NCBI GenBank assembly: GCA_000165345.1
Contig: CM000433.1
Location: 192,001-256,000 of the forward strand
Length of the DNA stretch: 64,000 bases
Direction of reading: 5' to 3'
The notes under the pieces: model-generated
What the model saw: only the letters and a program-made list of their open reading frames with translations
Databases searched by the model: none
Told to the model about the DNA's origin: nothing
In this document: positions 1 to 64,000 of the stretch, piece after piece
Numbering within the stretch: position 1 is the first letter of the stretch
How the letters are laid out: each line of letters opens with the position of its first letter
Translations under genes and position numbers: made by a program

Positions 1-3000
1 GCCATATTTGTATAACATTGGGGAACTAAGTTATCATTGGATTTATTATGATTAGGATTACTTTCCGCTTTATTTTCAAGATTTCCATAGAAATTAGCAT
101 TAAAGAAGTCAACTTGAGGATCTTGACCAGAATAATTACCCTCGCTTCCTAGAGTTATTTTTCTTGTAACAACCATATCCTCAAAGTTTGACTTTTTCTT
201 CATCTTAAGGATCTTTTTCTGTTCCTTTTCTTGTTTTTCTTTCATTTCTTTTTCTTCTTTAATGATCATTTCCTTAGTCTTCAAAGCTGACCATGCTGTG
301 TGGTTGTCTGGAGGACCAGGATCATACAAAGGATCTAAAGATAATTTGAATTCCAATAAAGTCAAATAAGCATTAATTCTTTCTTCAAGTTCTGAGCTTC
401 TATCGAATAATGTATCCTTTCCCAATTTTTGTCTGTTTAATACAATATTTTCTTCAACTGAAACTGATATTGACTCTTCTAATTTTTCAACAGCTCTTCC
501 TTGCAGCGGTGGTTCTATGATCAAATCCTGGAAGATATTTTCTGGTTTTGATCCACAGAATGTTCTCCATTTATAGGGATTATTTAAATCATATGTGATC
601 AAAGCAGGGTGGTGATTGCCCAGATTACCCCAAACTTGCCTATTATTAAAAACCAATTCAATTGTACTATAGGGTACATATGAAATAAGTTCTGGAGTCA
701 AAAATCTTTTATCTGGAATAATGGGTATATTCTTAATGTATTCTGTGATAACTTTTTTAATAATATCTAAACTAGTATTTTGGAACTTAATTTTGTCAGA
801 TTTTCGATTGCCAATATCTTCTTCATCTTCTTCAGCAGGATTATTGTATTCTACCTCTTTTGGATCAATTTTTATGTCTGGAACCAAAAATTCACCCCAA
901 ATATCTATACCCATGTTTTCATTGGCATGCGTTTCAACATATTTAACTTGCCCTGTTTGTTTCAACCATTCAAACCATTGCTGCAAATATAGCCCGTTGT
1001 AGTATTCTCTTTCCTTCTCAAACATTTCGACCCTTGAGCTATCGTCAGGAACTTCTACATCATTATTATCATTATTTACTGACGGCATGACCTCTGCATT
1101 TTGTTGAAATGGATTTCTCATTGAATAATACGGATCTATTCCATACCTACAAGGAAGTACATATCTTTGTTTATTTGTAACTTCCCAAAATTGAACATGA
1201 CCAAATCTGTGTCTAGTCATGACCCACATATGTTCTAGCGTCCCATTTTCGATTGTACCTTTACATACATATGCATCGAATCCGATCCCTAATAAACAAC
1301 TACAAAACATTAATACATGATCTCCAATACTTCCCTTTTTTGATAATAAGAACAAATTAGGAGGAGTAAGTTCTGGAATCTTCCCTGGTGGTTTAATTTG
1401 ACTTTCCAATGTTATATACATAAAATTGTTAATCCAATGCAACAAACTTCCTTCATTTGATATCAAATTTGGAACTGCAATAGGAGATATATATGAACAT
1501 AATGGAAAAATCTCTTCAGTTTGTGGATGTCTCTGTAATACATTGAAATTTCTTTTATCAGGCGCAGATGAAAACCATTGCTTATAAATCCCTTTCCATT
1601 TGTGAAAATCACGGTTCCATCTATTTCCTAGTTGTTTCCAAATATTGCTGATTGCTTTAGTTGATGGTGGAGCAGGAATCACAACATCAGCAGGGAATGG
1701 TGGAATAAAGAACATCTCAAAATGAATACTTGGTTTTATAACACTCTTCCCAAATCCTTTTGATTGTAGTAACATATTCATATTGAGTACTAAAGTATTA
1801 TAGGGAAGTGTATATAAAGTATTGTTGACAAAAATATTATCATCGTTTTCAGCTCTGTCACCTTCTTGATCAAAATTTGGTTTCCCATCAGCTCTTCTAG
1901 ATCGTTTATCTATTAACCCTTCAGCTAAACATCTAAAATCTTCTTTTCCAAGGGTGTAAATTTTATTTAGATTGACTTCTCCTGATCCCAATAAGATGGA
2001 TGATGTATCACTTCTATTCCAAACTTCAATCTTTAATGGGCCTTTACAGAGTAAGTCGATCGGTAAACATTTTCTCCTAAAGCTTGGAATCAAAAGTTCT
2101 CTTTGATCCAAAATTCTTACAGGAAAGTACAAATTTTGGTTATATACTGGCCTCCTTGTTTTTTCTCTGACTGAAGATGTATTAACAACTCCATCCCAAG
2201 TAACTTTTACTATAGGGTCAGAAGTACCCGTTACTCCATCTGCAGCAGCTAAATTATCACACTTGAAGAGCCTAAAGACCAAATACCTTTCATTTATATT
2301 TAACTGAGAAACCAATGCTGCTCCTGAAGCAACTTGAGACGGCCTACTTCTAATATTTTCATTAGGTTGGCCTGTGCTCTTTGAATAGCAAAAAACATTA
2401 CCAATGATTTCCCCTCCAACAATCTTGTAAATATCGATTGTTATTCTCTTAATTATCGTTTTAACTAAGGGATAACTTTCTACAGATGCTAAAGAAATCA
2501 TTGCAGCTCCTATTACAGAAGGTCCAAATTTTAAATAAGCTAACACTTCTACTATTATATATGCATTTCTTAACTGACATCTCGTTCCAGTAAATACAAA
2601 CTCGCAAACTGACTTCCAATAACCTCCAGTAGAATATGGAGTAATCATAGTTTCTGCATTGATAAATATTAATGTTTAAAGAAATTTATTACATTTCAAC
2701 TTACTCCTAGAAGACATTCCTGAAGTTATATCATTATTTAAAGGTACCTTTAGTCTCAAAAATTTGGGTGCTTTTTTAATTTCAATAGGAAGTTTCTTAT
2801 TAGGAATAAAACTCCAATTTTCCAAGGAAATATCAAAATCAAAAATTTCTTGTAACTGTAAAGTTACTCTGCTTCTATGCACTTCAAAACTTTTTTGGTT
2901 AAGATCTTTACGAGGTTTTCCATCCTTTCCCAAAGGTGCAGGAAGATGCTTTTTAAACATTAAATGAGTTTCTGGATCGTTTTCCAGTACATCTTTGAGT

Positions 3001-3759
3001 GTAAGTTTGACTGAAGCAAGCAGTTGGTTGAAAGTAAAGGTTCCAATTGTCCAGAGCTTAATGGATATTTGAAACATCTCTAATTCAGAATACGATATAT
3101 ATAAGATCTTTTTTGGCCAAACGATAATCGGGAAAGTTAATACTTTTACTTCTCCTGGTTTTAATAAAGTCGCAGCTGTATAAACCATCATTCTCTTTAA
3201 AGTTCCTTCGTAGTTTCTCTCTGGATTAACATGCCCAAATTCAATAACATAGAAGAATTCTTGTGGTGTATTTTCTAGATTTTCACTAGTATGAATAAAA
3301 AAAGAAGCTTCCCATACTCTGAGTTTCTTCATATAATCAACCTCGAATTCAAATCGTTTTTGCAGAAATCTGGATTCATCAACTTTTTGTTGCTCAACAT
3401 CATATTCATCAAAATCGTCCTCCGCAGCAGCATCAAAAGCTTCTGAATCTTCGCGTTCATCATCTGAGTCATGTTTTTTTTCCATTTCAATATCTTGTCC
3501 CATTGGTTTACCTATTTTTTTTTGACTTCTGTAACCCTTCAAATCGAATAAAGGAACTTCAAATCTACTTTGGTCTAAAAGATAAAATATAATTGATCTA
3601 TTTCAACTAATTCAAAGTAAACTTACCAATCACATTTTCTTCAAATTCCACCTCACCTTTGAAGTCTAACCTCCAAATCTCGCCTTCATCAAATCCTGCA
3701 TTTTTAAGCACTTCCTTATTTATTTCTTTTTTGTTTTTCTTATTCTTCTTTTTAACCAT
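1..3759 (-). CDS. Three-exon gene whose 3' end lies beyond the window start: large protein with a C2 domain and a transglutaminase-like (papain-fold) domain, resembling CC2D2A/CEP76. Exons are 3627..3759, 2705..3574 and <1..2653.
   Basis: The ATG is at 3759. Intron 1 (3575..3626) has a GTAAGT donor and TTTTAG acceptor and joins onto the 288-aa ORF in the track. That ORF is followed by an in-frame TAA, then 30 nt, then a long open frame. A 51-nt intron (2654..2704, donor GTAAGT, acceptor CAG) removes the TAA and keeps the frame. The downstream frame stays open to position 1, and no minus-strand ORF is listed there because no stop is reached. C2 signature: DGVTGTSDPIVKVTWDG...RPVYNQNLYFP. Transglutaminase-like core: HVLMFCSCLLGIGFDAYVC...EHMWVMTR. 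Confidence 0.55.
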
Positions 3760-4225
3760 CTTTAGATGCTTAATAACTTAAACAAAAACTAATCTATGGA
3801 AATCCTTTCAATTTTATATTTCTCTTATTTCGATTAATTTTTTTAATCTTATTATTCAACATGTAGATCAGCTTCATGTTCAGAACCCCACAGCTACCGC
3901 CAAATCCAGGTATGACTTTATTATTTTAAAAACATTGCATGCAGTTTTGCACCTAGAATAAATTGAATAGTTTTTTTTTAGAATGTTCATAGGATTAATT
4001 TAAAATTTTTATTCATTAGTGATTCTTATGTGTTAAAACAAACGATTATATCAGGGTTTGATTTATAAAACACTATATTTTCTGTAATATCATTTTCCAA
4101 ACATCAATATCAGAGAATTCGAATGGAAAGGGCTTACCATCTTTTCTGTTTTGGAAACTATTATTTCTCTAAAAGTTAGAATATAATTTCTTGGAGAGAA
4201 CTATACCATTTTATCTTGTTTTAAA

Positions 4226-5872
4226 ATGCAAAGTAAAGTCATTTTTAGGATCTTGGTATTGATCATTTCGGTGATTGGATCCTTATACTCAATAATTCAA
4301 TTAATGCTAAAGGAGCTATCAAGTAACAAAAATATTCAAGAGGTTAGTCATTCAAGGAGGCTAATAAGTGAACCTTACAGTGAAAGTATTAATGAACAAA
4401 ATGATCAAGATTGGAAAGAACTAAAGCTAATAATTCCAAATCATTCTCAAATTAACCAGCAGGAAAAAAATGGTAATTTGATTGAGTTTAAAGTTTATAT
4501 ATACTCAGCATATTATGATTGGAGAATAGATAGGATACGAATAAATTCACTTATCCCATCGAATTTTTATGATCGAATAGAAATGGAATGTGCAATAATC
4601 TTGGACAAAAATATTTACACAGGAACTATTAAAAAAGTGATTCATAAGGAGCACCATAATAAAGAATATGTATCATCGACTTTACTCTGCGAAATTGCAA
4701 AAAATGAAATTAAATTTGAGGATATTTCAAGGAAAGTTTTGATAACAATTTTGGAAAATGGAAACAGCACAAATAAATCAGAAATATGGATAACTCTAAA
4801 AAAAATTCCAAAAAATAGCTCTAATAATCATGAGCTGACTGTTTGTGTGAGACCTTGGTGGGGAGAGCCAATAAAGAATGGAAACTTGGGAAATAAACAA
4901 AAATTTAACAATTCAGGGTTAATGCTTGAATTTATTAATTCATATTTATTCTTAGGAGCAAATAAATTTTATTTATATCAAAATTACTTGGACATTGACG
5001 AAGATGTAAGAAATATAATAAATTATTATTCTAATATCAAAAATGTTTTGGAAATTATTCCATACTCATTACCAATAATTCCATTTAAACAAGTTTGGGA
5101 TTTCGCACAAACAACAATGATACAGGACTGCCTACTAAGAAATATTGGAAAAACAAAATACTTGTTATTCGTAGATACCGATGAATTTGTATTTCCAAAC
5201 TTGAAAAATTATAACTTAATGGATTTTTTAAATTTATTAGAAGCCAACAATCCTTATTATAAAAACAAAGTCGGGGCAATGTGGATTCCAATGTATTTTC
5301 ATTTTTTAGAGTGGGAATCTGATAAAAATAATTTGAAGAAATATTCAACAATTGAGAAAAAAATTAAGAAAAAGATGGCAAATATTGAGTTTGTTCTATA
5401 TCGTAAAACATGTAGAATGTTAAGTTCTGGAACAAAAAAAAGTGACAAGACGAGAAGAAAAGTTATTATTAGACCTGAAAGAGTTTTGTATATGGGTATA
5501 CATGAAACAGAAGAGATGCTAAGCAAAAAATTTCATTTCATTAGAGCTCCTGTAATTAATGTGGGTGGAGGAAACGAACTAAGTATATATTTACATCATT
5601 ATAGAAAAGCAAAAGGTATTGTAAACAATGATCCCAAACAAAGAGAACTTGTGAATATGTATTTAGAAAATGTTTGTTCAGATAAGCTGTTAGATTCAGG
5701 GGGAGATTCCATTCAAGATGGAGTAATTGTCGACAATACTGTTTGGGAGATATTTGGAACACACTTATACCAGATAATTTTTGAGCATATTAAAGAAATC
5801 CAAGATATGTACACAAATAAGGAAATAATTAATGGAAATAAAAATTTAAGTGTTGAAGAATTACATAATTAA
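4226..5872 (+). CDS. Type II membrane protein with a glycosyltransferase family 92 (DUF23)-like domain
   Basis: Single 548-aa ORF with a true ATG. There is an N-terminal hydrophobic anchor (FRILVLIISVIGSLYSII). The segment LMLEFINSYLFLGANKFYLYQNY...AQTTMIQDCLLRNIGKTKYLLFVDTDEFVFP matches the GT92 core (EWIEYH..G...FY.Y ... Q..A.NDC..R....KY..F.D.DEF..P). Confidence 0.5.
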   Translation: MQSKVIFRILVLIISVIGSLYSIIQLMLKELSSNKNIQEVSHSRRLISEPYSESINEQNDQDWKELKLIIPNHSQINQQEKNGNLIEFKVYIYSAYYDWRIDRIRINSLIPSNFYDRIEMECAIILDKNIYTGTIKKVIHKEHHNKEYVSSTLLCEIAKNEIKFEDISRKVLITILENGNSTNKSEIWITLKKIPKNSSNNHELTVCVRPWWGEPIKNGNLGNKQKFNNSGLMLEFINSYLFLGANKFYLYQNYLDIDEDVRNIINYYSNIKNVLEIIPYSLPIIPFKQVWDFAQTTMIQDCLLRNIGKTKYLLFVDTDEFVFPNLKNYNLMDFLNLLEANNPYYKNKVGAMWIPMYFHFLEWESDKNNLKKYSTIEKKIKKKMANIEFVLYRKTCRMLSSGTKKSDKTRRKVIIRPERVLYMGIHETEEMLSKKFHFIRAPVINVGGGNELSIYLHHYRKAKGIVNNDPKQRELVNMYLENVCSDKLLDSGGDSIQDGVIVDNTVWEIFGTHLYQIIFEHIKEIQDMYTNKEIINGNKNLSVEELHN

Positions 5873-5924
5873 AGAATAATAACTATAATTAAATAAGAAT
5901 GAGTAATAAATCATTTTCTTGGTA

Positions 5925-7538
5925 TTAATTTGGTTTTTCTAGTTCTGAAACATTATGTGGATGGTTCAATAAGATGTGCCTAAAAAAGGAAAAGAAGCAA
6001 TCAATAGCTAACAGAATGATTACAATCCAAGTCAATCGGTTAGCATGTGTAGTTTGATACTCTTCGGTAATAACTTTCAAGAGTTCTTGCATCATTACTA
6101 TTCGTCTGTTAAGGACTTGAAGCCTCTCGGAAATTTCCAAGTATTCTTGGAGATTCCTCCAAACTGAATGAAATTTATAATTATGCCAAAAAATTTCAGG
6201 TATATCAAGAAAATCCTCAACTAAATTAACTGAAATTTGATAAGAATACAATTCAGAAAATCTTTTCCTTACTTGAGGAACCTCTACCTTAAATTCCTCT
6301 TCAATAACGCTAGAAGCTCCAACCTGGGCAAGTTTTAGTGGCAAATATTTAATGTTTTCAACACAATCCTCAATGAAGTCTTCAAACAAAGAAAGTCTTA
6401 TACTCTGACCAATTGCAAGGGAGGCTGCAAGTTTTTCCTCTGAGCTTCTAGTTTTCAAAGTAACAATATCAGAAATTACTTTCCGGTTATTTCTATAAAA
6501 TCTGCTGTATGCAAAATTGCCATAATTAAAAAGCATAGTGTAGTACTGACAATTTTTGGAGTATTTTCCAACAAACCCCCCAAATGAATATAGAGAGAGG
6601 AATGTAATAATATCTTCAAACCTTTCATCTGAATGCTTTGGAGAGTTCAAATGCGTTAGAGAGTCTGATGTAACTTCTTCATTGCTCCAAGCGACGATTA
6701 CTCCATTTTTAAATATAAAAATAGGGTTTTCAAGCCTTTTCCAATAATTTTCATCGTTCGAATAGCACTCCCCTCGTTCTATTATTTCGTCATTGTAAAT
6801 ATCTTCAAGTTTAGACGGAATTACGGGTTTTGATGGATTTTCATTCTGAAATAAAGAATATTCTTCATAACTGGAGTATTGTTTTGAATATCTGGAATCT
6901 AATAATTTTGCTCTATCTTCGATATTAGAGAATTTTTTTTCAGACCCTTTCCAATTGGTCATTTCATCACAACCAACCATGTGGTTTTTAGGATTATCCT
7001 CAATTGTACGCCTTCTACCAGACCTTCCGAGTATCATTTTAATTGACGGATATATACCAGCAGGAAAAAGAACCTTTCCTAGTCGCCCTTGAGTTGCCCA
7101 GGTAATTTCAATTTTATCGAAATATGGGTTTAAATCAAAGACTAATATACTTTTTTCCTTATCCACGTACCAGTGACAATAGTTATGTTTGTCAAGGGCG
7201 GATCTAATACTCTCTAAATTGTATCCTTCACACAAACAAAACCCTCGAATTACATTAAAGCTTTCTGATAACTCTGGGTATTGAAATTTAGGAGATTTAC
7301 TCTCTATTGGATTTATTGAGCCATTTCTATTTGAAAATTCGGATGCTTCTGAACTAAATTTAGTGCTACGCCATTTAGAAGATCTCCATCCCCTTCTTTC
7401 TGCTCTACTAGTAAAGTTTGTTCTATTTGATGCTATATTTGAATAGTTTGTTCTCTCATTGGGTGAACAATTATTATTAAATTGGCTACCTGCTATAATT
7501 TTGCCTTCTAAGTAATTATTTACTTTAGGTGTATCCAT
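5925..7538 (-). CDS. RMD1/Sif2-family protein (DUF155) with a C-terminal transmembrane helix
   Basis: 537-aa ORF with an ATG start. The DUF155-like core is IFIFKNGVIVAWSNEEVTSDSL...LKLAQVGASSVIEEEF. The C-terminal hydrophobic segment WIVIILLAIDCFFSFF is typical of RMD1/RMD8 proteins. Confidence 0.45.
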   Translation of the reverse strand: MDTPKVNNYLEGKIIAGSQFNNNCSPNERTNYSNIASNRTNFTSRAERRGWRSSKWRSTKFSSEASEFSNRNGSINPIESKSPKFQYPELSESFNVIRGFCLCEGYNLESIRSALDKHNYCHWYVDKEKSILVFDLNPYFDKIEITWATQGRLGKVLFPAGIYPSIKMILGRSGRRRTIEDNPKNHMVGCDEMTNWKGSEKKFSNIEDRAKLLDSRYSKQYSSYEEYSLFQNENPSKPVIPSKLEDIYNDEIIERGECYSNDENYWKRLENPIFIFKNGVIVAWSNEEVTSDSLTHLNSPKHSDERFEDIITFLSLYSFGGFVGKYSKNCQYYTMLFNYGNFAYSRFYRNNRKVISDIVTLKTRSSEEKLAASLAIGQSIRLSLFEDFIEDCVENIKYLPLKLAQVGASSVIEEEFKVEVPQVRKRFSELYSYQISVNLVEDFLDIPEIFWHNYKFHSVWRNLQEYLEISERLQVLNRRIVMMQELLKVITEEYQTTHANRLTWIVIILLAIDCFFSFFRHILLNHPHNVSELEKPN

Positions 7539-7807
7539 ATTATACTAAACTCGAATTCTACTTCGAGAATAATTCAATTTAAACCTGATTCTTTCAATTT
7601 TTTAGAATATTTTGAATAAAAATATTAACCATTATTCAGCATATAAACAAAATATTTTATTATTTAAAAAAGAAAAGTAGTTAAAAAGTATATTGGAAAT
7701 GAACTTTAATCCTATTTTACAAGTGACAAAAAAATTCAAATAATCAAAATAAACCTGGCGCCAAATCGTCAACTTGAAAATTTAAAACTAAATATAGATT
7801 ATTTATG

Positions 7808-10800
7808 CTAAAGTAAGAATGAGGAAAATACTGATTTATCATTTTTGTAGTTCTTTTGATTGACTTTATTGAGATTTGGAGGATTGAGTACAGGAACCAT
7901 TCTTCTCTTCCAATCATTGGAATTTTCAAGCTCATTAATGACTATCGCAATACCTATCTTGAATCTTTCTCTCGCTGAGTCATCGAGAAAAATGAGCTGA
8001 AGAGAAGTCAGCCTAGACAACTTCTTTCTTTCTTTACTAGTAGCATCCTTTGAATCGCTGACATCTCCATCGCTTTCGTCAGATCCTAGTAGGGGATCTT
8101 CATCACTACTTGTTGGTTTAAAAATTTTAGCCTTTGCATCATTTTCCGCATCACCTTTAGATTTCTCCCATTGATTCTTTTTCTTCTTTTTCTTCTTTTT
8201 CTTTTTTGGGCATAATTGATAAACTAGTTTGACTTCTGGTTCTTCTAGTGGGCCAAATTGTGCAATTCTTAAACGGTGAATCCTAAATACACGTAATTTT
8301 TGGAACAAATTTTCCTTTGCAAGCTTTAGCCTTGTTTCATACCAAGTAGCAAATTCAGATCTGAAATTCTTTAAAGAAATTCCAATGGATTTATTCTCTA
8401 ATTTTCTTGTATTGGTTCCCGGTTTTGAGTTTTTATTCTCTTCATTATTTTTGTCGATTGATTCATCATTCCCTTGAAATTTATCTTCAGATATATCTAC
8501 ATTTTGGTTCGGTATTTTATCCAATATTCCCAAAAAATTCATTAGTCCATGCTTTTGAACTCCAGAAATGCTATCACTTACTTCCTTTAAACTAGAAATT
8601 TCAACGCTTGGTGGTATTACCATTTCTCTTCTAAAATATAAATCCTCACCAGTTTCCAGCATATTTGAATCAGGGCAAAACCAAAATCTCCAATCTACAA
8701 GAAACTCATATACACTATTAATTGTTACTACATATAACTTTAGTTGTGCCTTTTCTGCGTCATGTAGCATTGCAGCCCTTGGATACGCAGAAATAGGAAA
8801 TCTACTTTTCCGCTTTGGAGGAAAAATTAAATCAGAAACTGTATCTATCATTTCATCAATGAAGAACTTCTTTTTTTTCAAATCTGGGGGCCTTAAAGAA
8901 TATAGCTTATCAATTTTTGGATTGTTTATTTCTTCTGGCTTTAATTTTTCACCTAAAGCAAATTGTATTGCTCTAACATTGTCAATCCTTAATAAATGGC
9001 TCAAACAAGTTCTACTCACAAAATCATTATATATATTCAACGGAATACTCAAAAACTCGGCAGACTTTTTTCTGATTCGATTAAGCATCTCATCTCTATC
9101 ATCAATTTTATCAAATATTATTATATCATAAATTGTACTTCTCCATGTAAAATTAGAATTTATCGCATCAACATTTTCTGACGTTTTATCGTTTTGAGAT
9201 GTAGAACCAGAATTTAAGTTCCATCCAAGCATTGCTGTTTGCTCACCCAATAAGCTTCTAACAATTCTCTTTAGATCCGAGTATTCCCTTTTAATTATCG
9301 CTGTTGGATCCTCTTTATACTTAAATTGTTCGTTTGCCACTACATTTCTCACGGTTTTTGGTCTTTCAAAAATATAATAAGCATTTGTAGTTAATATTAA
9401 AACGCTTCTTATACTTTGAGGAGGCCCTGGGTCTTCATTATCGGAATTACTCCCACCTAAAATCCCGGATAAATTGATCCCTGTCAATTCGGAAATACTT
9501 GAAGATATATCATTGCCTTTTTTAGTTGATTCATCATTTTTTTTGCTTCTTTCCTTCTTCACATAATCTCTTAGCTCTTTAGTCTGTATAAATACATAGC
9601 AAGGATAAACCCCAATAATTCTTTCATTTCTTTCGTAATAATATGATAAAAAGAGCTCCACTCCCTTTGAAAAATGTAAGGTATTAACATGATCCATTAA
9701 CTCAAAGACAAAAGAGCGTCTCAAAGGAAAATGTCTAAAAATTGTCTGAAATGTAAAACCCTCTACTACATAATACCTATATTTGGAAGATTTTTCCATA
9801 AGCAGAGATAGCGACTTAGAACTATATTGTCTCATTGACTCTCTCAATTTAATCATGGTTTCTGGCATTTCCTCCTTCTTTTCTTGTATGTATTTTCTAG
9901 TAAACATTAGCGGAATATGAGCCATATATGTGCCATGACTACTACCAATAGAAATCTGAATATCAAATAATACCATCTGTTGTAGACAGTTTAAAAGTAG
10001 AGGACTAATAAAATATCGAATAGACTTTTCCAGTCCATATTCATTTATGGATTCAACTCTAGAAAATTGAATATTCCCCAATAATTCCAACATTGAATAT
10101 ATTGCTTTACATAAGCAAGTGCAAAGTAGTTGCTCTTCTGGTTTTAAGTGCCTTCTTGTTGCTTGCTGTAATATATAGACAATGGCATCCAAAATTGAGT
10201 TAATAAACCAAAATCCAATATATAGAGGTATTAATAAATCCATAGATGCTGCATTAGTATTTGTTTCAAGCTCAAAAATATCACTTAAAATTATCAGGAA
10301 CTTTGAAGCTACGTGGGATTCTAATAATCCGCAACTTAGTACCAGCTTTGCAGTTCCATCCAAAATGTAAGGTTTCAGCATGACTTTCTTTGCATAACTT
10401 CTCAGTTTCAAGCTCGTATTTGATTTTATGCATACAAATATTATTCTCAAAAATGGTGCTACAGCAAGATGAATATTCACTGTTGCAGAAATAATGTTCT
10501 TCCAAACAGAGCCAGATCCTTCCAATTTATTTTGAGCTTTTACCGTTTCAGATGAACTTAGAGATGCAGAAGTTAAACTAATTGAGTTACTGGAGTTTGC
10601 ACCTCCAATATTATCAAAACTTAAAGAATTAGAAACTTTTAAATCACTTTCTATAGATCCAGTAGTTAGCGGCCCATATTTGTTGTAGACACCATGTAGA
10701 ATATTCCTTGCTCTTGGATGAATAATAATTGTTTCCTCGTTGGGATTTGCTTCGTAATCCAAATCTGCAACTTCTTCAATTTCAATATCAGAATCTGATA

Positions 10801-13800
10801 ATGATAGCATGCTTCCTTGATCATCGCTTCCTGAAAACAAGGGCAAATTAGTTTCATTTTCAATATCATCTTCTAATTCTTCGCCTACTACTTTACTGCC
10901 TTGGAAGTTAAGGATATTTCTCCATCCTTTATTCTCTCTATCTCTTTCATTGTAAGTTGTTGAATCATCATCTTCCTCTTCTTCAATTTTTTCTGAGACG
11001 CGTTTTTCTTTAGATAAAATGGACCCTTTTAATATTCCTGCCCAAGTATTTGCTGTTGAAATTATAGATTTTTTGTGATCGAAATTTTCAATTAAACCAT
11101 TTGAAGATTCTTTGATATCCTTGAATTCACTATCAATTAAATTTGATAAAAATAAGTAAACTCTAATAATTCCATCAGCTTCAACAAACATTTCGTCCTG
11201 AATTAATTTATCAGAAAACTCCATTTCATCCAAAAATAAAAGTTGTTCAATAAAAGGTTCTAAAGTTAAATCCCACATACTTGATTCCCTTGAAATAACA
11301 TTCATAAAAATACTCTCCAATGTAGAGATTCCTTCAATAGGCGAGGTTGTCTCTTTCTGAAATTGCAATGCGTAATCAAGCTGTGACTTTTCAAGCTCAA
11401 ATAATTCTTCATCAGAGACCCCAGTTAATACATCAGCCAATCTACATAAAACTCTGACTACAACCTTTTTTGAAGATGAAAGTCGGTTTTGACCTTTCAA
11501 TGTACCCAACAATATATTAACAGACCTCCCTGGCCATGAAATTTCCAACGCAGTATCGGGGTCAAAAGCAGCGAAATGTTTTTCCTCTTTTTTCAGAGAA
11601 TATTCGAATAGGGACTGTATTTCAGAAGTTCTTAAGTATTCTCTAAAGCCTTTATATCTAGATAATGCTCTTACAACTCTAGAAGAAGAAAGAATTGAGA
11701 ACATATCATGCGTCTGAACCTCATTTACATTGCTTAAGTGGTTAACTACAAGTTTAAAGGGGGAATTCAAAATAAATTGATTCCAGGAATATTTGAGACC
11801 TAGGAAGATGATTAAACCAATGTCTTTTGCAAATGTTTCTTTGAAAATATGCCAATTACTACTATCTTTATTGTTTATTAGCCTGCGAATATAATTAAGT
11901 ATATGTGTCCAAAGAGGCCCCAAAATACTAAATGTTAGATCATTTTCAGAACTAGAAACATCTTTGTTTTCAGACAAAGCAATATCATCTCCGTTTTCAT
12001 CTTTTTTTATTCCATCCTTATTAAGCGACTCTATCTTTAAAAGTCTTAGTAATTCATTTATAGATATTGTATCCATTTCTGTGATGTCTATCATAGAGAG
12101 TATCTGAATTGCTGAAATAGGAACCGATTCACCCGGAATCTCAAGTAGTCTCATGAAGAGAATACAATATCCTCTTTTATAAATCTCTTCAATTACTTTT
12201 GAGCAAATCCCTATTGTCTTATTCTTGAAAAGAAAAACAATCATGTTCAGTATTGCTTGAATACTTTTTTGAACTTTTTCCGAGTTTGCATTTTTTAATA
12301 TCTCCAATATACCTTCTGAAGAACTGTTTGAACCTTCAATATTTGAACTGTAAAATGAAACCATTTCTCTAAAATATTGGTTTCCGTTTAGAAATTCTAA
12401 CTGAGGATTTAAAAAATCCATTTGTTGGATAATGTAGTTGAGAACTTGAAATGATTCACCATTACCAAATATTCTAAATTGAGTTCCAAGTGGCATGTTT
12501 CCATTATATATGTTTAGAGCTTTCCCTATCAGCGATGAGCTTTCAGATATTGGGATATATTGTATAGATTCAACTTGCTCACTTCTATTGCAGATACTTA
12601 ATAACGTGGCCATACAAGCAAATACAACGTCCGGATCACCAAATGGGATTTCTTTTATTGGTATTAACATCCAATCAATAAGATGAAAATTTACAATCAT
12701 TTGCATTAAAGCCACTTTACTAGATTCAACAAAGCAATTTACAGTTTGAATCACCTCTGAACATAATATCGATGTCTTTTCATCAAATTTTGATGTGAGT
12801 CCACTAGATAAAAATTCAGACAGTATTGGCATTAGAAAATTTGAGTGCAATCCTAAATCAACACAGGCTTTTGACGCCTTTTCAGAAGCTAAACAACAAT
12901 TCCGGATTATTTTTAGGTAGAAAATAATTAATGTCTGCTGGAAATCTGTAAATTTGACAAAATCTGGTAGAATATTTAAGCTCAAAGTCTCTTTCTGCTT
13001 ACCTTTGTAAATAGTCTGCTTTTTATTGCGTTTTTTTGAAAGTAATTTAGCAATCTTGTGGATTGAAAATGAGTCTCCTCTTCCAAGCTGACCAGATGCA
13101 GAAATCTCACGAGAAATATAATCAAGTGCCTGATCAGACAATATATGTTCAGTTGATGACCATCTGAAAAATTGCTCATTTTTTGGTCTGTTTACTGTTA
13201 ATGATTGACCTTGGTTTCCCATCTCTCCATATCCACCCTTATTTATGTTTGCAGGAGTTGAATAAAGATATAAAGTAATTAGTGTTCCAGCAAGATCCAT
13301 GGGAACTCCATAACCTGACAATATGATTGCATTATCTTTGTAAAGGGAAACTAGTGCTAAAATAGACATTAATGGTCTATGAAACTCCGTTCTAACATAA
13401 GATGAGGTATAATCCAGTATCAATCCCATGTGGTCATTTAATGCCATTGCTAATAGCCTACTGTGCGGAAGAATCGACATAGATGCAAATACCGTTTGCA
13501 CTATAGGATCTGAAAAATGCCGACCTTTAAGAGCTGGGAAAACTAAAGTACTTATTATATAACTAACTTCACTTTGAACATCTTTCTTATTCATAAGACC
13601 TCCAAGTAGCCTGGAAACTCCAATTGCAAGGCCTCCTGATGGTATATGAATCAGCCTGACTAATGCAGTTAATAGCCAAATTCTACAAAAGTCAGAACTT
13701 TGAGTAATTGGGTTTTCTTCCTGCCGGTCAATTGCTAATGCAAAAAGTTCCAAAAATCTTTCAGTTTCTCTGGCTCTATCACTAGGTAGTCTCGCAGAAG

Positions 13801-14824
13801 GACTGAATACTTTGATAAACCTTCTTGCTTCAAAATGATCGATATCACCTAAGTCACCTCCATAGTCAGTTGTCCATGGTTTCATGGTTTCATTGTAAAT
13901 GCTCTCTGACCCTTGAAGAATATTGGCACAAAGCTGGATAGTTGGCCCCTCATCAATTAAATATTCAAGCAACTCTATTAGTATGTCAATACGCCCATAA
14001 TTAGTGCTACTTACATTTCCAAGTTCTAGGATCTTTGTAGCATCATATCTACTCCCTTGTCTTAATTCATAAACATCATCATAGTTATTAATAAGGCTGA
14101 AGTCAAAATTCATATTTCTCTTCCTTTGCAAAGCTGTCAGCTCACGCCCATTGAGATATCTTAAATTAGGCAAGCAAGAGATTATTAATGATTGGTATTC
14201 CGGGAAAATACTACAAAATGGGTTTCCTTGAATGGAAAATTCTCTTATAGAATCTTTAAACATCAAAGCTAGCCTTCCTAAGATACTTGGCAGTACATTT
14301 ATGTTGTTATATGACAAATCTAACCGTCTTAACTTATTACACTTACTTATGTTCTTCCAAGCTTCCTTACCAGAACAATTAATTTGAATATTGTTATTGG
14401 AAAGATTAAGATACATAAGATTTTCTAAAAATGTTAAATCAGGTAATTCAGACAAATTGTTTGAGCTTAAATTGAGATTAATTAAATATGGTAGAGAAAT
14501 TGGGCTCTCAAATTCCGAAATTTTGTTTCCCATCAAATTTAAGTTGATTAAGGAATAAAACCTCAGAGAGTCATCCATGCTAAACATGCCCTCTAAGCTA
14601 ACCAAATCATTATTACTTAAGTCGATTGTCTCAATTTCACTCAAATTTAGGTATTTGTTCATCAAACCATCTGATGTACCTCTAAGAGTTGTCAGTTTAA
14701 AATTTTGACCACTAAAATCTAAAACCTTATGACTTTTGTATTTCCACCCTTCGCCAAGGAGTTCACGAAACTCATACTTGGAAAGTTCGGTCACATATTC
14801 TGTCGTTTTCTTTTGTACTTGCAT
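7808..14824 (-). CDS. Very large (2338 aa) leucine-rich-repeat protein with a long helical-repeat body and an internal poly-Lys tract
   Basis: Intact 7 kb ORF with an ATG at 14824. N-terminal LRRs: LSNNDLVSLEG, LNLMGNKISEF, LNLSSNNLSELPDL, LNLSNNNIQ, LDLSYNNINVLP. A K10 run near the C-terminus is encoded by (CTTTTT)n-like DNA at about 8176-8208. Confidence 0.6.
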   Translation of the reverse strand: MQVQKKTTEYVTELSKYEFRELLGEGWKYKSHKVLDFSGQNFKLTTLRGTSDGLMNKYLNLSEIETIDLSNNDLVSLEGMFSMDDSLRFYSLINLNLMGNKISEFESPISLPYLINLNLSSNNLSELPDLTFLENLMYLNLSNNNIQINCSGKEAWKNISKCNKLRRLDLSYNNINVLPSILGRLALMFKDSIREFSIQGNPFCSIFPEYQSLIISCLPNLRYLNGRELTALQRKRNMNFDFSLINNYDDVYELRQGSRYDATKILELGNVSSTNYGRIDILIELLEYLIDEGPTIQLCANILQGSESIYNETMKPWTTDYGGDLGDIDHFEARRFIKVFSPSARLPSDRARETERFLELFALAIDRQEENPITQSSDFCRIWLLTALVRLIHIPSGGLAIGVSRLLGGLMNKKDVQSEVSYIISTLVFPALKGRHFSDPIVQTVFASMSILPHSRLLAMALNDHMGLILDYTSSYVRTEFHRPLMSILALVSLYKDNAIILSGYGVPMDLAGTLITLYLYSTPANINKGGYGEMGNQGQSLTVNRPKNEQFFRWSSTEHILSDQALDYISREISASGQLGRGDSFSIHKIAKLLSKKRNKKQTIYKGKQKETLSLNILPDFVKFTDFQQTLIIFYLKIIRNCCLASEKASKACVDLGLHSNFLMPILSEFLSSGLTSKFDEKTSILCSEVIQTVNCFVESSKVALMQMIVNFHLIDWMLIPIKEIPFGDPDVVFACMATLLSICNRSEQVESIQYIPISESSSLIGKALNIYNGNMPLGTQFRIFGNGESFQVLNYIIQQMDFLNPQLEFLNGNQYFREMVSFYSSNIEGSNSSSEGILEILKNANSEKVQKSIQAILNMIVFLFKNKTIGICSKVIEEIYKRGYCILFMRLLEIPGESVPISAIQILSMIDITEMDTISINELLRLLKIESLNKDGIKKDENGDDIALSENKDVSSSENDLTFSILGPLWTHILNYIRRLINNKDSSNWHIFKETFAKDIGLIIFLGLKYSWNQFILNSPFKLVVNHLSNVNEVQTHDMFSILSSSRVVRALSRYKGFREYLRTSEIQSLFEYSLKKEEKHFAAFDPDTALEISWPGRSVNILLGTLKGQNRLSSSKKVVVRVLCRLADVLTGVSDEELFELEKSQLDYALQFQKETTSPIEGISTLESIFMNVISRESSMWDLTLEPFIEQLLFLDEMEFSDKLIQDEMFVEADGIIRVYLFLSNLIDSEFKDIKESSNGLIENFDHKKSIISTANTWAGILKGSILSKEKRVSEKIEEEEDDDSTTYNERDRENKGWRNILNFQGSKVVGEELEDDIENETNLPLFSGSDDQGSMLSLSDSDIEIEEVADLDYEANPNEETIIIHPRARNILHGVYNKYGPLTTGSIESDLKVSNSLSFDNIGGANSSNSISLTSASLSSSETVKAQNKLEGSGSVWKNIISATVNIHLAVAPFLRIIFVCIKSNTSLKLRSYAKKVMLKPYILDGTAKLVLSCGLLESHVASKFLIILSDIFELETNTNAASMDLLIPLYIGFWFINSILDAIVYILQQATRRHLKPEEQLLCTCLCKAIYSMLELLGNIQFSRVESINEYGLEKSIRYFISPLLLNCLQQMVLFDIQISIGSSHGTYMAHIPLMFTRKYIQEKKEEMPETMIKLRESMRQYSSKSLSLLMEKSSKYRYYVVEGFTFQTIFRHFPLRRSFVFELMDHVNTLHFSKGVELFLSYYYERNERIIGVYPCYVFIQTKELRDYVKKERSKKNDESTKKGNDISSSISELTGINLSGILGGSNSDNEDPGPPQSIRSVLILTTNAYYIFERPKTVRNVVANEQFKYKEDPTAIIKREYSDLKRIVRSLLGEQTAMLGWNLNSGSTSQNDKTSENVDAINSNFTWRSTIYDIIIFDKIDDRDEMLNRIRKKSAEFLSIPLNIYNDFVSRTCLSHLLRIDNVRAIQFALGEKLKPEEINNPKIDKLYSLRPPDLKKKKFFIDEMIDTVSDLIFPPKRKSRFPISAYPRAAMLHDAEKAQLKLYVVTINSVYEFLVDWRFWFCPDSNMLETGEDLYFRREMVIPPSVEISSLKEVSDSISGVQKHGLMNFLGILDKIPNQNVDISEDKFQGNDESIDKNNEENKNSKPGTNTRKLENKSIGISLKNFRSEFATWYETRLKLAKENLFQKLRVFRIHRLRIAQFGPLEEPEVKLVYQLCPKKKKKKKKKKNQWEKSKGDAENDAKAKIFKPTSSDEDPLLGSDESDGDVSDSKDATSKERKKLSRLTSLQLIFLDDSARERFKIGIAIVINELENSNDWKRRMVPVLNPPNLNKVNQKNYKNDKSVFSSFLL

Positions 14825-14965
14825 TATTATTGCAGCATTTTATTATAAAAATACCTTTTAAAATCCCACAGATTGCTTTTCAGTTTGCCATGCAAATAAC
14901 AAAAAAGCACACTTACCGCCATCAAACGATTTTATTTTAGGGCCTACATGACCGCCACCCGATAC

Positions 14966-14987
14966 TTTGGCGGCACAGTTTTGGCGG
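14966..14987. promoter_or_regulatory. Tandem E2F-like boxes (TTTGGCGG x2) flanked by CCATGCAAA repeats in a divergent promoter
   Basis: actTTTGGCGGcacagTTTTGGCGGtgtCCATGCAAAa, and GCCATGCAAA again at 14887-14896. The site is 140-170 bp upstream of the LRR-gene ATG (14824, minus) and about 500 bp upstream of the CDPK ATG. Confidence 0.45.
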
Positions 14988-15480
14988 TGTCCATGCAAAA
15001 TAAATCTGAATAGACAGTGCGAAAAGAAATAAAGACATGTTAAAAGCTCGATGCAATCATTAATGCTCTCGAATTGATCGATAGATTATTTGATCTTGAC
15101 ATTATCAAGAAGCTTAACTGTTTTTTGTTGCAGAATTTTGTGAATCAACGGTTATAGTTATCAAGGTCAAATTATTTTACGATCGGCAAAATAACTGAAC
15201 GTCAAATAAAGAAAGCCAGATAAAATTGGGAAAAATTACTTCAAACTGAAGGTAGGGATTGAAATAAAAAGAATAGGTCTGGTACTTAAATTATGTAAAA
15301 AAAATAATAACAATAACTATTAAACTGTAAGTTAATTGTTAGATTAATATTTAAGACTAATCATTATTTGGAAATAAACCAAGACAATAGTCTATTCAAT
15401 ATTTTTTCTTATTGTTGATTTATAGACAAGTGATTTGAATAAATAGTTTTTTGTGAATATCACTTTTTATTCAAAAGAAA

Positions 15481-17028
15481 ATGGGTTGTACTCCTTCTAA
15501 AGGGAAAGTTGAATTTACTTCGCGGAAGCGTGAGGAAAACGAAAAGGAAGTAGAAATTAAATCAGTAGAAATTAAAAATGACCTACAAGCAACTCCTGGA
15601 ATGTTCATTACATCAAAAAAAGGCCATCTGTCAGAAATGTATCAAAGAGTTAAAAAACTAGGTTCTGGAGCTTATGGAGAAGTGTTGTTGTGCAGAGACA
15701 AGGTAACTCATGTAGAGAGAGCCATAAAAATTATCCGAAAAACTTCAGTTAGTACCTCTTCAAATTCTAAGTTATTGGAAGAGGTTGCAGTATTAAAATT
15801 GTTAGATCATCCAAATATCATGAAGCTATACGATTTTTTTGAAGATAAAAGAAATTATTATCTTGTTATGGAATGTTACAAGGGTGGAGAGTTATTTGAT
15901 GAAATTATTCATAGGATGAAATTTAATGAAGTTGATGCAGCAGTCATTATCAAGCAAGTATTGAGTGGCGTTACATATTTACATAAACACAACATAGTTC
16001 ATAGAGATTTAAAGCCTGAAAATCTTTTATTGGAATCAAAGGAAAAAGACGCATTGATTAAAATTGTTGACTTTGGTCTTTCAGCCGTTTTTGAAAACCA
16101 GAAAAAAATGAAAGAACGTCTTGGCACTGCATACTATATTGCTCCTGAAGTCCTCAGGAAAAAATATGATGAAAAATGTGATGTTTGGTCAATTGGTGTA
16201 ATATTATTCATTCTATTAGCAGGTTATCCTCCATTTGGGGGGCAGACAGATCAAGAGATACTCAGGAAAGTCGAAAAGGGTAAATACACATTTGATTCAC
16301 CCGAATGGAAGAATGTCTCTGAAGGTGCAAAGGATTTAATTAAACAGATGCTTCAATTTGACTCTCAAAGAAGAATTTCCGCTCAGCAAGCCCTGGAACA
16401 TCCATGGATCAAGGAGATGTGTAGTAAGAAAGAATCAGGTATTGAGCTACCAAGCCTTGCTAATGCTATTGAGAATATGCGTAAATTCCAGAACTCCCAA
16501 AAGCTTGCGCAGGCAGCTCTACTTTATATGGCTTCAAAACTAACTTCTCAAGAGGAAACAAAAGAGCTAACAGATATTTTCAGACATATAGACAAAAATG
16601 GCGATGGGCAGCTTGATCGTCAAGAACTAATTGATGGGTATTCAAAGTTATCTGGAGAAGAGGTTGCAGTATTTGATTTACCTCAGATTGAAAGTGAAGT
16701 AGATGCAATTCTAGGCGCTGCAGACTTTGATAGAAATGGTTACATCGACTATTCAGAGTTTGTTACTGTTGCAATGGATCGAAAATCTTTATTAAGCAAA
16801 GATAAGTTGGAATCAGCTTTCCAAAAATTCGATCAAGACGGGAATGGTAAGATAAGTGTAGATGAACTTGCTTCAGTTTTTGGATTAGATCATTTGGAAA
16901 GTAAAACATGGAAAGAAATGATATCTGGAATAGATTCAAACAATGATGGCGATGTTGATTTTGAGGAATTCTGTAAAATGATACAGAAGCTCTGTTCTAA
17001 TAATGAACCCCAGCTCAAAAAAAATTAA
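15481..17028 (+). CDS. Calcium-dependent protein kinase (CDPK) with an N-terminal MGC acylation motif, a Ser/Thr kinase domain and four EF hands
   Basis: 515-aa ORF. Kinase motifs: GSGAYGEVLLC, HRDLKPENLL, DFG, APE. Four EF loops: DKNGDGQLD, DFDRNGYIDYSEF, DQDGNGKISVDEL, DSNNDGDVDFEEF. It aligns residue-by-residue from memory with Plasmodium CDPK1 (LGTAYYIAPEVLRKKY.EKCDVWS.GVIL.ILL.GYPPFGGQ.DQ.I..KVEKGKY.FD). The gatekeeper is Met (LVMECY), so this is not the Gly-gatekeeper CDPK1 type. Confidence 0.9.
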   Translation: MGCTPSKGKVEFTSRKREENEKEVEIKSVEIKNDLQATPGMFITSKKGHLSEMYQRVKKLGSGAYGEVLLCRDKVTHVERAIKIIRKTSVSTSSNSKLLEEVAVLKLLDHPNIMKLYDFFEDKRNYYLVMECYKGGELFDEIIHRMKFNEVDAAVIIKQVLSGVTYLHKHNIVHRDLKPENLLLESKEKDALIKIVDFGLSAVFENQKKMKERLGTAYYIAPEVLRKKYDEKCDVWSIGVILFILLAGYPPFGGQTDQEILRKVEKGKYTFDSPEWKNVSEGAKDLIKQMLQFDSQRRISAQQALEHPWIKEMCSKKESGIELPSLANAIENMRKFQNSQKLAQAALLYMASKLTSQEETKELTDIFRHIDKNGDGQLDRQELIDGYSKLSGEEVAVFDLPQIESEVDAILGAADFDRNGYIDYSEFVTVAMDRKSLLSKDKLESAFQKFDQDGNGKISVDELASVFGLDHLESKTWKEMISGIDSNNDGDVDFEEFCKMIQKLCSNNEPQLKKN

Positions 17029-17659
17029 TATTCTCTGTTTCTAATATTAATGGCTTTTTTAACGGATCTTTTTTTTTTATTTATTGTATTTTTTTTCTTG
17101 AAAGATATTTTCAATAATTTCAGTCTAATTTTCTCATCCTTTATTATTTTAATTTAAATTGGGTTTTTGTTACTAATAAAATAATTATATAGTATTCTCT
17201 CCTAAATCTAAGTGACAGATTTACTAAAAATATTTCTAAAACTTGCATAATAAAACTATTAGCCAGAAATTATTCTCTTTAAGTTTACTCTTTTTTTATA
17301 ATAAGCTCCTGAAAACTTAGTCTTAAATATTAATTAATTCAATGATTATAACAATTCTCAACTTTAATCGCCAATTATGATCAAGACAGTAAGGCGATGC
17401 ATTCCAAATCATTACAAATACTTACATAACTAAAGTATATATTTGCATACAAACAAAAAATAAATAAAAATTAATTATTAATCAAATAATGCCTGAAAGT
17501 GAGAAGAAGTAGAAAATAGAGATAAAATATAAACTTTGTTTTGCCAAATGTTGAATTTGACACTTTAACTTAAAAATTCACACATTGAGAAATCATTTTA
17601 TTAAAGTTATCATCTTAGTTTAATGTTACATTATATTATATTTTATTATATATATATGA

Positions 17660-20365
17660 CTATGCGGAAATAAAGTTACTCTTGAAGCCCTGATGTTCTT
17701 TCATGTCTTCAGCCTTTTCTTTTCTATCCAGTATAATGATTATTATTCCAATAATGAGCAGCGCAAGCGTACACACAATCAGAACACCTCTTATGGTCTT
17801 TTGTGGGCTAACAGAAAGAACAAGTGTCCAGTGGTGTGGAGCATCTATTGGGTTAAGTTGCGCAATTATTTGAGTGTTTGGAATGAGACCTGTCCAAATA
17901 TTGGCGTAAGTAAACTGAGCACTTCCACTATTCCATCTTGAAACTCCATCACTGAATAATTGTCTATATTCTAAAATTGAATCACTTCCTGAAAGCAATT
18001 TTTTGTTAATGTAGTTAGTTCCTACATATAGCTCTTCTATATAATTGTTCGTCTTTCCCAAACCAAATAGTACAAAAGGAGTTTGAAGAACTCTCCCCGT
18101 AGAATGAGACATTTGCGTTGCAGTCATTAAAATATCGTCTCCTACCAATCCAGTCATTCTGATTTTGACTGTAGCACCAAAAAATGTAGTTCCTACTTTT
18201 TTTGAATTTCCAGAGAGTTGTTTTGATATGATTGGGAAGTTTAATACAGAAACTTTAACAAAAAGATTGGGGTTATCTGATGACGCAATATTCAATGAAA
18301 CTTTGGCTTTACCACTTTTTTCTGGATAAGAAACTGAAATAATATCTAAATTACCATCCTCGAAGAAGTCATAAAATGCTGCATATTCAACTGAAAAATT
18401 GGTAGATGTTGATATCGAGCTTGAGACAACAAATCTTCTGTAGAGAGGATCTCCGTTTTGGATTATGTCATTATTTGTTAAAAACCCGGACAACCATTGA
18501 AATGCATACTTAAACATTTTTGATATTTTTTCATATAGTTTGCCCTTTTCTTTTAAGTTTAAAGTATTAGAATTACTTGAATTTACGTCATATCCATCCA
18601 AATTAAATTGAGCTAATGGTTCGTTTGTTTTGTTAACCATCGTTCTTTCAATAGGTAAGTTTTCAATAAGTTTTGTTTGCCTTGTTCCATTCCCAAACTT
18701 TAATATTGCGAGTATATCTGGATATCCGTCCAAATTAAAGTCTCCTATATTGATTTCTACCTGATTGTTTTCATTTATTGCCCATTGCATGGATGATTCT
18801 TTAATGGATTTATTATTCGGAAAAAATGAAAAAAAAGATGCAACTTGGTTGGCAATATTGTTTTTCTGAGAATGCTCTAACCCTTCGTCAATAGAATTAT
18901 TAAATGTTTTATTTTGAGTATTGATTTCATCAATAATACTATCTGAAATGGCTGAAACAGTAAAATCATTGAAAAACGACCCCATTGAATGGCTGTCAAT
19001 CTTCTTTCCTCCAAATAGTGATGAAAAGAATCCAACTGCATTTTTATTACTATCGTATGATTCAAGTTCCTGAAATATAAGTTTAATATCTTCATCAGTA
19101 AAGCTATGAATTTTAAATGGAGATGCAGAACAATACATATTCGGACTCCTGCACTTAATAGTAAATTCACTATCGTTTTCCTTAATATTGTTTTTATATA
19201 TGGAAAAACCAAATTGATTTGTACTAGTACAGTCTTTATATTCGTGGATATTTGGAATAAAAACTAGACGGCTTTTTGACTCGCACCCAAAATTACCTAG
19301 GTGGCAAACAGGCACAATAAGATCTGTAGTTCCATCTCTATTAAAATCCGAGTACGAAATACCTAATGTACCAATAGGCAGTAGTATCAAACCTAATTTA
19401 TTATTTTTTTGATTCTGATGAAAATATCTTCTGAAAACTGAAATATCTCCAATTATTTCATTTGTCCAAATCTCTAAACCTTTCCTGACTGGAGAGCCAA
19501 AATCGTTATATTCTGTGTTTGGATCTTCATAATAAACTTCAAGAACTAAATCTGATCTACAATCTCCATCCATATCTACAAACGCTGATGAATGTCCTTT
19601 AACCAAGCGGCCATAGTTATAATTTGATGATTCAAGATCCACCCATTGACTAATCTCATTTCCCCACTCATATTTTTTTAAAAATATTTTATCAGGTAAA
19701 TTATGATTTTCAGAGTTTTTTTTATCAAAGGTAGATTCGATATTATTTTCATTCACCCAAATAAATCTTTTCCCATCGTCAGATTCTCCAAGTAAATCCA
19801 GCATTCCATCTCCATTGATATCAATTGCTAGAGGGTCAACCACAGAAAACTCGTTGTCCTGTGAAACCCATACGTTTTCCAGCTCCATGCTTCTAGGATT
19901 GTAAGAAAATAGCATCAACCCAATTTTATCGCGTTTATTACTTTTGATATTTTGCTCTTTGTAAAATGTTACCATAATATCAACCTTACCATTTCCTGTC
20001 CAGTCTGTGGCTATTAACGATGCCAATTTACCATCAAAATTCGCCATGGGGCCATTATAAAACTCTCCTTCAGTATTATTCCAAAGCAAGACTTTAATTT
20101 TTTTCTCTTGCTCATTGAATACTACTATATCTGTGAATTTGTCGCCATTAAAGTCCACAAAACTTTTAATTTTGCCAAGAACTTCAGGGAAATTAAACTT
20201 ATCCAGGCGACTTATGCCTGAAGAGTTCGATTTAAATGGCATTTGTGAATGTAACCATTCTAGATTCCACGTTGAATATACATTTGATAAGCACAGTATT
20301 ATCAGAAAAATATTTCCCAACAAAACTTTCCAAAAAGTGCTGAACTTCCTCCTTGGAAGTATCAT
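17660..20365 (-). CDS. Type I membrane protein with FG-GAP/VCBS-like repeats (ITFG1/TIP-like)
   Basis: 901-aa ORF with N-terminal signal/TM (FLIILCLSNVYS). Repeated DxDGD-type loops: DFNGDKFTDIVVF, DWTGNGKVDIMV, DINGDGMLDLL, VDMDGDCRSDLVLE, DFNRDGTTDLIVP, GDFNLDGYPDILAI. C-terminal TM (LIVCTLALLIIGIIIIIL) followed by a charged tail. Confidence 0.5.
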   Translation of the reverse strand: MILPRRKFSTFWKVLLGNIFLIILCLSNVYSTWNLEWLHSQMPFKSNSSGISRLDKFNFPEVLGKIKSFVDFNGDKFTDIVVFNEQEKKIKVLLWNNTEGEFYNGPMANFDGKLASLIATDWTGNGKVDIMVTFYKEQNIKSNKRDKIGLMLFSYNPRSMELENVWVSQDNEFSVVDPLAIDINGDGMLDLLGESDDGKRFIWVNENNIESTFDKKNSENHNLPDKIFLKKYEWGNEISQWVDLESSNYNYGRLVKGHSSAFVDMDGDCRSDLVLEVYYEDPNTEYNDFGSPVRKGLEIWTNEIIGDISVFRRYFHQNQKNNKLGLILLPIGTLGISYSDFNRDGTTDLIVPVCHLGNFGCESKSRLVFIPNIHEYKDCTSTNQFGFSIYKNNIKENDSEFTIKCRSPNMYCSASPFKIHSFTDEDIKLIFQELESYDSNKNAVGFFSSLFGGKKIDSHSMGSFFNDFTVSAISDSIIDEINTQNKTFNNSIDEGLEHSQKNNIANQVASFFSFFPNNKSIKESSMQWAINENNQVEINIGDFNLDGYPDILAILKFGNGTRQTKLIENLPIERTMVNKTNEPLAQFNLDGYDVNSSNSNTLNLKEKGKLYEKISKMFKYAFQWLSGFLTNNDIIQNGDPLYRRFVVSSSISTSTNFSVEYAAFYDFFEDGNLDIISVSYPEKSGKAKVSLNIASSDNPNLFVKVSVLNFPIISKQLSGNSKKVGTTFFGATVKIRMTGLVGDDILMTATQMSHSTGRVLQTPFVLFGLGKTNNYIEELYVGTNYINKKLLSGSDSILEYRQLFSDGVSRWNSGSAQFTYANIWTGLIPNTQIIAQLNPIDAPHHWTLVLSVSPQKTIRGVLIVCTLALLIIGIIIIILDRKEKAEDMKEHQGFKSNFISA

Positions 20366-21191
20366 TAATTACCATACCCTTTTGTTAAATCCCACTTGCA
20401 AATGATTTTTGAGTACTTTCACTTAACTTTGCGTAATCATAAAAACATTCACATAAATTAGTAAAACCCGCCATTATTCAATTCCTTAGGTTTAACTAAA
20501 ATACATGTAAATTACTTCTATTTGCAAAAATAAGAAATTAATCGATGGATTCCCTCAATATTCTGAATTTAGCATCACTATAAATTTTAATTAATCGTTT
20601 TATTCTTAAATCACTACTATTGTTGGAAAGAGGGGGTTTTGAATTATTTTATCTACCACAATAAATATAAAACATACTGAACAAGTTCGGATATTGAAGA
20701 TTATATAAAATGTGGCTCTTTATGCTACTTCAATCTATATGATTGTTCATATTTTAAATATAACGCAACTTTAGCAACTTTGTGTTAAAAAAAAAATTCG
20801 TTTTTTAATAATAGTCGGTTAACACATAGTTCCTATTGAAATTCATTTCAATTAATATTAACTTAATATCAACCTTCTAACAACTAAATAAAAAGTTAAT
20901 TTAATTTTAATTAGAAATATTTTTTGGGGGTGTTTTAATACATTTTCAAAGGTGGGGATAAGAAAAAAGGTGAGGGAAAAGTTGAGGCTTACCACAAGCG
21001 AGAAAATATTGCGGTAGGTTAAAAAATTATTACCTTTCCAAAATATAGCTGGGCAAGAAAGATATCTTTTTATTTGAATGAAATAGAGAAATGTCAGAAA
21101 ATTTACCCGTGTATACAGAGTTATTTGACGCTCCATGGGTATTTGGGAATTATGAGGTTACAATTGATCAGAATATAGGCAAGTATTACAC

Positions 21192-22221
21192 ATGAATTAT
21201 TCATTAACAAATATTTATCGAAAAACAATAGGCAGTAGAAAGACTCAGGAAGATCGTTTCTGTATTTGCAACAAACTGATAAATGGGCATGATGATGTCT
21301 GTTTTTTTGGTGTTTTCGATGGCACAGTAGGTAAGTTTAGTATAACTATTTATATTCGCAAATTGTCAATATTAATTCTGTAGGAGAATTTGCATCAAAT
21401 AATATTAAAGATATAATCATTCCTGCCATGCTGAGCACTCCAATATGGTAAGTTAATCTGCCTATGGGTCTCTGTTATTTAAACGGTTTTCAATCACCAT
21501 AAAATATAGGAAGTTAATTGTCGAACATATAGAAAAAGGGGATTTAAAATTAACTGAAGAGTTTAAGAATATTTTGAGAGATTTGATGGTAACCACATTT
21601 AAAAAAGCTGATAGTATACTTATTGAGAAGTGCAAAGCCGAAGAAAAACATTATTCTTCTTGCACGGGAGTTGTATTATTGTTTATTAAAGATATACTAG
21701 TAAATGCACATATTGGTGACTCACGCTCTGTTGCGTGCACTTATTCGAACTCTATCAACTTGGCACAGTTTCTAACAATTGATCACAAACCTGACCAACC
21801 GCTGGAATATCGAAGAATTGTAGAAAATGGTGGTTCAGTTGAATACCTACAAAACCACAATAACAAGCCATTTCTTAGGGGCGGAGACTTTACCCGGAGA
21901 AGAGCAAGAGGTGAAACTCCAATGCAACTACAATATTCTAGAGCGTTTGGAGGTAAAGACCTTAAGCCATATGGGCTCAGTTGTGTTCCTGATATTTCTA
22001 TTATTAGTTTGAATCAAAATAATAGACTATTTATTATTGCAACCGATGGAATTTGGGATTTGCTTTCAGCCCAACAAAGTTGTGACTTGTCTTTTTACTC
22101 GCAAGAACTTGGAATACAGCCTGCGAGATACCTTGTAAACGCAGTGCTTGAAGAAACACGCAATAGAAATACAAATTGCGACAACCTCACAGCAATATGT
22201 ATTATGCACATAAAAAATTGA
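21192..22221 (+). CDS. PP2C-family Ser/Thr protein phosphatase (3 exons: 21192..21330, 21384..21447, 21510..22221)
   Basis: Intron 1 (21331..21383) runs GTAAGT to CTGTAG; intron 2 (21448..21509) runs GTAAGT to ATATAG. Splicing restores PP2C motif 2 as FFGVFDGTVGGEFAS. The other motifs are present: IGSRKTQED, NAHIGDSRSV, LTIDHKPDQPLEYRRIVENGGSV, YSRAFGGKDLK, TDGIWDLL, NCDNLTAI. Unspliced, the track shows only two fragments. Confidence 0.8.
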
Positions 22222-22589
22222 ATTCCCTTCGCTAATACTTGGAGCTTTTCTATTAACACTCACAACTAAAACATAAGTGAATCGCAGTTCATCTGAATCA
22301 ATATTAGAAGATTTTTTAAATAAGTAGTTACGCGATATTACTATTGCAGATGCAGTTACATACAAAAAATCTAGCTTTATAAATAGGTATAAATAAGCAA
22401 ATATAACTAGCAATAGGAATTACTTAGAGTACATTGGTAATTTCTATCAATTATTTTTTTTTTAATTTTATTTCTATCGTTGAGGGAGAAACATTTTTCG
22501 TTCCGATTGTTAGTGCTTGGCGCTAAGGCGTATTGCATCTCTTTTCGTATTACAATATTTATTAAAAGAAATAAATTGTTTGAAGCGAA

Positions 22590-22967
22590 ATGTCAGGTCA
22601 GAGAGCAAGTACACTGCATAACCTGAAGATATATATCATTGGCGATGAGGATACCGTTGCTGGATTTCTGCTAACAGGTATTGGAGCCAGGGATCCTCAA
22701 GGGAAAACGAATTTTTTAATAGTTGACTCAAAAACTCCTCAATCTCAAATTGAGGAAACTTTCAAAGACTTTATAAGCCAACAGGACTGCGGAATACTGA
22801 TGATTAATCAAACTATTGCTGAAGAAATTCGATACCTTGTTAATACTCATGACAAAATCATCCCTACAATATTGGAAGTTCCGAGTAAAGACAAACCATA
22901 CGACGCAGCTAAAGATTCTGTAATGCAAAGAATTAAGCTATTTTACGGCGGTTCTCTTCCAGAGTAA
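22590..22967 (+). CDS. V-type proton ATPase subunit F
   Basis: 125-aa ORF. LKIYIIGDEDTVAGFLLTGIG...NFLIVDSKT...ILMINQTIAEEIR has the characteristic layout of V-ATPase subunit F (Vma7). Confidence 0.8.
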   Translation: MSGQRASTLHNLKIYIIGDEDTVAGFLLTGIGARDPQGKTNFLIVDSKTPQSQIEETFKDFISQQDCGILMINQTIAEEIRYLVNTHDKIIPTILEVPSKDKPYDAAKDSVMQRIKLFYGGSLPE

Positions 22968-23098
22968 AATATATTAAAGCACTAGCACTTTACCTTTTTA
23001 AGTGATTAATTAGGATAAAATTCTAATTTTAGATACATTAACCTTAGAGAATAAATAGTACCTATTAAACATTTCAATAATTAAATTTTTAATTTCTT

Positions 23099-23695
23099 TT
23101 AATTATTTTCTGTGTTATAGCAATAATTACCCTGATATACTCTTTTACAGACATTTAATGTGTTCTCTTTCATATTTTTATTTTGAACAAGAATTGGTAT
23201 AGCAGAAGAATTTGCGATTAAAAAGTTCAAGATTGCGCCGTATCTAGTTTTGCATTTGTTAACTCTATTTTGAATCCTTTTAGATTCTGAATGGAGTATC
23301 TCCCCTAGCCAATGGTTATCGTCTTGAATATCTTTTATTAAGTCGCTAATTAATATATGTTTCTTAGAGTTACCGTTTGAGTTGTTATCTGAGAATATCC
23401 ATGAATTAGGATCATCTCTTCTGTTGAAGCTCAAAACAAACTGTTTGTTATCTAAATAAATCTTTGGTTTGTCATCTTCAAAATTCATTAAAAAATTCTT
23501 TACTTGATGTGAAGGAACGCTTGAAAAGCAATTTATCATTATTTTACTTTTTTCTTTAATTGAATTAAAAAGCAAGTTTGCATTTGCTTTCTCTGTATTA
23601 TTATTGTAGGGAAAAAGTGTTCCACTAAGTAAAGGCCCCATCATATTAATCAATTCAGGTAAAAATAAATTGTTCTCTGAAATTCCAGAGTCCAT
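23099..23695 (-). CDS. Hypothetical protein (198 aa)
   Basis: Intact ATG-initiated ORF with typical codon usage; no recognisable domain. Confidence 0.4.
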   Translation of the reverse strand: MDSGISENNLFLPELINMMGPLLSGTLFPYNNNTEKANANLLFNSIKEKSKIMINCFSSVPSHQVKNFLMNFEDDKPKIYLDNKQFVLSFNRRDDPNSWIFSDNNSNGNSKKHILISDLIKDIQDDNHWLGEILHSESKRIQNRVNKCKTRYGAILNFLIANSSAIPILVQNKNMKENTLNVCKRVYQGNYCYNTENN

Positions 23696-23779
23696 TGTGA
23701 ATGTTTAGAATAATGTAATATGCTTCTAATTCTTTGTTATTCCTGATCTTGCGTATACGTGTATGCAAATTATTTAAAA

Positions 23780-23830
<51 letters not shown>

Positions 23831-24086
23831 TATTTGAATTATTGAACTTTATTAAAAGATGAAATTAGCTAAATACTCCAAGATGATTTGAAATATTAAG
23901 TTTATTTTTAAAAATAATTAAATATAATATTGAAATTTGAATTATTTATTTATTAAAAATATTACATGACAAACGTATTTATCACATAATCTGCATATTG
24001 CAAGTGGCCGCCACGCAATCTTCAAAATGAGAAGACCAAATATTCGGAAGTGAAAAAAATATAAATTAACTAATCAAAAATATTTA

Positions 24087-24941
24087 CTAAAATAATAGTT
24101 TAAAAAAAATAATCAGTATTTCCACTAATATACAAGCTATCAAAAAGTTTATTAACTTCGAAAAAATCTTGTTCTTAATACTTTTTTCTGCTTTTGAAAT
24201 TTGTTGGTATGCGTTTTCCACCCTTAACAACACATTATCAATATTGAAATCTATTCTGTCTATTAAAGAGCCCTGCTCAACAACCATCGATGACATTTCC
24301 TTGAAAATGGAATTGAGTTCTGCAATACTTCTTGTTATTTTAGTAATTTCCTTTAAAAATATGAGTTAATCGTCATTATTATATTCACAACTTACCTCGA
24401 TGTTAAAACCGTTTGCATCTTTAAAAATGAACTCCTTGCTCTGATTATTTGTTTGAGAACAAGAATAACTAGTTTTATTGAATTCTTGTTCTCCTATGAC
24501 AGAATCTTCAAAATTTGTTTGAACTCCATCTAGACGGTTAATATAATTTTTTTGTAGTTCTGACATATAATTTTTTTGTATAAATTTGAACTGCTGAGAT
24601 AAAGGATTTAGTTCATTTGCAATACTTATTTCAGCATTTTTCCTCAAAATCATATAGTTAATTAAACTTTTATGGCAAGGTAAATTTTCTTTGCTTTCAG
24701 CAGGTGAGTTTGAAATAGATTGGGCTAGACTTTCAATTCGTTTAAATAATTTACAAATAGAATATGTCAATGAATCCACCTCAATTTCAGATAATTTCAT
24801 TGTATTATCCTTTAGCACGCACATGAGCCTCTTTTGTTGAGTTTTTTGTAAAAGTGATATTAATTCTTTTGCTCTGGTTAGCTCCTCCTGTGCCTCAATA
24901 TGTAAGTCAACCCAAAAAGGTGGTAAAGTATTGCTTTTCAT
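24087..24941 (-). CDS. Syntaxin (Qa-SNARE) with a C-terminal TM anchor (2 exons: 24396..24941, 24087..24350)
   Basis: The 45-nt intron 24351..24395 (GTAAGT to TTTAAAG) joins the 191-aa and 69-aa ORFs in frame. The spliced product has a canonical Qa SNARE motif (IAELNSIFKEMSSMVVEQGSLIDRIDFNIDNVLLRVENAYQQISKAEK) with the zero-layer Gln, followed by a TM helix (FSKLINFLIACILVEILIIFF). Confidence 0.75.
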
Positions 24942-25209
24942 CTCAATAATAGCGTTATCGCTATTATCAGCATTTTTATTAAATTCGCTTAAATCTGAAA
25001 ATTATCCGTTTTTTTTTTATATTTCACATTATTATTAACAATTACCTTTATTGATTGAAGATGATCTGTTATTATTGAATAAACCAAAAAGATCAACCCG
25101 TCTTTTATACTCAGTTCTAAACCTCAAATAAAGATGTGTTAGATCAACTACTGAATTAATTGGCATGTTCAGTAATAATTAATAGAAAAATGTAGTAAAT
25201 CATGGGCGA

Positions 25210-25217
25210 TGGCGCCA
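25210..25217. promoter_or_regulatory. Palindromic E2F-like box TGGCGCCA
   Basis: gggcgaTGGCGCCAgccatatgcaaa, a GC island in AT-rich DNA about 270 bp upstream of the syntaxin ATG (24941, minus). Confidence 0.4.
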
Positions 25218-25372
25218 GCCATATGCAAAGTTAAAAAAAAAAATTATTTGCTACGCTACAATGAGATCTAAATCAGTTAGTTCAACCTTATTTGATTCTT
25301 CATCAATTTTATAGTGTATTTCAAATGAATCTATTCTAATCTGATATATCCCGCCATACTAAAAGTTTATTA

Positions 25373-26628
25373 TTAACGAATAATCTTTAAAGCAAATATA
25401 CTTACCTCATTTATTTTCCTTTGTCTGCATCTTACATCATAGGATAGAGATTGGGTTACAGTCTCGAGAAATTCTATCCTTGATTTGAAAAATATAAACG
25501 GCCATTTGCCCCCAAAAGATCTCAGTTCATTAAGCTTTTTTTCGTGCATATTAATTTTTTCTTGTGAAAGCAAACCATTTTTTTCTGTTATTTTATCTAG
25601 CTTATTCAAAATTTCATTTGGGATAGAAACTTTAAATTGGCCTTCAATATTATCTACGACCCATCTTGGGCACAATAATTCTTCCTTATCAATGATATCG
25701 CATATATGATAAGGTTTAATATCGATAATAGGTGTGCCATTAAGTAAATCTATCCCAGATATAAATATACGATTTCCAGAAATTGACTCAATCTTCACAT
25801 TAGAGATGCCTATTCTATTAACTCTATGTGGCGTCCTAGTGGAATATACTCCGGTTGATTTTCCATTCATTCCAGGAGGTCGAATTTTTGAATTTATTGT
25901 AATATCTTGAGGTACGTCATCAAAAATAAATATAATCCATAAATGGCTAAATTCATCCAAACCGAAAATGAAATCTGAATTGAATTCAGGCAATAGTTGG
26001 ATTACCCCACGTGAACTTGGAACTAATACAGATTGTCTTGGAACGCCAAATTTTTCTGTCCAACAGCTATAACAATAGCCAATGGTCCGTACAGGAAAAA
26101 ACTGAATATCATTTTTTGTAATAATGAGATCTTCCACTATTTTTTTATTGTAGACATCCGATACAATATAAAAATTGATGAAACCTCTGCTTCTGTTTTC
26201 TATTTTAAATCTGACTTCGGTATTATTCGAGTTTGAAGTTCCCTTAAATAAATAAATATCCGAGTCCTCTCCTTGTTTAAAGTCATTTATTATTATCGCA
26301 ACAATTTTTTCAATTAGCTTTTCTGATAAAAAATCAGCACTTAACTTTTCCTTTTTTAATTCGAACTCATCAGCATTACATTCCAATTTTAGCCATCTTT
26401 CCAATTTTATTATTATATTTGTCGATAAGTCTCCATACTCTCTCCGTTTTGGTGCAACTAAACGAATTTGCTCATTTAAAACTATATTACTTGGTATTTT
26501 AAAGTTGAGCTCCTATAAAATTAAACGTTAGTTTAAAAATATTAGATATTTCCTAAACATACATCTATTAATAAATTTATTCCTTTGTAAATTACTTCTT
26601 TTAAGTAATTAGATAATTCGAGAATCAT
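25373..26628 (-). CDS. TrmO/TsaA-family tRNA methyltransferase-like protein (YaeB/TRMO), with a proposed 11-codon first exon at 26596..26628
   Basis: TsaA signature: FFPVRTIGYCYSCWTEKFGVPRQS...YSTRTPHRVNRIGISNVKIESISGNRIFISGIDLLNGTPIIDIKPY. The track ORF starts at a TTG and the frame has no upstream ATG before an in-frame TAG that sits immediately next to a TTTTATAG acceptor. A candidate first exon ATG ATT CTC GAA TTA TCT AAT TAC TTA AAA GAA plus GTAATT donor (intron 26513..26595, 83 nt) joins in phase 0. Confidence 0.55.
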
Positions 26629-26735
26629 AATTGCTGAATTGAAAACAACGCTGCGCCATTAAAAACTTGATTGGTATGGTCAAAAAAAAAAAAAAAATAG
26701 TTTAAAATAAAATTAAACTCCTAGCCTCTGAATAA

Positions 26736-27094
26736 TTAATCTAGTTTAAAACCTCTTTTCTCTAAATTAGCTTGAGCTCTCAAAATATCTTCTGCAAGAT
26801 CTGCTTTTCCATTAGATACGTTTGAAAATTGAAGTAAAGAAATTGAAATAGATATCACTGAATATAACCCAAAGCCTAGCAAACAAACAAATGGAGACTA
26901 TTAATTACAGTCAATGAACTTTACTTATATATCGCCTTACTTACCGCAATCCAGTAAACTCTAGTGTTGTTCTTTGAATTTGTTCCAAAGTGAAACAAGC
27001 CAAAAATCCAAACAAAAACTGAAAACAATAAGATAGAAACTACTTTTTTTCCATACCCGAAGTAAGGGAGTTGATCTTTTATTTTTCTTTCCAT
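26736..27094 (-). CDS. Small (about 97 aa) predicted two-helix membrane protein, 2 exons (26941..27094, 26736..26875)
   Basis: Not in the ORF track. ATG at 27094. Exon 1 encodes MERKIKDQLPYFGYGKKVVSILLFSVFVWIFGLFHF... and ends at a GTAAGG donor. A 65-nt intron (26876..26940) ends in TTGCTAG. Exon 2 encodes SFGLYSVISISISLLQF...DILRAQANLEKRGFKLD. The only frame-consistent phase is used. Function unknown. Confidence 0.25.
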
Positions 27095-27246
27095 TTGAGA
27101 CTTGTCTTTAGAATTTATTTATTTATGGGACCTTTTTTTGTGCCCCTTATGTCATGCGCCTTCTAAATCCAAAGAACAAAAACATTTTTTTTGTATCATT
27201 TATAAATGAACATCATAATTAATAATAATTAAGAAATTTATAACAT

Positions 27247-30105
27247 ATGGAAACCCAAGCATCAGAAAATAACTATTCTCATAATTTTCAAAAAAGAATC
27301 ATGCTATGTGAAGACCCATCAGAGAATTTGACAAATCAGCTTATTGAGGAATTAATAGACCCCACAATATTTGTCAAAAGCTGCATTTTAAGGGGTTCAA
27401 AACATATTTCAAAGTGTATCGAGAATTTTGAAATTGCAACCAAGTATGTTAATGATCAATTAGAAAAACAGATTGTTGAATTAGGGCACATTAATACAAT
27501 TCAATGTATGTGCAGTGATATTGTAAAACTAGATAAATGTTCTAAAAATATTGGAACATATTTTTCCGGCTATAAAAGCTCTATTGAAATTGACACAATA
27601 CCAATCGTTCAGAAATATGATAGTATCAAAGATAATATACTAATTTCAAAACGTATACTTGAGATCCAGGGCCTTTGCAATAGAACAATTGAATTTATTT
27701 CGTTGATTTCTAAATTAAAGGCCCACTTTGGACTAAAAAAATCTGATAATGAAGAACAATATGAGAACTTCTTTATGAATTTTCAAAGTGGTATTCCCGA
27801 TTCAATTGATATTTATAAAACAAGTAAAATAATTGTTGAATTAGAAAGTATGATTTACTTTAACGAAGAAAGCGTTGCCGAATCTGAAACAAGTGAAAGG
27901 AAGATAAATAATTCAACAGTTTCAAGCCTTGAATTCCTCGAAGTTCTCCAAGAAGATATTAAATGGTTACGTAAAATTAGTGCGATATATAGACAAAATG
28001 GTCATAAAAAATTGTTGAACGGAATTGAGGAGCTGGATAATGCTTCAATTTATTCAGGCTGCGTAATTTTAGATCAATTTGGTGAACTATGGGAACATAT
28101 TGATATAATTGTTGAAGATGTAATGTTGAAAAGGCTAAATCATACGTTTCAAGTCTGTAACTTGCAAAAATGTATTGAAAAAGTAGATAAATCAGATGAG
28201 GTTTTTGCAGTTAGTATTCAATATGCCACTTTTTCTATACTAAAACTAGTAGAAGATGCTCTTAATCAAGTAATATTGGGTCTAAAACAACTAATCTGTA
28301 TTCATGATACATTGATTGAAAATAAAATCAATAATTATCAAAAAACTAATCAAATGAATTTTGTAGATGCATTTTGGGAAAAATGCCTATTATTTTTTGA
28401 AAGTGTGTTCAATAATATTTATTCTATTAACTCTAAGAACCCAAATATTCATCAAATTTCGTTTGGAAAAGAGATTATTGTGAATTCATCTTTAAAGCTC
28501 GAGCAATTATTTCATTTACTAATTAACTGTTATCCTGATATGTCGAATATGTTTAAAATTGCAACAAAGAATATTAAAGCATTGTTATCCTCTTCTTCAT
28601 CCAAGGTTATAGCTAATTCTATTGTTAACGACAAAAAAATATTTAATAGTATTTCAAAAATTAGAGAAGTGTATCTATCTTCAATTATAGATAAATTTAA
28701 TAGACTTTTTGAAACCATTATACCAAACAAAAATAATTTGTCTGATTCGTATGAAGAAATAAGCAGTCGAATATCAGAAATTACTCAAGAAATAATCGAA
28801 GAACTACGGAGAACAAGATCATGTGATGAAATTTATACTCAAATATATGATATTTTTAGAAATGAACTATTATGTTTCATGGTAACATGTGAAACAATCA
28901 TTCAACCAGAAGGAGGAATAATTGCTCATTTAGAAATAACCGAAAGCCAATCCAATCACAATTTTCTTATTGAAAGTAATGATTTAAATATTAAAAAAAG
29001 ATTACCTTCCCCAACTCAATCCCACATAATAAATGCAAATATTTCTATAATCGCAGCAATTTTGTCGATTGAAGTCAAGAAAATTTACGAAGTTGAATTT
29101 ATAGACAATGTTGATATTATTGAAAGAGATAGAATAATTGAGTTACTTAAGTCATTACAATATAAATCCGTTGGAAAGTGGTTTTCGCATACGTCCTTGG
29201 CAATTTTAGAATTAAACATTACAATTAACTACAATAAAAGCAATTCCAGATCAGAAATAAAAGACAATAGATTAAAAATTGGCCAATATTTTGTTACGCT
29301 TTCGCAAGAAATAGTAACGAATTTCATACAAAATTGGACTCCTCTATTGTATAATCATGATTTTTGGAGTAAATGTTACGTGTTATTTTGCAGAAATATA
29401 ATAATCATTTTTTTGGTTAACTTTACTTTAAGAAGCGAATTGGACGAAGAGAATTGTTTTGAAATAGCTGAAGAAATTGTTTCTCTTCAATCTATTATAT
29501 CCCATTTTATTTCCGATAATAACATCAAAAATCTATTGTCTAATGATATCAAGATGATCCAAGATTTCCGAAGAGTTCTTTTTTCAGATATAAAATCGAT
29601 TAGGGAAGCAATTAACTTTTCTATTAATACGAAAAATAGAGAGCCAGACAACAATGAGTTGTTATGGAAGTCTATCAATGATTTGGACAATATGTTATTT
29701 ATCGTGCACATTCTTAATCGAATATTTTATATCTTTAATAAGTCGAATCATTTTTCAATTCAAAGTTTTACTGAGCAATCTAAAATTTCAAACCCTCAAT
29801 TGTCAAATATCTTAAATTATTTATTATTTATTAAATTTAATAAATACCCAACGTGTGAATCAGATACAGACTTATTTATTATTTTCAATGTATTTAAGCA
29901 AAATGTAACTACTAGCGAATATATTAGTGATCCAAAAATATTACCATCAAAAATTCGAAACTATATCGATACAATTAAAGAAGAATTGAAAGCCTGTCAT
30001 TCATGTTTAGATGGTTTTATAGATATAGAGGATTTAGAAGTGATATTAAATTATATCGAGGAAAATTGTCAGAGTTACAATTGCCGCTCATATTGCTCTA
30101 ATTAA
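27247..30105 (+). CDS. Hypothetical large protein (952 aa), mostly helical
   Basis: Intact ATG-initiated ORF. The helical N-terminal region vaguely resembles CATCHR-type tethering-complex subunits, but I cannot support a family call. Confidence 0.5.
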   Translation: METQASENNYSHNFQKRIMLCEDPSENLTNQLIEELIDPTIFVKSCILRGSKHISKCIENFEIATKYVNDQLEKQIVELGHINTIQCMCSDIVKLDKCSKNIGTYFSGYKSSIEIDTIPIVQKYDSIKDNILISKRILEIQGLCNRTIEFISLISKLKAHFGLKKSDNEEQYENFFMNFQSGIPDSIDIYKTSKIIVELESMIYFNEESVAESETSERKINNSTVSSLEFLEVLQEDIKWLRKISAIYRQNGHKKLLNGIEELDNASIYSGCVILDQFGELWEHIDIIVEDVMLKRLNHTFQVCNLQKCIEKVDKSDEVFAVSIQYATFSILKLVEDALNQVILGLKQLICIHDTLIENKINNYQKTNQMNFVDAFWEKCLLFFESVFNNIYSINSKNPNIHQISFGKEIIVNSSLKLEQLFHLLINCYPDMSNMFKIATKNIKALLSSSSSKVIANSIVNDKKIFNSISKIREVYLSSIIDKFNRLFETIIPNKNNLSDSYEEISSRISEITQEIIEELRRTRSCDEIYTQIYDIFRNELLCFMVTCETIIQPEGGIIAHLEITESQSNHNFLIESNDLNIKKRLPSPTQSHIINANISIIAAILSIEVKKIYEVEFIDNVDIIERDRIIELLKSLQYKSVGKWFSHTSLAILELNITINYNKSNSRSEIKDNRLKIGQYFVTLSQEIVTNFIQNWTPLLYNHDFWSKCYVLFCRNIIIIFLVNFTLRSELDEENCFEIAEEIVSLQSIISHFISDNNIKNLLSNDIKMIQDFRRVLFSDIKSIREAINFSINTKNREPDNNELLWKSINDLDNMLFIVHILNRIFYIFNKSNHFSIQSFTEQSKISNPQLSNILNYLLFIKFNKYPTCESDTDLFIIFNVFKQNVTTSEYISDPKILPSKIRNYIDTIKEELKACHSCLDGFIDIEDLEVILNYIEENCQSYNCRSYCSN

Positions 30106-30140
30106 AATTAATTCTTTTAGGTGCTTAAAAAAAAGTGAAT

Positions 30141-32076
30141 ATGTTATCGGAATATTCAGATACATCTGACAATGAGATGGATCTAAACGATCAGGTATGT
30201 TATTTTTCTTATGAAGATATCTTTATTACTTTTTTTTTAGATTATTAGACAATTGAAAAATATTCATTTCGATCCAATTAACTCAAACATAAATCAAGAT
30301 GATAAATTAAGCAATATTATTGAGCAAAATATCATTAAAGACTACAAATATGATTACTATCGTGGAATAGTCGATGTTACCTTAACAAGCGATATTAATA
30401 AGAATGATAATATAAAAAAAGAATTGCTGGAATTAGGATGGGTCAATTCAGTCAATATTTTCGTTGAAAAAAAAATAGAAAGTCGCAAAAATGCATCAAT
30501 AGAAGATAAAAGGAACGAAATTTTATTATCTCTTAGTAAGGTTATCGACCCTGACCTAAATAAAGATATTGTTAGCTGTGGATTCGTTAAAGATTTATAT
30601 TTCGATCCAGAATCATCTGAAGTATCGTTTACTTTGGAGCTAACAACGCCAATTTGCCCACTAAAAGATTTATTTGAAAAAAGCTGCACTGAAATCATTA
30701 AAAATGATAGAATTTATGTGAAAGAAGTTAATATAAAATTTACCTCTAAATCAAGCAAAAAAAATCAAATAATTTCCAAAGAGAAAACACATAAAAATCT
30801 TGAAGCTGTATCTAACATTATCGCAATTAGTAGCTGCAAAGGAGGTGTTGGTAAATCCACTCTAGCTGTAAATATTGCATTTACTCTAAGTCAATTGGGA
30901 GCGAAAGTTGGTATTGTAGATTGTGATTTATATGGGCCAAATCTTGAACAACTTGTTCCTATGGAATCAAATACGGTATTTTACAAAAAACCTAGCAATG
31001 AGACAGAAGAAATAAGGACCAAACTAAACAAAAGAGGACTTTCTAAGACAAATAATGCAATAATACCAAATAACAATTTGAGAGAGGGCTTTATTCCTCT
31101 TATATATAAAGGCGTGCAATTAATTAGCTATTCTTATTTACTTAATACGAAAAGTGATTCAAATAGTTCAAGTAAGGTTTCAAGTATTTTGAGAGGACCA
31201 ATTGCAGGTTCAATTGTTACACAACTAATTACTGGAACTGTCTGGGAAGATCTTGATTACTTAGTTCTTGATTTCCCACCAGGTACGGGTGATATTCAAC
31301 TTTCAATTGCGCAATCAATAGCAATTGATGGAGCAATAATAGTTACAACCCCTCAAGATTTAAGTATTGCAGATGTGGAAAGGGGAATACATTTATTTAA
31401 TAAATTGAATATCCCAATTTTAACAGTTGTTGAAAATATGTCTTACTTCATCTGCGATGGATGCGAAAAGAGACACGAGATATTTTCTAAAGGTGATTTT
31501 TCCTTAATAACTGAGAAATATGGGCTCGAGCCAAACTTCAATTTTCCTTTATTTTCAAACCTTTCGAAATGTAAATTTCATTCCAATTCAAATGAGGTTG
31601 ATTTTCCATATGTTATTGCTGCAAACAAAAATGACAGTGTATATTTAGAGTTTGTAAAATTGTCAGAATTTATAGCAAGAAAATTGTCTAAGAATAGATA
31701 CAGTGACTATAAGCCAAATTTTGAATTTGATAATAATAGAAAGATAGTTATCTGTCAAATACCGAAAGATATTAAGGAAATTTTTGTACAAGAAAATACA
31801 ATTGATCCATTGGTCAAATTTAATGTTTCATATATTGATATTAGGAAATTATGTAGATGTGCAATATGTTATGATCCTGGGAAGGCTCGATTTAATGAGA
31901 CATATGAACCATCTACATTATTAATTGACCAAATAGAAACTATGGGCTCATACGCTATTATGATTAATTGGTCAGACGGTCACACAAGCATAATTTCATA
32001 TAACAATCTTATAAAAATATTTGTAAATAAAGAGGACGAAGTTAAGCTATGCCAAAATGAATTGTTAACTTGGTGA
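30141..32076 (+). CDS. HCF101-like Mrp/NBP35-family Fe-S cluster carrier ATPase with an N-terminal DUF59 and a C-terminal DUF971 (2 exons: 30141..30194, 30241..32076)
   Basis: The track ORF begins at a TTG. The true start is an upstream 18-codon exon (MLSEYSDTSDNEMDLNDQ) with a GTATGT donor, a 46-nt intron (30195..30240) and a TTTTTTTTAG acceptor, in frame. Features: deviant Walker A CKGGVGKST, the Mrp CxxC (ICDGCEKRH), and the DUF971-like tail YDPGKARFNETYEP...INWSDGHTSI. Confidence 0.7.
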
Positions 32077-32106
32077 ATTATAATTTATAGATTAGCAAGA
32101 TAATGT

Positions 32107-33192
32107 TTAAATATAGGTTTGACTTGTTTTAATAGGGATCTTTTGCGATATTTCTTTTTCAAAATTATTCAATGATTCATTTTCATTTAATTTTAATATT
32201 GAAAGCGATCTCAAATATTTTTCTACCGATGCACAAATCTGTCTTTTCTTTAATTGACTAAATCTATAATTAACTACTGGACAAGTTCCTCCTTTAATTC
32301 GAGCCCCTCGTTTCAAATAACAATCGCAATTAGAAGATATTTCATTAGGACAAAAGGGAGTACTCCCATCATATGGCTGATACCACCAACTGTCATCATG
32401 CAAAAAGTATGTTCCAACAGGATATTGACAAATTGGAGGTTCTACATTTCTTATTTCTCTCACTAAAACAGCTTTAATTAAATTCCCCATTTCTTGATCA
32501 GATTTCCATTCGAGTTCGTAATTACCTATATATTTATCAAATTCGTAATTACCCAGCCCACTTGTTTCCCATTCTTTAACATAAGAGTTGGGTTTTTGGA
32601 CAATTTCAACAACTATTTGCCACCACTTTTTGGACTCCTTGATTTTGAATGGTGCAGAATACAATCCAAAGCTTGCATATAAAAGCGAGGGTGAAGTAAA
32701 AATAAAATATTGGTTTGGGATATGTCCTTTCCGAATATGAACTGTTTTATTATTTGGAATCACTAGTCTCTTGTCTTTTAGTATACTTTTTATTGCCTTA
32801 TGAGTTGTTCCATGATAAGACAAATCCCAATTTTTGACATTTTCCTCTTCGAATTTACTTATTTTTAAAGGATATCTTGACCATCCATTGAGTTCTACAC
32901 CTGAATTAGGATCACTTTCATTAATTTTACAATGATCACGACAACAAGTTTTTTTTTCAAAGTCTAAATAGCTTTTTAGGTTGAGTAATTCAATTAATTG
33001 ATCTGTATTATTGATACACTGACAACCTTTTGACAGATTAAAATTTTTTTGAGATGATTTTTCATCAATTTTATATTTAAGATTCAAAATATTTGCCGAA
33101 TTTGAAGTTTTTTTTTCACTATTTAAATTATTATTTATAAAGATTTGTTCATAGAAATCAAATAATTTACTTCGCTCACTTGCTTTTTGCAT
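32107..33192 (-). CDS. Hypothetical protein (361 aa) with a Cys-rich C-terminus and an H-G-T...hydrophobic block, possibly an ADP-ribosyltransferase-like fold
   Basis: Intact ORF with an ATG. The segment YHGTTHKAIKSILKDKRLVIPNNKTVHIRKGHIPNQYFIFTSPSLLYASFGLYS is loosely reminiscent of H-Y-E/PARP-type or Tpt1-type NAD-binding cores. No confident family assignment. Confidence 0.45.
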   Translation of the reverse strand: MQKASERSKLFDFYEQIFINNNLNSEKKTSNSANILNLKYKIDEKSSQKNFNLSKGCQCINNTDQLIELLNLKSYLDFEKKTCCRDHCKINESDPNSGVELNGWSRYPLKISKFEEENVKNWDLSYHGTTHKAIKSILKDKRLVIPNNKTVHIRKGHIPNQYFIFTSPSLLYASFGLYSAPFKIKESKKWWQIVVEIVQKPNSYVKEWETSGLGNYEFDKYIGNYELEWKSDQEMGNLIKAVLVREIRNVEPPICQYPVGTYFLHDDSWWYQPYDGSTPFCPNEISSNCDCYLKRGARIKGGTCPVVNYRFSQLKKRQICASVEKYLRSLSILKLNENESLNNFEKEISQKIPIKTSQTYI

Positions 33193-33418
33193 GCGTATAG
33201 AAAAGCTATAGAAACTAAATAATTCAATAATCAGGCTTGCTACCTTGATCTTTATCTAAAAATAATTACTTTCTTTGAAGCAATTGATTTAAGATGATTT
33301 TAACCTTAAAATACTATTTTATAATTTACCCTAACCTTTTTTAAAGATGCAAAAAAAAAAAAAAAACAGGTTTGGAATTTACCACATTTATATAAAAATT
33401 TAAAAATATAAAAATTGA

Positions 33419-36190
33419 TTAAATTAATCCTAAAAGTTGTTTGATTTCATTTGAAACAATAAAAGATTTTTTAATGCCATATATTAACTCTAGACAAATG
33501 ATTAATATCTCATTGCTTTTCTGATCCCAGAAAAAATGAGTTCTCCTAATATTGTTCCATTCAAACCCTTTATTTGGAGTAGCATTAATAAAGTCATTTA
33601 AAGCGTCTCTTTGAGATTGAAAATCCCCATTTAACAACTCAAATGCAATATAATGTATCCACGTATCACCTATCTTATTATCAATTTCCAGTGCACTTTT
33701 GAACCATTTTCTTGACTTATGAAAATCATTTTCTTTCCAAAATGATATTGCAATAGCAACCAATACATAAGGATCATTTCCACACTGTTCTAAAGCAATT
33801 AAAAATTTGGATTTTTGTTTTTGCTTTTGTTCAGTGAAAATGCTTTCTGCGTATAGCAATCCAGATTTTGGGCATTCTTTTAATGCTTTAGATAAAATTT
33901 GTGGGATAAACTCATTATTTCCTGCATTTTTTTCCAACTTAATTGTTTGCATCCACAATTCTGGTTGATTTTTGTTTTTTGAACGGGCCAAATCTAGAAA
34001 TGTTCTAGCTTTCTTCCAATTTTGCAAAAGCATTAATAATTCAATAGTAGAAAACCACAATTCTATTGAATCGCTGCAGAAGTTCAATCCTTCTTCGTAT
34101 ATTTTCAAGGCTTCATTGATCCGATCAGGAAAGGCTTTTCGATAAATAAATCCATATAAAAGCCATAAATTTGGAGAGCTTGGATATTCTTTAACAGACT
34201 CAGAGCAGTAGAGTATACACAAGTCATAGTTTTTTTGGTCATTTTCTAGCTTGATTGATTCAACCCAAATTTGTACCGATGGAGAGTTAGTTCTTTCTCT
34301 CTCTAAAATAATCTTGGCACGTTCTATTTCACCCTGAGATAGTTCTAATCTTGCTGCCTCCAATACTATTTCTTCTTTATCGTTTAAGCTCGAAGAATAT
34401 CCTTTCGACAGAATTAATCGTGCAATTTCGGCATTCCCATTTGCTGATTGATTTTGTGCGGCTTTCAACCAAAGTATTTGTTTGTCCGGACAATTCTTAA
34501 GTGATTTTTGTAAAACATGATCTACCTTTTCAAAGTTACCATACTTTTCTTCAAAATTAGCCCATTTTATCCAAAAATATTCTTTTGACTTAAACATATC
34601 TGCAGATGATTCAAACATAGCACGTGCAGATATTATATTATTTGATTTTATGAAGTTATCTATATAGGAAAAAACTTGATCATTAATTGCGTCATCATCA
34701 ATTCCAAGATTCCATGTATTTTTTATTATTGAAATACATGTATTTGAATAACCCTCTTTTTCGCATTCCCCTGCCCTATTTAACCAATCATCTCTTGAGT
34801 GTACAAACCTTTTAGCGGATAAATTTGAAATACAGCGTTTAACAATTAATTCGACTTTCTCAACTTTTCCATTTTGCTCTTCTAACTTTGCTGCTTCTAC
34901 CCAAATACCAGGAAATGTAGGCAATACTTTTCTTGCTTCATTTAGTATCTTTTGCGCATCGCAGTATTCGCTTAATCTTGCATATCTTAGCCAAAGCTCC
35001 TCAGATTGAGGTACACACTTTACAGCCTTTGATAGTAGAGCTTTTTCAGATTCATTATCAACAAGTGATATTGCTTCTTTCCAAAGTTTAATTGAATTTG
35101 GAATAAATTCAAGAGCTTTTTTAATTATTAGTAACTTTTTATTTTTATTTGTCTCTCTATTAGCTGCAACCATCCAAACTTTAGTTGAGTTTGGGATAAA
35201 TTTTATTGATTTCACAATTATTTTGTCTATTTGTTCTGGCTTTCCTAATCTAATAGCCTCCAGCCAAATATCTTCATTCTTTGGGCACATTTCACAACCT
35301 TTTGCAATAATTTCTCTTGCATGGGAAAGTCTACCTACGAACTCTTCGAATCTGGCTGCAGCTATCCAACCTGGAGAATGTTTAGGGTTTGTATTTACTA
35401 CTGATTTAAGTAATAGCCTTGCTTTTTTAATATCAGATAGATCCCCATTTAATTTAATACCAGCTGTGTTTAAAGAACTGAGATATTTTGATGGGTCAAT
35501 AACAGATTGTCCAGAAACACTGCCCATTGCCTTATCTAATTTTAAAGAAAGGATATTACCCTTAGCTGTTCCAAGCTCATTCAATTCAGTAGTAAGTTCA
35601 GTGTTTAATTCTGAATTAGAACAGTTTTTTTGGGTTAGAGTTTCAAACAAGTTCTTATGTGAAGATTGTATAATTTCATCTGGTACAGGCAAGAAAAGTT
35701 TTGGTTTCTTGTTCTTAATATAATAGTCTCCTGGTTCAGGAATTTGATCCCATTCTTCAATTTTTACGTCCCCCAAAGATTTCTTAAGACCTGAAAACTG
35801 CTCTTGTAAAGTCGGCCTATGTTCTCTTACCTTAAGAATCTCCTCTCTAATTTTCTTTTCTTTTTGTTTTTTTCTTCTGGTAGACAATTTCTCTTCAATC
35901 ATTTCATATATCGAATCTGCTTGCCGATCATCATCATCGTATTTAATATCATTAAATAGATGTTCATTAAACCCAGAAAATTTATCAAACTTGGTATCAG
36001 AATAATCACCAATATCAGCCTCAATTGTAATTGTTTGATCATCTCTACTGACTCCGCTTGCAAACCCAATAGCACCACGGCCTTTTCCAGGAACATAGTC
36101 TGGCGGTGGCTCGCCAAAAATATTATGTTTTTTTGAAATCTGTAGATCTGAAGAATTTATTCCAAGAGGATATGTATAAGAATTATTCAT
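33419..36190 (-). CDS. PRPF6: Pre-mRNA-processing factor 6 (PRP6/PRPF6), a U4/U6.U5 tri-snRNP HAT/TPR-repeat protein
   Basis: 923 aa. The N-terminal PRP6_N signature is FGEPPPDYVPGKGRGAIGFAS. It is followed by many HAT-type helical repeats (W..AA.LEE, W...A.LE patterns) through to the C-terminus. Confidence 0.85.
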   Translation of the reverse strand: MNNSYTYPLGINSSDLQISKKHNIFGEPPPDYVPGKGRGAIGFASGVSRDDQTITIEADIGDYSDTKFDKFSGFNEHLFNDIKYDDDDRQADSIYEMIEEKLSTRRKKQKEKKIREEILKVREHRPTLQEQFSGLKKSLGDVKIEEWDQIPEPGDYYIKNKKPKLFLPVPDEIIQSSHKNLFETLTQKNCSNSELNTELTTELNELGTAKGNILSLKLDKAMGSVSGQSVIDPSKYLSSLNTAGIKLNGDLSDIKKARLLLKSVVNTNPKHSPGWIAAARFEEFVGRLSHAREIIAKGCEMCPKNEDIWLEAIRLGKPEQIDKIIVKSIKFIPNSTKVWMVAANRETNKNKKLLIIKKALEFIPNSIKLWKEAISLVDNESEKALLSKAVKCVPQSEELWLRYARLSEYCDAQKILNEARKVLPTFPGIWVEAAKLEEQNGKVEKVELIVKRCISNLSAKRFVHSRDDWLNRAGECEKEGYSNTCISIIKNTWNLGIDDDAINDQVFSYIDNFIKSNNIISARAMFESSADMFKSKEYFWIKWANFEEKYGNFEKVDHVLQKSLKNCPDKQILWLKAAQNQSANGNAEIARLILSKGYSSSLNDKEEIVLEAARLELSQGEIERAKIILERERTNSPSVQIWVESIKLENDQKNYDLCILYCSESVKEYPSSPNLWLLYGFIYRKAFPDRINEALKIYEEGLNFCSDSIELWFSTIELLMLLQNWKKARTFLDLARSKNKNQPELWMQTIKLEKNAGNNEFIPQILSKALKECPKSGLLYAESIFTEQKQKQKSKFLIALEQCGNDPYVLVAIAISFWKENDFHKSRKWFKSALEIDNKIGDTWIHYIAFELLNGDFQSQRDALNDFINATPNKGFEWNNIRRTHFFWDQKSNEILIICLELIYGIKKSFIVSNEIKQLLGLI

Positions 36191-36275
36191 TCTTACAAAT
36201 AAAATCTTTGCATTTAAATGTGTCTAATTTTTGTTTCTAAATTACCGCATTTTATATTTAGATGATAATATTCGC

Positions 36276-37066
36276 TTATTTTGTATTAAATTGCTCATTA
36301 ATCAATAGTTCCACATATGCCCTTGGACCTTCTATTATACCTTCCTTAGTTTTAATTATCCATTTCTCATCTTCAAGAAAAGAGATAGTTTTTTCTACTG
36401 AATGTTTTATCTTAACAATCAATTTAATAATTAATATTAAACTTACTTTCTTCTATGGAACAATTTTCAAAGGACTTTTGTGAGCATATTTCCTCAAATG
36501 GAATGGGGTAATCTTTTGAAAAAGTCAGAAGATTGATACGATTTAATATTTACTTACCTTTCTCAGTTATTAGTTTTAAAATATCTGTAATACCTATTAA
36601 TACCAATCCAAATTATGTAAAGTTTACATACCTTTTATTTCATTATAATCTTTAATTTTCTTAAGTCCAAGATTTAGAAATCCAAACTTTTCTTTGCTTA
36701 TGCTTTCTATGCCTTCATTAGAATGAACGTTACTCCTTAGACCAATGAAGTCGTTTTCGTTATTTCCCTTAGTGAATACAACTTCTAATAAAAGCGAACA
36801 TAATTCATCATTGCAGGCATTGACCAATTCAAAAATATTTTCAAAATCTCCTCTTGAGTTCTCCTAATACTGATGAGATTTTTATAATAAATATTATTAC
36901 TTACATTTAATACATTTAGGAAATTATTTGCATCTTTCACACTTGTTACCTAGCAAAAGTAAAGTGGTTTAATTGTCTAACAGAGGTAACTCACTTTTAC
37001 AAGAAGCATGCACTGAATAAATAAAGAGATAACTTTACTTCTTCCAGTTATTGTTCCAGAAATCAT
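36276..37066 (-). CDS. Five-exon micro-gene encoding a protein of about 172 aa with unknown function (exons 36995..37066, 36632..36863, 36558..36584, 36447..36512, 36276..36397)
   Basis: The track ORF 36624..36827 starts at a TTG, and there is no in-frame ATG back to a TAG that abuts a TATTAG acceptor. The upstream exon is ATG..GTA AAA plus a GTGAGT donor (intron 131 nt). Downstream donors are GTATGT, GTAAGT and GTAAGT, with acceptors TTACAG, CAAAAG and CATTCAG (introns 47, 45 and 49 nt). All phases are consistent, and the product ends ...GPRAYVELLINEQFNTK*. Confidence 0.4.
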
Positions 37067-37141
37067 TTTGTGAGAAGATATTAGCGCTCTAATAATTTCT
37101 ATATTTTATTATTAATCATTAATTGCTGGCTTTTGAATAAT

Positions 37142-37773
37142 ATGATTTCTGATCTTATAATTAAAGAAGAAGTTGGGCCAGGAAATGTCCCTAAGGCTCT
37201 ATTTATTTCATCAATAGAAGAATTTGTTGGCGATAGACCAGTTTATGGTATATTAGAAAATATCCAGTTACTTAATAGAAAATATAAAATAATGGAAAGT
37301 TCAATAAAGACTCAACAAGAATATCTTATTGCCAAGATTCCAGATATTGAATTGGCAATAGAATCGGTTTTTCAAAGAAAAAAATTGCTGGTACGTTAAT
37401 TGTTTAAAAATCTAGAACATTAATATTAATTTAGGAGAATAACTTGAATAAAAACGAATTATACTTTCCTGTTTCTGACAATTTATTTGCAAAATGTTCT
37501 TCTCCCCCGTCAAATACAATTTACCTTTGGTTAGGTGTAAGTTATTAAAGAATTATTTGATTATTTAACTCCTTTTAGGCAAATACAATATTAGAATATC
37601 CATTGGAAGAAGCGATTGAAGTGTTAAAGAGTAATCTTTCTACAGCTAAAAACACGATAAAACTATACCAGGAATCCTTAGATTTCATTAGGGAACAAAT
37701 AACCATTATGGATGTAAACACCGCGAGAGTTCATAACTACGGTGTTATGCAAAGAAAACAAAACAAAGTATAG
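37142..37773 (+). CDS. PFDN3: Prefoldin subunit 3 (VBP1/PFDN3), 3 exons: 37142..37390, 37435..37536, 37579..37773
   Basis: The true ATG is at 37142; the track's TTG at 37133 is upstream in frame. Donors are GTACGT and GTAAGT; acceptors are TTAATTTAG and CCTTTTAG (introns 44 and 42 nt). The spliced product reads NLFAKCSSPPSNTIYLWLGANTILEYPLEEAIEVLKSNLSTAKNTIKLYQESLDFIREQITIMDVNTARVHNYGVMQRKQNK, which closely parallels VBP1 ([26 protein letters not shown]...EDLDFLRDQFTTTEVNMARVYNWDVKRRNK). Confidence 0.8.
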
Positions 37774-37926
37774 TTTATCACTCTTAAAATAGATAATTAA
37801 TACTTTTTCTAGGATTGGAAGAGTCACGCATTATTGCAAACTAACCTAGGAACAAACTAATTAGAAATAAATATCTAAAAGTTCATTCTCTCACATTAAA
37901 TTGACCGATGAATGTAATAATAAACT

Positions 37927-38385
37927 TCATGGACTCATATTACCCTTTTTACCTTTTTTCCCTATTAAAGCCTTACCCATAAGAGACTTTTCTATGTGAG
38001 GTATTACACCACCACCTGCAATTGTGGCCTTAATAAGGGAGTCCAGCTCTTCGTCACCTCTAATGGCAAGTTGAAGATGTCTAGGCGTAATACGTTTGAC
38101 TTTAAGATCCTTTGAAGCATTACCAGCCAATTCGAGTACTTCAGCGGTCAAGTATTCCAAAATTGCAGCTGCGTAAACAGAGGCAGTTGAACCTACACGA
38201 CAATCTCCTGGAATACGATGCTTTAGCATACGTTGAATACGGCCGACTGGAAACTGAAGCCCTGCACGAGCTGCTCTGGAAGTCGGTTGCTTCTTACTTC
38301 CCTTACCAGAACCTGCTTTTCCTTTTCCACCAACCTTGCCACCAACTTTACCACCTATTTTACCTGATGAGGTTGCGCCATCCAT
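37927..38385 (-). CDS. H2AZ: Histone H2A.Z variant
   Basis: 152 aa from the ATG at 38385; the track starts 3 codons earlier at a [18 protein letters not shown]...[56 protein letters not shown] is the H2A.Z signature rather than canonical H2A. Confidence 0.9.
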
Positions 38386-38513
38386 AATTAGCAATATTAA
38401 AAATATAAGCAGTCTTGGTTAAAAAGATATTTCTTCGTTAAGCTCAATACAAATGAACTTTATCAGATGATATAATGAGCAGATTATTTTGTTTCATGTG
38501 GACAAATTAGACA

Positions 38514-38525
38514 TTAGGCGCGCAC
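38514..38525. promoter_or_regulatory. E2F-like box TTAGGCGCGCAC in the H2A.Z / PCID2 divergent promoter
   Basis: It sits about 125 bp upstream of the H2A.Z ATG (38385, minus). The rest of the interval is AT-rich. Confidence 0.4.
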
Positions 38526-38914
38526 TAAATACCGCAATACAGTAAATTGCATGAGTAATTTTTAAATCGTAAAAAAGTAAAGTGCCACTATTTAGTTTTT
38601 CTAACTCGATTACATTTTTAATTTCGACCTCTGCATTTTGGTTAGTTTATATGGGTTTTGTTCATTAATAATACACTTATTTTTGAAATTAGAGTAGTAG
38701 CCTCTATTCAAATCAACGCTAAAATGCGATTACAATCGTATTCGATTTCTTATTTACGTTTATAAATATTCATATGTATTATTATTATATATGTATTACA
38801 ATCTGGCTAAGGTTAAAATTATTAGTTCCGCATCAATAAGTATTTTTGCTCTTAGTTTGGAAAAAAAGGTCTAGGTAGTGCGCCAGTTCTTGATAATAGT
38901 TAAGATGTCAAAGA

Positions 38915-40192
38915 ATGGTTTCTTCAAATGAATATAAGAACATCCTGGAGTGGATCGCATCTGTACATTTGTCTGTTTCAAATAGAGATGGGAGAAATCT
39001 GTCGAACCTATTTAATTTGAGGAATTTTAGAAATACTATTAAAGGCAATCTCTGTTCTTTTTATACCCAGGACATCAAATTACTCACCCAAAAATCTTTC
39101 CAAAATAAAAAAAATCTGTTTTCTGGGTCTCTTTCAGTAATTATTGAGAACTTTTTAGAATTATATAAGGAATTAATGAAAAAAAATTGCCAATGGGCCA
39201 ATATTCTTATTAATGGGACTGTAATTCTGAATTCTTGGATTGAAATATATCGAGACCAAGAAGCATTTCCCTGTCACTGGGTGGTTCCAGTACTATCATC
39301 AACGTGCATATTAATATCAAAGATAGGTATTATGGCAGATACGATGCTTAATTCTGGAGATTTAGATGATGACGAAAATGAAGATTATCAAAATAAATAT
39401 CAAATTTCAGTCTTAAATTCGATCAGGCAGCAAATTGGGAAATTTAGAGGTGACGATGATAGACAAGCTGGGTATGTAATTTTGATGACTGAAAGCATTA
39501 AGTGTTGCATGCAATTAAGAAATATGCAAATGGCTTCAACATTTTTAAAACATATAGAATCATCCAATATTAATCGGAATAGAGTTCCAAAAGGCCCAAT
39601 GGTTTTATTTTGTTATTTTCTAGGGAAATTGTATATGCAACAAGATAGATTTGTTCTTGCTGAAGAACAACTAATCTGGGCATTTGGAAACAGCGGAAAG
39701 AACAATAAATTAAAAAGAAATATTCTTGAATGTTTGATACCTGTAAAATTTAGGTTAGGATTTATCCCTAATATTTCACTGCTTAAAAAGTACAACCTAG
39801 AACACTATTTTGAGATATCAAAAGCTATATTACAAGGTAATATTAAACGATTTGACGCTGCAATTGAAAAATACTCATCGTTATTTATAAATCATGGAAC
39901 TATACTTTGCATTGAAAAAGTTAAGTTTATTTTATATAGGAATTTAATGAGGAGAATTCGCAATTGGTGTCGTAAAAATCTTAAGGGCGATCCAAATAAA
40001 CTCACATTTTCTGTTTTTGATGCAGGCTTCAAGTGGCAGTCAGATGAATTATTTGACCAACAGGAAATGGCATGTATTTGTGCAAACCTAATAAAATTAG
40101 GTTATATTAAAGGCTACATTTCTTGGGAACATCAAGTGATAGTATTTTCTGTTAATGATCCTTTCCCAAAATTAAGTAACGTTAAATCATAG
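38915..40192 (+). CDS. PCI-domain protein of the PCID2/Thp1/CSN12 family (TREX-2/signalosome-like)
   Basis: 425 aa. The C-terminal PCI/winged-helix tail MACICANLIKLGYIKGYISWEHQVIVFSVNDPFPKLS matches the family's characteristic ...NLI..G.IKGYIS......V.SK..PFP ending. An out-of-frame uATG at 38904 opens a short uORF. Confidence 0.6.
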   Translation: MVSSNEYKNILEWIASVHLSVSNRDGRNLSNLFNLRNFRNTIKGNLCSFYTQDIKLLTQKSFQNKKNLFSGSLSVIIENFLELYKELMKKNCQWANILINGTVILNSWIEIYRDQEAFPCHWVVPVLSSTCILISKIGIMADTMLNSGDLDDDENEDYQNKYQISVLNSIRQQIGKFRGDDDRQAGYVILMTESIKCCMQLRNMQMASTFLKHIESSNINRNRVPKGPMVLFCYFLGKLYMQQDRFVLAEEQLIWAFGNSGKNNKLKRNILECLIPVKFRLGFIPNISLLKKYNLEHYFEISKAILQGNIKRFDAAIEKYSSLFINHGTILCIEKVKFILYRNLMRRIRNWCRKNLKGDPNKLTFSVFDAGFKWQSDELFDQQEMACICANLIKLGYIKGYISWEHQVIVFSVNDPFPKLSNVKS

Positions 40193-40217
40193 TTATTTTC
40201 AGTTAGTAATTTAAGTT

Positions 40218-40952
40218 TTATTGATAATCATCCACTAATGTCCAGACCTGGAATGCATTGACAAGGAAGTCCTCGTGGCTTGATAGAGTTGGAGAATCAT
40301 ATGTTGAACACGGAGATGACCAACCTCTAAAGAACTCTCCATCGATTGTTAATGAATATGATCCACCACCTCCTATTGCAATCCTTGAGTTATCAGTATA
40401 TATGTAAAAGCAATTTTTGCCGCTCCATGGAAAAACGCTTATTCGTGAAATAGATTTTGATGATTCCTTTAAATTGTCTCCATTTTTTCTAAAGTTGCTT
40501 TCTTCTCGTGCAAGTCTATATTCACTAACTGCAAATTCTGTAAAGCAATCTTTCATCGATGTCCTGAGGTCGCAATTACTTTTGCTTGGTTCTAAATAGT
40601 TAAATTCGGTTTTTTCTGTTGGGTTTTTTGTATCAATAGTAGATAGTTGCTTGTATGTAAAAACAAACATCTCACCTGTTCCATAATAATTGGTTGAATT
40701 TCTTATCGACTCGGAAATAAATGCACCGAATACAACGCCGTTGGTATCACGCACAACTAAGATGCTTGGACCTTTATTTGAAACTCTTCTATAAAAAGAA
40801 CCAAAAGATACCCCATGTAGCTTTGAACAGAATGAAAGTTGCCACCTTCTGAGAGCTAGAACAATAGGCAAATAAGATGTAATTTCATCAACCATACCTT
40901 CATTTAGTATTTTTTTTGCTCCCTCTGGAACTTTGAAACTTGTGAGCCACAT
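40218..40952 (-). CDS. TLDc-domain protein (OXR1/NCOA7/MEAK7-like)
   Basis: 244 aa. TLDc hallmarks: GPSILVVRDTNGVVFGAFISE, GTGEMFVFT, AIGGGGSYSLTIDGEFFRGWSSPCSTYDSPTL. Confidence 0.65.
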   Translation of the reverse strand: MWLTSFKVPEGAKKILNEGMVDEITSYLPIVLALRRWQLSFCSKLHGVSFGSFYRRVSNKGPSILVVRDTNGVVFGAFISESIRNSTNYYGTGEMFVFTYKQLSTIDTKNPTEKTEFNYLEPSKSNCDLRTSMKDCFTEFAVSEYRLAREESNFRKNGDNLKESSKSISRISVFPWSGKNCFYIYTDNSRIAIGGGGSYSLTIDGEFFRGWSSPCSTYDSPTLSSHEDFLVNAFQVWTLVDDYQ

Positions 40953-41325
40953 GAAATAACTAATCGAGCATCCATATCATTACATTAATGTGTGCTATAT
41001 TAATTTTAGGATAAAGTATTTACCGCCGACCAAACACATGGCAATTGAGAGGGAAATTGAGAGGGCAAATAAAAAAAAAAAAGCAGTAAATAATACCAAA
41101 GGCATTATATCGAATTAAGCAAAGAAACTTATGAAAACTGTATTACCTAGCAACTCTATCTTAATGGTTAACTGCAACGGCAATCCGAATGACCAACTAC
41201 AATTAAAACCAACATCTGCTTAAAATGTAATTATAAAGTAACAAGATAAACCTATATGATTGTACCTCGTTTCATCCGTATATTGAAGCAGATCTCGGCA
41301 GACTTAACCAGCTAAAAAAGATTTC

Positions 41326-41934
41326 TTAGTTTTGGCCTGCCAATCTTAAGATCGTCTGTTCCTCAGTAGATAATTTGCTAAATACGGATTTTTGGGCAGC
41401 TCTTAGAGCCTTATCTTTGGCAACCTTCTTAACAAAGAATGCATGGGATCTCTCCTTTCTCTTTTCCTCTAATGCACTAATAGTCTTACATTTGTTGTAC
41501 CCAACTAAGGATGACAATGTTCCAAGCGTAGTGTACTTTCTTTGGGGTTTTAAACGCAATACACGAAGTGATGATGGAACAACGACACGCTTAACTTTGT
41601 CAAAGGGAGCAGGGCAGCCATCTATTGTAGTTAACCTAGCTAGTGCAGCAGCGCCTCTTGGAGTCTTATGTGGTATCATTCCGCGAACAGCTCTAAATAG
41701 AATCTTCGAAGGGGCACGATGATGGAAAGGTCCCTTTCTTGGATTTGTGTTCATTCGTTTACGTAAAAAGTCTTGGTACTTCATACGGTTTCTATAGAGT
41801 GATCCTGATATATTTATTCCTTCGCATCTTACTGCGACTATTTTCTGGCCGTTTAATAATTCCTTCGCGATCACAGATGCTAAACGCCCCAACAATGAGC
41901 CACGGCAATCAATCACAATCTTCTCTTTCATCAT
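41326..41934 (-). CDS. RPL13A: 60S ribosomal protein L13a (uL13)
   Basis: 202 aa. [66 protein letters not shown] is near-identical in pattern to eukaryotic RPL13A. Confidence 0.9.
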
Positions 41935-42116
41935 TTTCTGTTAGATAAAAATTAGGGTGAATAATCCAAGTTTTTATTTATTCTGAATTTACTAGAGTTT
42001 CAGCAAATGGTGTCAAACTATGTTACAATTATTATTCAGAGACAGACATTGCTTTATGCGCGTCTACATTTAGTGCGGTACTAATTGCCGCATTAAAATA
42101 AAAGCGGAATCAATAA

Positions 42117-42917
42117 CTAGTTCCTGAGGAATTTATGATCATTTTCCCATGGATCTAAATTTGCAATATCAATTAAGTTTTCAACATGTTCGCTCTTACT
42201 TTCAATATGTTTTAATAAATTTTTTATGCAATCAAAATATATTGGCTTCAGACCAATACTTTTAATTATTTCTTTTGCAAAATCTTCTCTAATTTGATCA
42301 TTTTCAAACTCAGAAAACTGAATCTTGACGTAATTGTTTTCATTTATTAACAAATTGATTTCGTACTTTGCCATATCACCATATTCGATATTTACAGCTT
42401 GCCCCTCGTTAATTTTTGAAGTAGGTTCAGGATTCAGATCGCATTGATTGGAATCTTGGCTAGTATGATTATCAGAATCCTGAACTTCTTTAAATAGAGG
42501 AGAATTTTGACCATATTTCATCACTTTTAATTGTTTAAAATGATTATTTAAATCTGATTTTTTGCCTATAAAGTTTTTTGTTTCCTCACAATGATTGAAT
42601 AACGCTTTATCATTTTTATCGTACTTTGATAAACAAACATCATTTTTGGAATTATATGTCAATGATAATGAATCGAATTCTTCCAGTTTATTAAATTTAG
42701 GAAAAAATGCGTTTTTAAGTAATTTTCCTATTCTTTCTTTGGCATTTGAAGACCTGTTTTTTAAACTGTTTAGTTCTAAATTATGCTGTAATATTCTGCA
42801 ATTTTCGTTGTAAAGTTCGAATATCAACTTATTTAAATCAAGAATACTATTTTTTAATCTGCCCTCAATTATAATCAGCTCTTCTAAATCAAGCATTTCT
42901 AGTATATTTGCATCCAT
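42117..42917 (-). CDS. Hypothetical protein (266 aa), helical and acidic
   Basis: Intact ATG-initiated ORF; no recognisable domain. Confidence 0.4.
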   Translation of the reverse strand: MDANILEMLDLEELIIIEGRLKNSILDLNKLIFELYNENCRILQHNLELNSLKNRSSNAKERIGKLLKNAFFPKFNKLEEFDSLSLTYNSKNDVCLSKYDKNDKALFNHCEETKNFIGKKSDLNNHFKQLKVMKYGQNSPLFKEVQDSDNHTSQDSNQCDLNPEPTSKINEGQAVNIEYGDMAKYEINLLINENNYVKIQFSEFENDQIREDFAKEIIKSIGLKPIYFDCIKNLLKHIESKSEHVENLIDIANLDPWENDHKFLRN

Positions 42918-42968
42918 AATTGTACAAATCCCATAATATTTACTTAATTCACAAATTTCATCATGCTA

Positions 42969-42981
42969 TTTTACGCGCGAA
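42969..42981. promoter_or_regulatory. E2F-like box TTTTACGCGCGAA centred in a 100-bp bidirectional interval
   Basis: It lies between the ATG at 42917 (minus-strand gene) and the ATG at 43018 (TFIIIC-like, plus). Confidence 0.4.
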
Positions 42982-43017
42982 CATATTTGCTATCCTGTCA
43001 ATAATTATTGTAAACTG

Positions 43018-46000
43018 ATGGATGTAATTTTTTCAAGAATTACACTTGAAGAGCTATCATTTCTCGGTTGGAGTGGAAGCTCTATCGATGAGTTATTTAT
43101 TAAAGTTATTTCGAGAATATTAAATGGACCATATAGAAATTTTGCATCTTTGTTTAGAAATCCTTCTTATAAAGGAAAAATAATAGAAATAATTGCTTCC
43201 CACAAACACACTTTTGTAAAGGATAAATTAAATGGAATTGTGCATTCTTTCAAGAATTGTACAGATTATTATTCTTCAGAAAATCTACTATTTGAAGCAA
43301 ATGATTGTATAAAGAATCATATATTAGACTTGAATATTTTCTCAAATATATCTGAAGTTGAAGGAAGGCTTTCTGTATACATGACAATTGCAAGTAAAGG
43401 ATTTAATGGGTGTTGGCAATATGAAATTTCAAGATTACTTAAGATGGATCCCAAAATGGTGTTTCAACACCTCAAGTATTTATATAAGTACGACAATATT
43501 GTTAGGTTCTCTATTCCAATGCCGACAAATCATAAAAAAAGATTATTTCCCAATGAAGACTCAAACTCATCTTCAGGAGGTCATCTTTCTGCAGTTATTT
43601 GGTTGACTCGGTTCTTTGACATTAATCTTATTCCTAGAGAAATTTCCCAGTTAATTTGGTATCAACACATTCAACCCCTGAGTACTGAGATTGTAAGAAT
43701 TTTAGAATATAAAGCGCCTGGGAAAATAGCATGGGAAAAAGATATTAGAGCTCTTTGCGCAGGATTTATGATCGTTCATGACGAGAATTCAGCAGATCAC
43801 CTCATCTGCTCACAGAGAACTGCCAATAAGGTCTTTAACAAATTGAGAGATTTTTTATTAACGAAAAATGTTAGAAGAGTATTCGCATGGCATCCACTAA
43901 CTAAATCATACTCTCCTTGTCTGTGCTTAAAGGATGCCTTTCCATCTACAACCATTGACTTATCGTCTGAAATTACTGTTAAGGCAGAGACTCATGTTTC
44001 TGAATTAAATATTACCAATAATGAAGACTCTAATTGTCAAAGAAATAACCCGAATAATGAAGATAAAGCTAATGCAAATAGTGGTTTTTTCCATGACTTA
44101 TATCAAGAAGAAATTCAAGTTTCCACTGGAAATAAAATATTTGAAATTACTGAAGCAGCGCAAGTCTTATGGTTAATAAGAGCCAGCGGAAGAGTTGGTT
44201 TAGTCTCTCTAGATATAGTAAAAGTATTCGGTATAAGCATGAAAAGGCTCGGAAAACTGTTATCAGACTTGTGCAAAATAAAGATAATTAATAAGATTCC
44301 GCAAAGGTATAATCGGACATTCATGTATAGATATTATTTTAATAATATTATCTTCTCTCTGAAGGCAGTCACAAATAATAAAACTGACAAATTTACGATA
44401 GATCTGGATAATTATGATAAAAATAAAGTAGACGTAAAATCTGAAATAAAAAATATTGCAATAATGTTTAGTGAAGCTTTTCCAGATAAAAAAATGGAAT
44501 TATCCGGCGTTACTGAACAATTTGTCAAAAGACTAGTCTTAATGAAAAAATGGATAGACGAGTCAAAAATTCTTACGATCCCTGAAATTGCGAAGCTTTT
44601 TTCAGAAGCTGAAAATACTCAAAACGGACCTGACAGAAAAACTATTAAAAGAATATTATCTAAAATTTTGGAATTAGATGAGTACTCGAAGGAATCAAGC
44701 ATTATTCCATGCAAAAATAATAATACATTATCTTCTTCCGGAGAAGTCACGATTTTTTTTTCTTTGAAATTTTACAGTGAAGACGAAGCGAGGGATTTAA
44801 AAGCTACTGAATTAAAAAACAAAAGATCATCTACAACTAAATCTGCAATTGAAAGAAGGAAAAAGGAACTTTCACAGGTTGCTGCAATAATTGATGCATC
44901 CAATTCGTTATCTCCAAACAAACAAAAAGAAGTTTCGGTTATTAATCAATCAAATCATTCTTCTAACGCTATTTTGTCTCAAACTGGTACAAAAGTAATA
45001 TGCGACGATCCGAATCAAGCAAATATACCGAGATTAGTAACAAATAAAATAGGAGATGCTACAGTTATGTTAAATACTCCAGATTTTATGGTTGCATCGT
45101 TAAACATAGAAATTAATGGAGATGATAATTCCGTGAATGATATATTAAGTTCTAAAATAAACAATTCTGATTCAAAACTCCATATTCCTGGGATAGAGTT
45201 TAATAAAAAAATAAGTTTTGATCCTTCAAAAAGAATTAGCCTTGGATTTTCAAATTTATCTAAGGGAGGAATAAAAATTCAGTCAAGCCAAGGAAAAATA
45301 GGATTTTTATCTTTTAGCCAAAAAATTCTTGCGCACTATGGATTTGTATTTCCCATTATGATACGTTTAAAGATTTTACATCATCACTTGCTTTTTTTAT
45401 GCAAAGAAGGTGGATTTAAATGTGATTTGCTGTCTTCTAAAGAAATTTTAGACAATATGACAATAGATACATTTCTTAGAGTAATAGGATTTGGACATAG
45501 ATCAAGATTTATTGAAGAATACCTGCTATATGGCACTAGTGAGACTTTCAAATTTGGTCAAAATACACGTATAAAAGAACTTCCATCCAATCTTTATGAA
45601 ACACTTACAAGGAATTATCCAAAAAAGTTTTTTTTTGGATATGGGAAAAAGAAACACATGAAGAATTATGAGAAAGGTAGGAAAGCAATATCTGTCCTAT
45701 ACAAACTTTTATTTCTACTTTGCAAACTTAATTTCATTAATTTTTCGATAGATGATTCTAAAGAAATTGATAAATCTAATTTTAAAATTTCAAATATTAA
45801 TCAAATGAATATAGAGAGCGTTCCAATATCATCGCCAATATGGAAATTGGAATATAACTTGAAGATTCCTATTCTTATTGATGCTGAGAAGAATGAAATA
45901 GAGAGGCTAACTGAATACATTAAGCATACAAATGTTTCATATAGTTTAAAAAATAGTGAGCAATTTGAACAATTTTGGGCAATTTTAAACAAAGAGTCTA

Positions 46001-48969
46001 TTGATACACATAACTATATTATAGAGTTTAAACCATATAACTATATTACAGTTTTCCCAGACATATTGTTGAAAAGAAATTGGAAAATTAATCCATTATT
46101 ATCAATAAATATAAGAAACCAGCTGGAAAAGTACGCTAGACAATTATTATTTGACAATGCAAATTCATCAAATACATTCGATGAACCAAAAGATAAAACT
46201 CATATTGTGTTATCATTAGCCTCACCAGAAATAAAAAATATTTCCAATGAGCTGGCAATAAGCCCTTTAACAACATTGAAATACTTAATACGTGTTGTTG
46301 ATTCGTTGTCATTAGAAGAATTCAATTTTTCAAATAATCCAGACTCTGCTAAAAGAATTAGTTTCCATCCAATTCGTGATCCCCGTTATCAATGCCATAT
46401 ATGCCATGCTTTATATTCAACACATCCAGCAATGATTTCTCATTATAAGACAATTCACAATATTTACTCGATTACAAACTCTTCAATGTATACTATAAAA
46501 AAAGACAGTTCATTGATTTCCAAAAATAAAAATATTAACTTTAATTCTACAATTAGAACTCAAATACTTAGTGAAAATTATATTCCAAATACACTAAAAC
46601 ATTTGTTGGAGACAAAAGAAACTGATAATACTTGCAATGAGATTGAAAGAACAGATAAGATTGAATTACTCAGAGCATTCTTGAGATTAAGTAAGGAAGA
46701 TATAATTTTGCTATACATTATACTATTTATCAATAATAAAGTAAATATGAAGAATAAAAAATTACTCTCTAACAATTACTTATTTAGAATACTTTCATTT
46801 TGCAAAGAAAAAAAAATTGAAAGTAATTTATTTAGCCTTCAGTTTTTGCGAATTAAGTCATTGATACAAAAAATAAGTGGAATATCAGGAAGCAACTCAA
46901 TTTGTATTATTGAATTTATTTTTTCTTGTTTAAAGACAATTTACCCTTTGAACTCAAAATTGCTGGAAGCAATAAAATTAAAAGAAAAACAAAGGATTTG
47001 TTGGAGTCATTTACTAGAAGTTAATTCATTTTCTAATAGGTGGAAAGTATTTACTACCAAAGAATCAAACTCATCTATAATAGCTTCGAACATCATACCT
47101 CTATTAGATTATTCAGTAAATAATGAATATTATCATAATTTCTCTGGTTCTGGTGGTAAGGATTCAAATATTTCATTTTCAAAAATAGATTATTTACTTG
47201 TTATTAATCTTATTAAATCAGAGTTGCTTACACAAAAAAAAATAATGCAAAAGCCAATTTTTAGGTTTGCTAATCATAATATATTAGCCGAAGAACAAAT
47301 TAAACACTACTTTGAGGACTCTATTAACAAAAATATTTTGAAACAGATTCATCGTAATTCAGATTTACCAAAATTTGAAGAATCCCTCCATAATTATTTA
47401 AATAGATTTGCACCAACTAGGAGAATGTTGCTAAACTGCTTTGGCAAGACAATTGTTTGGCGTGAAATTTTTAATCTTTGCTTTGCTTTCCTACAGATTA
47501 ATTATTCAAAAGGTACAAAATTTAATGTTAACGCTCAAAATACCAATGGAGCATTTGTGTTAAATCATTTAAATAACTTGATAGAGAATAATTGTACTTT
47601 AGAAATAGAATGGAACGATCACGATTTTTATGAAAAGGTATCAAATAAAAACGATGAAGAATTATTCAGATTATTAAATGAGGTGGTTGATCAACAAAAT
47701 TCATTTGAAGATTTCTCTGAGGAATTGAATCTGAATACTGAAAAGTCGATGTTAGATTCTCAATTTTTAAAAAATAAAATGAATCTGAATGTTACAAAAG
47801 AGAATGAAGCAATTTCGAACAAGACAGATAATCTCGGAAATTCAGAATATTTTGAAGATAGCAATAACAAAAACCCAACAATATCCAACATTACAGCAAT
47901 TTATTTAAATAAGCATATTAGCAACAAGTATCTCCCCAATTTCATGGAAGTAGAATACTCATTAATAAATATTCCATTTCTAGGTGCAATGGATTCTGAT
48001 CCCTTGGAATTTAGCAAATTGCCTTCTAATTTTTCAATTTCTGAGATTCTATTGAGTTTTTCTGAAACAAAACTAAAAAATTCAAGTAGAGAGACTATTG
48101 ACCCAATTTTTAAAATTATTAAAGCTGTTTCAAGATTCATAGTTGACTCCAGCTCAAATGAGCATAATCTAATAATGAAATCAATTTCAATTATTATATA
48201 TACATTGAAGAACAGTCCCTGGTTAACAATGAACGAAATTGAAGAGATATTTTTTTTAAAATTTTCTGATTTAATTTCTGAATTATTAATAATAGGATCA
48301 AAATTTATCGATTCGGGAATTCTTTTCTATGAATTTAGGTTACCTATTATTTATCATATTATTTATTTATTGGAAATACTTAGAATATGTATAAGAATAC
48401 CGACAGAAGGAAATTGGTTATTTTCATTATTTTGCTCTATAAATAATAAGTTAGTTGAATTTAACATTGATAATCTTAATAATAATAATAATGATAATAA
48501 TAAATTAACGAAAAATAATGGAAATATCTTAATACCAAATAATGTTCCAACAAGAATATGGCTACTTTGGTCGAATGAAGTCGTTTTACAATTATTTAAC
48601 GAAAAAGAGTTAAATTTGATCGTTAACAATATTAACAAATCTCTATTTGAAGTTTTTGAATTAAATTTTATTGTACCTCCAGAAATTTACTTGAATAGAC
48701 CACAAATCAATTGTTTCGTTTCTGTTGATGGACAAATAAATTTGCCAATTTGCGGATTATTGATTTATTTCATCTCTTCATTAATTCACAGATCGCCAAT
48801 ATTTAATTTGTCAGAATTCACCTCGCGTTTCTCTTTCTTTAGCTCCTGCGAGATTGAATTAATTCTGGAATCTATGTTTGCTGAGAATTGTCTTTACAAA
48901 GATAACACACAAATAATTTTTTCAAAGCCTATACAAGATATTTTTAAAGTTTATGAAGGATATCTATAA
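43018..48969 (+). CDS. TFIIIC B-block-binding subunit-like protein (Tfc3/GTF3C1 homolog), 1983 aa, with one C2H2 zinc finger
   Basis: The size and the C-terminal segment RPQINCFVSVDGQINLPICGLLIYFISSLIHRSPIFNLSEF parallel the GTF3C1 C-terminus (...[33 protein letters not shown]). An N-terminal winged-helix-like region is present. C2H2 finger: YQCHICHALYSTHPAMISHYKTIH. The assignment is from remembered sequence, not a search. Confidence 0.5.
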   Translation: MDVIFSRITLEELSFLGWSGSSIDELFIKVISRILNGPYRNFASLFRNPSYKGKIIEIIASHKHTFVKDKLNGIVHSFKNCTDYYSSENLLFEANDCIKNHILDLNIFSNISEVEGRLSVYMTIASKGFNGCWQYEISRLLKMDPKMVFQHLKYLYKYDNIVRFSIPMPTNHKKRLFPNEDSNSSSGGHLSAVIWLTRFFDINLIPREISQLIWYQHIQPLSTEIVRILEYKAPGKIAWEKDIRALCAGFMIVHDENSADHLICSQRTANKVFNKLRDFLLTKNVRRVFAWHPLTKSYSPCLCLKDAFPSTTIDLSSEITVKAETHVSELNITNNEDSNCQRNNPNNEDKANANSGFFHDLYQEEIQVSTGNKIFEITEAAQVLWLIRASGRVGLVSLDIVKVFGISMKRLGKLLSDLCKIKIINKIPQRYNRTFMYRYYFNNIIFSLKAVTNNKTDKFTIDLDNYDKNKVDVKSEIKNIAIMFSEAFPDKKMELSGVTEQFVKRLVLMKKWIDESKILTIPEIAKLFSEAENTQNGPDRKTIKRILSKILELDEYSKESSIIPCKNNNTLSSSGEVTIFFSLKFYSEDEARDLKATELKNKRSSTTKSAIERRKKELSQVAAIIDASNSLSPNKQKEVSVINQSNHSSNAILSQTGTKVICDDPNQANIPRLVTNKIGDATVMLNTPDFMVASLNIEINGDDNSVNDILSSKINNSDSKLHIPGIEFNKKISFDPSKRISLGFSNLSKGGIKIQSSQGKIGFLSFSQKILAHYGFVFPIMIRLKILHHHLLFLCKEGGFKCDLLSSKEILDNMTIDTFLRVIGFGHRSRFIEEYLLYGTSETFKFGQNTRIKELPSNLYETLTRNYPKKFFFGYGKKKHMKNYEKGRKAISVLYKLLFLLCKLNFINFSIDDSKEIDKSNFKISNINQMNIESVPISSPIWKLEYNLKIPILIDAEKNEIERLTEYIKHTNVSYSLKNSEQFEQFWAILNKESIDTHNYIIEFKPYNYITVFPDILLKRNWKINPLLSINIRNQLEKYARQLLFDNANSSNTFDEPKDKTHIVLSLASPEIKNISNELAISPLTTLKYLIRVVDSLSLEEFNFSNNPDSAKRISFHPIRDPRYQCHICHALYSTHPAMISHYKTIHNIYSITNSSMYTIKKDSSLISKNKNINFNSTIRTQILSENYIPNTLKHLLETKETDNTCNEIERTDKIELLRAFLRLSKEDIILLYIILFINNKVNMKNKKLLSNNYLFRILSFCKEKKIESNLFSLQFLRIKSLIQKISGISGSNSICIIEFIFSCLKTIYPLNSKLLEAIKLKEKQRICWSHLLEVNSFSNRWKVFTTKESNSSIIASNIIPLLDYSVNNEYYHNFSGSGGKDSNISFSKIDYLLVINLIKSELLTQKKIMQKPIFRFANHNILAEEQIKHYFEDSINKNILKQIHRNSDLPKFEESLHNYLNRFAPTRRMLLNCFGKTIVWREIFNLCFAFLQINYSKGTKFNVNAQNTNGAFVLNHLNNLIENNCTLEIEWNDHDFYEKVSNKNDEELFRLLNEVVDQQNSFEDFSEELNLNTEKSMLDSQFLKNKMNLNVTKENEAISNKTDNLGNSEYFEDSNNKNPTISNITAIYLNKHISNKYLPNFMEVEYSLINIPFLGAMDSDPLEFSKLPSNFSISEILLSFSETKLKNSSRETIDPIFKIIKAVSRFIVDSSSNEHNLIMKSISIIIYTLKNSPWLTMNEIEEIFFLKFSDLISELLIIGSKFIDSGILFYEFRLPIIYHIIYLLEILRICIRIPTEGNWLFSLFCSINNKLVEFNIDNLNNNNNDNNKLTKNNGNILIPNNVPTRIWLLWSNEVVLQLFNEKELNLIVNNINKSLFEVFELNFIVPPEIYLNRPQINCFVSVDGQINLPICGLLIYFISSLIHRSPIFNLSEFTSRFSFFSSCEIELILESMFAENCLYKDNTQIIFSKPIQDIFKVYEGYL

Positions 48970-49047
48970 TTAAATTATTATTTTGCATGTCTAAAAATGC
49001 TAAAAAATTTAGTACTTCCCTTTTGGATTCCCCTATTGAGCTACAAT

Positions 49048-51159
49048 TTAATTATCCCCATTTTTTAATATTGTAGTTGTATTAATTGGGTTTGATGTTT
49101 TTATTTGTATTATTTTCTCGTTCTCAGGTAGCAGAGTTGTATTTTGTGCAGCACAATTCAATTGCGGAACAAACTTTAATTCATTTGAAAATAAAGAATT
49201 TTGAGAATTGTTTTTACTCAAATTAGCATTAGCATTATTTGATTGACATACACCTGGAGAAATTCCAAACGGAACTGCCATTTCTGAGTGAATTTGAGAA
49301 TTTAAAGGGAAAAGGGTTAAATTTGAATCGTTTTTTTGCTTATTAATAATTCCAGAGTTATTTAATAAACTTTGTGTTTCGTATGACCCCATATGATTTA
49401 ATGGGATATAATATGGATACATAGATGAGTTAGTATTGAGTATTAAATATGGACTTGATGTTCCAGTTGGGTGCAAAATTGTAGGAAGCTGAACTTGAGA
49501 AAAGTTTCCAAGAGCAATTGATTGATTAATTCCACAAATGTTTTGTATTGAACTCCCTATTAATGAGCTATTTCTCAAAGATTCAAATAAATCTTGTTGT
49601 ATATTTTGACTTTTAGCGCTATTTTTTTCACCAGTAATAATTTGAGACTCCATGTCGACATTAACTATACTGTTTTTATGGGTGCCTCCATTATCTTCAA
49701 AATTGTTAATTGTTGCTTTAACCATTCTTGCATGCGCCATAGTAGGAGTGTCACTGCAATCAATAGATATAGGAGTTGTTCCAGCGCTTGAGCAATTACT
49801 CAAGTTATCTGACATTTGAATAGATGTTGTATTTTGGGAGGATGAAAGCATATTAAAGGCTTTTAACCTTTCTATGGTAAGGCTTGTATCAAGCTTCTTA
49901 GTATTGTCTAGATAGTTTATGAAGTCATGAAGATATGATTGTTGCTGCGCTAAAGAACTAATTACTGGGTTGAAAGTGACCGGAGAATTTTGCTGTATCA
50001 TGAATTGTGAAATCGGTACCTGCGAATTTATTTTTGAAGCGAACTGTAATTGAATTTTGCTCAAATCTAACTGTGATGATAGTGACTCAGATGAGCTACA
50101 TGATTGAAGCTGCTCAAGATGACATCTTTCATCCTTATCAAAAACAGAAGTTTTATTTAATGGTGTTGATTCTTCTGAATTATCGTTTCTATTATTGTAC
50201 TTCAGAATAGGAGCTGACAAAAAAAAGTTATGTGTTCCGTTTGTTCGTGCATATTCTAGAAATCTTTGCATGACAGTGATTAAAGTTTTTTCGGCCATCT
50301 CAGCTGTAACGTCATTTAATTCATGATCTTTTGATACTTGTAGTTTCCAAACAAGCCTAACTGATTGTAAATGATCACAGAAAACTACGTAATCTTGAAG
50401 TGCAAACTGATGGCGATAAGAATAATGCCAGTTCCTATTTAAAAAACTTGTTTGATTGCTATGCTTGGCACAATAAGTCTGTTGAGGGCATAAAGTTGCA
50501 GCAAAATAATTACAATCATCTACAACATCACCATATGCTTCGTAAACACACCTTGGAACCATTAAATTACCACCTTTTGGTGGTAGGTACAATATTTTCC
50601 ATTGCCCAACAATTTTTTCTCTTTTGTCAGCTTTTGGGATACAGTCACAAGAAGGACAAAGAGTCCACCTTTTCTTTCTACCTGTAAAGCCAACGGTAAT
50701 AACTGTTCGATCCATTGTGTCGTTAGATAATCTAGTGCTACGCTTACTAAAGTCGAAAATATAACCATCGACTTCATCTTGATGTGTAACAGCATACCTT
50801 CTTAATCCAATAGTTCCGGGCTCATAATGAGAAATGATAACATTTCTTTCAGTCTCATTAGAAACTTTTTCGAACAATTCTTTTTCAAAACTTATATTCA
50901 TAGAGTCAGCAAAACTACAGAATGAAGGTACATGACGTGGTTTCTGTCTATGAACTGGAGTTTTCGATGCATAAGGTTTACGTATAATCGTAGTTCCATT
51001 ATTTGTATTCATTCTGAGATTATTTTGCATTCCTGGATTTGAAACTGTTTCATGCATAAGCTGATTACGTTTAAAAGATAATTCCTTTATTTCATTAATT
51101 GACTCACTTGTATCCGTCTCTTTAATTTCAATTATTGGCGTTTTTTTAATTTCAAACAT
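49048..51159 (-). CDS. Member A of a divergently arranged paralog pair carrying an unassigned conserved Cys-containing domain of about 250 aa, with a Q/N/S-rich low-complexity tail
   Basis: 703 aa. The conserved block PRHVPSF...YEPGTIGLRRY...VITVGFTGRKKRWTLCPSCDC...VYEAYGDVVDDCNYFAATLCPQQTY is shared with the 52398..54713 gene. Confidence 0.5.
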   Translation of the reverse strand: MFEIKKTPIIEIKETDTSESINEIKELSFKRNQLMHETVSNPGMQNNLRMNTNNGTTIIRKPYASKTPVHRQKPRHVPSFCSFADSMNISFEKELFEKVSNETERNVIISHYEPGTIGLRRYAVTHQDEVDGYIFDFSKRSTRLSNDTMDRTVITVGFTGRKKRWTLCPSCDCIPKADKREKIVGQWKILYLPPKGGNLMVPRCVYEAYGDVVDDCNYFAATLCPQQTYCAKHSNQTSFLNRNWHYSYRHQFALQDYVVFCDHLQSVRLVWKLQVSKDHELNDVTAEMAEKTLITVMQRFLEYARTNGTHNFFLSAPILKYNNRNDNSEESTPLNKTSVFDKDERCHLEQLQSCSSSESLSSQLDLSKIQLQFASKINSQVPISQFMIQQNSPVTFNPVISSLAQQQSYLHDFINYLDNTKKLDTSLTIERLKAFNMLSSSQNTTSIQMSDNLSNCSSAGTTPISIDCSDTPTMAHARMVKATINNFEDNGGTHKNSIVNVDMESQIITGEKNSAKSQNIQQDLFESLRNSSLIGSSIQNICGINQSIALGNFSQVQLPTILHPTGTSSPYLILNTNSSMYPYYIPLNHMGSYETQSLLNNSGIINKQKNDSNLTLFPLNSQIHSEMAVPFGISPGVCQSNNANANLSKNNSQNSLFSNELKFVPQLNCAAQNTTLLPENEKIIQIKTSNPINTTTILKNGDN

Positions 51160-51634
51160 TTTTACAACTTATTAAACGGCTTTATTTTAAATAATTTCAC
51201 TGAGAACTATCTTAATAAATACCTGAAGTTGTTAAAAAGTAGTTGTAATAATAATTTTGTCCCAGTGATTCAGATATTGATGATTCTTTTAAATAACTTA
51301 ATAAATTTTTTTTCATCTAATATAGCATTGAATTTGTAAGATACAAAGTTTTAATAAATGTTATGAGTGTCCACGTTTATCGTATGAAAGTATTCCAAAG
51401 ATATTTATTTAAATATAAATATTGTATATGCGCATATTTTTTTTAATGGAATATATATATTTTGTAATATTGTTTTAATCTATTTTCATAGACCACAATG
51501 TACCTCTAATACAACTATTGGATATAGACACTCAAATCCTATTGATTAATATATTATTATCATAAGTCCTTGCACCCAAAAGTTATTGATATAATAAGTT
51601 TTGTATTTTTGTCATCACAAGATAATAATGTGTG

Positions 51635-51644
51635 ATGCATGCAT
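51635..51644. promoter_or_regulatory. ATGCATGCAT palindrome (TGCATGCA core) in the 1.24-kb interval between the divergent paralogs
   Basis: gtgtgATGCATGCATgattttTGCATttagtg. Further GC boxes CCGCCCCC and TAGGCGCCAAC lie at 51948-51970. Confidence 0.35.
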
Positions 51645-52397
51645 GATTTTTGCATTTAGTGTCTACTTAGTGTGCATTTATTTGAGCGCTAATTTTTATA
51701 GGTATTAATTGTGGATTATAAAATGAGAATATAAAGCAATTATATACAATTTTTAATCTTTCACAAAACTATTACAAAGAAGCAAACACATAAATAGCTT
51801 ATGTAGTTATTAATATATTTACGGGTTTAGTCTAATAAAATTTTCATTAATTGAATTTTTAAAATAAACGACATTCCATAAAATTGCATGTAAATTTTTT
51901 TAGTAATTTACCGGTAATTAGCATATATTCATGCTTGCATGAATATACCGCCCCCACGTTAGGCGCCAACTTGCATCAATAACATACGTGTGCTAGAAAG
52001 ATATTAAAGGCAAGATTCCGCTAAAAATAGAGATATCATTATCTGCCGACATTTGTGTGAACAACTGCACGCATGTCAGGTGGCTGCTTATCCCACAAAA
52101 TAAATAATAATTAAGTATCGTATAGAGTACCATCTATAACTTTAGCTAGTGGCGAAAGTGGAAAATCTAATAATTTAAAATATTTATTAAAATAATAAAG
52201 ATATCGTCTAAAATAAAGTAAAATATAGAATTAAATACAAAAACAATAAATAAAAATTAAAACCCATTTTTTTAAAATTATAATGCAACAAGAAATTAAC
52301 CAATAAAGAAAGAGAATTAAATTACAAAAGCGTTTTTACGAAATTAGGCGATAATTGGATTATAATTTCGACATTTTCGCATTTTGCGTCTATCAAC

Positions 52398-54713
52398 ATG
52401 TCGGATTTTCACTGTAATTCAGTGGACAGTGATATAATTTATGAGTATGAAAATATTTCGGTGAACCAAATGATTGGAGTTAGGAATGGGTTTCGAAGCC
52501 AGGATAATATACATCGAAGCGATGTAGAATTAAGTAAACAAGGTTACAATGGCTTAAAAGATGGGATAGTAAGTAATTCATCAGAAGTCAACGCATATAA
52601 CAGAAGTGTGAATCCCAATAGGCGTGGAGGCAAGTTGAAGCCAAGACATGTTCCTGATTTCGTATTAATATCGCCTGAAGATGTAGATAGATTACTCTCT
52701 ACAGTAACGACTTTAGATGAAAGAAAGACAATAATGAACAATTATGAGCTTGGGACTATTGTATTAAGAAGGCTATGCATAAGCGAAAGTAGCGAAATCA
52801 AAGCTTTTATGGACTCGATTCAAATGAGAACAACAGGAAAAGCATTAGAAAGCCATGAACGGAATATAATTTGCTTGACTTTTAGAGGGCAGCCTAAGAG
52901 GTGGGTGTTTTGTCCATGCAGAAGCTGTTTATTTAAAGGTAAGGCACATGATAAATTAATGGGCCATTTTAAAATTATGGAGCATGATACTCAGACAAAC
53001 AAATTTCAAATCTCTAAGAACGTTTATGATTCATATGGCGTTTTCATGGCTTCTTGTGGCTATTTTGCTGCCACGTTTTGCCCCCAACAAAATTATTCTT
53101 CGCATAAAGTATTTGTCGGCCCTACAATTTCAGATTTGAAAGGCAGGATTCATGATCGATATATATTATTCATCAATGACTCAAAAGTTATACAAATGGC
53201 ATGGAGAAGAAAACAGAATTATTCCTTTGAATGCGAGGAATTACTTAGTAATGTAATGTCCAAGTTGATAGTTTGTGGGAAATCAGGTCATGTACAGATG
53301 ATAAATCAGTTGAGTAAAGGATACTCTGGACTAATATCTCTTCCACTTAAATTACGTTTCCATTGCGAAAACTTAGAAAAACAGCCTAATTCGATTAGTT
53401 CGGTAAATGAATTTAGCAAAGGGGGAGTTGGCTTAGTCAATAAAAAGAACAAGAGAAAAATGAGCAAGAGGAATATGGAAGATTGGGATATTATAAATTC
53501 AGATAAATTTTTGAATGATGCAAATGAACTTCAGAATGCTTATAGCAAAGGTATGGATCAGAGTCTGACATCCAAATCTTATTCTTTTCCAAATTCTCCA
53601 ATAGTAAGGGTTCAAAATAACCAATATTATAATTCAGATAGCAATTCTTTAACTCCAAGATGTACAAAACAGTACATTTCAGAATCAGGGCATGATATTG
53701 ATGGTGAGACTCTAACTTCTAATAGATATGGCTGTATTGTTGGCGATGTATCTACTGCATCAGCAACACCTATTGCAGAAAGCGCAGATTGCATTATTAA
53801 CAAGCAGTTTAATAATTATAATTCAAAGATTTTGGATTGCATTCAAACAATAAATAAAAGCGGGTTATCATTAAACGATATGAGTAGAGGCATTTATGCA
53901 GGTAGCCCGTTGGATCCAAATTCCTTCATTTCAAAAGTTCCAATTCCATCTTCCTTCTTCAACAATATAGGCCAAAATAAGATTTTGATGAATAACATTG
54001 ACGCAAATAAGGCAGATAGATACGGGAATAAATCAAATAGCAAAAACTGGCTTGGATCATTAGAAAATGAAAATGAAAACCCAAATATAAAACAATTAAA
54101 AGAGAACTATTTGTATGGGGATTTTTCACAGGGTAATGGAATTTTTAGATCACATTTTCAACAGAATTTCATAAATGAAGGAGCTCACTTCAATTTTAAT
54201 CCTTTGGCATTTTCTTCTGATTCCGCAACCAACCCAATTCTACAAAATGAGACAATTGAAGAGGAATCCATAAACAAGCAAAATTTTAACGGTGGATTTA
54301 TAATAAATGGTATCGCTGCAAACCAATCAATCTCTTTATATAGGCAAGTTTTTTCTACGAATGAAATCACAACTCCAAATTCTACGCTTGAAATTTCATC
54401 ACCCATACAACAGATTCAACATTCATTTATTTCAGATGGAATGGGTCAAGAACAGAACAGCCAAATTAATATTATTCAACAAACGCAAAATATCGTTAAC
54501 CCTGGAACATATAGTGATGTATTTGGAGAAGATGTAACACAATGCGCTTCATGCGAGCATTGCTCAATTGGTGGGTATCCTTATTATTGCAATTGCTATA
54601 AAATGCCATCTGAATCAGCAGCTAGCTCTAATGTTATCGATGTTAATGATACTGCAGGAGTCTTTCAGTTGAATAATCAATTTATTCATGCTTCACATGA
54701 GGTGGATACATAG
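52398..54713 (+). CDS. Member B of the paralog pair, with the same unassigned Cys-containing domain and an N/Q/S-rich tail
   Basis: 771 aa. Conserved block: PRHVPDF...YELGTIVLRRL...IICLTFRGQPKRWVFCPCRSC...VYDSYGVFMASCGYFAATFCPQQNY. It is head-to-head with paralog A across 1.24 kb. Confidence 0.5.
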   Translation: MSDFHCNSVDSDIIYEYENISVNQMIGVRNGFRSQDNIHRSDVELSKQGYNGLKDGIVSNSSEVNAYNRSVNPNRRGGKLKPRHVPDFVLISPEDVDRLLSTVTTLDERKTIMNNYELGTIVLRRLCISESSEIKAFMDSIQMRTTGKALESHERNIICLTFRGQPKRWVFCPCRSCLFKGKAHDKLMGHFKIMEHDTQTNKFQISKNVYDSYGVFMASCGYFAATFCPQQNYSSHKVFVGPTISDLKGRIHDRYILFINDSKVIQMAWRRKQNYSFECEELLSNVMSKLIVCGKSGHVQMINQLSKGYSGLISLPLKLRFHCENLEKQPNSISSVNEFSKGGVGLVNKKNKRKMSKRNMEDWDIINSDKFLNDANELQNAYSKGMDQSLTSKSYSFPNSPIVRVQNNQYYNSDSNSLTPRCTKQYISESGHDIDGETLTSNRYGCIVGDVSTASATPIAESADCIINKQFNNYNSKILDCIQTINKSGLSLNDMSRGIYAGSPLDPNSFISKVPIPSSFFNNIGQNKILMNNIDANKADRYGNKSNSKNWLGSLENENENPNIKQLKENYLYGDFSQGNGIFRSHFQQNFINEGAHFNFNPLAFSSDSATNPILQNETIEEESINKQNFNGGFIINGIAANQSISLYRQVFSTNEITTPNSTLEISSPIQQIQHSFISDGMGQEQNSQINIIQQTQNIVNPGTYSDVFGEDVTQCASCEHCSIGGYPYYCNCYKMPSESAASSNVIDVNDTAGVFQLNNQFIHASHEVDT

Positions 54714-54792
54714 CCATTTTGTTTTTAATTTTATATTTGAAATAAATTGATCGGTTTTAAAATATTAATATTCCCATTAATAAATTATAATT

Positions 54793-56313
54793 TTAGGTTA
54801 TTTCTTTGTATTCGACATCTTCGAAAACTAATTCGTTAATAGGCTTTGGTCTCCAAACAGAATTCTGGTAAGTGGACGAATTAGGGTCGTTTGCATTTGA
54901 ATAATTTACGTTGCTTGGTAAAGTCCAAATATCTTTTTGCCTAGTTGTAATCTCAATAGATCCTCTTTTTTCACCTATTAAATCAGATGCGCTTCTCGTT
55001 TTTCTTAGTTGACCAGACGTATTCATAAAGTATTTTCCTGCGAGCTTTCCTGCATTTATCATAGTTAGAACGCCCATTGCAAGGGGGAGCTGAGTGTCAA
55101 GCATATTTCCTTTCATTCCGTCTAATTTTGGTACTTCTTCCGTTATCCCATCGTTATCAGTTACACTTTCGTCAACTGCCTTTTTAAATGCTAGAATTTC
55201 TCTGATTGACATCACGATTACGAATGATGTGGTAATAATAATTCCAAAGGAAAATATTATTGTCATTATGAATGTAAATCCTTCAAATTCGTGAAATTTA
55301 GTGAACCCTCCAAAAGTACTAAAAAGTGTCCAAAATACGTAATATGCAGGCACAACCAAAGTTGCATCTCCCATAGCTAGACCCAGATTAAGAAAATGCA
55401 TCTGAAGCCAAGTTGAAGTGGAGAAAAATATAAATGCGAGGTACGGTTGTATGTTATACATCCAATCTTTAGTATGCTGCAAAGCAAATTCACCCCAAGC
55501 AACCATTTCTTTTATTTCAAGGACACATTGGGCACCTATTAGGCCTGCCAAAAAACCATATAACATACTTATATATTTAGGATATTTAGGAAGATTAATT
55601 TTTATTTTTGCGTGATTATTCAAATTTAGTGAATTGTTTGGGGATACTTTCCCAGTTGGAATGATACCAAGCGAATCTTCGTCCAGAGATTTCAATATTG
55701 CCCTTCTTGTTTGAATTTCTTTTTGCTCATTGTATTTTGCCTCTTCATTATTGATTACGATCAAGACAGCCAATGCACAAATAAAACAAAAAATTATATA
55801 AATTAAATAATACGGATCTGACCAAGATTCAATCCCTGAATATTTAGTCGTTGGGGCTTCGGTCGGAATAACTGATGCAATTGCACATAGACAAATTCCA
55901 AAAATGACCCCTACTGTGGAAATCAATTCAAAAATTCCAAACTGTTCATCAAGCAGAGTTGCTGCAGCGAATGCATTAGCAACTAAACCAAAACTATTCA
56001 TTGGCGCTAAAATTGAGGCTGGCGCAAACCCGAGTGCAATAATATGAATAATTGCCCCAAAAGCGTATGAAATAACACCTATCCACCATGTAACTTCATT
56101 ATAAGCCATACTATAAACGTTAGTTTGAGAATCGTTGATACATTTTTGCTGTTGGATGTGTAGACCTTTCTTCATATACGCATTTCCAAATGCCATAAAG
56201 CAAGATCCCACAATAGTAAGCACAATTCCAATCGTCAAACTAAGCACTGGAAAGTTTGTGATTAGCATAAAAAAATAACTCTCCTCCATATTTTCATCTT
56301 TGAAGAGGGACAT
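54793..56313 (-). CDS. NIPA-family (DUF803) magnesium transporter-like membrane protein
   Basis: 506 aa, multi-TM. FGNAYMKKGL and ISYAFGAIIHIIALGFAPASILAPMNSFGLVANAFAAATLLDEQFGIFELISTVGVIFGICLC match the NIPA core (SS.fIG.SfI.KKKGL ... NF.AYAFAPA.LVTPLGALSV...A.L...L.E.L...GK.GC.L). Confidence 0.75.
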   Translation of the reverse strand: MSLFKDENMEESYFFMLITNFPVLSLTIGIVLTIVGSCFMAFGNAYMKKGLHIQQQKCINDSQTNVYSMAYNEVTWWIGVISYAFGAIIHIIALGFAPASILAPMNSFGLVANAFAAATLLDEQFGIFELISTVGVIFGICLCAIASVIPTEAPTTKYSGIESWSDPYYLIYIIFCFICALAVLIVINNEEAKYNEQKEIQTRRAILKSLDEDSLGIIPTGKVSPNNSLNLNNHAKIKINLPKYPKYISMLYGFLAGLIGAQCVLEIKEMVAWGEFALQHTKDWMYNIQPYLAFIFFSTSTWLQMHFLNLGLAMGDATLVVPAYYVFWTLFSTFGGFTKFHEFEGFTFIMTIIFSFGIIITTSFVIVMSIREILAFKKAVDESVTDNDGITEEVPKLDGMKGNMLDTQLPLAMGVLTMINAGKLAGKYFMNTSGQLRKTRSASDLIGEKRGSIEITTRQKDIWTLPSNVNYSNANDPNSSTYQNSVWRPKPINELVFEDVEYKEIT

Positions 56314-56448
56314 TTGAATGTTAAGCTATAAAATACATTAAAAAAACGGGGGAATATGAACAAATCAAGATATATATAAAAAAAATAATTATTTTGTGTG
56401 AAAATACAAGTTAGACAGGACGGTCATAGCTCAAGATTTTCTTTTAGA

Positions 56449-57877
56449 TCACCTCTGACGATAATTGCTTTTAAGAGTAATGTAGCTTATTTTCATATTT
56501 GAATGGTATTCGGTGTGAGTATCTGCAACCTTTTTAATGATTTCCTGTATTTCCTCAAAGTATTTATTTTTCTTCTTAACCTTCATTGCATCAAGGAAAG
56601 GCTTGATTTGCATCCTGCCTCCTGCAAGGCTAAGTTTACGAATAACTTCTGCCTCAAGACTCCTTGAAAAACCATTAATTGAAGAGGATAATGCTGTTGG
56701 AGACTTTACTGTCTTTTTTTGTATTTCAAATTGTATATTCGTATTAACTGTAACCGGAGCGGAACTACTAATATTACTTTTACTTTCAACGTCGTCATCA
56801 ATCTCATCAGAATACAGATTCAGTTCTTCATCAGCTTCCATATCTTGTTGATTAGCTATCATTGTCTTAAGAGTTTGTCCATATTCTGTTAAAATTCCAT
56901 CTGGGCCTTCATCGTCTTCTGAATTAGAGTAATCATTTCCATTAACTAAATTTGGGTTGTGCTCTTCCTCGAACTTTTCATCCATTTCATTTTTTTCTAT
57001 ATAACCTTCATCATCACTCATTTTTCCGTCTCCATCATAGTCCCAGTAATCACCACTCTTTAACGTAGTTAATGAAAGAGCAGATACAACGATACGCGAG
57101 TCATCTGAATTCTCTTTGTTTAGCATCGCAGAAATTTTTCTTTTTTTTTCTTGTCGTTTAAGACCAAAATCTTTATCGTAGATATCATCCAATATTCCTC
57201 TCATTACTCCAGGAATTACATTATTTTCGCAAGAGCTATTAAAAATGCCTAGATTTTTATTTGTATCGCTTTCAGGTGTTTGATCGTCTTCAGCATCATT
57301 TTCAAGTTTAGTTCTCATTTTATTAGACGATTCTTGTATACGAGCGGTCACAGCAGCCTCTCTAGAAATGTAGTCACGCTTTAAATTTTCTGCAACATCT
57401 GAATTACTTTCGTTCTTTCCCTTAATGCTAGGGTCAAATACAAATAGTCCATCCAAAAATTTAAATTCATAGTGGGTTCCTTTGTCAATTATAGCTGCAT
57501 AATTGGAATTTTTTTGTGATAACTGCCTTCCTATACAATGTTTTGAATTGCTATCTCTAATCCTTATATTTATCTGGTTTGGATCAGCTGTATTATTGGG
57601 GGAAATAGAGGGTTCATATTTTACGCTTAAAGAATCAATATCCTGAAACATATAGGCATGAAACTTAGGATGATTTGAAATAACTTACTCTTACAGGAGT
57701 CACATAATCGACAAAAACAGCACCTACCATACTTTGGGCATGAGTAGGTACGCTAAATCTTCCAAAAAAGCAGCTTCCTGGTTTATCTGCATTCAAAATA
57801 AGCTGCTTTTCATTTCCAAAATCGCCTTCATCAAAATATTCAGCAATTTCATCTGTTGTACAACTTGAGGAATTCAT
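56449..57877 (-). CDS. TFIIF alpha (RAP74/Tfg1)-like protein, 2 exons (57689..57877, 56449..57642)
   Basis: The 46-nt intron 57643..57688 (GTAAGT to ATGTTTCAG) joins the 70-aa and 400-aa ORFs in phase 0. Architecture: N-terminal domain, a long acidic DE-rich centre, and a C-terminal winged-helix-like segment (SLEAEVIRKLSLAGGRMQIKPFLDAMKVKKKN...), as in TFIIF-alpha. The homology call is tentative. Confidence 0.45.
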
Positions 57878-57965
57878 TTAGTGTAATATTTGCTCACAGA
57901 TAAATGGTAATCGAAAAAGAAGGGGCGGCAATATTTTTTGAAATGAGTATGAAATGTCTATAACA

Positions 57966-58613
57966 CTATGAAACCAAAGAATCAAAATCAAAATTTTCAT
58001 CTAACCTTCGGCCCTTTTGGTTTATTAGACTGCCTTGCTTTTGAATATTATTATATTTGCCAACAGTACTAGGCATTGAGTTGAACTTTATTGTCTGAAC
58101 ATTTCCAGTAGATTGAGTATCTACCTTTTCAGGGTTTGCTGTATAGTTATCTCTATCAATGAGTACAAACTCATTTGGATTTTTAGGACTTAAGTTGTCA
58201 AATTCAGAGATCTCTGAATCTAGTATCTGCTTGTATTGTCTCCCACATATGGAACTGGCGTACTCTTTAGTTTTTGGAGAAAAATTAACTCCTAAAACTT
58301 GTTTGAAATAATTTCTTGCTCGACCATTTCCACCAATATCCATCCTCACCAGCTGAATTGGAGTAAATTTATCAAGATCAGATGACCTTACAAAACTAAT
58401 ATGTACTCCCATCTTCCTATGATCAGAGGAACAATTTAGGCAAATGAATACAGCAAATGATAATGAAAGCCATGTGGGATTCCTAGATTCGCAATCAAAG
58501 CAAGTTCGATTTTCCGGCCTATTTCTCACAATTTGGAAGAAATTATCTCTGAGTTTATCGGAAACAAACCCTTTTTCGTCTACATCAGCATTAATTAAAT
58601 TTGAAATATTCAT
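57966..58613 (-). CDS. ArfGAP-domain protein (ADP-ribosylation factor GTPase-activating protein)
   Basis: 215 aa. C4 ArfGAP finger: NRTCFDCESRNPTWLSLSFAVFICLNCSSDHRKMGVHISFVRSSDLDKFTPIQLVRM.IGGNGRARNYF, including the catalytic Arg. Confidence 0.8.
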   Translation of the reverse strand: MNISNLINADVDEKGFVSDKLRDNFFQIVRNRPENRTCFDCESRNPTWLSLSFAVFICLNCSSDHRKMGVHISFVRSSDLDKFTPIQLVRMDIGGNGRARNYFKQVLGVNFSPKTKEYASSICGRQYKQILDSEISEFDNLSPKNPNEFVLIDRDNYTANPEKVDTQSTGNVQTIKFNSMPSTVGKYNNIQKQGSLINQKGRRLDENFDFDSLVS

Positions 58614-58650
58614 ATTTTGTTAATGTTCAGTTCTACCGCGCAAGAATTCT

Positions 58651-60543
58651 TTACTTCGGAAATTTCTTATTGGTAATTCTCCTCATAATATTCTTCAAAT
58701 TGTTCCATGCGGCTTGGTTTCTAATAAGTTGTGGGTTCTTAAGACAGCTTGTATGTATTGCAATAATGTATAGTTGTGATATGTTTAGCTCCTTTTGTCT
58801 GCATAAATGCATAACTTTCATCCTTAATGACACACTATAAAATTCTTGCTTTGTTTGGATGAAATTATATGTGAACAAACCTACTGATCTTTGTATATAT
58901 GTTGCGTAACGACCAATAGTAACAACCCATGACATTGCAGATTCTAATGAACTGGCAATGAAATCCGAACAAAACGTATCATATCCATCAAGAATTCGAA
59001 TGCTAAAAAACAGCCACGGGGAATTTATTACTTCATTCTTATCTTCTTCTGCTTCACTTTTTGTCTGGCGTTTAAACAGCTCGTGAAAGAAGCCTTTAGG
59101 CTGATTAATTCTTCGAAATGAGTTAGAGTTATTTCCATAATCAATACCTATCACTTTTTCCAAAGGTATGGTTTTCACAACGTTGCTTGAAGTTGTGTAT
59201 TCAAATGTTGTGCCAACAATTCTGCAATAACACTTTAAAGTATTACCATGACTACCTTGTAATTTATGTAAAATTGAGCCATTTCTAACTTCAAATGTTA
59301 AACTAGGTTCAAGAGCGTTACCTGGCCGACCAACACTATTAAATAGCAATCTTTTAAGATTAATAATCTTTTCTTTAGAATTTGTCAGTTGTGTTTTTAA
59401 GCTATTCACAAGCATATATGAGTCTTGAATTCTTCGATTTTCATTTGCAATTATATCGTTTTTAAAATGAGAAATTATACTCGAAAACTTTTGAATACTG
59501 TTCTCAATTCCAACAATATCCTTTCGAATATTTGAAATTTCCTCAGTGAGGTCTCCTGTATTTTTTGACAAATCCTCAGTAATTTCTGTAATTACTTCAT
59601 TTCTTTTTATTAATAGCGTTTCAAGATATGCTGCCATTTTGTCGACCATTTCTTTCGACCGTGATAAAGGTTCATAAATTTTCAATTCTCTCTTCATTTG
59701 ATCTCTTTCTTTTTTCAGATCCTGATTATTCTTCATAAAGTCAGATAGTTTTTCTTCAACATCAGTTTTTTCTCTGCTTATTTTGTCAATGTTTTTGTCC
59801 TTTTCTTTATTTTCATTTTCAAGTAGTTCAAACCTTTTTTCAAGTTCCTTAAAAAAATTAAATGAGTCGGAAACTAATATATTTTAACTTACTTCAAATT
59901 CCGTCTTTTTTGCCTCGAGTTCATCTTTCACATTAGAGAATTCAACATTTCGCTTACCGAGAATTATTTGAAATTGTTTCTGAGTTTGATAAAGCTCTTC
60001 TTGAGCTTTATTCCCCACAGCAAGTAGACTTTGGGTACCATTATGAAGCTCTTGTAGTTTTTGATATTCATTTATTTTGTTTTTTAGCCCTTCTCTAAAT
60101 GATTCTTTTTGCTCGATGGCCTCTTCAAATCTTAGAACAAGTTGATTATACCTCTTTTTGAGTTCATTGCACGACTCTTCAATATTCTGTTTTTCAATAA
60201 GCACTAACGTGTATTGATCTTCAAGGGAATTACTTTTGTTGTTTTTTTGATTCGTAAAATTAAATTTATTTTCTAGATGTTCATTTGCTTTTTTTTGTTC
60301 GCCCTTTAAACGCCCATTAAATGGAATATTTTTTGGGGAATTATCATGGTACTTATTGTGCCTGGAGTTGGTATTAATCAATTTGTCTGTTGGATTGTTT
60401 GCTCTTCGGTTGATATTTGTAACTAAATTAGTCAAATTTTCATTCCACTCTTTTATTTTTTCCTTTTCATTCCTAAGACGTTGAACATTTACATTCTTAT
60501 TATCTGCGCTGACTCTTTTGTTTATAAACAGATTTGTGTGCAT
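58651..60543 (-). CDS. Coiled-coil protein with a PH-like domain, 2 exons (59893..60543, 58651..59847)
   Basis: The 45-nt intron 59848..59892 (GAA|GTAAGT to TTTTTTTAAG) joins the 219-aa and 361-aa ORFs in phase 0, giving a continuous heptad-rich segment ...KKTEFE|ELEKRFELLENENKEKDK.... The PH-like core is LHKLQGSHGNTLKCYCRIVGTTFEYT...IPLEKVIGIDYG...W. Confidence 0.55.
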
Positions 60544-60747
60544 TTAAAATAATTTGTCAATCTTATTATTAGTTAAAAAAAAAAAAATCATTTAGGTAAA
60601 CAAAAGAAAAATCTAATAATGACATTGCACATCTCCACATACTACGCGCCAAATTTTGGAGTTATTGAATAATAAATGAAAACTAATAATATATAAATTA
60701 GTATATTCTTTATTTTACGAGTAATTGATTTATATTCACGCAAATCT

Positions 60748-61509
60748 ATGAATATACTAACATTATCTCTGATTATGTCTAAAGCCTCAGAGGATGAAAA
60801 GATTATTAAAAAAAAAATTACTAAGAAGTTAGCTTTGCAATCAAATAAGTCAAATAGGCTTCAGTTATGTACTTATTTTATTAAAGGAAGGTGTAAAAAT
60901 GGAAGTTCTTGTCAATTCAAACATTCAGCTATTCCCATTACGAAGAAGAAGCTTTGCTGGTATTTTATATCGGGAAAATGTTCAAAAAGCGACTGCCAGT
61001 ATAGTCATGAAATATCGAAGTTTCCATGTAGATACTTAAATACTGTTGGGTTTTGTAGGAATCTTAAAGACTGCCGCTTTAGTCACGAACTAATAAAGAC
61101 CGAGCAACAAAGAGAAGAGTTTGTCAGAGAAAATAAGGATTATTTGCTCCTTCCTCACAAAGATGGCGGACCGAGTGAAATTCATGTAAACCATATGTGG
61201 TGGGTACCTTTATTAAAAAAGATTATCAAAGAAGATGAAGAAATAGCAGCTAAACGTTCGTTCATTAAAAGACTTTATAACGAATCAGAGACTTCCGTTC
61301 CAAAGGGGATTTGTAGTTCAATTGAACCCAGGTTTGCTATAAATATAAGTAATCGTTCTGAAAATATTTGTCTAACAGATACTACCTCTGAGTATAGTTC
61401 AAAAGAGTATAATTCTAATACTTCTAATTCATTTAATCGAATTTTCGAGAGAAAGGAATTTAATATTAAAAAACTATACTCGAATTTGTTTGGTAACTCA
61501 AATAACTGA
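60748..61509 (+). CDS. CCCH-type zinc-finger protein with three C-x7-C-x5-C-x3-H fingers
   Basis: 253 aa. The three fingers are CTYFIKGRCKNGSSCQFKH, CWYFISGKCSKSDCQYSH and CRYLNTVGFCRNLKDCRFSH. Confidence 0.75.
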   Translation: MNILTLSLIMSKASEDEKIIKKKITKKLALQSNKSNRLQLCTYFIKGRCKNGSSCQFKHSAIPITKKKLCWYFISGKCSKSDCQYSHEISKFPCRYLNTVGFCRNLKDCRFSHELIKTEQQREEFVRENKDYLLLPHKDGGPSEIHVNHMWWVPLLKKIIKEDEEIAAKRSFIKRLYNESETSVPKGICSSIEPRFAINISNRSENICLTDTTSEYSSKEYNSNTSNSFNRIFERKEFNIKKLYSNLFGNSNN

Positions 61510-61703
61510 TAACTTATTACTATATTTACTACCTTTGAGAACGCATTATTGCGATTTTTTTCGAAAATAAAAGATTAACTTTTTTATTATCGTACCTATA
61601 AGCATCTTAAAAAAACATTACCGCCGAATTATTACAGTTATTTTTTAAGTTGAATGAATAATTGAATATCTTTATTCGAATTATAGAATAATAATTATAT
61701 TTT

Positions 61704-63035
61704 ATGTCATTGCATACTCTACTCGAAAATATTTCATTTGTTTTCAAAATTTATGCCGGCCTATCAGCATTCTCAGTACTTTGGTTTACATACTCATACA
61801 ATGTTTATATTAAACGCAGTCCAAATAAGTTGAAAAATATTAACCAATCAAAATTTAGTTTCTGCGAAAGATTAGACCATGAAAATATTTCTTTATTGTA
61901 TTCCGTACTTGGTTCAATTCTTTATTGCCCACTCCGAATATTTGTATTATGTCTTACAACAATTGTAGTAATAACGATTTTACTCGCTTTAAAGCTAATT
62001 GGAAGTATATTTCCTTGGATGAATGAAGCTCATTTATACAATTACATTCATATACTAATTGTTAAATTTGTAGGGTTTTTTACGCTTCGACTTCTGGGCG
62101 TCCTAGAAGTGGATCATTTTGTACTAGAAAAGAATGGCATTGATGATTCTGGGAAAATAAAATACAGTTATCAAAAATCAGACGGCTTACCTGCAATTGA
62201 TGATATTGTAACCATTGTTTCTAATCATATTTCAATTTTAGATATTTCCTTTTTTATGAGATATGTTTCATGCGGATTTGTTGCTCAAAAAGAAATTCGT
62301 GAAAATTATATTTTTGGGACTGTTGCAGACATTATAGGATGTATCTATGTTGATAGAAGCTGTATGGAAACTAGGTCGAAAGCAAAGCATTTAATTCAAG
62401 ATAGGCAACTTCGAAGATTTGAATTAGTTCAATCTAGAGCATCCGAAACTATTATTTGTTCAGAAAAAGCCAAAGACTCCAAATGTTTATTATTTAGGAG
62501 TGAAATAAACAAACATCTTAATTCTCTAGAAAAAACCCCACTTGTGATATTCCCTGAAGGAACAACAACAAATGGCAGTAGCATTATTCCCTTTAAGCTA
62601 GGCGCATTTGAATCCCTCACACCAGTAACACCAGTTGTTCTTCTATACAAATATTCTGCATTCTCGCCGGCATTTGACATTATCCCATTTTGGGTACTTA
62701 TATGTTTACTTTTTTGCAACTACGGCAAAATAACACTATCTGCATATTGGCTGCCGCAAATGCATGCAATCGAGCTGAATAATAAGGAAATTTCAACTAA
62801 AGAATTTGCCGATCGAGTAAGGAAACTTATGATTGAGGTACTTCGCGAAGCTGAGGAATTTAAAAGTGAAGGCTACCTATGGGTTTCCCAGAAAAAAAAC
62901 TCTCATATAGATACAAAGAAGAACTTCAGAAAAAGGTTTGAAATATCTACTAGTAAAAATTTGGATAGTAGCAACTTAACTACGACTGGTTCACTTAGGT
63001 TGAAGCAAGAGTATATTCGGATGCTCAATAATTAA
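61704..63035 (+). CDS. Lysophospholipid acyltransferase of the PlsC/LPCAT family
   Basis: 443 aa with N-terminal TM helices. Acyltransferase motif I is SNHISILD (HxxxxD) and motif III is IFPEGTTTNG, with a downstream motif IV-like proline region. Confidence 0.75.
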   Translation: MSLHTLLENISFVFKIYAGLSAFSVLWFTYSYNVYIKRSPNKLKNINQSKFSFCERLDHENISLLYSVLGSILYCPLRIFVLCLTTIVVITILLALKLIGSIFPWMNEAHLYNYIHILIVKFVGFFTLRLLGVLEVDHFVLEKNGIDDSGKIKYSYQKSDGLPAIDDIVTIVSNHISILDISFFMRYVSCGFVAQKEIRENYIFGTVADIIGCIYVDRSCMETRSKAKHLIQDRQLRRFELVQSRASETIICSEKAKDSKCLLFRSEINKHLNSLEKTPLVIFPEGTTTNGSSIIPFKLGAFESLTPVTPVVLLYKYSAFSPAFDIIPFWVLICLLFCNYGKITLSAYWLPQMHAIELNNKEISTKEFADRVRKLMIEVLREAEEFKSEGYLWVSQKKNSHIDTKKNFRKRFEISTSKNLDSSNLTTTGSLRLKQEYIRMLNN

Positions 63036-63454
63036 TCACAAAGTTGTGGTTCTACGTTGATATTTTATTGCATATTATTAATAATAGTAGAGCAAACTAA
63101 TTAAATATATGATATGATTAGTAATTACCAAATAATCGTTTATACTCTCTTTAAAAGAAATTTTTTTTTTGATTAAATTCACCTATAAAAACGATAAAAA
63201 AAAGTCGCAAATTTATAAAATGACGTTATGTCTCTGAGTCACTGAGTTTTATAATTAAATATAAGAAATAATTTAACAAATCAAGTTTTTTGCGACTATT
63301 TTTAAGAACGAGTGTAAATGAAACTTTTTTGAGCAGACTAAGATATTTGTATATCTTGGATAAATCATTAAAGTGATACTAAATGCTGGTAATAACCGGG
63401 GCTAATCAAGCAAGATTATGTCTTGCGTTATCGTTAATCCTGACCTGTCACTGG

Positions 63455-64000
63455 CTATAATTCTTGGACTTTATTGCCGATTAATCTTTTGTATCCAAGT
63501 GGTCCTTTCAACCTAACCCTTTCTCGTATGTCTTTTCCAAATATTCCTTCATTTTGACAGTTTATATCATATTGGGGATATTTGGCATTTGTTTCTTTCG
63601 CGTTCCCACTTCTAATACGGTTTCTTCCGTCACTGTATTTGTTCCATTCTGTATTTCCCACGGAATCTTCTGGAAATATATTTGCTGCCTTTTTTATCTG
63701 AATTGGGATGGATCTACTCTTCTTTTGTGCTGAAAACGCTACCCTTGACTTGTAATTAGTGGGATTACTACTGGGGATTGTAGGAATAATTGGAATTTCT
63801 GAGTTAGTGAGATTTATTGAAAATGCCTTTTTGCTTCCTATATAATCTTCTCTTTTTATACCTGTAATAATTGGTTTCATAAAAATTAAATTATTTGTTA
63901 TAGTCTTCTGAGCTAATATTTTTGAACTTTTTGAAAGCAATAACTTGCCAGGATTCCATACACAATAATTATTTCGACAATCATTTTTTATATCGTTTAT
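63455..64000 (-). CDS. 3' portion of a gene whose 5' end lies beyond the window; unknown product
   Basis: The track ORF starts at a TTG at 63940, but the frame stays open upstream to the window edge (...INDIKNDCRNNYCVWNPGKLLLSKSS...). Confidence 0.4.
   Translation of the reverse strand: MNDIKNDCRNNYCVWNPGKLLLSKSSKILAQKTITNNLIFMKPIITGIKREDYIGSKKAFSINLTNSEIPIIPTIPSSNPTNYKSRVAFSAQKKSRSIPIQIKKAANIFPEDSVGNTEWNKYSDGRNRIRSGNAKETNAKYPQYDINCQNEGIFGKDIRERVRLKGPLGYKRLIGNKVQEL

What the first reader, a model, noticed from the sequence alone, without database searches (positions are those of the whole stretch)
1..3759. Large C2 + transglutaminase-like protein with CC2D2A/CEP76-like architecture in an organism that otherwise looks Cryptosporidium-like
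The gene encodes a canonical C2 beta-sandwich signature (SDPIVKVTWDG...RPVYNQNLYFP), followed about 250 residues later by a papain/transglutaminase-like Cys-His core (MFCSCLLGIGFDAYVC...EHMWVMTR). That combination and order is what defines the ciliary transition-zone and centriolar CC2D2A/CEP76 group. Its presence in a compact apicomplexan-like genome is notable. Either this organism retains basal-body or centriole machinery, or the architecture is used for a non-ciliary membrane function.
Basis: partly seen in the sequence, partly recalled or inferred. Interest (0 to 1): 0.55.

Follow-up and report, generated by a model that had tools for sequence, protein, structure and literature searches.

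The report
Cryptosporidium triple-C2, dead-transglutaminase scaffold gene
This is the first three quarters of the annotated Cryptosporidium parvum gene cgd5_780, a large and probably non-enzymatic scaffold protein related to the cilium/centriole proteins CEP76 and CC2D2A; its presence in a parasite without cilia or centrioles was already recorded, so it is a mildly interesting known gene rather than a discovery.

Summary
Window 1-3759 (minus strand) carries three exons joined by two canonical GTAAGT...AG introns. They encode the first 1,218 of 1,624 residues of C. parvum CPHLJ_5g780 (= cgd5_780). Pfam finds a C2 domain (E 1e-11), a CEP76 peptidase-like (TGL) domain (E 2e-18) and, beyond the window, CEP76_C.

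- **Architecture.** Profile comparison shows two more divergent C2 domains upstream. The order is C2-C2-C2-TGL-CEP76_C, with large insertions.
- **Catalytic triad.** It is degenerate. The catalytic Cys position is Ile777, while His809 and Glu825 are kept.
- **Distribution.** Collinear homologues occur in Eimeria, Theileria, Babesia, Hepatocystis, Chromera, Vitrella and a gregarine. Looser relatives occur in jakobids, metamonads, CRuMs and Rhizaria.
- **Family placement.** It lacks the CEP76-specific and CC2D2A-specific Pfam domains. Canonical CEP76 matches it only in the TGL domain.
- **Prior record.** Suvorova et al. 2015 already listed cgd5_780 as the Cryptosporidium CEP76 hit.

It is most likely a non-catalytic adaptor with a cilium-independent role. 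Orthology to canonical CC2D2A could not be tested.

The parts
3627..3759 (-). Exon 1 (aa 1-44 plus the first base of codon 45). It encodes a Lys-rich N-terminus and the conserved GFDEGEIWRLDF motif.
   Evidence: ATG at 3759 is the first after an upstream stop. The donor is G|GTAAGT. The product is identical to the P0001 N-terminus.
3575..3626 (-). Intron 1, 52 nt, GTAAGT...TTTTAG.
   Evidence: Sequence read. Removing it restores the frame and gives ENVI-D-QSRF, as in the annotated proteins of five Cryptosporidium species.
2705..3574 (-). Exon 2 (aa 45-335).
   Evidence: Open frame 3602..2679; splice sites read.
2654..2704 (-). Intron 2, 51 nt, GTAAGT...TGCAG. It contains the in-frame TAA that splits the ORF.
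   Evidence: The second C2-like domain runs across this junction, which ties exons 2 and 3 into one protein.
1..2653 (-). Exon 3, partial (aa 335-1218). The ORF runs off the window start; 406 more residues lie outside.
   Evidence: 891-codon open frame; full length of 1,624 aa from P0001.
2808..3365 (-). C2a: first, divergent C2-like domain (aa 115-300).
   Evidence: hhalign against the first C2 of the wider family gives 98.8% probability, E 4e-17. That domain in Andalucia P0092 is a Pfam C2 (E 5.7e-12). Pfam does not detect it directly in C. parvum.
2307..2807 (-). C2b: second, divergent C2-like domain (aa 301-450), interrupted by intron 2.
   Evidence: hhalign against the second C2 of the wider family gives 97.9% probability, E 3e-13. 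In Andalucia this domain is a Pfam C2 (E 4.4e-13).
1827..2306 (-). C2c: canonical C2 domain (aa 451-610), containing SDPIVKVTWDG...RPVYNQNLYFP.
   Evidence: Pfam PF00168 E 1e-11. phmmer against PDB finds synaptotagmin-3/7 C2 domains, E 5e-5. hhalign to the family's third C2 gives 99.9%.
1122..1589 (-). Transglutaminase-like (papain-fold) domain, N-terminal part with the core helix and beta-strands (aa 690-845).
   Evidence: Pfam PF24656 aa 768-835, E 1.9e-18. The AF2 model has pLDDT 93 and pTM 0.87. Foldseek PDB top hits are DRC7 and axonemal TGL proteins, then LapG, PNGase, Rad4 and putative cysteine proteases.
1326..1328 (-). Codon for Ile777, which occupies the catalytic-cysteine position.
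   Evidence: HMMER alignment to solved DRC7 chains puts the DRC7 Cys (kGnCfDf) on this column. It is the first residue of core helix 88-101 in the model. The column has 0 Cys in 99 large homologues and Cys in 2 of 5 canonical CEP76. Codon verified.
1230..1232 (-). Codon for His809, the retained catalytic-His position.
   Evidence: Aligned to the DRC7 motif vHcWV. His occurs in 89 of 99 large homologues. Verified.
1182..1184 (-). Codon for Glu825, the retained acidic triad position (FWE).
   Evidence: Aligned to the DRC7 motif fiEpstG. Glu or Asp occurs in 98 of 99 large homologues. Verified.
678..1121 (-). Lineage-specific insertion that splits the TGL domain (aa 846-993).
   Evidence: Pfam PF24656 matches in two stretches: profile positions 8-78 at aa 768-835 and 81-121 at aa 994-1033. 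The segment finds only a few apicomplexan homologues by BLAST.
558..677 (-). TGL domain, C-terminal part (aa 994-1033).
   Evidence: Pfam PF24656 profile positions 81-121, E 9e-6, on this sub-sequence.
282..557 (-). Conserved post-TGL segment (aa 1034-1125). It is probably the start of the C-terminal alpha+beta extension, whose other half is CEP76_C at aa 1536-1600 outside the window.
   Evidence: Conserved in all collinear homologues. In Vitrella P0093 the BLAST match to C. parvum aa 986-1125 (its residues 945-1058) overlaps its contiguous CEP76_C match at 1015-1152, profile 8-138. In C. parvum only profile 74-138 matches, at aa 1536-1600. The split-domain reading is an inference.
1..281 (-). 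Start of a K/E/N-rich low-complexity region (aa 1126-1218; it continues to about aa 1490 outside the window).
   Evidence: Read from the sequence. Poorly conserved among Cryptosporidium species.

Best explanation
The region is the 5' three quarters of a real, conserved, three-exon protein-coding gene, C. parvum cgd5_780 / CPHLJ_5g780. Its 1,624-aa product is built as C2a-C2b-C2c, a transglutaminase-like papain-fold domain, and a CEP76_C-type C-terminal extension. Long lineage-specific insertions interrupt the TGL domain and, by inference, the C-terminal extension.

The TGL domain keeps its fold and the His and Glu of the triad, but has Ile in place of the nucleophilic Cys. It is therefore most likely a binding module and not an enzyme (inferred). 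The three C2 beta-sandwiches are the likely membrane- or protein-docking part (inferred from what C2 domains generally do). Together they would form an adaptor linking a membrane or scaffold surface to a peptide ligand.

The protein belongs to the CEP76/CC2D2A/DRC7 TGL superfamily. It sits in a group of large multi-C2 proteins that is distinct from canonical CEP76. Its collinear homologues are found across Apicomplexa and chromerids, including Cryptosporidium, Theileria and Babesia, which have neither flagella nor reported centrioles. Its function is therefore independent of cilia. My best guess, with no direct evidence, is a role at the nuclear-envelope microtubule-organising centre or in daughter-cell assembly during division.
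For: - **Gene model and identity:**
- **Domains:** Pfam C2, PF24656 and PF24652. The two extra C2 domains come from hhalign (98.8% and 97.9%), anchored on Pfam-detectable C2 domains in Andalucia.
- **TGL fold:** AF2 pLDDT 93. Foldseek hits DRC7, LapG, PNGase and Rad4.
- **Dead nucleophile:** the DRC7 alignment, the helix N-terminus position in the model, and column statistics of 0 Cys in 99 large homologues against 2 of 5 in canonical CEP76.
- **Conservation:** the four other Cryptosporidium species aligned are 56-87% identical to the C. parvum protein over the full length.
- **Homologues:** 556 with E <= 1e-3 and 72 with E <= 1e-30. Collinear matches over all domains occur in Eimeria, Theileria, Babesia, Hepatocystis, Vitrella, Chromera and Digyalum.
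- **Distinct from canonical CEP76:** Percolomonas CEP76 has CEP76_N + CEP76-C2 + full-length PF24656 and PF24652. It matches the C. parvum profile only in the TGL domain at E 1.7e-18. The CEP76 split in the NJ tree has 79/80 bootstrap support.
- **Aflagellate, acentriolar hosts:**
- **Prior record and likely paralogy:** cgd5_780 is the best Cryptosporidium hit to human CEP76, at only e-12, whereas T. gondii 226610 scores e-59. A later review lists no Plasmodium partner for 226610. This suggests canonical CEP76 is a separate gene that Cryptosporidium and Plasmodium have lost.
- **Expression of the Plasmodium counterpart:** the P. berghei gene annotated 'CEP76, putative' is transcribed in blood stages, ookinetes and oocysts.
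Against: - No localisation, interaction or knockout data exist for this protein in any species within the literature I could search.
- The clade of collinear homologues has only 33/80 NJ bootstrap support on the TGL domain alone.
- I could not obtain a bona fide CC2D2A sequence, so the relation to canonical CC2D2A is open.
- The C2c loop-3 acidic residues look degenerate (WNRSD against the synaptotagmin DFD; read by eye, since the alignment stops before loop 3). Ca2+-dependent lipid binding is therefore not assured.
- A Ser, or a non-canonical nucleophile elsewhere, cannot be formally excluded without biochemistry.
- The 1,026-aa structure model failed (pLDDT 32), so domain packing is unknown.
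Confidence: 0.7

Rival explanations
1. It is the much-diverged orthologue of CC2D2A/MKS6, the transition-zone protein. On this reading it was kept after the cilium and the rest of the MKS module were lost, and was re-used for a non-ciliary task.
For: - The architecture is of the CC2D2A type: upstream divergent C2, a PKC-type C2, then an inactive TGL (Zhang & Aravind 2012).
- The C2-to-TGL start spacing is about 300 aa here, against about 280 aa in human CC2D2A (residues 1040 and 1320, as quoted) and about 250 aa in canonical CEP76.
- All members of the CC2D2A clade are reported inactive, as are all 99 large homologues here.
- The looser relatives occur in flagellated protists from several supergroups.
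Against: - No match to the CC2D2A-specific Pfam models (PF15625 CC2D2AN-C2, PF17661) in any of about 40 homologues scanned.
- Barker et al. 2014 found no CC2D2A in P. falciparum or T. gondii.
- Independent annotation pipelines name these proteins CEP76 and not CC2D2A.
- Vitrella alone has three paralogues, so one-to-one orthology is not obvious.
Confidence: 0.3
2. It is the true CEP76 orthologue and does the CEP76 job, restraining re-duplication of the centrosome-equivalent (the centrin-positive MTOC).
For: - It is the best Cryptosporidium hit to human CEP76.
- The Plasmodium-lineage counterpart and metagenomic members are annotated 'CEP76, putative'.
- It has PF24656 and PF24652.
- C. parvum has duplicating centrin-1 foci.
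Against: - It lacks CEP76_N (PF24654) and CEP76-C2 (PF15627), both present in a protist CEP76.
- It has three other C2 domains instead.
- Similarity to CEP76 is confined to the TGL domain.
- CEP76 separates from the large proteins at 79/80 bootstrap.
- T. gondii has a far better CEP76 match (e-59 against e-12/e-13), for which a later review lists no Plasmodium partner. This points to paralogy.
Confidence: 0.12
3. It is an active cysteine peptidase or transglutaminase that uses the Cys-His pair named by the first reader (C785 or C787 with H809).
For: C785 is conserved in 75 of 99 large homologues, and His809 and Glu825 are retained.
Against: - C785 corresponds to the non-catalytic Cys of the LLCS motif, which DRC7 also has in addition to its catalytic Cys.
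- C785 lies 8 residues (about two helical turns) into the core helix. The nucleophile of papain-like folds sits at the helix N-terminus, which here is Ile777.
- The literature classes such versions as inactive.
Confidence: 0.03
4. The three exons are separate genes, or the gene model is an annotation artefact.
For: No transcript data were available here. Exon 1 is short and Lys-rich.
Against: - Both introns have canonical GTAAGT...AG boundaries and sizes of 51-52 nt, and both restore the frame.
- The same joined protein is annotated in five Cryptosporidium species, with conserved residues on both sides of each junction.
- The C2b domain spans junction 2.
Confidence: 0.03

Closest known systems
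CC2D2A / MKS6 (ciliary transition-zone MKS-module protein; Zhang & Aravind 2012 architecture CC + CC2D2AN-C2 + CC2D2AC-C2 + TGL)
   Same: Both are large proteins (about 1,600 aa). Both have upstream divergent C2 domain(s), a PKC-type C2 about 280-300 aa before an inactive TGL domain, and a shared C-terminal alpha+beta extension. Both are predicted to be adaptors and not enzymes.
   Different: There is no Pfam match to CC2D2AN-C2 (PF15625) or DUF5523 (PF17661). No long N-terminal coiled-coil region is evident. There are three C2 domains instead of the two described. Big insertions lie in the TGL domain and, by inference, the C-terminal extension. The host has no cilium and, according to published surveys, apicomplexans lack the MKS module.
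CEP76 (centriolar protein; CEP76_N + CEP76-C2 + TGL + CEP76_C)
   Same: Both have a TGL domain of the compact CEP76/CC2D2A type (PF24656) and a CEP76_C match. This protein is the best Cryptosporidium hit to human CEP76, and the Plasmodium-lineage counterpart (Hepatocystis P0011) and the P. berghei gene are annotated as CEP76.
   Different: It is 2.5 times longer and lacks CEP76_N and CEP76-C2. It carries three unrelated-type C2 domains. Its nucleophile is lost, whereas animal and some protist CEP76 proteins keep Cys-His-Glu. CEP76 separates from it in the tree at 79/80.
DRC7 / CCDC135 / FAP50 (nexin-dynein regulatory complex subunit 7)
   Same: DRC7 proteins are the closest solved structures to the TGL domain (Foldseek TMq 0.64-0.67; HMMER E 2e-9 to 4e-7). 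They share the GxxxDxxxLLCSxLxGxGxDAY helix motif.
   Different: [quoted passage not shown]

Membership tests
CEP76/CC2D2A/DRC7 ciliary-type TGL superfamily | Transglutaminase-like papain fold with the family's sequence signature (Pfam PF24656) | tested here: met
   PF24656 E 1.9e-18, above the cut-off. The AF2 model has pLDDT 93, and its best PDB matches are DRC7 TGL domains. A profile search hits solved DRC7 chains at E 2e-9.
CEP76/CC2D2A/DRC7 ciliary-type TGL superfamily | Shared C-terminal alpha+beta extension after the TGL core (Pfam PF24652, CEP76_C) | tested here: met
   PF24652 E 8.6e-6, 26.1 bits against a 22.5 cut-off, profile positions 74-138 at aa 1536-1600. This lies outside the window, in full-length P0001. 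The first half is inferred to lie at aa ~1034-1125.
CEP76 (canonical) | CEP76 N-terminal domain (PF24654) | tested here: not met
   No hit in C. parvum, C. ubiquitum or C. serpentis at E <= 0.1. The domain is present in Percolomonas CEP76.
CEP76 (canonical) | CEP76-type C2 domain (PF15627) directly upstream of the TGL domain | tested here: not met
   No hit. A PF00168-type C2 is found instead. PF15627 scores 8.6e-33 in Percolomonas CEP76.
CEP76 (canonical) | One-to-one orthology with human CEP76 (groups with CEP76 in a tree; no second, better CEP76 in related genomes) | tested here: not met
   Canonical CEP76 sequences split from all large C2-TGL proteins at 79/80 NJ bootstraps. T. gondii 226610 matches human CEP76 at e-59, against e-12 for cgd5_780.
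CC2D2A / MKS6 | PKC-type C2 (CC2D2AC-C2, PF00168) about 280 aa upstream of the TGL domain | tested here: met
   PF00168 E 1e-11 at aa 458-522, with the TGL domain from about aa 760. Human coordinates 1040 and 1320 are taken.
CC2D2A / MKS6 | Catalytically inactive TGL domain (nucleophile lost) | tested here: met
   Ile777 occupies the Cys column. The clade is reported to be uniformly inactive.
CC2D2A / MKS6 | CC2D2AN-C2 domain (PF15625) and N-terminal coiled-coil / DUF5523 (PF17661) | tested here: inconclusive
   No Pfam hit to either model in C. parvum or in about 40 homologues. Two divergent C2 domains do sit upstream. A profile-profile test against PF15625 itself could not be run.
CC2D2A / MKS6 | Orthology with human CC2D2A in a phylogeny or by reciprocal best hit | not testable with these tools
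   No bona fide CC2D2A sequence could be retrieved. The AFDB libraries were unavailable and no supplementary files are held for that paper. A published survey found no CC2D2A in P. falciparum or T. gondii.
CC2D2A / MKS6 | Transition-zone localisation with MKS-module partners (B9D1/2, TMEM67, TCTN) | not testable with these tools
   Cryptosporidium has no flagellum. Only 64 kb of the genome was available, so the absence of partners was not checked here.
Active TGL peptidases/transglutaminases | Cys-His-Asp/Glu triad with the Cys at the N-terminus of the core helix | tested here: not met
   The triad positions read Ile777-His809-Glu825.

The most novel reading that the evidence does not exclude
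The large C2-C2-C2-TGL-CEP76_C proteins would form a fourth ancient branch of the 'ciliary' TGL superfamily, alongside CEP76, CC2D2A and DRC7, that has not been described as such. It would be absent from animals. Its myzozoan members would work at a cilium-derived but non-ciliary structure, such as the nuclear MTOC/centrocone or the apical complex. That would explain why it survives in Cryptosporidium, Theileria and Babesia after flagella and centrioles were lost.
Probability: 0.25. Interest if true: 0.55.

Novelty: new member of a known kind. Interest (0 to 1): 0.33.

Why it matters
Cryptosporidium has shed flagella, delta- and epsilon-tubulin, and (as far as reported) centrioles. It still keeps and conserves a 1,624-aa protein built from the parts list of cilium and centriole proteins. 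That makes cgd5_780 a handle on two questions. First, what do 'ciliary' C2-TGL adaptors do when there is no cilium? Second, what is the molecular make-up of the poorly known Cryptosporidium MTOC and division apparatus?

It also cautions against the 'CEP76, putative' label used for the Plasmodium-lineage counterparts (Hepatocystis P0011, P. berghei PBANKA_0102600). This protein is not a canonical CEP76 and is predicted to be non-catalytic. The gene and its CEP76 resemblance are already on record, so the gain is refinement and not discovery.

Tried and rejected
- **Word-indexed homologue searches.** Three were run. They returned only Cryptosporidium proteins, one unnamed relative and a few fragments, with no named CC2D2A or CEP76. 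The exhaustive profile search was needed.
- **PDB search with the whole protein.** phmmer found nothing meaningful.
- **AF2 on aa 100-1125 with a 5-sequence alignment.** It failed (pLDDT 32) and was not used. The TGL domain alone, with 31 sequences, worked.
- **AFDB fold libraries.** Not available, so no structure-based naming against CC2D2A or CEP76 models was possible.
- **Zhang & Aravind supplementary alignments.** Not held.
- **Direct Pfam scan of the two N-terminal domains.** Even at E <= 10 it gave only noise (FCH, BCAS3). Their C2 nature rests on profile-profile transfer.
- **NJ bootstrap for the collinear group.** Monophyly got only 33/80 on the TGL domain alone. I therefore do not claim a well-supported clade, only a group defined by full-length collinearity and score.
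- **Literature searches.** Searches for cgd5_780, PF3D7_0603800 and PBANKA_0102600 gave no functional study. The Toxoplasma conoid proteome paper does not mention the protein.
- **An active Cys-His enzyme.** Considered and rejected; see the rival explanations.


Full report
**Observation**

The - strand of window 1-3759 carries one gene in three pieces.
- The first ATG after an upstream stop is at 3759.
- The reading frame is interrupted twice, each time by a short segment that starts GTAAGT and ends AG: 3626..3575 (52 nt) and 2704..2654 (51 nt).
- Removing both restores a single frame that runs off the window start.
- The resulting 1,218-residue product is identical, apart from I566M, to residues 1-1218 of the annotated protein CPHLJ_5g780 of Cryptosporidium parvum (1,624 aa).

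The window is therefore C. parvum chromosome 5 and the gene is cgd5_780. The last 406 residues lie outside the window. Orthologues of 1,564-1,819 aa, 56-87% identical to the C. parvum protein, are annotated in C. ubiquitum, C. felis, C. bovis and C. serpentis. Residues are conserved on both sides of each splice junction.

- C2 (PF00168), aa 458-522, E 1e-11.
- CEP76 peptidase-like domain (PF24656), aa 768-835, E 1.9e-18.
- CEP76_C (PF24652), aa 1536-1600, E 8.6e-6, found in the full-length protein only.

**Anatomy**

An exhaustive profile search with aa 100-1125 of five Cryptosporidium orthologues found 556 proteins at E <= 1e-3 and 72 at E <= 1e-30.

Domain-by-domain BLAST shows that about 60 of the listed hits are collinear with the C. 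parvum protein over every conserved block. These blocks are an N-terminal domain (aa ~115-300), a middle domain (~300-450), the C2 domain, a linker, the TGL domain, a post-TGL block (986-1125) and the C-terminal block.

A second tier of hits shares only C2 + TGL + post-TGL. In one of these, from the jakobid Andalucia godoyi (P0092), Pfam sees three C2 domains. I confirmed this on sub-sequences (E 5.7e-12 and 4.4e-13 for the first two).

Profile-profile comparison then links the C. parvum-group domains one to one with those three C2 domains:

| C. parvum-group domain | Wider-family domain | hhalign probability | E-value |
|---|---|---|---|
| N-terminal domain | C2a | 98.8% | 4e-17 |
| Middle domain | C2b | 97.9% | 3e-13 |
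| C2 | C2c | 99.9% | 1e-34 |

So the protein is C2a-C2b-C2c-TGL-CEP76_C. The second C2 runs across intron 2, which independently ties exons 2 and 3 together.

The Pfam TGL match is in two stretches, profile 8-78 at aa 768-835 and profile 81-121 at aa 994-1033. A ~148-residue insertion therefore splits the TGL domain. The CEP76_C match covers only the second half of that model. In Vitrella P0093 the same model matches contiguously right after the TGL domain. I infer that the K/E/N-rich stretch at aa ~1126-1490 is a second insertion.

**The active site**

A profile of the TGL region (31 diverse homologues) hits solved DRC7 chains in the PDB at E 2e-9 to 4e-7. In the printed alignments:
- the DRC7 catalytic motif kGnCfDf lies on C. 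parvum KGSIGDH, so the Cys falls on Ile777;
- the DRC7 motif vHcWV lies on EHMWV (His809);
- the DRC7 motif fiEpstG lies on FWEVTNK (Glu825).

An AF2 model of aa 690-845 built with that alignment is confident (pLDDT 93, pTM 0.87). It places Ile777 as the first residue of the core helix, with His809 on the second of the beta-strands that follow the helix and Glu825 immediately after the third. Foldseek against the PDB returns DRC7 and axonemal TGL proteins first (TMq 0.64-0.67). After them come LapG, PNGase, CPR-C4, a putative cysteine protease and Rad4, which is the TGL/papain-like fold.

Across the aligned homologues the Ile777 column holds V/P/I/L/A/S/F in 63 collinear homologues and no Cys in 36 second-tier ones. 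Two of five canonical CEP76 sequences have GDCEDH...DHxWV...FWE, an intact triad. The mapping is therefore sound.

C785 is the conserved Cys of the LLCS motif that DRC7 also has besides its catalytic Cys. This matches what Zhang & Aravind (2012) report for the CC2D2A clade and most CEP76 proteins, which they interpret as peptide-binding modules. It also matches the 2023 papain-like survey.

**The C2c domain**

This domain aligns with synaptotagmin-3 and -7 C2 domains over strands 1-4 and keeps the two loop-1 aspartates. By eye, loop 3 reads WNRSD where synaptotagmin has DFD. Ca2+ dependence is therefore doubtful. This last point is my reading and not a tool result.

**Who else has it**

Named collinear homologues come from:
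- Eimeria intestinalis
- Theileria equi
- Babesia duncani
- Hepatocystis (annotated 'centrosomal protein CEP76, putative')
- Vitrella
- Chromera
- the gregarine-like Digyalum
- metagenomic proteins that JGI labels CEP76

Second-tier members come from Andalucia, Blattamonas, Anaeramoeba (annotated CEP76), Mantamonas, Diphylleia, Lotharella, Selenidium, and two further Vitrella paralogues.

A canonical CEP76 (Percolomonas, 620 aa) has CEP76_N, CEP76-C2, and full-length PF24656 (E 5e-44) and PF24652 (E 5e-40). It resembles the C. parvum protein only in the TGL domain. In a neighbour-joining tree of the TGL domain, canonical CEP76 separates from all large C2-TGL proteins in 79 of 80 bootstraps. 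The collinear group itself is recovered in only 33 of 80.

None of about 40 large homologues scanned matches the CEP76-specific models at a significant level. One of the 28 second-tier proteins has a weak CEP76-C2 hit (E 0.0022). None matches the CC2D2A-specific models PF15625 or PF17661.

**Comparison with what is known**

- **CC2D2A by architecture.** The protein is of the CC2D2A type: upstream divergent C2, a PKC-type C2 about 300 aa before an inactive TGL (human: 1040 and 1320).
- **CEP76 by best hit.** Suvorova et al. 2015 list cgd5_780 as the Cryptosporidium match of human CEP76 at e-12, next to PF3D7_0603800 at e-13 and T. gondii 226610 at e-59. A later review gives 226610 no Plasmodium partner. 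This suggests the canonical CEP76 of Toxoplasma is a different gene from the one studied here.
- **Published CC2D2A survey.** Barker et al. 2014 found no CC2D2A in P. falciparum or T. gondii.
- **What I could not do.** I could not retrieve a bona fide CC2D2A sequence. The AFDB libraries were unavailable and no supplementary files are held for Zhang & Aravind 2012. Whether the family is a divergent CC2D2A or a separate ancient paralogue remains open. I give the CC2D2A-orthologue reading about 0.3.

**Function**

No experimental study of this protein was found.
- Cryptosporidium, Theileria and Babesia have no flagella and no reported centrioles, and Cryptosporidium and Theileria have also lost delta- and epsilon-tubulin. 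Yet all three keep the protein. Its role cannot be ciliary.
- C. parvum does have duplicating centrin-1 foci at the nucleus.
- The P. berghei gene annotated cep76 (PBANKA_0102600) is transcribed in blood stages, ookinetes and oocysts and falls in sporozoites.

Shown: the gene, its domains, the fold, the loss of the nucleophile, and the distribution. Inferred: that it acts as a non-catalytic adaptor, with C2 domains docking to a membrane or scaffold and the dead TGL + CEP76_C binding a peptide ligand. Also inferred, more weakly, is a role at the MTOC or in daughter-cell assembly.

**Verdict**

The 'Cys-His core' is a dead active site. The protein is neither a canonical CEP76 nor a demonstrable CC2D2A. 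Its CEP76-like nature in Cryptosporidium is already in the literature and in precomputed Pfam annotation. It is a modestly interesting, already-annotated member of a known superfamily.

My additions are the triple-C2 architecture, the split domains, the exact triad state and the phyletic pattern. Interest is 0.33.

Noticed in passing
window 4226-5872 (+): An uninterrupted 548-aa ORF next to the gene, with a hydrophobic N-terminus. It matches glycosyltransferase family 92 (PF01697, E 1e-21).
   Followed up: partly
window 5925-7538 (-): A 537-aa ORF that matches RMND1/DUF155 (PF02582, E 1.4e-30, full profile).
   Followed up: partly
window 1952-1954 (-), codon 566: The window encodes Ile566 where the database C. 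parvum protein P0001 has Met. This is the only difference in 1,218 residues, so the window comes from a different C. parvum isolate, or a very close relative, than the CPHLJ record.
   Followed up: no
P0121 (2,496 aa) and P0128 (2,409 aa), homologues from the representative search: Two second-tier relatives fuse the C2-TGL module to Neuralized-homology repeats. P0121 has eight stretches (E 3e-115) plus a SPRY domain; P0128 has two stretches. I have not seen this architecture described. Their source organisms were not looked up.
   Followed up: no
Vitrella brassicaformis P0012, P0093, P0105: One chromerid genome encodes at least three paralogues of the large C2-TGL family: one collinear with the Cryptosporidium protein and two in a separate subgroup that also holds a Selenidium protein. 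This points to duplication within the Myzozoa.
   Followed up: partly
P0111 and P0148 (canonical CEP76-like proteins; P0148 from JGI/ENA metagenomes, source of P0111 not looked up): Two of the five canonical CEP76 sequences recovered keep an intact Cys-His-Glu triad (GDCEDH...DHxWV...FWE). The Percolomonas sequences have Phe at the Cys position. Potentially active CEP76 may therefore not be limited to animals, though the source organisms of these two are unknown.
   Followed up: no
P0007 (1,452 aa, Logan assembly, 4.9-kb contig): An unnamed relative 42% identical to the C. parvum protein (E 2e-201). In the NJ tree it is the sister of the Eimeria protein, next to the Cryptosporidium pair. Its source organism is unidentified.
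   Followed up: no

What the first reader, a model, noticed from the sequence alone, without database searches (positions are those of the whole stretch)
14880..15000. GC-rich E2F-like boxes recur at fixed short distances upstream of many genes in otherwise AT-rich intergenic DNA
Isolated GC islands stand out against the roughly 75-80% AT intergenic background. They include TTTGGCGG x2 (14966-14987), GTGGCCGCCACG (24004-24015), TGGCGCCA (25210-25217), CTTGGCGC (22516-22523, about 70 bp upstream of V-ATPase F), TTAGGCGCGCAC (38514-38525, upstream of H2A.Z), GTGCGCCAG (38878-38886), TTTATGCGCG (42053-42062, about 120 bp upstream of RPL13A), TTTTACGCGCGAA (42969-42981), CCGCCCCC/TAGGCGCCAAC (51948-51970) and GGGGCGGCA (57922-57930, about 50 bp upstream of TFIIF-like). 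All fit the E2F/DP consensus family TTTSSCGC / GGCGCC. E2F-like motifs are documented as over-represented upstream elements in Cryptosporidium, which fits with both the taxon guess and cell-cycle-type targets (histone variant, ribosomal protein, transcription and replication genes). CCATGCAAA repeats flank the first site.
Basis: partly seen in the sequence, partly recalled or inferred. Interest (0 to 1): 0.5.

Follow-up and report, generated by a model that had tools for sequence, protein, structure and literature searches.

The report
Known E2F-like promoter boxes, Cryptosporidium
The short GC-rich boxes between genes in this Cryptosporidium parvum window are real, far commoner than chance and kept across species, but they are the E2F-like promoter motif already published as the commonest upstream motif in this parasite, so the finding is correct but ordinary.

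Summary
Every box is at the stated coordinates. The window is Cryptosporidium parvum, matching record CP044418.1. The core GGCG[C/G] occurs 23 times in 8.6 kb of intergenic DNA and 16 times in 55 kb of genic DNA, about 9-fold denser. With my first ORF-based gene map, dinucleotide shuffles predicted 4 where 24 were found. Of all pure-G/C pentamers, only GGCGC, GGCGG and GCGCG are enriched. The boxes explain the whole excess of GC islands. They lie only in spacers that hold a gene 5' end (15 of 24) and never in 3'/3' spacers. The enrichment recurs in C. canis, C. ryanae and C. muris. Individual boxes persist where the surrounding spacer has diverged: 7 of 11 in register in C. canis against 11.5% background. 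The "fixed distance" claim fails: boxes lie 25-446 bp from the ATG, no different from random placement in the same spacers. The "cell-cycle targets" reading also fails, because about 70% of genes of all kinds carry a box. This is the published E2F-like motif family (Oberstaller 2013; ATAC-seq preprint 2025). Binding by E2F/DP remains unproven. In passing, the 51948-51970 boxes sit in a 156-nt element that is 71% invariant across the genus, and the word GCGGTA is confined to intergenic DNA.

The parts
3895..3904 (-). E2F-like box, reads TTTGGCGGTA on the minus strand. It lies in the divergent spacer between the 343-aa gene and the GT92 gene.
7756..7765 (.). E2F-like box TGGCGCCAAA (palindromic core), 219 bp upstream of the DUF155/RMND1 gene ATG.
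14888..14896 (+). CCATGCAAA, a CATGCA word of the AP2_1 (TGCAT) motif family. It is kept in C. canis.
14914..14922 (-). TACCGCCAT (ATGGCGGTA on the minus strand). This is the least conserved box of the cluster; C. canis has GTCGCCAAG here.
14952..14957 (-). CCGCCA (TGGCGG on the minus strand), kept in C. canis shifted by 1 bp.
14966..14973 (+). GGCGG is kept in C. canis shifted by 1 bp.
14980..14999 (+). Composite TTTGGCGGTGTCCATGCAAA: an E2F-like box abutting CCATGCA. It is kept in C. canis (CTGGCGGTATCCATGCAAAA) and in C. muris (TGGCGCGGTATCCATGCACA).
20467..20473 (-). CCCGCCA, 103 bp upstream of the ITFG1-like gene ATG. It is exact in C. canis.
22516..22523 (+). CTTGGCGC, 67 bp upstream of the V-ATPase F gene ATG. 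TTTGGCGCTAAGGCGTAT is identical in C. canis.
24004..24015 (-). GTGGCCGCCACG (GTGGCGGCCAC on the minus strand). The 14-mer CAAGTGGCCGCCAC is identical in C. parvum, C. canis, C. ryanae and C. muris. It lies 313 bp upstream of the 198-aa gene ATG and about 85 bp past the SNARE stop.
25210..25217 (.). TGGCGCCA, a perfect match to the published consensus, about 45 bp upstream of the annotated SNARE ATG. GGCGCC is kept in C. canis.
26652..26659 (-). TGCGCCAT, 25 bp upstream of the annotated TrmO ATG. It is exact in C. canis.
27155..27160 (-). TGCGCC in the divergent spacer between DPM3 and the 952-aa gene. CATGCGCCTT is present in C. canis but displaced by about 6 bp.
38514..38525 (+). TTAGGCGCGCAC, 132 bp upstream of the H2A-variant gene ATG. 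It is kept in chipmunk genotype I.
38878..38886 (-). GTGCGCCAG, 31 bp upstream of the PCI-domain gene ATG. GCGCC is kept in chipmunk genotype I while both flanks differ.
41021..41028 (-). TACCGCCG (CGGCGGTA on the minus strand), 71 bp upstream of the TLDc gene ATG.
42053..42062 (+). TTTATGCGCG, the weakest fit to the E2F consensus. Even so, TGCGCGTCT upstream of RPL13A is kept in C. muris (-175 from the ATG, against -131 in C. parvum).
42969..42981 (.). TTTTACGCGCGAA in the divergent spacer between the 266-aa gene and the TFIIIC-like gene. The CGCGCG core is kept in C. canis and chipmunk genotype I with diverged flanks. C. muris has two GGCGC boxes in the same spacer.
51948..51970 (.). CCGCCCCCACGTTAGGCGCCAAC: two E2F-like boxes plus a G-box word (CCCCAC). 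It is nearly invariant in four species.
51935..52090 (.). 156-nt noncoding element that contains the two boxes above. 111 of 156 positions are invariant across C. parvum, C. canis, C. ryanae and C. muris. Its nature is unresolved.
57922..57930 (-). GGGGCGGCA (ATTGCCGCCC on the minus strand, no mismatch to motif 3), 47 bp upstream of the 460-aa gene ATG. It is not kept in register in C. canis or C. muris.
60645..60653 (-). CGCGCCAAA at the end of a block of about 45 nt (60608-60653) that is conserved in C. canis and C. muris. It lies in the divergent spacer between the 615-aa gene and the CCCH zinc-finger gene.
61619..61626 (-). TACCGCCG, 79 bp upstream of the acyltransferase gene ATG. TAACCGCCA is kept in C. 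canis.

Best explanation
The GC islands are instances of the E2F-like promoter motif of Cryptosporidium, with local consensus tTGGCG[C/G][c/t]a. This is a short cis-element scattered through the compact spacers that contain gene 5' ends.

The most likely mechanism is that the parasite's E2F/DP winged-helix heterodimers bind these boxes. Cryptosporidium is the only apicomplexan genus known to have kept this factor family. Binding would occur in nucleosome-free promoter DNA and would drive or permit transcription of most genes, often in both directions from a shared spacer.

The boxes commonly sit next to other known promoter words such as CATGCA/TGCAT (ApiAP2), G-box and GTGTG.

Shown here: identity with the published motif, specificity and size of the enrichment, restriction to 5'-containing spacers, recurrence in three other species, and purifying selection on individual boxes.

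Taken from the literature: the presence of E2F and DP genes, genome-wide over-representation, and location in open chromatin.

Inferred only: that E2F/DP is the protein that binds, and that binding activates transcription.
For: Sequence and specificity. Enrichment has z = 9.9 against dinucleotide shuffles, and equal-composition controls are flat. Density is 9-fold higher in intergenic than genic DNA. Only GGCGC, GGCGG and GCGCG among the 16 all-G/C pentamer pairs are enriched, in the window and independently in pooled C. canis, C. ryanae and C. muris spacers. E2F-like words are among the top hits of an unbiased k-mer scan. The flank consensus tTGGCG[CG] matches published motif 3 DTTGSCGCCH.

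Promoter association. 15 of 24 spacers that hold a 5' end carry a box. No box lies in 1.6 kb of convergent spacers in the window, nor in 4.0 kb in the other species.

Selection. 7 of 11 cores are conserved in register in C. canis, against 11.5% of background intergenic pentamers (P = 6e-5). Ten of 11 are retained within a few bp, in spacers that are only 49-59% identical overall. C. parvum and C. muris mostly agree on which orthologous spacers carry a box: both 7, C. parvum only 3, C. muris only 1, neither 9.

Literature. The E2F-like motif is the most abundant upstream motif, found in 163 of 200 expression clusters and upstream of 2,379 genes (PMC3734150). It is the top motif in sporozoite ATAC-seq peaks, and two E2F and two DP genes are expressed mainly in asexual stages (bioRxiv 10.1101/2025.01.17.633476). 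C. parvum AP2 domains tested on protein-binding microarrays bind TGCAT, CACACA and G-box. The E2F-like motif is listed there as one recognised by known non-AP2 proteins (PMC4117751).
Against: No direct evidence exists that E2F/DP binds these boxes in Cryptosporidium. A 2025 review states that most regulatory components lack functional validation (PMC12246861).

Many boxes here read GGCGGTA or TGGCGG rather than the canonical TTTSSCGC or the published TTTGGCGGGAA, so more than one factor could be involved.

Retinoblastoma-family partners are absent from the genome, so regulation cannot work as it does in animals.

The window holds only about 20 sites, and I have no transcription start sites. 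Position relative to the true promoter could not be assessed.
Confidence: 0.75

Rival explanations
1. The boxes are functional promoter elements, but some or all are read by a factor other than E2F/DP. Candidates include an untested ApiAP2 domain with GCC-box-like or DRE-like specificity, or a Myb or C2H2 protein. This applies especially to the (T)ACCGCC / GCGGTA subtype.
For: GCGGTA/TACCGC occurs 11 times in intergenic DNA (1.7 expected) and never in 52 kb of ORFs in my first ORF-based map. Six of the 11 lack the GG of the E2F core and read TGCGGTA or GCGCGGTA. The word is again enriched in pooled spacers of the other species: 10 against 2.9 expected, and 7-fold over genic DNA. Resemblance of ACCGCC/GCCGCC and of GCCGACAT (52045-52052) to plant AP2/ERF GCC-box and DRE sites is from my own knowledge only. 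No ChIP data tie E2F/DP to the motif.
Against: The AP2 domains of C. parvum tested on protein-binding microarrays gave TGCAT, CACACA and G-box specificities, not a GCGC or GGCGG motif. The palindromic TGGCGCCA and CGCGCG forms fit the symmetric E2F-DP core well. Five of the 11 GCGGTA sites are simply GGCGGTA, which overlaps the E2F-like core.
Confidence: 0.17
2. The GC islands act through DNA structure or composition rather than through a sequence-specific factor. For example, they might exclude nucleosomes, mark boundaries in AT-rich DNA, or be remnants of biased mutation or gene conversion.
For: They are the main G/C-rich features in 74% AT spacers. They occur at any distance from the ATG.
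Against: Only three of the 16 possible all-G/C pentamer pairs are enriched. Equal-composition words such as GGGCC, GCCGG and GGCCG are at or below genic density. The exact bases are conserved across species while the flanks drift. Both facts argue for sequence-specific reading.
Confidence: 0.04
3. Chance or annotation artefact: the boxes are no more frequent than expected, or they lie in unrecognised coding exons.
For: My first ORF-based map mislabelled several exons and small genes as intergenic, including DPM3, the SNARE and TrmO exons, the prefoldin gene and a 187-aa gene. One GCGGTA site (26947) is a DPM3 splice donor.
Against: After the map was corrected with public gene models the contrast became stronger: 2.7 per kb against 0.29 per kb. 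None of 500 shuffles reached the observed count. The same contrast holds in three other species.
Confidence: 0.01

Closest known systems
C. parvum E2F-like upstream motif family (Oberstaller et al. 2013, BMC Genomics 14:516, motifs 3 DTTGSCGCCH and 4 TTTGGCGGGAAV; noted earlier by Bankier et al. 2003 and Mullapudi et al. 2007)
   Same: Same organism and same core ([C/G]GCGC[G/C], GGCGG). Same location in upstream spacers on either strand at variable positions. Similar prevalence: I count roughly 24 of about 33 gene 5' ends here, against 2,379 of 3,281 genes genome-wide. Same co-occurrence with TGCAT-type and G-box motifs.
   Different: Nothing essential differs. In this window GGCGG is usually followed by TA (GGCGGTA) rather than by the published GGAA. 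The cross-species conservation of individual boxes measured here is not something I found in the papers I read.
Canonical eukaryotic E2F/DP binding site (TTTSSCGC; Zheng et al. 1999 structure, as cited in PMC3734150)
   Same: A symmetric GCGC-type core with a T-rich flank, palindromic forms such as TGGCGCCA, and a promoter location.
   Different: In animals and plants these sites mark cell-cycle and DNA-replication genes and are controlled through Rb-family pocket proteins. In Cryptosporidium the motif sits upstream of most genes, no Rb orthologue is known, and binding has not been demonstrated.
E2F motifs in C. parvum sporozoite ATAC-seq peaks and in the internal spacers of polycistronic transcripts (bioRxiv 10.1101/2025.01.17.633476)
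   Same: The same motif, reported as the dominant one in open chromatin. [quoted passage not shown]
   Different: I could not test accessibility or transcripts for this window. The three very short tandem spacers here (27-37 bp) carry no GGCG[CG] core.
ApiAP2 AP2_1 motif (TGCATGCA / TGCAT)
   Same: The flanking CCATGCAAA copies contain CATGCA. That word is enriched in intergenic DNA: 12 against 3.6 expected in the window, and 27 against 6.5 in the other species.
   Different: CCATGCAAA is not the full palindrome GCATGC. It is a separate motif family from the GC boxes.

Membership tests
C. parvum E2F-like upstream motif (Oberstaller 2013 motifs 3 and 4) | Sequence matches DTTGSCGCCH, TTTGGCGGGAAV or the core [C/G]GCGC[G/C] / GGCGG(G) | tested here: met
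   Four of the 12 listed boxes match a published consensus with no mismatch, and most others with one. TTTATGCGCG, GTGCGCCAG and CCGCCCCC are poor fits. add 10 further boxes with the flank consensus tTGGCG[CG].
C. parvum E2F-like upstream motif (Oberstaller 2013 motifs 3 and 4) | Over-represented in upstream or intergenic DNA relative to background | tested here: met
   z = 9.9 against shuffles, 9-fold over genic DNA, specific among G/C words, and absent from convergent spacers.
C. parvum E2F-like upstream motif (Oberstaller 2013 motifs 3 and 4) | The organism is Cryptosporidium parvum | tested here: met
   window proteins match GCA_015245375.1 record CP044418.1 exactly. Orthologues are named as Cryptosporidium species by their sources.
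Functional E2F/DP binding site | E2F and DP proteins are encoded by the genome | not testable with these tools
The literature lists cgd1_1560 and cgd6_1430 (E2F) and cgd7_3650 and cpbgf_8001850 (DP).
Functional E2F/DP binding site | Physical occupancy or in vitro binding by E2F/DP | not testable with these tools
   No ChIP, CUT&RUN, EMSA or protein-binding microarray result is reported for Cryptosporidium E2F/DP in the papers read.
Functional E2F/DP binding site | The sites are under purifying selection, as expected of functional cis-elements | tested here: met
   7 of 11 cores conserved in register in C. canis against 11.5% background. Several boxes are kept as far as C. muris.
Functional E2F/DP binding site | The targets are cell-cycle or DNA-replication genes, as in animals and plants | tested here: not met
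   genes with boxes include a V-ATPase subunit, a SNARE, TrmO, DPM3, an acyltransferase, an ITFG1-like gene and a CDPK. The literature finds no expression pattern tied to the motif.
Positionally fixed core-promoter element | Constant distance from the start codon or transcription start | tested here: not met
   25-446 bp from the ATG, not different from random placement in the same spacers (p = 0.67). Distance from transcription start sites could not be tested.
Structured non-coding RNA (considered for the 51935-52090 element) | Match to a known RNA family, a stable fold, or compensatory base changes | tested here: not met
   There is no Rfam match at gathering score, and only junk matches at E <= 10. 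Fold z-scores are +1.2 and +0.7. Only 0 and 1 compensatory pairs were found on the two strands. With only four sequences the power is low.

The most novel reading that the evidence does not exclude

One reading is an unusually rigid bidirectional regulatory module. It would pack E2F-like, G-box, TGCAT and GTGTG sites between two divergent paralogous genes. The other reading is a small RNA gene with its E2F-like promoter.

The block is 84% identical to C. ryanae and 77% to C. muris. The neighbouring 771-aa protein is only 59% and 51% identical to its orthologues in those species.

Separately, GCGGTA/TGCGGTA may be a distinct promoter word that is absent from the published 25-motif list.
Probability: 0.25. 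Interest if true: 0.4.

Novelty: already known. Interest (0 to 1): 0.15.

Why it matters
It confirms that a reader working from raw sequence alone can recover the dominant promoter motif of Cryptosporidium, but it adds nothing new to the field's picture. That picture is of E2F-like boxes as the commonest upstream motif, in the only apicomplexan genus that kept E2F/DP.

The small additions here are that individual boxes persist between species whose spacers are otherwise barely alignable, and that boxes are absent from 3'/3' spacers. Both strengthen the case that they are working promoter elements. They also nominate specific boxes for the mutagenesis and E2F/DP occupancy experiments that the field still lacks. 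Good candidates are 14980-14999, 22516-22523, 24004-24015 and 60645-60653.

Tried and rejected
- **Positional bias.** Distances to the ATG do not differ from random placement in the same spacers, so 'fixed distance' is rejected.
- **Hidden first exon.** I considered whether ATGGCGGTAAGT at 14908-14919 (minus strand) is a mini-exon plus splice donor of the 2338-aa gene. It is not: the public model starts at 14824 and the donor-like sequence is absent in C. canis. One other GCGGTAAGT (26947) is a real DPM3 splice donor rather than a promoter word.
- **RNA gene at 51935-52090.** There is no Rfam family or tRNA, no stable fold and no covariation. Single-base and two-base indels and non-periodic substitutions argue against a coding exon. 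The element remains unresolved.
- **Literature on GCGGTA.** The search returned only PCR primers.
- **Small-RNA catalogue.** The supplementary tables of the C. parvum small-RNA study (PMC9465071) are not held, so I could not check whether the 156-nt element is one of its 43 intergenic candidates.
- **Chipmunk genotype I.** Its spacers are 70-89% identical to C. parvum, too close to be an informative footprinting partner.
- **First gene map.** My ORF-based map was wrong in several places and was replaced with public gene models.

Full report
**What the window is**

The window is 30.9% G+C and gene-dense. Proteins translated from it are found letter for letter in Cryptosporidium parvum assemblies. 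These include GCA_015245375.1, record CP044418.1. The window corresponds to about record positions 213,119-277,118 and differs by a few single-base indels.

It also finds a CDPK, PP2C, TrmO, a PRP1-type splicing factor, an ArfGAP and others. The 'TFIIF-like' gene has no Pfam match, so that label could not be confirmed.

My first ORF-based gene map mislabelled several exons and small genes as intergenic. I replaced it with the public gene models. This gave 34 genes, 8,569 bp of intergenic DNA and 55,431 bp of genic DNA.

The boxes are not chance.

- With the first map, the core GGCG[C/G] or its complement occurs 24 times in intergenic DNA against 4.1 +/- 2.0 in 500 dinucleotide-preserving shuffles. 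In coding DNA it occurs 15 times against 20 expected. Control words of equal composition are flat.
- With the refined map the density is 2.7 per kb intergenic against 0.29 per kb genic.
- An unbiased k-mer scan puts TGGCG, CCGCC, CCGCCA, GCGCCA and GGCGCCA among its top hits, next to A/T-rich words such as AATAA and poly-A.
- Runs of five or more G/C are twice as common as expected in intergenic DNA (31 against 15.2). Twenty-one of the 31 carry the core, so the E2F-like boxes account for the whole excess of GC islands.
- Of the 16 possible all-G/C pentamer pairs, only GGCGC, GGCGG and GCGCG are enriched in intergenic over genic DNA.
Ten more of equal quality are present.

**Where the boxes lie**

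Fifteen of the 24 spacers that contain at least one gene 5' end carry a core. None of the nine 3'/3' spacers (1.6 kb) does.

Counting the CGCGCG box as well, I count roughly 24 of about 33 gene 5' ends with a box upstream. That is close to the published genome-wide figure of 2,379 of 3,281 genes.

The title claim of 'fixed short distances' does not hold. Distances to the nearest ATG run from 25 to 446 bp with a median near 100. Pooled over the window and three other species, they cannot be told apart from random positions within the same spacers (p = 0.67). The boxes are close to genes because the spacers are short.

**Related species**

Using orthologues of three window proteins, I fetched syntenic loci from C. 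canis, C. ryanae, C. muris and Cryptosporidium sp. chipmunk genotype I.

- The enrichment recurs in each species: 1.5-2.6 boxes per kb intergenic against 0.11-0.33 per kb genic.
- Again no box lies in convergent spacers (0 in 4.0 kb).
- The same three pentamers stand out.
- In alignments with C. canis the spacers are only 49-59% identical. Even so, 7 of 11 cores are conserved in register, against 11.5% of background intergenic pentamers (P = 6e-5). Ten of 11 are retained within a few bases.
- C. parvum and C. muris spacers are mostly unalignable, yet the two species largely agree on which orthologous spacers carry a box.
- Several boxes are kept outright in C. muris: GGCGGT(A/G)TCCATGCA in the focal 14980-14999 site, CAAGTGGCCGCCAC at 24004, GCGCCAA at 60646 within a 45-nt conserved block, and TGCGCGTCT upstream of RPL13A.

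This is good evidence that individual boxes are functional.

**The focal region**

The region 14880-15000 lies in the 656-bp divergent spacer between a 2338-aa LRR protein gene and a CDPK gene. It holds four boxes. Two read TGGCGG on the minus strand (14916, 14952) and two read TTTGGCGG on the plus strand (14966, 14980). They are bracketed by two CCATGCAAA copies.

The cluster is kept in C. canis. The last box plus CCATGCA is kept in C. muris.

CATGCA is itself enriched in intergenic DNA. It belongs to the known ApiAP2 TGCAT family.

**What it is, and how it probably works**

The boxes are the E2F-like motif family described for C. parvum: motif 3 DTTGSCGCCH, motif 4 TTTGGCGGGAAV and the core [C/G]GCGC[G/C]. 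This is the most abundant upstream motif in that genome (PMC3734150).

A 2025 preprint finds the same motif to be the leading one in sporozoite ATAC-seq peaks, many of which are bidirectional promoters. It reports two E2F and two DP genes expressed mainly in asexual stages.

Protein-binding microarrays of C. parvum AP2 domains gave TGCAT, CACACA and G-box specificities, not this motif.

The best-supported mechanism is therefore binding by E2F/DP heterodimers in open promoter DNA, acting as a general promoter element rather than a cell-cycle-specific one. That last step is inferred. No occupancy or in vitro binding data exist.

**Rival explanations**

- A different or additional factor is possible for the GGCGGTA/TGCGGTA subtype.
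- A purely compositional or structural role is unlikely, given the word specificity and base-level conservation.
- Chance and annotation artefact are excluded.

**Things seen in passing**

- It is 71% invariant across four species. It is 84% identical to C. ryanae and 77% to C. muris. The adjacent 771-aa protein is only 59% and 51% identical to its orthologues in those species.
- It has no Rfam match, no stable fold and no covariation. Its indels and non-periodic substitutions argue against a coding exon.
- It contains two TGCAT words, a G-box word, two GTGTG words and the two E2F-like boxes. These motif positions are more conserved than the rest of the element (92% against 64% invariant).
- About 76 further invariant positions remain unexplained.
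- It may be a dense regulatory module shared by two divergent paralogous genes. It may instead be one of the genus-conserved small RNAs catalogued in PMC9465071, whose tables I could not read.

**Verdict**

The finding is already known, and interest is low.

Noticed in passing
window 51935-52090: A 156-nt noncoding element lies in the 1.2-kb spacer between two divergent paralogous genes of 703 aa and 771 aa. 111 of 156 positions are invariant in C. parvum, C. canis, C. ryanae and C. muris. There is no Rfam match, no stable fold and no covariation, and the indels are not multiples of three. It holds E2F-like, G-box, TGCAT and GTGTG words plus long unexplained invariant runs such as ATTCCGCTAAAAA, GATATCATTATCTGCCGACATTTGTGTGA and CTGCACGCATGTCAGGT.
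   Followed up: partly
window, strand and position: +21011, +42075, -61624, -58639, -51951, -41026, -38535, -36248, -26947, -14919, -3900: The hexamer GCGGTA/TACCGC occurs 11 times in intergenic DNA (1.7 expected) and never in 52 kb of ORFs in my first ORF-based map. Nine of the 11 are in sense orientation to a downstream gene. Five are GGCGGTA, which overlaps the E2F-like core, and five are TGCGGTA. The word is again enriched in C. canis, C. ryanae and C. muris spacers (10 against 2.9 expected). It is not in the published 25-motif table. One site (26947) is a DPM3 splice donor.
   Followed up: partly
window 14983-15050: The block after the last E2F-like box, GGCGGTGTCCATGCAAAATAAATCTGAATAGACAGTGCGAAAAGAAATAAAGACATG, is visibly better conserved in the C. 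canis alignment than the rest of a spacer that is 56% identical overall. It may be the CDPK core promoter or 5' leader.
   Followed up: no
window 60608-60653: A block of about 45 nt, AAAATCTAATAATGACATTGCACATCTCCACATACTACGCGCCAAA, is conserved in C. canis and largely in C. muris. It lies in the divergent spacer between the 615-aa gene and the CCCH zinc-finger gene and ends in an E2F-like box.
   Followed up: no
L015 about 9840-9860 (chipmunk genotype I, upstream of RPL13A); window 42072-42092: In chipmunk genotype I the GCGGTA word forms a perfect palindrome, ATGCGGTAATTAATACCGCAT. In C. parvum the second arm is degenerate (GTGCGGTACTAATTGCCGCAT).
   Followed up: no
window 24090-24365, minus strand: A conserved SNARE-motif plus transmembrane exon runs to a stop near 24090. 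Its peptide is 83% identical to C. canis and 46% to C. muris. The CP044418.1 gene call I mapped ends at 24312 with no stop codon there. The C. canis and C. ryanae annotations fuse the 198-aa, SNARE and TrmO genes into one 893-aa product. Gene models at this locus look unreliable.
   Followed up: partly
window 2649-2675, 30106-30140, 58614-58650: Three same-strand gene pairs are separated by only 27-37 bp with no GGCG[CG] core. This would fit the polycistronic transcription recently reported for C. parvum.
   Followed up: no
window 49048-51159 (minus) and 52398-54713 (plus): The two divergent genes that flank the conserved element are distant paralogues of each other. The search with the 771-aa protein also hit the 687-aa and 704-aa orthologues of the 703-aa neighbour at about 28% identity. 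Neither gene has a Pfam domain, and hits were found only in Cryptosporidium.
   Followed up: no
window 20632, 20926, 56347: The other GC islands in spacers are G-runs (GGGGG, CGGGGG). They fit the known G-box family rather than the E2F-like family.
   Followed up: no

Follow-up and report, generated by a model that had tools for sequence, protein, structure and literature searches.

The Plasmodium protein SLARP/SAP1 (PF3D7_1147000 and its orthologs) is required for the sporozoite-stage mRNA repertoire, namely the UIS genes, and for the onset of intracellular development. It is among the best-known regulators of the malaria liver stage, and deletion of slarp underlies the clinically tested b9/slarp attenuated-sporozoite vaccine. 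The literature describes it as genus-specific, and since 2008 it has been called a Plasmodium-specific protein without a recognisable domain. Its conserved N- and C-terminal regions, which flank an Asn-rich region, were described independently by Aly et al. 2008. How SLARP works is disputed, a nuclear, promoter-level action having been reported in P. berghei and a cytoplasmic one on mRNA stability in P. yoelii. It has been termed 'the unclassifiable TF' and a direct target of AP2-Sp, and AP2-Sp peaks lie upstream of slarp.

The window analysed here, 64,000 nucleotides of C. parvum chromosome 5, contains two genes that we call A and B. Gene A (cgd5_1000; EAK88139.1/Q5CRY5) is a 703-aa open reading frame on the minus strand at 49048-51159, for which newer annotations start at Met35 and give 669 aa, and gene B (cgd5_1010; EAK88137.1/Q5CRY4) is a 771-aa open reading frame on the plus strand at 52398-54713. 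The first-pass annotation had described two long genes head to head about 1.24 kb apart; both are present, and the divergent intergenic region common to them (51160-52397) measures 1,238 bp. Gene A matches exactly C. parvum records labelled 'hypothetical protein', and its identity was fixed via the neighbour cgd5_1020, which codes for a 9-TM protein. The C. parvum, C. hominis, C. muris and other orthologs are still labelled 'hypothetical', and no main-text mention of cgd5_1000 or cgd5_1010 was found in the literature searched, nor any analysis of the domain, its split, the paralogs or the promoter. A and B are two ancient paralogs of the SLARP/SAP1 family, and we propose, with moderate confidence, that they regulate stage-specific expression and that a single divergent promoter serves them both.

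The SLARP-type domain and its split in Plasmodium

A and B have in common a self-contained domain of some 230 aa in which Cys and His residues are invariant, and profile comparison shows this block to be the domain conserved in Plasmodium SLARP/SAP1. A profile of the two paralogs, run exhaustively against 1.84 billion proteins, matched Plasmodium SLARPs at about 1e-20. A profile without any Plasmodium sequence matched them at E=2e-35 to 3e-30 (about 1e-33). Conversely, a Plasmodium-only C-terminal profile matched A at E=7.4e-22 and B at E=2.8e-7. The profile search for the block elsewhere, which had been suggested, also recovered members of the family in gregarines. The C. felis ortholog of A, with 91% identity in the domain, is named 'putative SLARP' in GenBank, so that the link had already been made by an annotation pipeline, but only as a database label.

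In A the domain is contiguous and is predicted to be a single alpha/beta domain (aa 70-305; 50245-50952, minus strand); in B it spans aa 78-300 (52629-53297, plus strand). The N-module of A (aa 71-122, RQKPRHVPSF...HYEPGTIGLRRY; 50794-50949, minus strand) is equivalent to SLARP residues ~2-52 and its C-module (aa 147-305; 50245-50721, minus strand) to the last ~170 aa of SLARP. With the Plasmodium-free profile, these last ~170 aa match the C-module at 115-123 bits, and profile positions 13-62 align with SLARP aa 2-52, scoring 20-23 bits with conditional E values of 1e-8 to 1e-7. The N-module on its own was not significant in a database-wide search. A SLARP N-terminal profile ranked A and B as the top two of the 66 ORFs in the window, matched at the right positions, and the KPRHVP.F heptad is identical between SLARP and the Cryptosporidium proteins. 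Thus, A and B are similar to both conserved ends of SLARP in collinear order. On the profile alignment, SLARP carries the same domain, broken between profile positions ~63 and ~82, that is, split after its first ~52 residues by an insertion of 2,500-3,100 aa. Since this insertion interrupts one domain, the 'conserved N-terminal' and 'C-terminal' regions of SLARP are the halves of one ancient globular fold. The giant internal Asn-rich insert is absent from A and B; it is the source of SLARP's name and is not required for homology.

A and B share with SLARP the motifs KPRHVPxF...HY(E/D)xGxIxL in the N-module and (S/K)KRWTxCPSxxC...TLCPQQTYxxKH in the C-module, the invariant Cys/His tetrad, and N/Q-rich low complexity elsewhere in the protein; A in particular also has its C-x9-H spacing and SKRWT motif. 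Unlike SLARP, the Cryptosporidium proteins have a domain in one piece, are four to five times shorter, and carry their low complexity as a C-terminal tail whereas that of SLARP is the internal insert. A third paralog type was found in Cryptosporidium, which therefore has at least three, whereas one gene was detected in Plasmodium.

The Cys signature first reported for the block, CPxCxC plus a distal C, has to be revised because A and B differ in where the middle Cys lies, and the family as a whole does not conserve it. Four residues are invariant in the 20-25 members aligned, namely the two Cys of C-x4-C, that of CPQQ and, 8-9 residues after it, a His. These are C168, C173, C224 and H233 in A (C-x4-C...C-x9-H; 50461-50658, minus strand) and C172, C177, C228 and H236 in B (C-x4-C...C-x8-H; 52911-53105, plus strand), with the codon positions confirmed in both genes, and they form a candidate metal site. 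The family alignments of 20 and 25 sequences have W, C, C, K, T, C, P, Q, Y and H as invariant columns. Structure prediction of the block, also proposed earlier, gave a confident AlphaFold2 model (pLDDT 86.6, pTM 0.85) in which the N- and C-modules lie in one domain and each tetrad residue is found at the end of a strand or helix. The tetrad probably stabilises the domain as a structural metal site; zinc binding and nucleic-acid binding, both suggested in the first-pass annotation, are inferred.

The statement that the block falls into no known family stands in part: it is absent from Pfam and from the AP2, E2F, Myb, GATA, CCCH and C2H2 families, but it belongs to SLARP/SAP1. Neither of the two full-length proteins nor any of the 25 domain sequences of the family had a relevant Pfam match at E<=1, the models for AP2, E2F/DP, Myb, GATA, C2H2, CCCH and APSES included. 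No match to the domain was found in the PDB, and the AlphaFold model gave no significant fold match. The W-x2-C-x4-C motif was a lead to a WRKY-GCM1/FLYWCH-type zinc beta-sheet, which is defined by a four-stranded sheet, C-x4-5-C...H-x-H or an equivalent, and similarity to solved domains; neither the sheet and site nor structural similarity to solved WRKY/GCM domains was found. PD-(D/E)XK nucleases were likewise rejected, as the Foldseek hits MGME1, Rai1 and YqaJ were at noise level (E>1, TM<=0.15) and the family alignment has no invariant acidic residue. Classical CCCH (C-x8-C-x5-C-x3-H) and other small zinc fingers also have three Cys and one His as candidate ligands, but in A and B these are spread over about 65 residues (C-x4-C-x50-C-x8/9-H) within a 230-aa alpha/beta domain, and no Pfam zinc-finger model matched at E<=1. 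ApiAP2 factors are similar in being lineage-restricted, in having one small conserved domain in a long Asn-rich low-complexity protein, and in controlling development stage-specifically. A and B, however, have no AP2 domain, the predicted fold is unrelated, and DNA binding has been demonstrated for AP2 whereas for the SLARP-type domain we only infer it.

Paralogy of A and B and the age of the duplication

A and B are true paralogs, as had been claimed: BLASTP aligns them collinearly with E=7e-31 and 28% identity over 227 aa, and the alignment runs through exactly the motifs quoted for the block before. The first-pass annotation further suggested a tandem-inverted duplication. Genes A and B are adjacent, divergent and homologous, as expected if they had arisen by a recent local event specific to C. 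parvum and its relatives, but this is highly improbable because the gastric species C. muris, C. andersoni and C. serpentis, distant as they are, also have both members in that layout. In a neighbour-joining tree A groups with gregarine A-types, GHVS and SLARP, apart from B, with 100% bootstrap, and Selenidium has one member on either side of the A/B split. The distance from A to Selenidium and Trichotokara proteins is 0.43-0.52, compared with 1.10 from A to B, and a one-residue indel that gives the C-x9-H spacing is found only in A, GHVS and SLARP. DNA similarity between A and B is near saturation, third-codon-position identity being 0.40 where 0.30 is expected from composition, and no non-coding inverted-repeat remnant was found. 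The A/B split is therefore older than the divergence of Cryptosporidium and gregarines and is not a recent duplication. An ancient tandem duplication with adjacency kept since then is a possible alternative to a recent one.

The shared intergenic region

The gene order TFIIIC/A/B/NIPA and the head-to-head layout are kept in C. muris, C. felis and the species of GCA_037039495.1, with A(-)/B(+) gaps of 1.2-1.65 kb; the layout is conserved genus-wide. Two conserved non-coding blocks lie in the C. parvum interval. CNE-1 (51626-51680) contains the invariant run TGTGTG.TGCATGCA..ATTT, with an AP2_1 site at 51636-51643, and is 84-90% identical to three other species. CNE-2 (51932-52123) is 77% identical to C. 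muris over 158 nt (E=4e-21) and 81-88% identical to two further species; in a 17.6-kb syntenic comparison with C. muris it was the segment of highest identity and the sole non-coding one. Its indels have lengths that are not multiples of 3, and it showed no Rfam match and no covariation. Within it lie CCGCCCCCACG at 51948, a reverse-complement G-box (GTGGGG), AGGCGCCA at 51961, an E2F consensus, ACATACGTGTG at 51982, ATTCCGCTAAAAA at 52015, CCGACATTTGTGTGAA at 52046 and CTGCACGCATGTCAGGTG at 52065. The promoter elements noted initially, TGCATGCA at 51636, CCGCCCCC at 51948 and GGCGCC at 51962, are all present. The identities of the AP2, G-box and E2F motifs were drawn from the literature, in which TGCATGCA is the site of cgd2_3490/AP2-Sp (PMC4117751).

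Expression of the two genes, which it had been suggested to compare, places both in cluster 30, with memberships of 0.999 and 0.982. The earlier idea of a shared bidirectional promoter agrees with the divergent orientation across species, the conserved cis-elements and the co-expression, and the interval appears to behave as a shared promoter. We propose that one divergent promoter would drive A and B and that the AP2 (TGCATGCA), G-box and E2F sites in its two genus-conserved blocks, to which factors of the corresponding types may bind, would explain their co-expression. This sharply defined module is open to dissection by existing genetics.

Possible roles of the proteins

Because A and B are homologous to SLARP, a role as stage-specific regulators is plausible, and most likely they are paired regulators of gene expression. 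The process that SLARP controls is not directly transferable because Cryptosporidium, unlike Plasmodium, has no liver stage. Each protein has one contiguous ~230-residue alpha/beta domain near its N-terminus, followed by a long N/Q/S/T-rich tail. In the mechanism that we envisage, the domain, probably held together by the Cys-x4-Cys...Cys-x8/9-His tetrad as a structural metal site, would recognise a target, which may be DNA, RNA or a partner factor. The tail would be an effector or interaction region. Against this general picture, the net charge of the domain, +4 to +13, is only modestly positive. The tails lie C-terminal to the domain and are as rich in these residues as first described (N+Q+S+T of 42% and 36%). 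They are themselves conserved in the genus, sharing about 51% identity with those of C. muris over nearly their whole length.

What the domain recognises may be specific DNA sequences, in which case A, B and SLARP would be true transcription factors and a second lineage-specific family beside ApiAP2. We hold this tentatively and rate it below an even chance. SLARP is nuclear in P. berghei, is reported to act via target promoters and is treated as an unclassifiable TF; the domain is basic (pI 8.5-9.4), small DNA-binding modules typically have such a Cys/His tetrad, the N/Q-rich tails look like activation regions, and B has an NLS-like cluster. However, the fold matches no DNA-binding domain significantly, the promoter-level action of SLARP has been reported as a personal communication, and the authors of the review prefer an indirect role. 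It is less likely that the domain has RNA or RNP components as its target and that the proteins stabilise or store specific mRNAs, as proposed for SAP1 of P. yoelii, which is cytoplasmic and whose loss leads to selective transcript degradation. Asn/Gln-rich low-complexity regions are frequent in RNA-granule proteins, which would fit, but Pfam found none of the RNA-binding signatures, be it RRM, KH, CCCH-type or another, the Cys spacing is unlike C-x8-C-x5-C-x3-H, and PbSLARP is reported to be nuclear. The domain may also serve in protein-protein interaction or as a scaffold, bringing in AP2 factors or chromatin regulators without itself contacting nucleic acid. This was proposed explicitly for SLARP, in which no nucleic-acid-binding domain was detectable. 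The lack of resemblance of the fold to nucleic-acid binders and the long conserved tails, which could serve as interaction platforms, are in line with it. We consider it unlikely. No partner is known, and ligand recognition would account at least equally well for the extreme conservation of the compact Cys/His core from Cryptosporidium and gregarines to Plasmodium.

The SLARP domain could be a structurally new, metal-stabilised, sequence-specific nucleic-acid-binding domain and the founder of a second family of developmental regulators in the apicomplexan lineage beside ApiAP2. Two or more paralogs would already have existed in the ancestor shared by Cryptosporidium, gregarines and Plasmodium. 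The activation of a SLARP-family gene by an AP2-Sp-type factor (TGCATGCA) would then be a regulatory edge conserved from Cryptosporidium, where TGCATGCA is invariant in CNE-1 and cgd2_3490 binds that site, to Plasmodium, where AP2-Sp peaks upstream of slarp. So broad a reading is a speculative one, to which we give a low probability. If it were true, the change from sporozoite/zoite to intracellular growth in Cryptosporidium would be under the control of cgd5_1000 and cgd5_1010.

The family gives Cryptosporidium two, probably three, candidate developmental regulators beyond its AP2, E2F and Myb sets. The short, contiguous, insertion-free versions of the domain in Cryptosporidium and gregarines are tractable for work on structure, metal and DNA/RNA binding, something that has so far not been possible with the Plasmodium protein, Asn-rich and 3,000 aa long.

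Two smaller features of B lie outside the domain. The basic cluster KKNKRKMSKR (aa 349-358; 53442-53471, plus strand) is, judged from its residues, a candidate nuclear localisation signal. A second Cys cluster near the C-terminus, C-x2-C-x2-C-x8-C-x-C (aa 716-733; 54543-54596, plus strand), is conserved in the B ortholog of C. muris and in the species of GCA_037039495.1.

The A and B proteins carry the SLARP domain

Calling of open reading frames placed gene A at 49048-51159 on the minus strand (703 aa) and gene B at 52398-54713 on the plus strand (771 aa), 1,238 bp apart, confirming the head-to-head pair described in the first-pass annotation. The window belongs to chromosome 5 of Cryptosporidium parvum. 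Exact-sequence look-up found records of both proteins in C. parvum, C. hominis, C. meleagridis, and C. tyzzeri, all of them labeled 'hypothetical' or 'uncharacterized'. The downstream neighbor codes for a 9-TM/NIPA protein that appears as cgd5_1020 in a supplementary table of Oberstaller et al. 2013, after the 'hypothetical proteins' cgd5_1010 and cgd5_1000, and from this order relative to cgd5_1020 we identified A as cgd5_1000 and B as cgd5_1010. That A and B are paralogs, as had been read from motifs common to both, was borne out by a collinear BLASTP alignment of 227 residues with 28% identity (E=7e-31). Apart from this shared block, A and B are unrelated.

A profile of the two paralogs was run exhaustively with HMMER against 1.84 billion representative proteins and gave 28 matches. 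Four of these, Plasmodium SLARPs of 2,760-3,383 aa, matched the profile at their extreme C-termini (E ~1e-18 to 1e-20), and the N- and C-termini of two of them are near-identical to those of the other two. Two matches were bacterial VCBS/cadherin-repeat giants (P0062 and P0069; E=5e-16 and 2e-5), and these were rejected as artefacts because each adds up its score from 16-23 repeats of at most 7 bits. As they show, whole-sequence HMMER E-values of repeat proteins can mislead. In the reverse direction, a profile made only from the C-termini of six Plasmodium SLARPs recovered A at E=7.4e-22 (94 bits) and B at E=2.8e-7 (47 bits), both scaled to 1.8 billion sequences. The first-pass annotation could not place the block in any family that it knew; profiles in both directions place it as the SLARP/SAP1 domain, although it matches nothing in Pfam or the PDB.

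With every Plasmodium sequence left out, a further profile made of 22 sequences from Cryptosporidium, gregarines, and the environment recovered full-length SLARPs with E-values from 2e-35 to 3e-30. SLARP residues 2-52 correspond to profile positions 13-62 (20-23 bits, conditional E 1e-8 to 1e-7) and the last ~170 residues to positions 82-245 (115-123 bits). Therefore the 2,500-3,140 residues of Asn-rich low complexity lie between profile positions ~63 and ~82. All the SLARPs with a complete N-terminus that were checked start with MRKGKPRHVPMF...FIFEHYDIGLIVLTKI, which matches RQKPRHVPSF...IISHYEPGTIGLRRY in the N-terminal module of A. An alignment of the conserved C-terminal end of SLARP was given by Silvie et al. 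2008, and Aly et al. 2008 reported that the Asn-rich region is enclosed by conserved regions at both termini. Judged by the sequences of the Cryptosporidium proteins, the conserved N- and C-terminal regions of SLARP are two parts of one unit, and the AlphaFold2 model, in which the N-module is inside a single predicted domain, supports this reading. It was also observed that the loop after the '(S/T)RL' motif (A aa ~144-150) has received independent insertions in several lineages, one of ~44 aa in GHVS, a transcriptome protein of the family, and one of ~30 aa in an environmental third-type protein. In such family members the 30-45 inserted residues lie shortly downstream of the interval between profile positions ~63 and ~82. 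Since these insertions are near the site of the ~3,000-aa insertion in SLARP, this region of the domain tolerates insertions.

The SLARP family is already known genetically, and C. felis KAF7457230.1 carries the label 'putative SLARP' in GenBank. In the literature searched we found no recognition that SLARP occurs beyond Plasmodium, no description of its conserved ends as one split domain, of its invariant Cys3His signature and apparently new fold, or of an ancient A/B paralog pair with a conserved promoter module. A 2021 review takes the opposite view both on SLARP not being genus-specific and on the single split domain.

Signature, predicted fold, and distribution of the domain

Conservation is complete among 20 sequences, spliced SLARP included, at one Gly, W, C-x4-C, K, T, C-P-x-Q-x-Y, and His, and these columns are invariant or almost so among 25 sequences. 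In A these residues are W165, C168, C173, K182, T222, C224, P225, Q227, Y229, and H233, and the Cys/His tetrad of B is C172, C177, C228, and H236. The 'CPxCxC' signature proposed from A and B was not upheld, its middle Cys not being conserved across the family alignment. With the 25-sequence alignment AlphaFold2 modeled a 251-residue segment of A as a single alpha/beta domain (mean pLDDT 86.6, pTM 0.85) to which the N-module supplies two strands and two helices; with a two-sequence alignment the pLDDT was 31. Each residue of the tetrad is at a strand end or a helix terminus in the model, a placement that would fit a structural metal site. No relevant Pfam match was obtained with A, B, their distant relatives, or the 25 domain sequences, and no PDB sequence was matched by single sequences or the family profile. 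The best Foldseek matches had E 0.33 in the PDB (TM<=0.22) and E 0.06 in BFVD. On present evidence the modeled fold has no recognizable solved relative and is apparently new.

B has a second Cys cluster, C-x2-C-x2-C-x8-C-x-C (CASCEHCSIGGYPYYCNC; 54543-54596, aa 716-733), which is also found in its C. muris ortholog and in GCA_037039495.1, and its extreme C-terminus has a conserved QLNxQF(I/L)HxSHEVD that the C. muris ortholog shares. The UniRef label 'C2H2-type domain-containing' on one C. hominis ortholog may come from this cluster or from the C-terminal motif.

The domain family is found in Plasmodium, in unidentified environmental eukaryotes, in gregarines (the archigregarine Selenidium pygospionis, the blastogregarine Siedleckia nematoides, and the eugregarine Trichotokara eunicae), and in Cryptosporidium, where A, B, and a third type occur. 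The third type, 'RNFYIVDF...SRPWVxCP...ATLCPQQKYADHE', lies outside the window and is present in C. muris/andersoni, C. ryanae, C. canis, and C. felis; its members (P0063, P0066, P0067, and P0068) are 765-1,523 aa long with the domain in mid-protein and RNFYIVDF in place of KPRHVPxF. A third-type copy is expected elsewhere in the C. parvum genome. The two-sequence profile found no coccidian or piroplasm sequence at E<=1e-3, which is not proof of absence. A word-indexed protein search gave no match with a single sequence, though exact look-up showed orthologs in the same collection, and with the family alignment it gave only four unnamed or gregarine sequences. Because it missed the clusters of A and B themselves and known Cryptosporidium and Plasmodium relatives, this search is uninformative on distribution.

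Age of the duplication and the conserved intergenic region

The first-pass annotation suggested that A and B may be a tandem-inverted duplication. A bootstrapped neighbor-joining tree of 219 columns has a 100% split with Cryptosporidium A, the gregarine A-types, GHVS, and SLARP on one side and B, the third type, and the Siedleckia/Selenidium-2 type on the other, Selenidium having one member on each side. The distance from A is 0.43-0.52 to Selenidium and Trichotokara and 1.10 to B, and only A, GHVS, and SLARP share a C-x9-H spacing and an SKRWT motif. At the DNA level A and B can be aligned only over the domain core (57% across 382 nt), their third-position identity is 0.40 where composition predicts 0.30, and no inverted repeats were found between them beyond the conserved coding motifs themselves. 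The tree split and the distances show that the duplication is older than the split of Cryptosporidium and gregarines, and together with the third-position identity and the lack of a non-coding inverted repeat they refute a recent tandem-inverted event. By these sequence comparisons A belongs on the side of SLARP, with B as an old paralog. It is possible that A and B were adjacent anciently and that this adjacency has since been retained. Over almost their whole length the tails of A and B each show ~51% identity to those of the C. muris proteins, and therefore they are constrained and not junk.

The order TFIIIC B-block subunit, A, B, NIPA is kept in C. muris, C. felis, and GCA_037039495.1 with an A/B head-to-head gap of 1.2-1.65 kb, and consecutive A/B locus tags in C. 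andersoni and C. serpentis are consistent with the same layout. Comparison with C. felis and GCA_037039495.1 revealed two conserved non-coding blocks in the gap, CNE-1 (51626-51680; 84-90% identity to the other species) and CNE-2 (51932-52123; 77-88%). At the compared loci, CNE-1 has counterparts at ~6859-6895 of L001, ~3534-3583 of L002 (minus strand), and ~3164-3213 of L003, and CNE-2 at 7467-7623, ~3052-3236 (minus strand), and ~3551-3681, respectively. In a 17.6-kb comparison with C. muris, 51935-52085 was the sole non-coding match (77% identity, 158 nt, E=4e-21) and had the highest identity of all segments, domain-coding DNA being 73% and 76% identical. Both blocks are kept in four Cryptosporidium species whose A/B-region proteins are only ~51% identical. 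Non-triplet indels rule out CNE-2 as an exon, and a known or structured RNA was rejected as there was no Rfam match and no compensatory pair; for these reasons CNE-1 and CNE-2 look like promoter or enhancer DNA.

The boxes flagged earlier in the intergenic region turned out, on cross-species alignment, to be invariant runs in the two blocks. CNE-1 contains TGTGTG.TGCATGCA..ATTT. CNE-2 contains CCCCCACGT, with a G-box GTGGGG in its reverse complement, and GGCGC[CT]AA, where C. parvum has AGGCGCCA, which fits the E2F consensus [A/T][C/G]GCGC[G/C][A/T], as well as TTACATACGTGTG, ATTCCGCTAAAAA, CCGACATTTGTGTGA, and CTGCACGCATG. According to published work, PF14_0633/PBANKA_132980 (AP2-Sp) and C. 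parvum cgd2_3490 have orthologous AP2 domains that bind TGCATGCA (PMC4117751), and the remaining main motifs upstream of C. parvum genes are the G-box and the E2F motif. AP2-Sp peaks lie upstream of P. berghei slarp together with motif clusters, and the parallel with the Cryptosporidium CNE-1 site is suggestive only. TGCATG is not enriched across the window (26 observed, 27.6 expected) and three sites within 310 bp have P ~0.08 under random placement, and so the case for its function comes from cross-species invariance and not from counts. A scan for sigma-70 promoters and terminators was at chance, the bacterial model being irrelevant to a eukaryote.

Possible role of the pair and the neighboring genes

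When the expression of A and B was compared they were found to be co-clustered: of the 200 expression clusters of Oberstaller et al. 2013, cluster 30, with 37 genes, contains cgd5_1000, cgd5_1010, and cgd5_1020 with memberships of 0.999, 0.982, and 0.944. Thus the three adjacent genes A, B, and cgd5_1020 are co-expressed. Polycistronic transcripts have been reported from C. parvum.

According to published work on SLARP, parasites that lack it lose a specific set of sporozoite transcripts and stop developing shortly after they have invaded the host cell. By homology, we infer that A and B would most likely be stage-specific regulators of gene expression, co-expressed under the conserved divergent promoter, with the domain as a putative recognition module and the tails as putative effector regions. 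Prior literature recognized no domain in SLARP. If A and B are regulators, how they would act can be considered in light of SLARP, which is reported as nuclear in P. berghei and cytoplasmic in P. yoelii and for which action at target promoters is a personal communication. Direct binding of DNA by the domain is a tentative proposal, somewhat short of probable. Action at the RNA level is unlikely, and we consider a role as a scaffold or cofactor to be just as unlikely. That the regulators would act in none of these three ways is doubtful, though a little less so than either of the last two.

Upstream of A, cgd5_990 (43018-48969, plus strand; a 1,983-aa ORF) is a homolog of the TFIIIC B-block-binding subunit, and PF04182 matches its orthologs from C. 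muris, C. felis, and sp3. It carries a C2H2-like YQCHICHALYSTHPAMISHYKTIH motif, and just 78 bp separate its end from A's stop codon. On the other side, cgd5_1020 (54793-56313, minus strand), a NIPA-type Mg transporter, is convergent with B across a 79-bp gap. Further on, two minus-strand ORFs of 361 aa (58651-59736) and 219 aa (59884-60543), the latter ArfGAP-like, are kept apart in older records and form one 615-aa protein (CPHLJ_5g1051) in newer C. parvum, C. hominis, and C. meleagridis records; the single annotation therefore reflects either an intron of ~147 nt or a merge of gene models.
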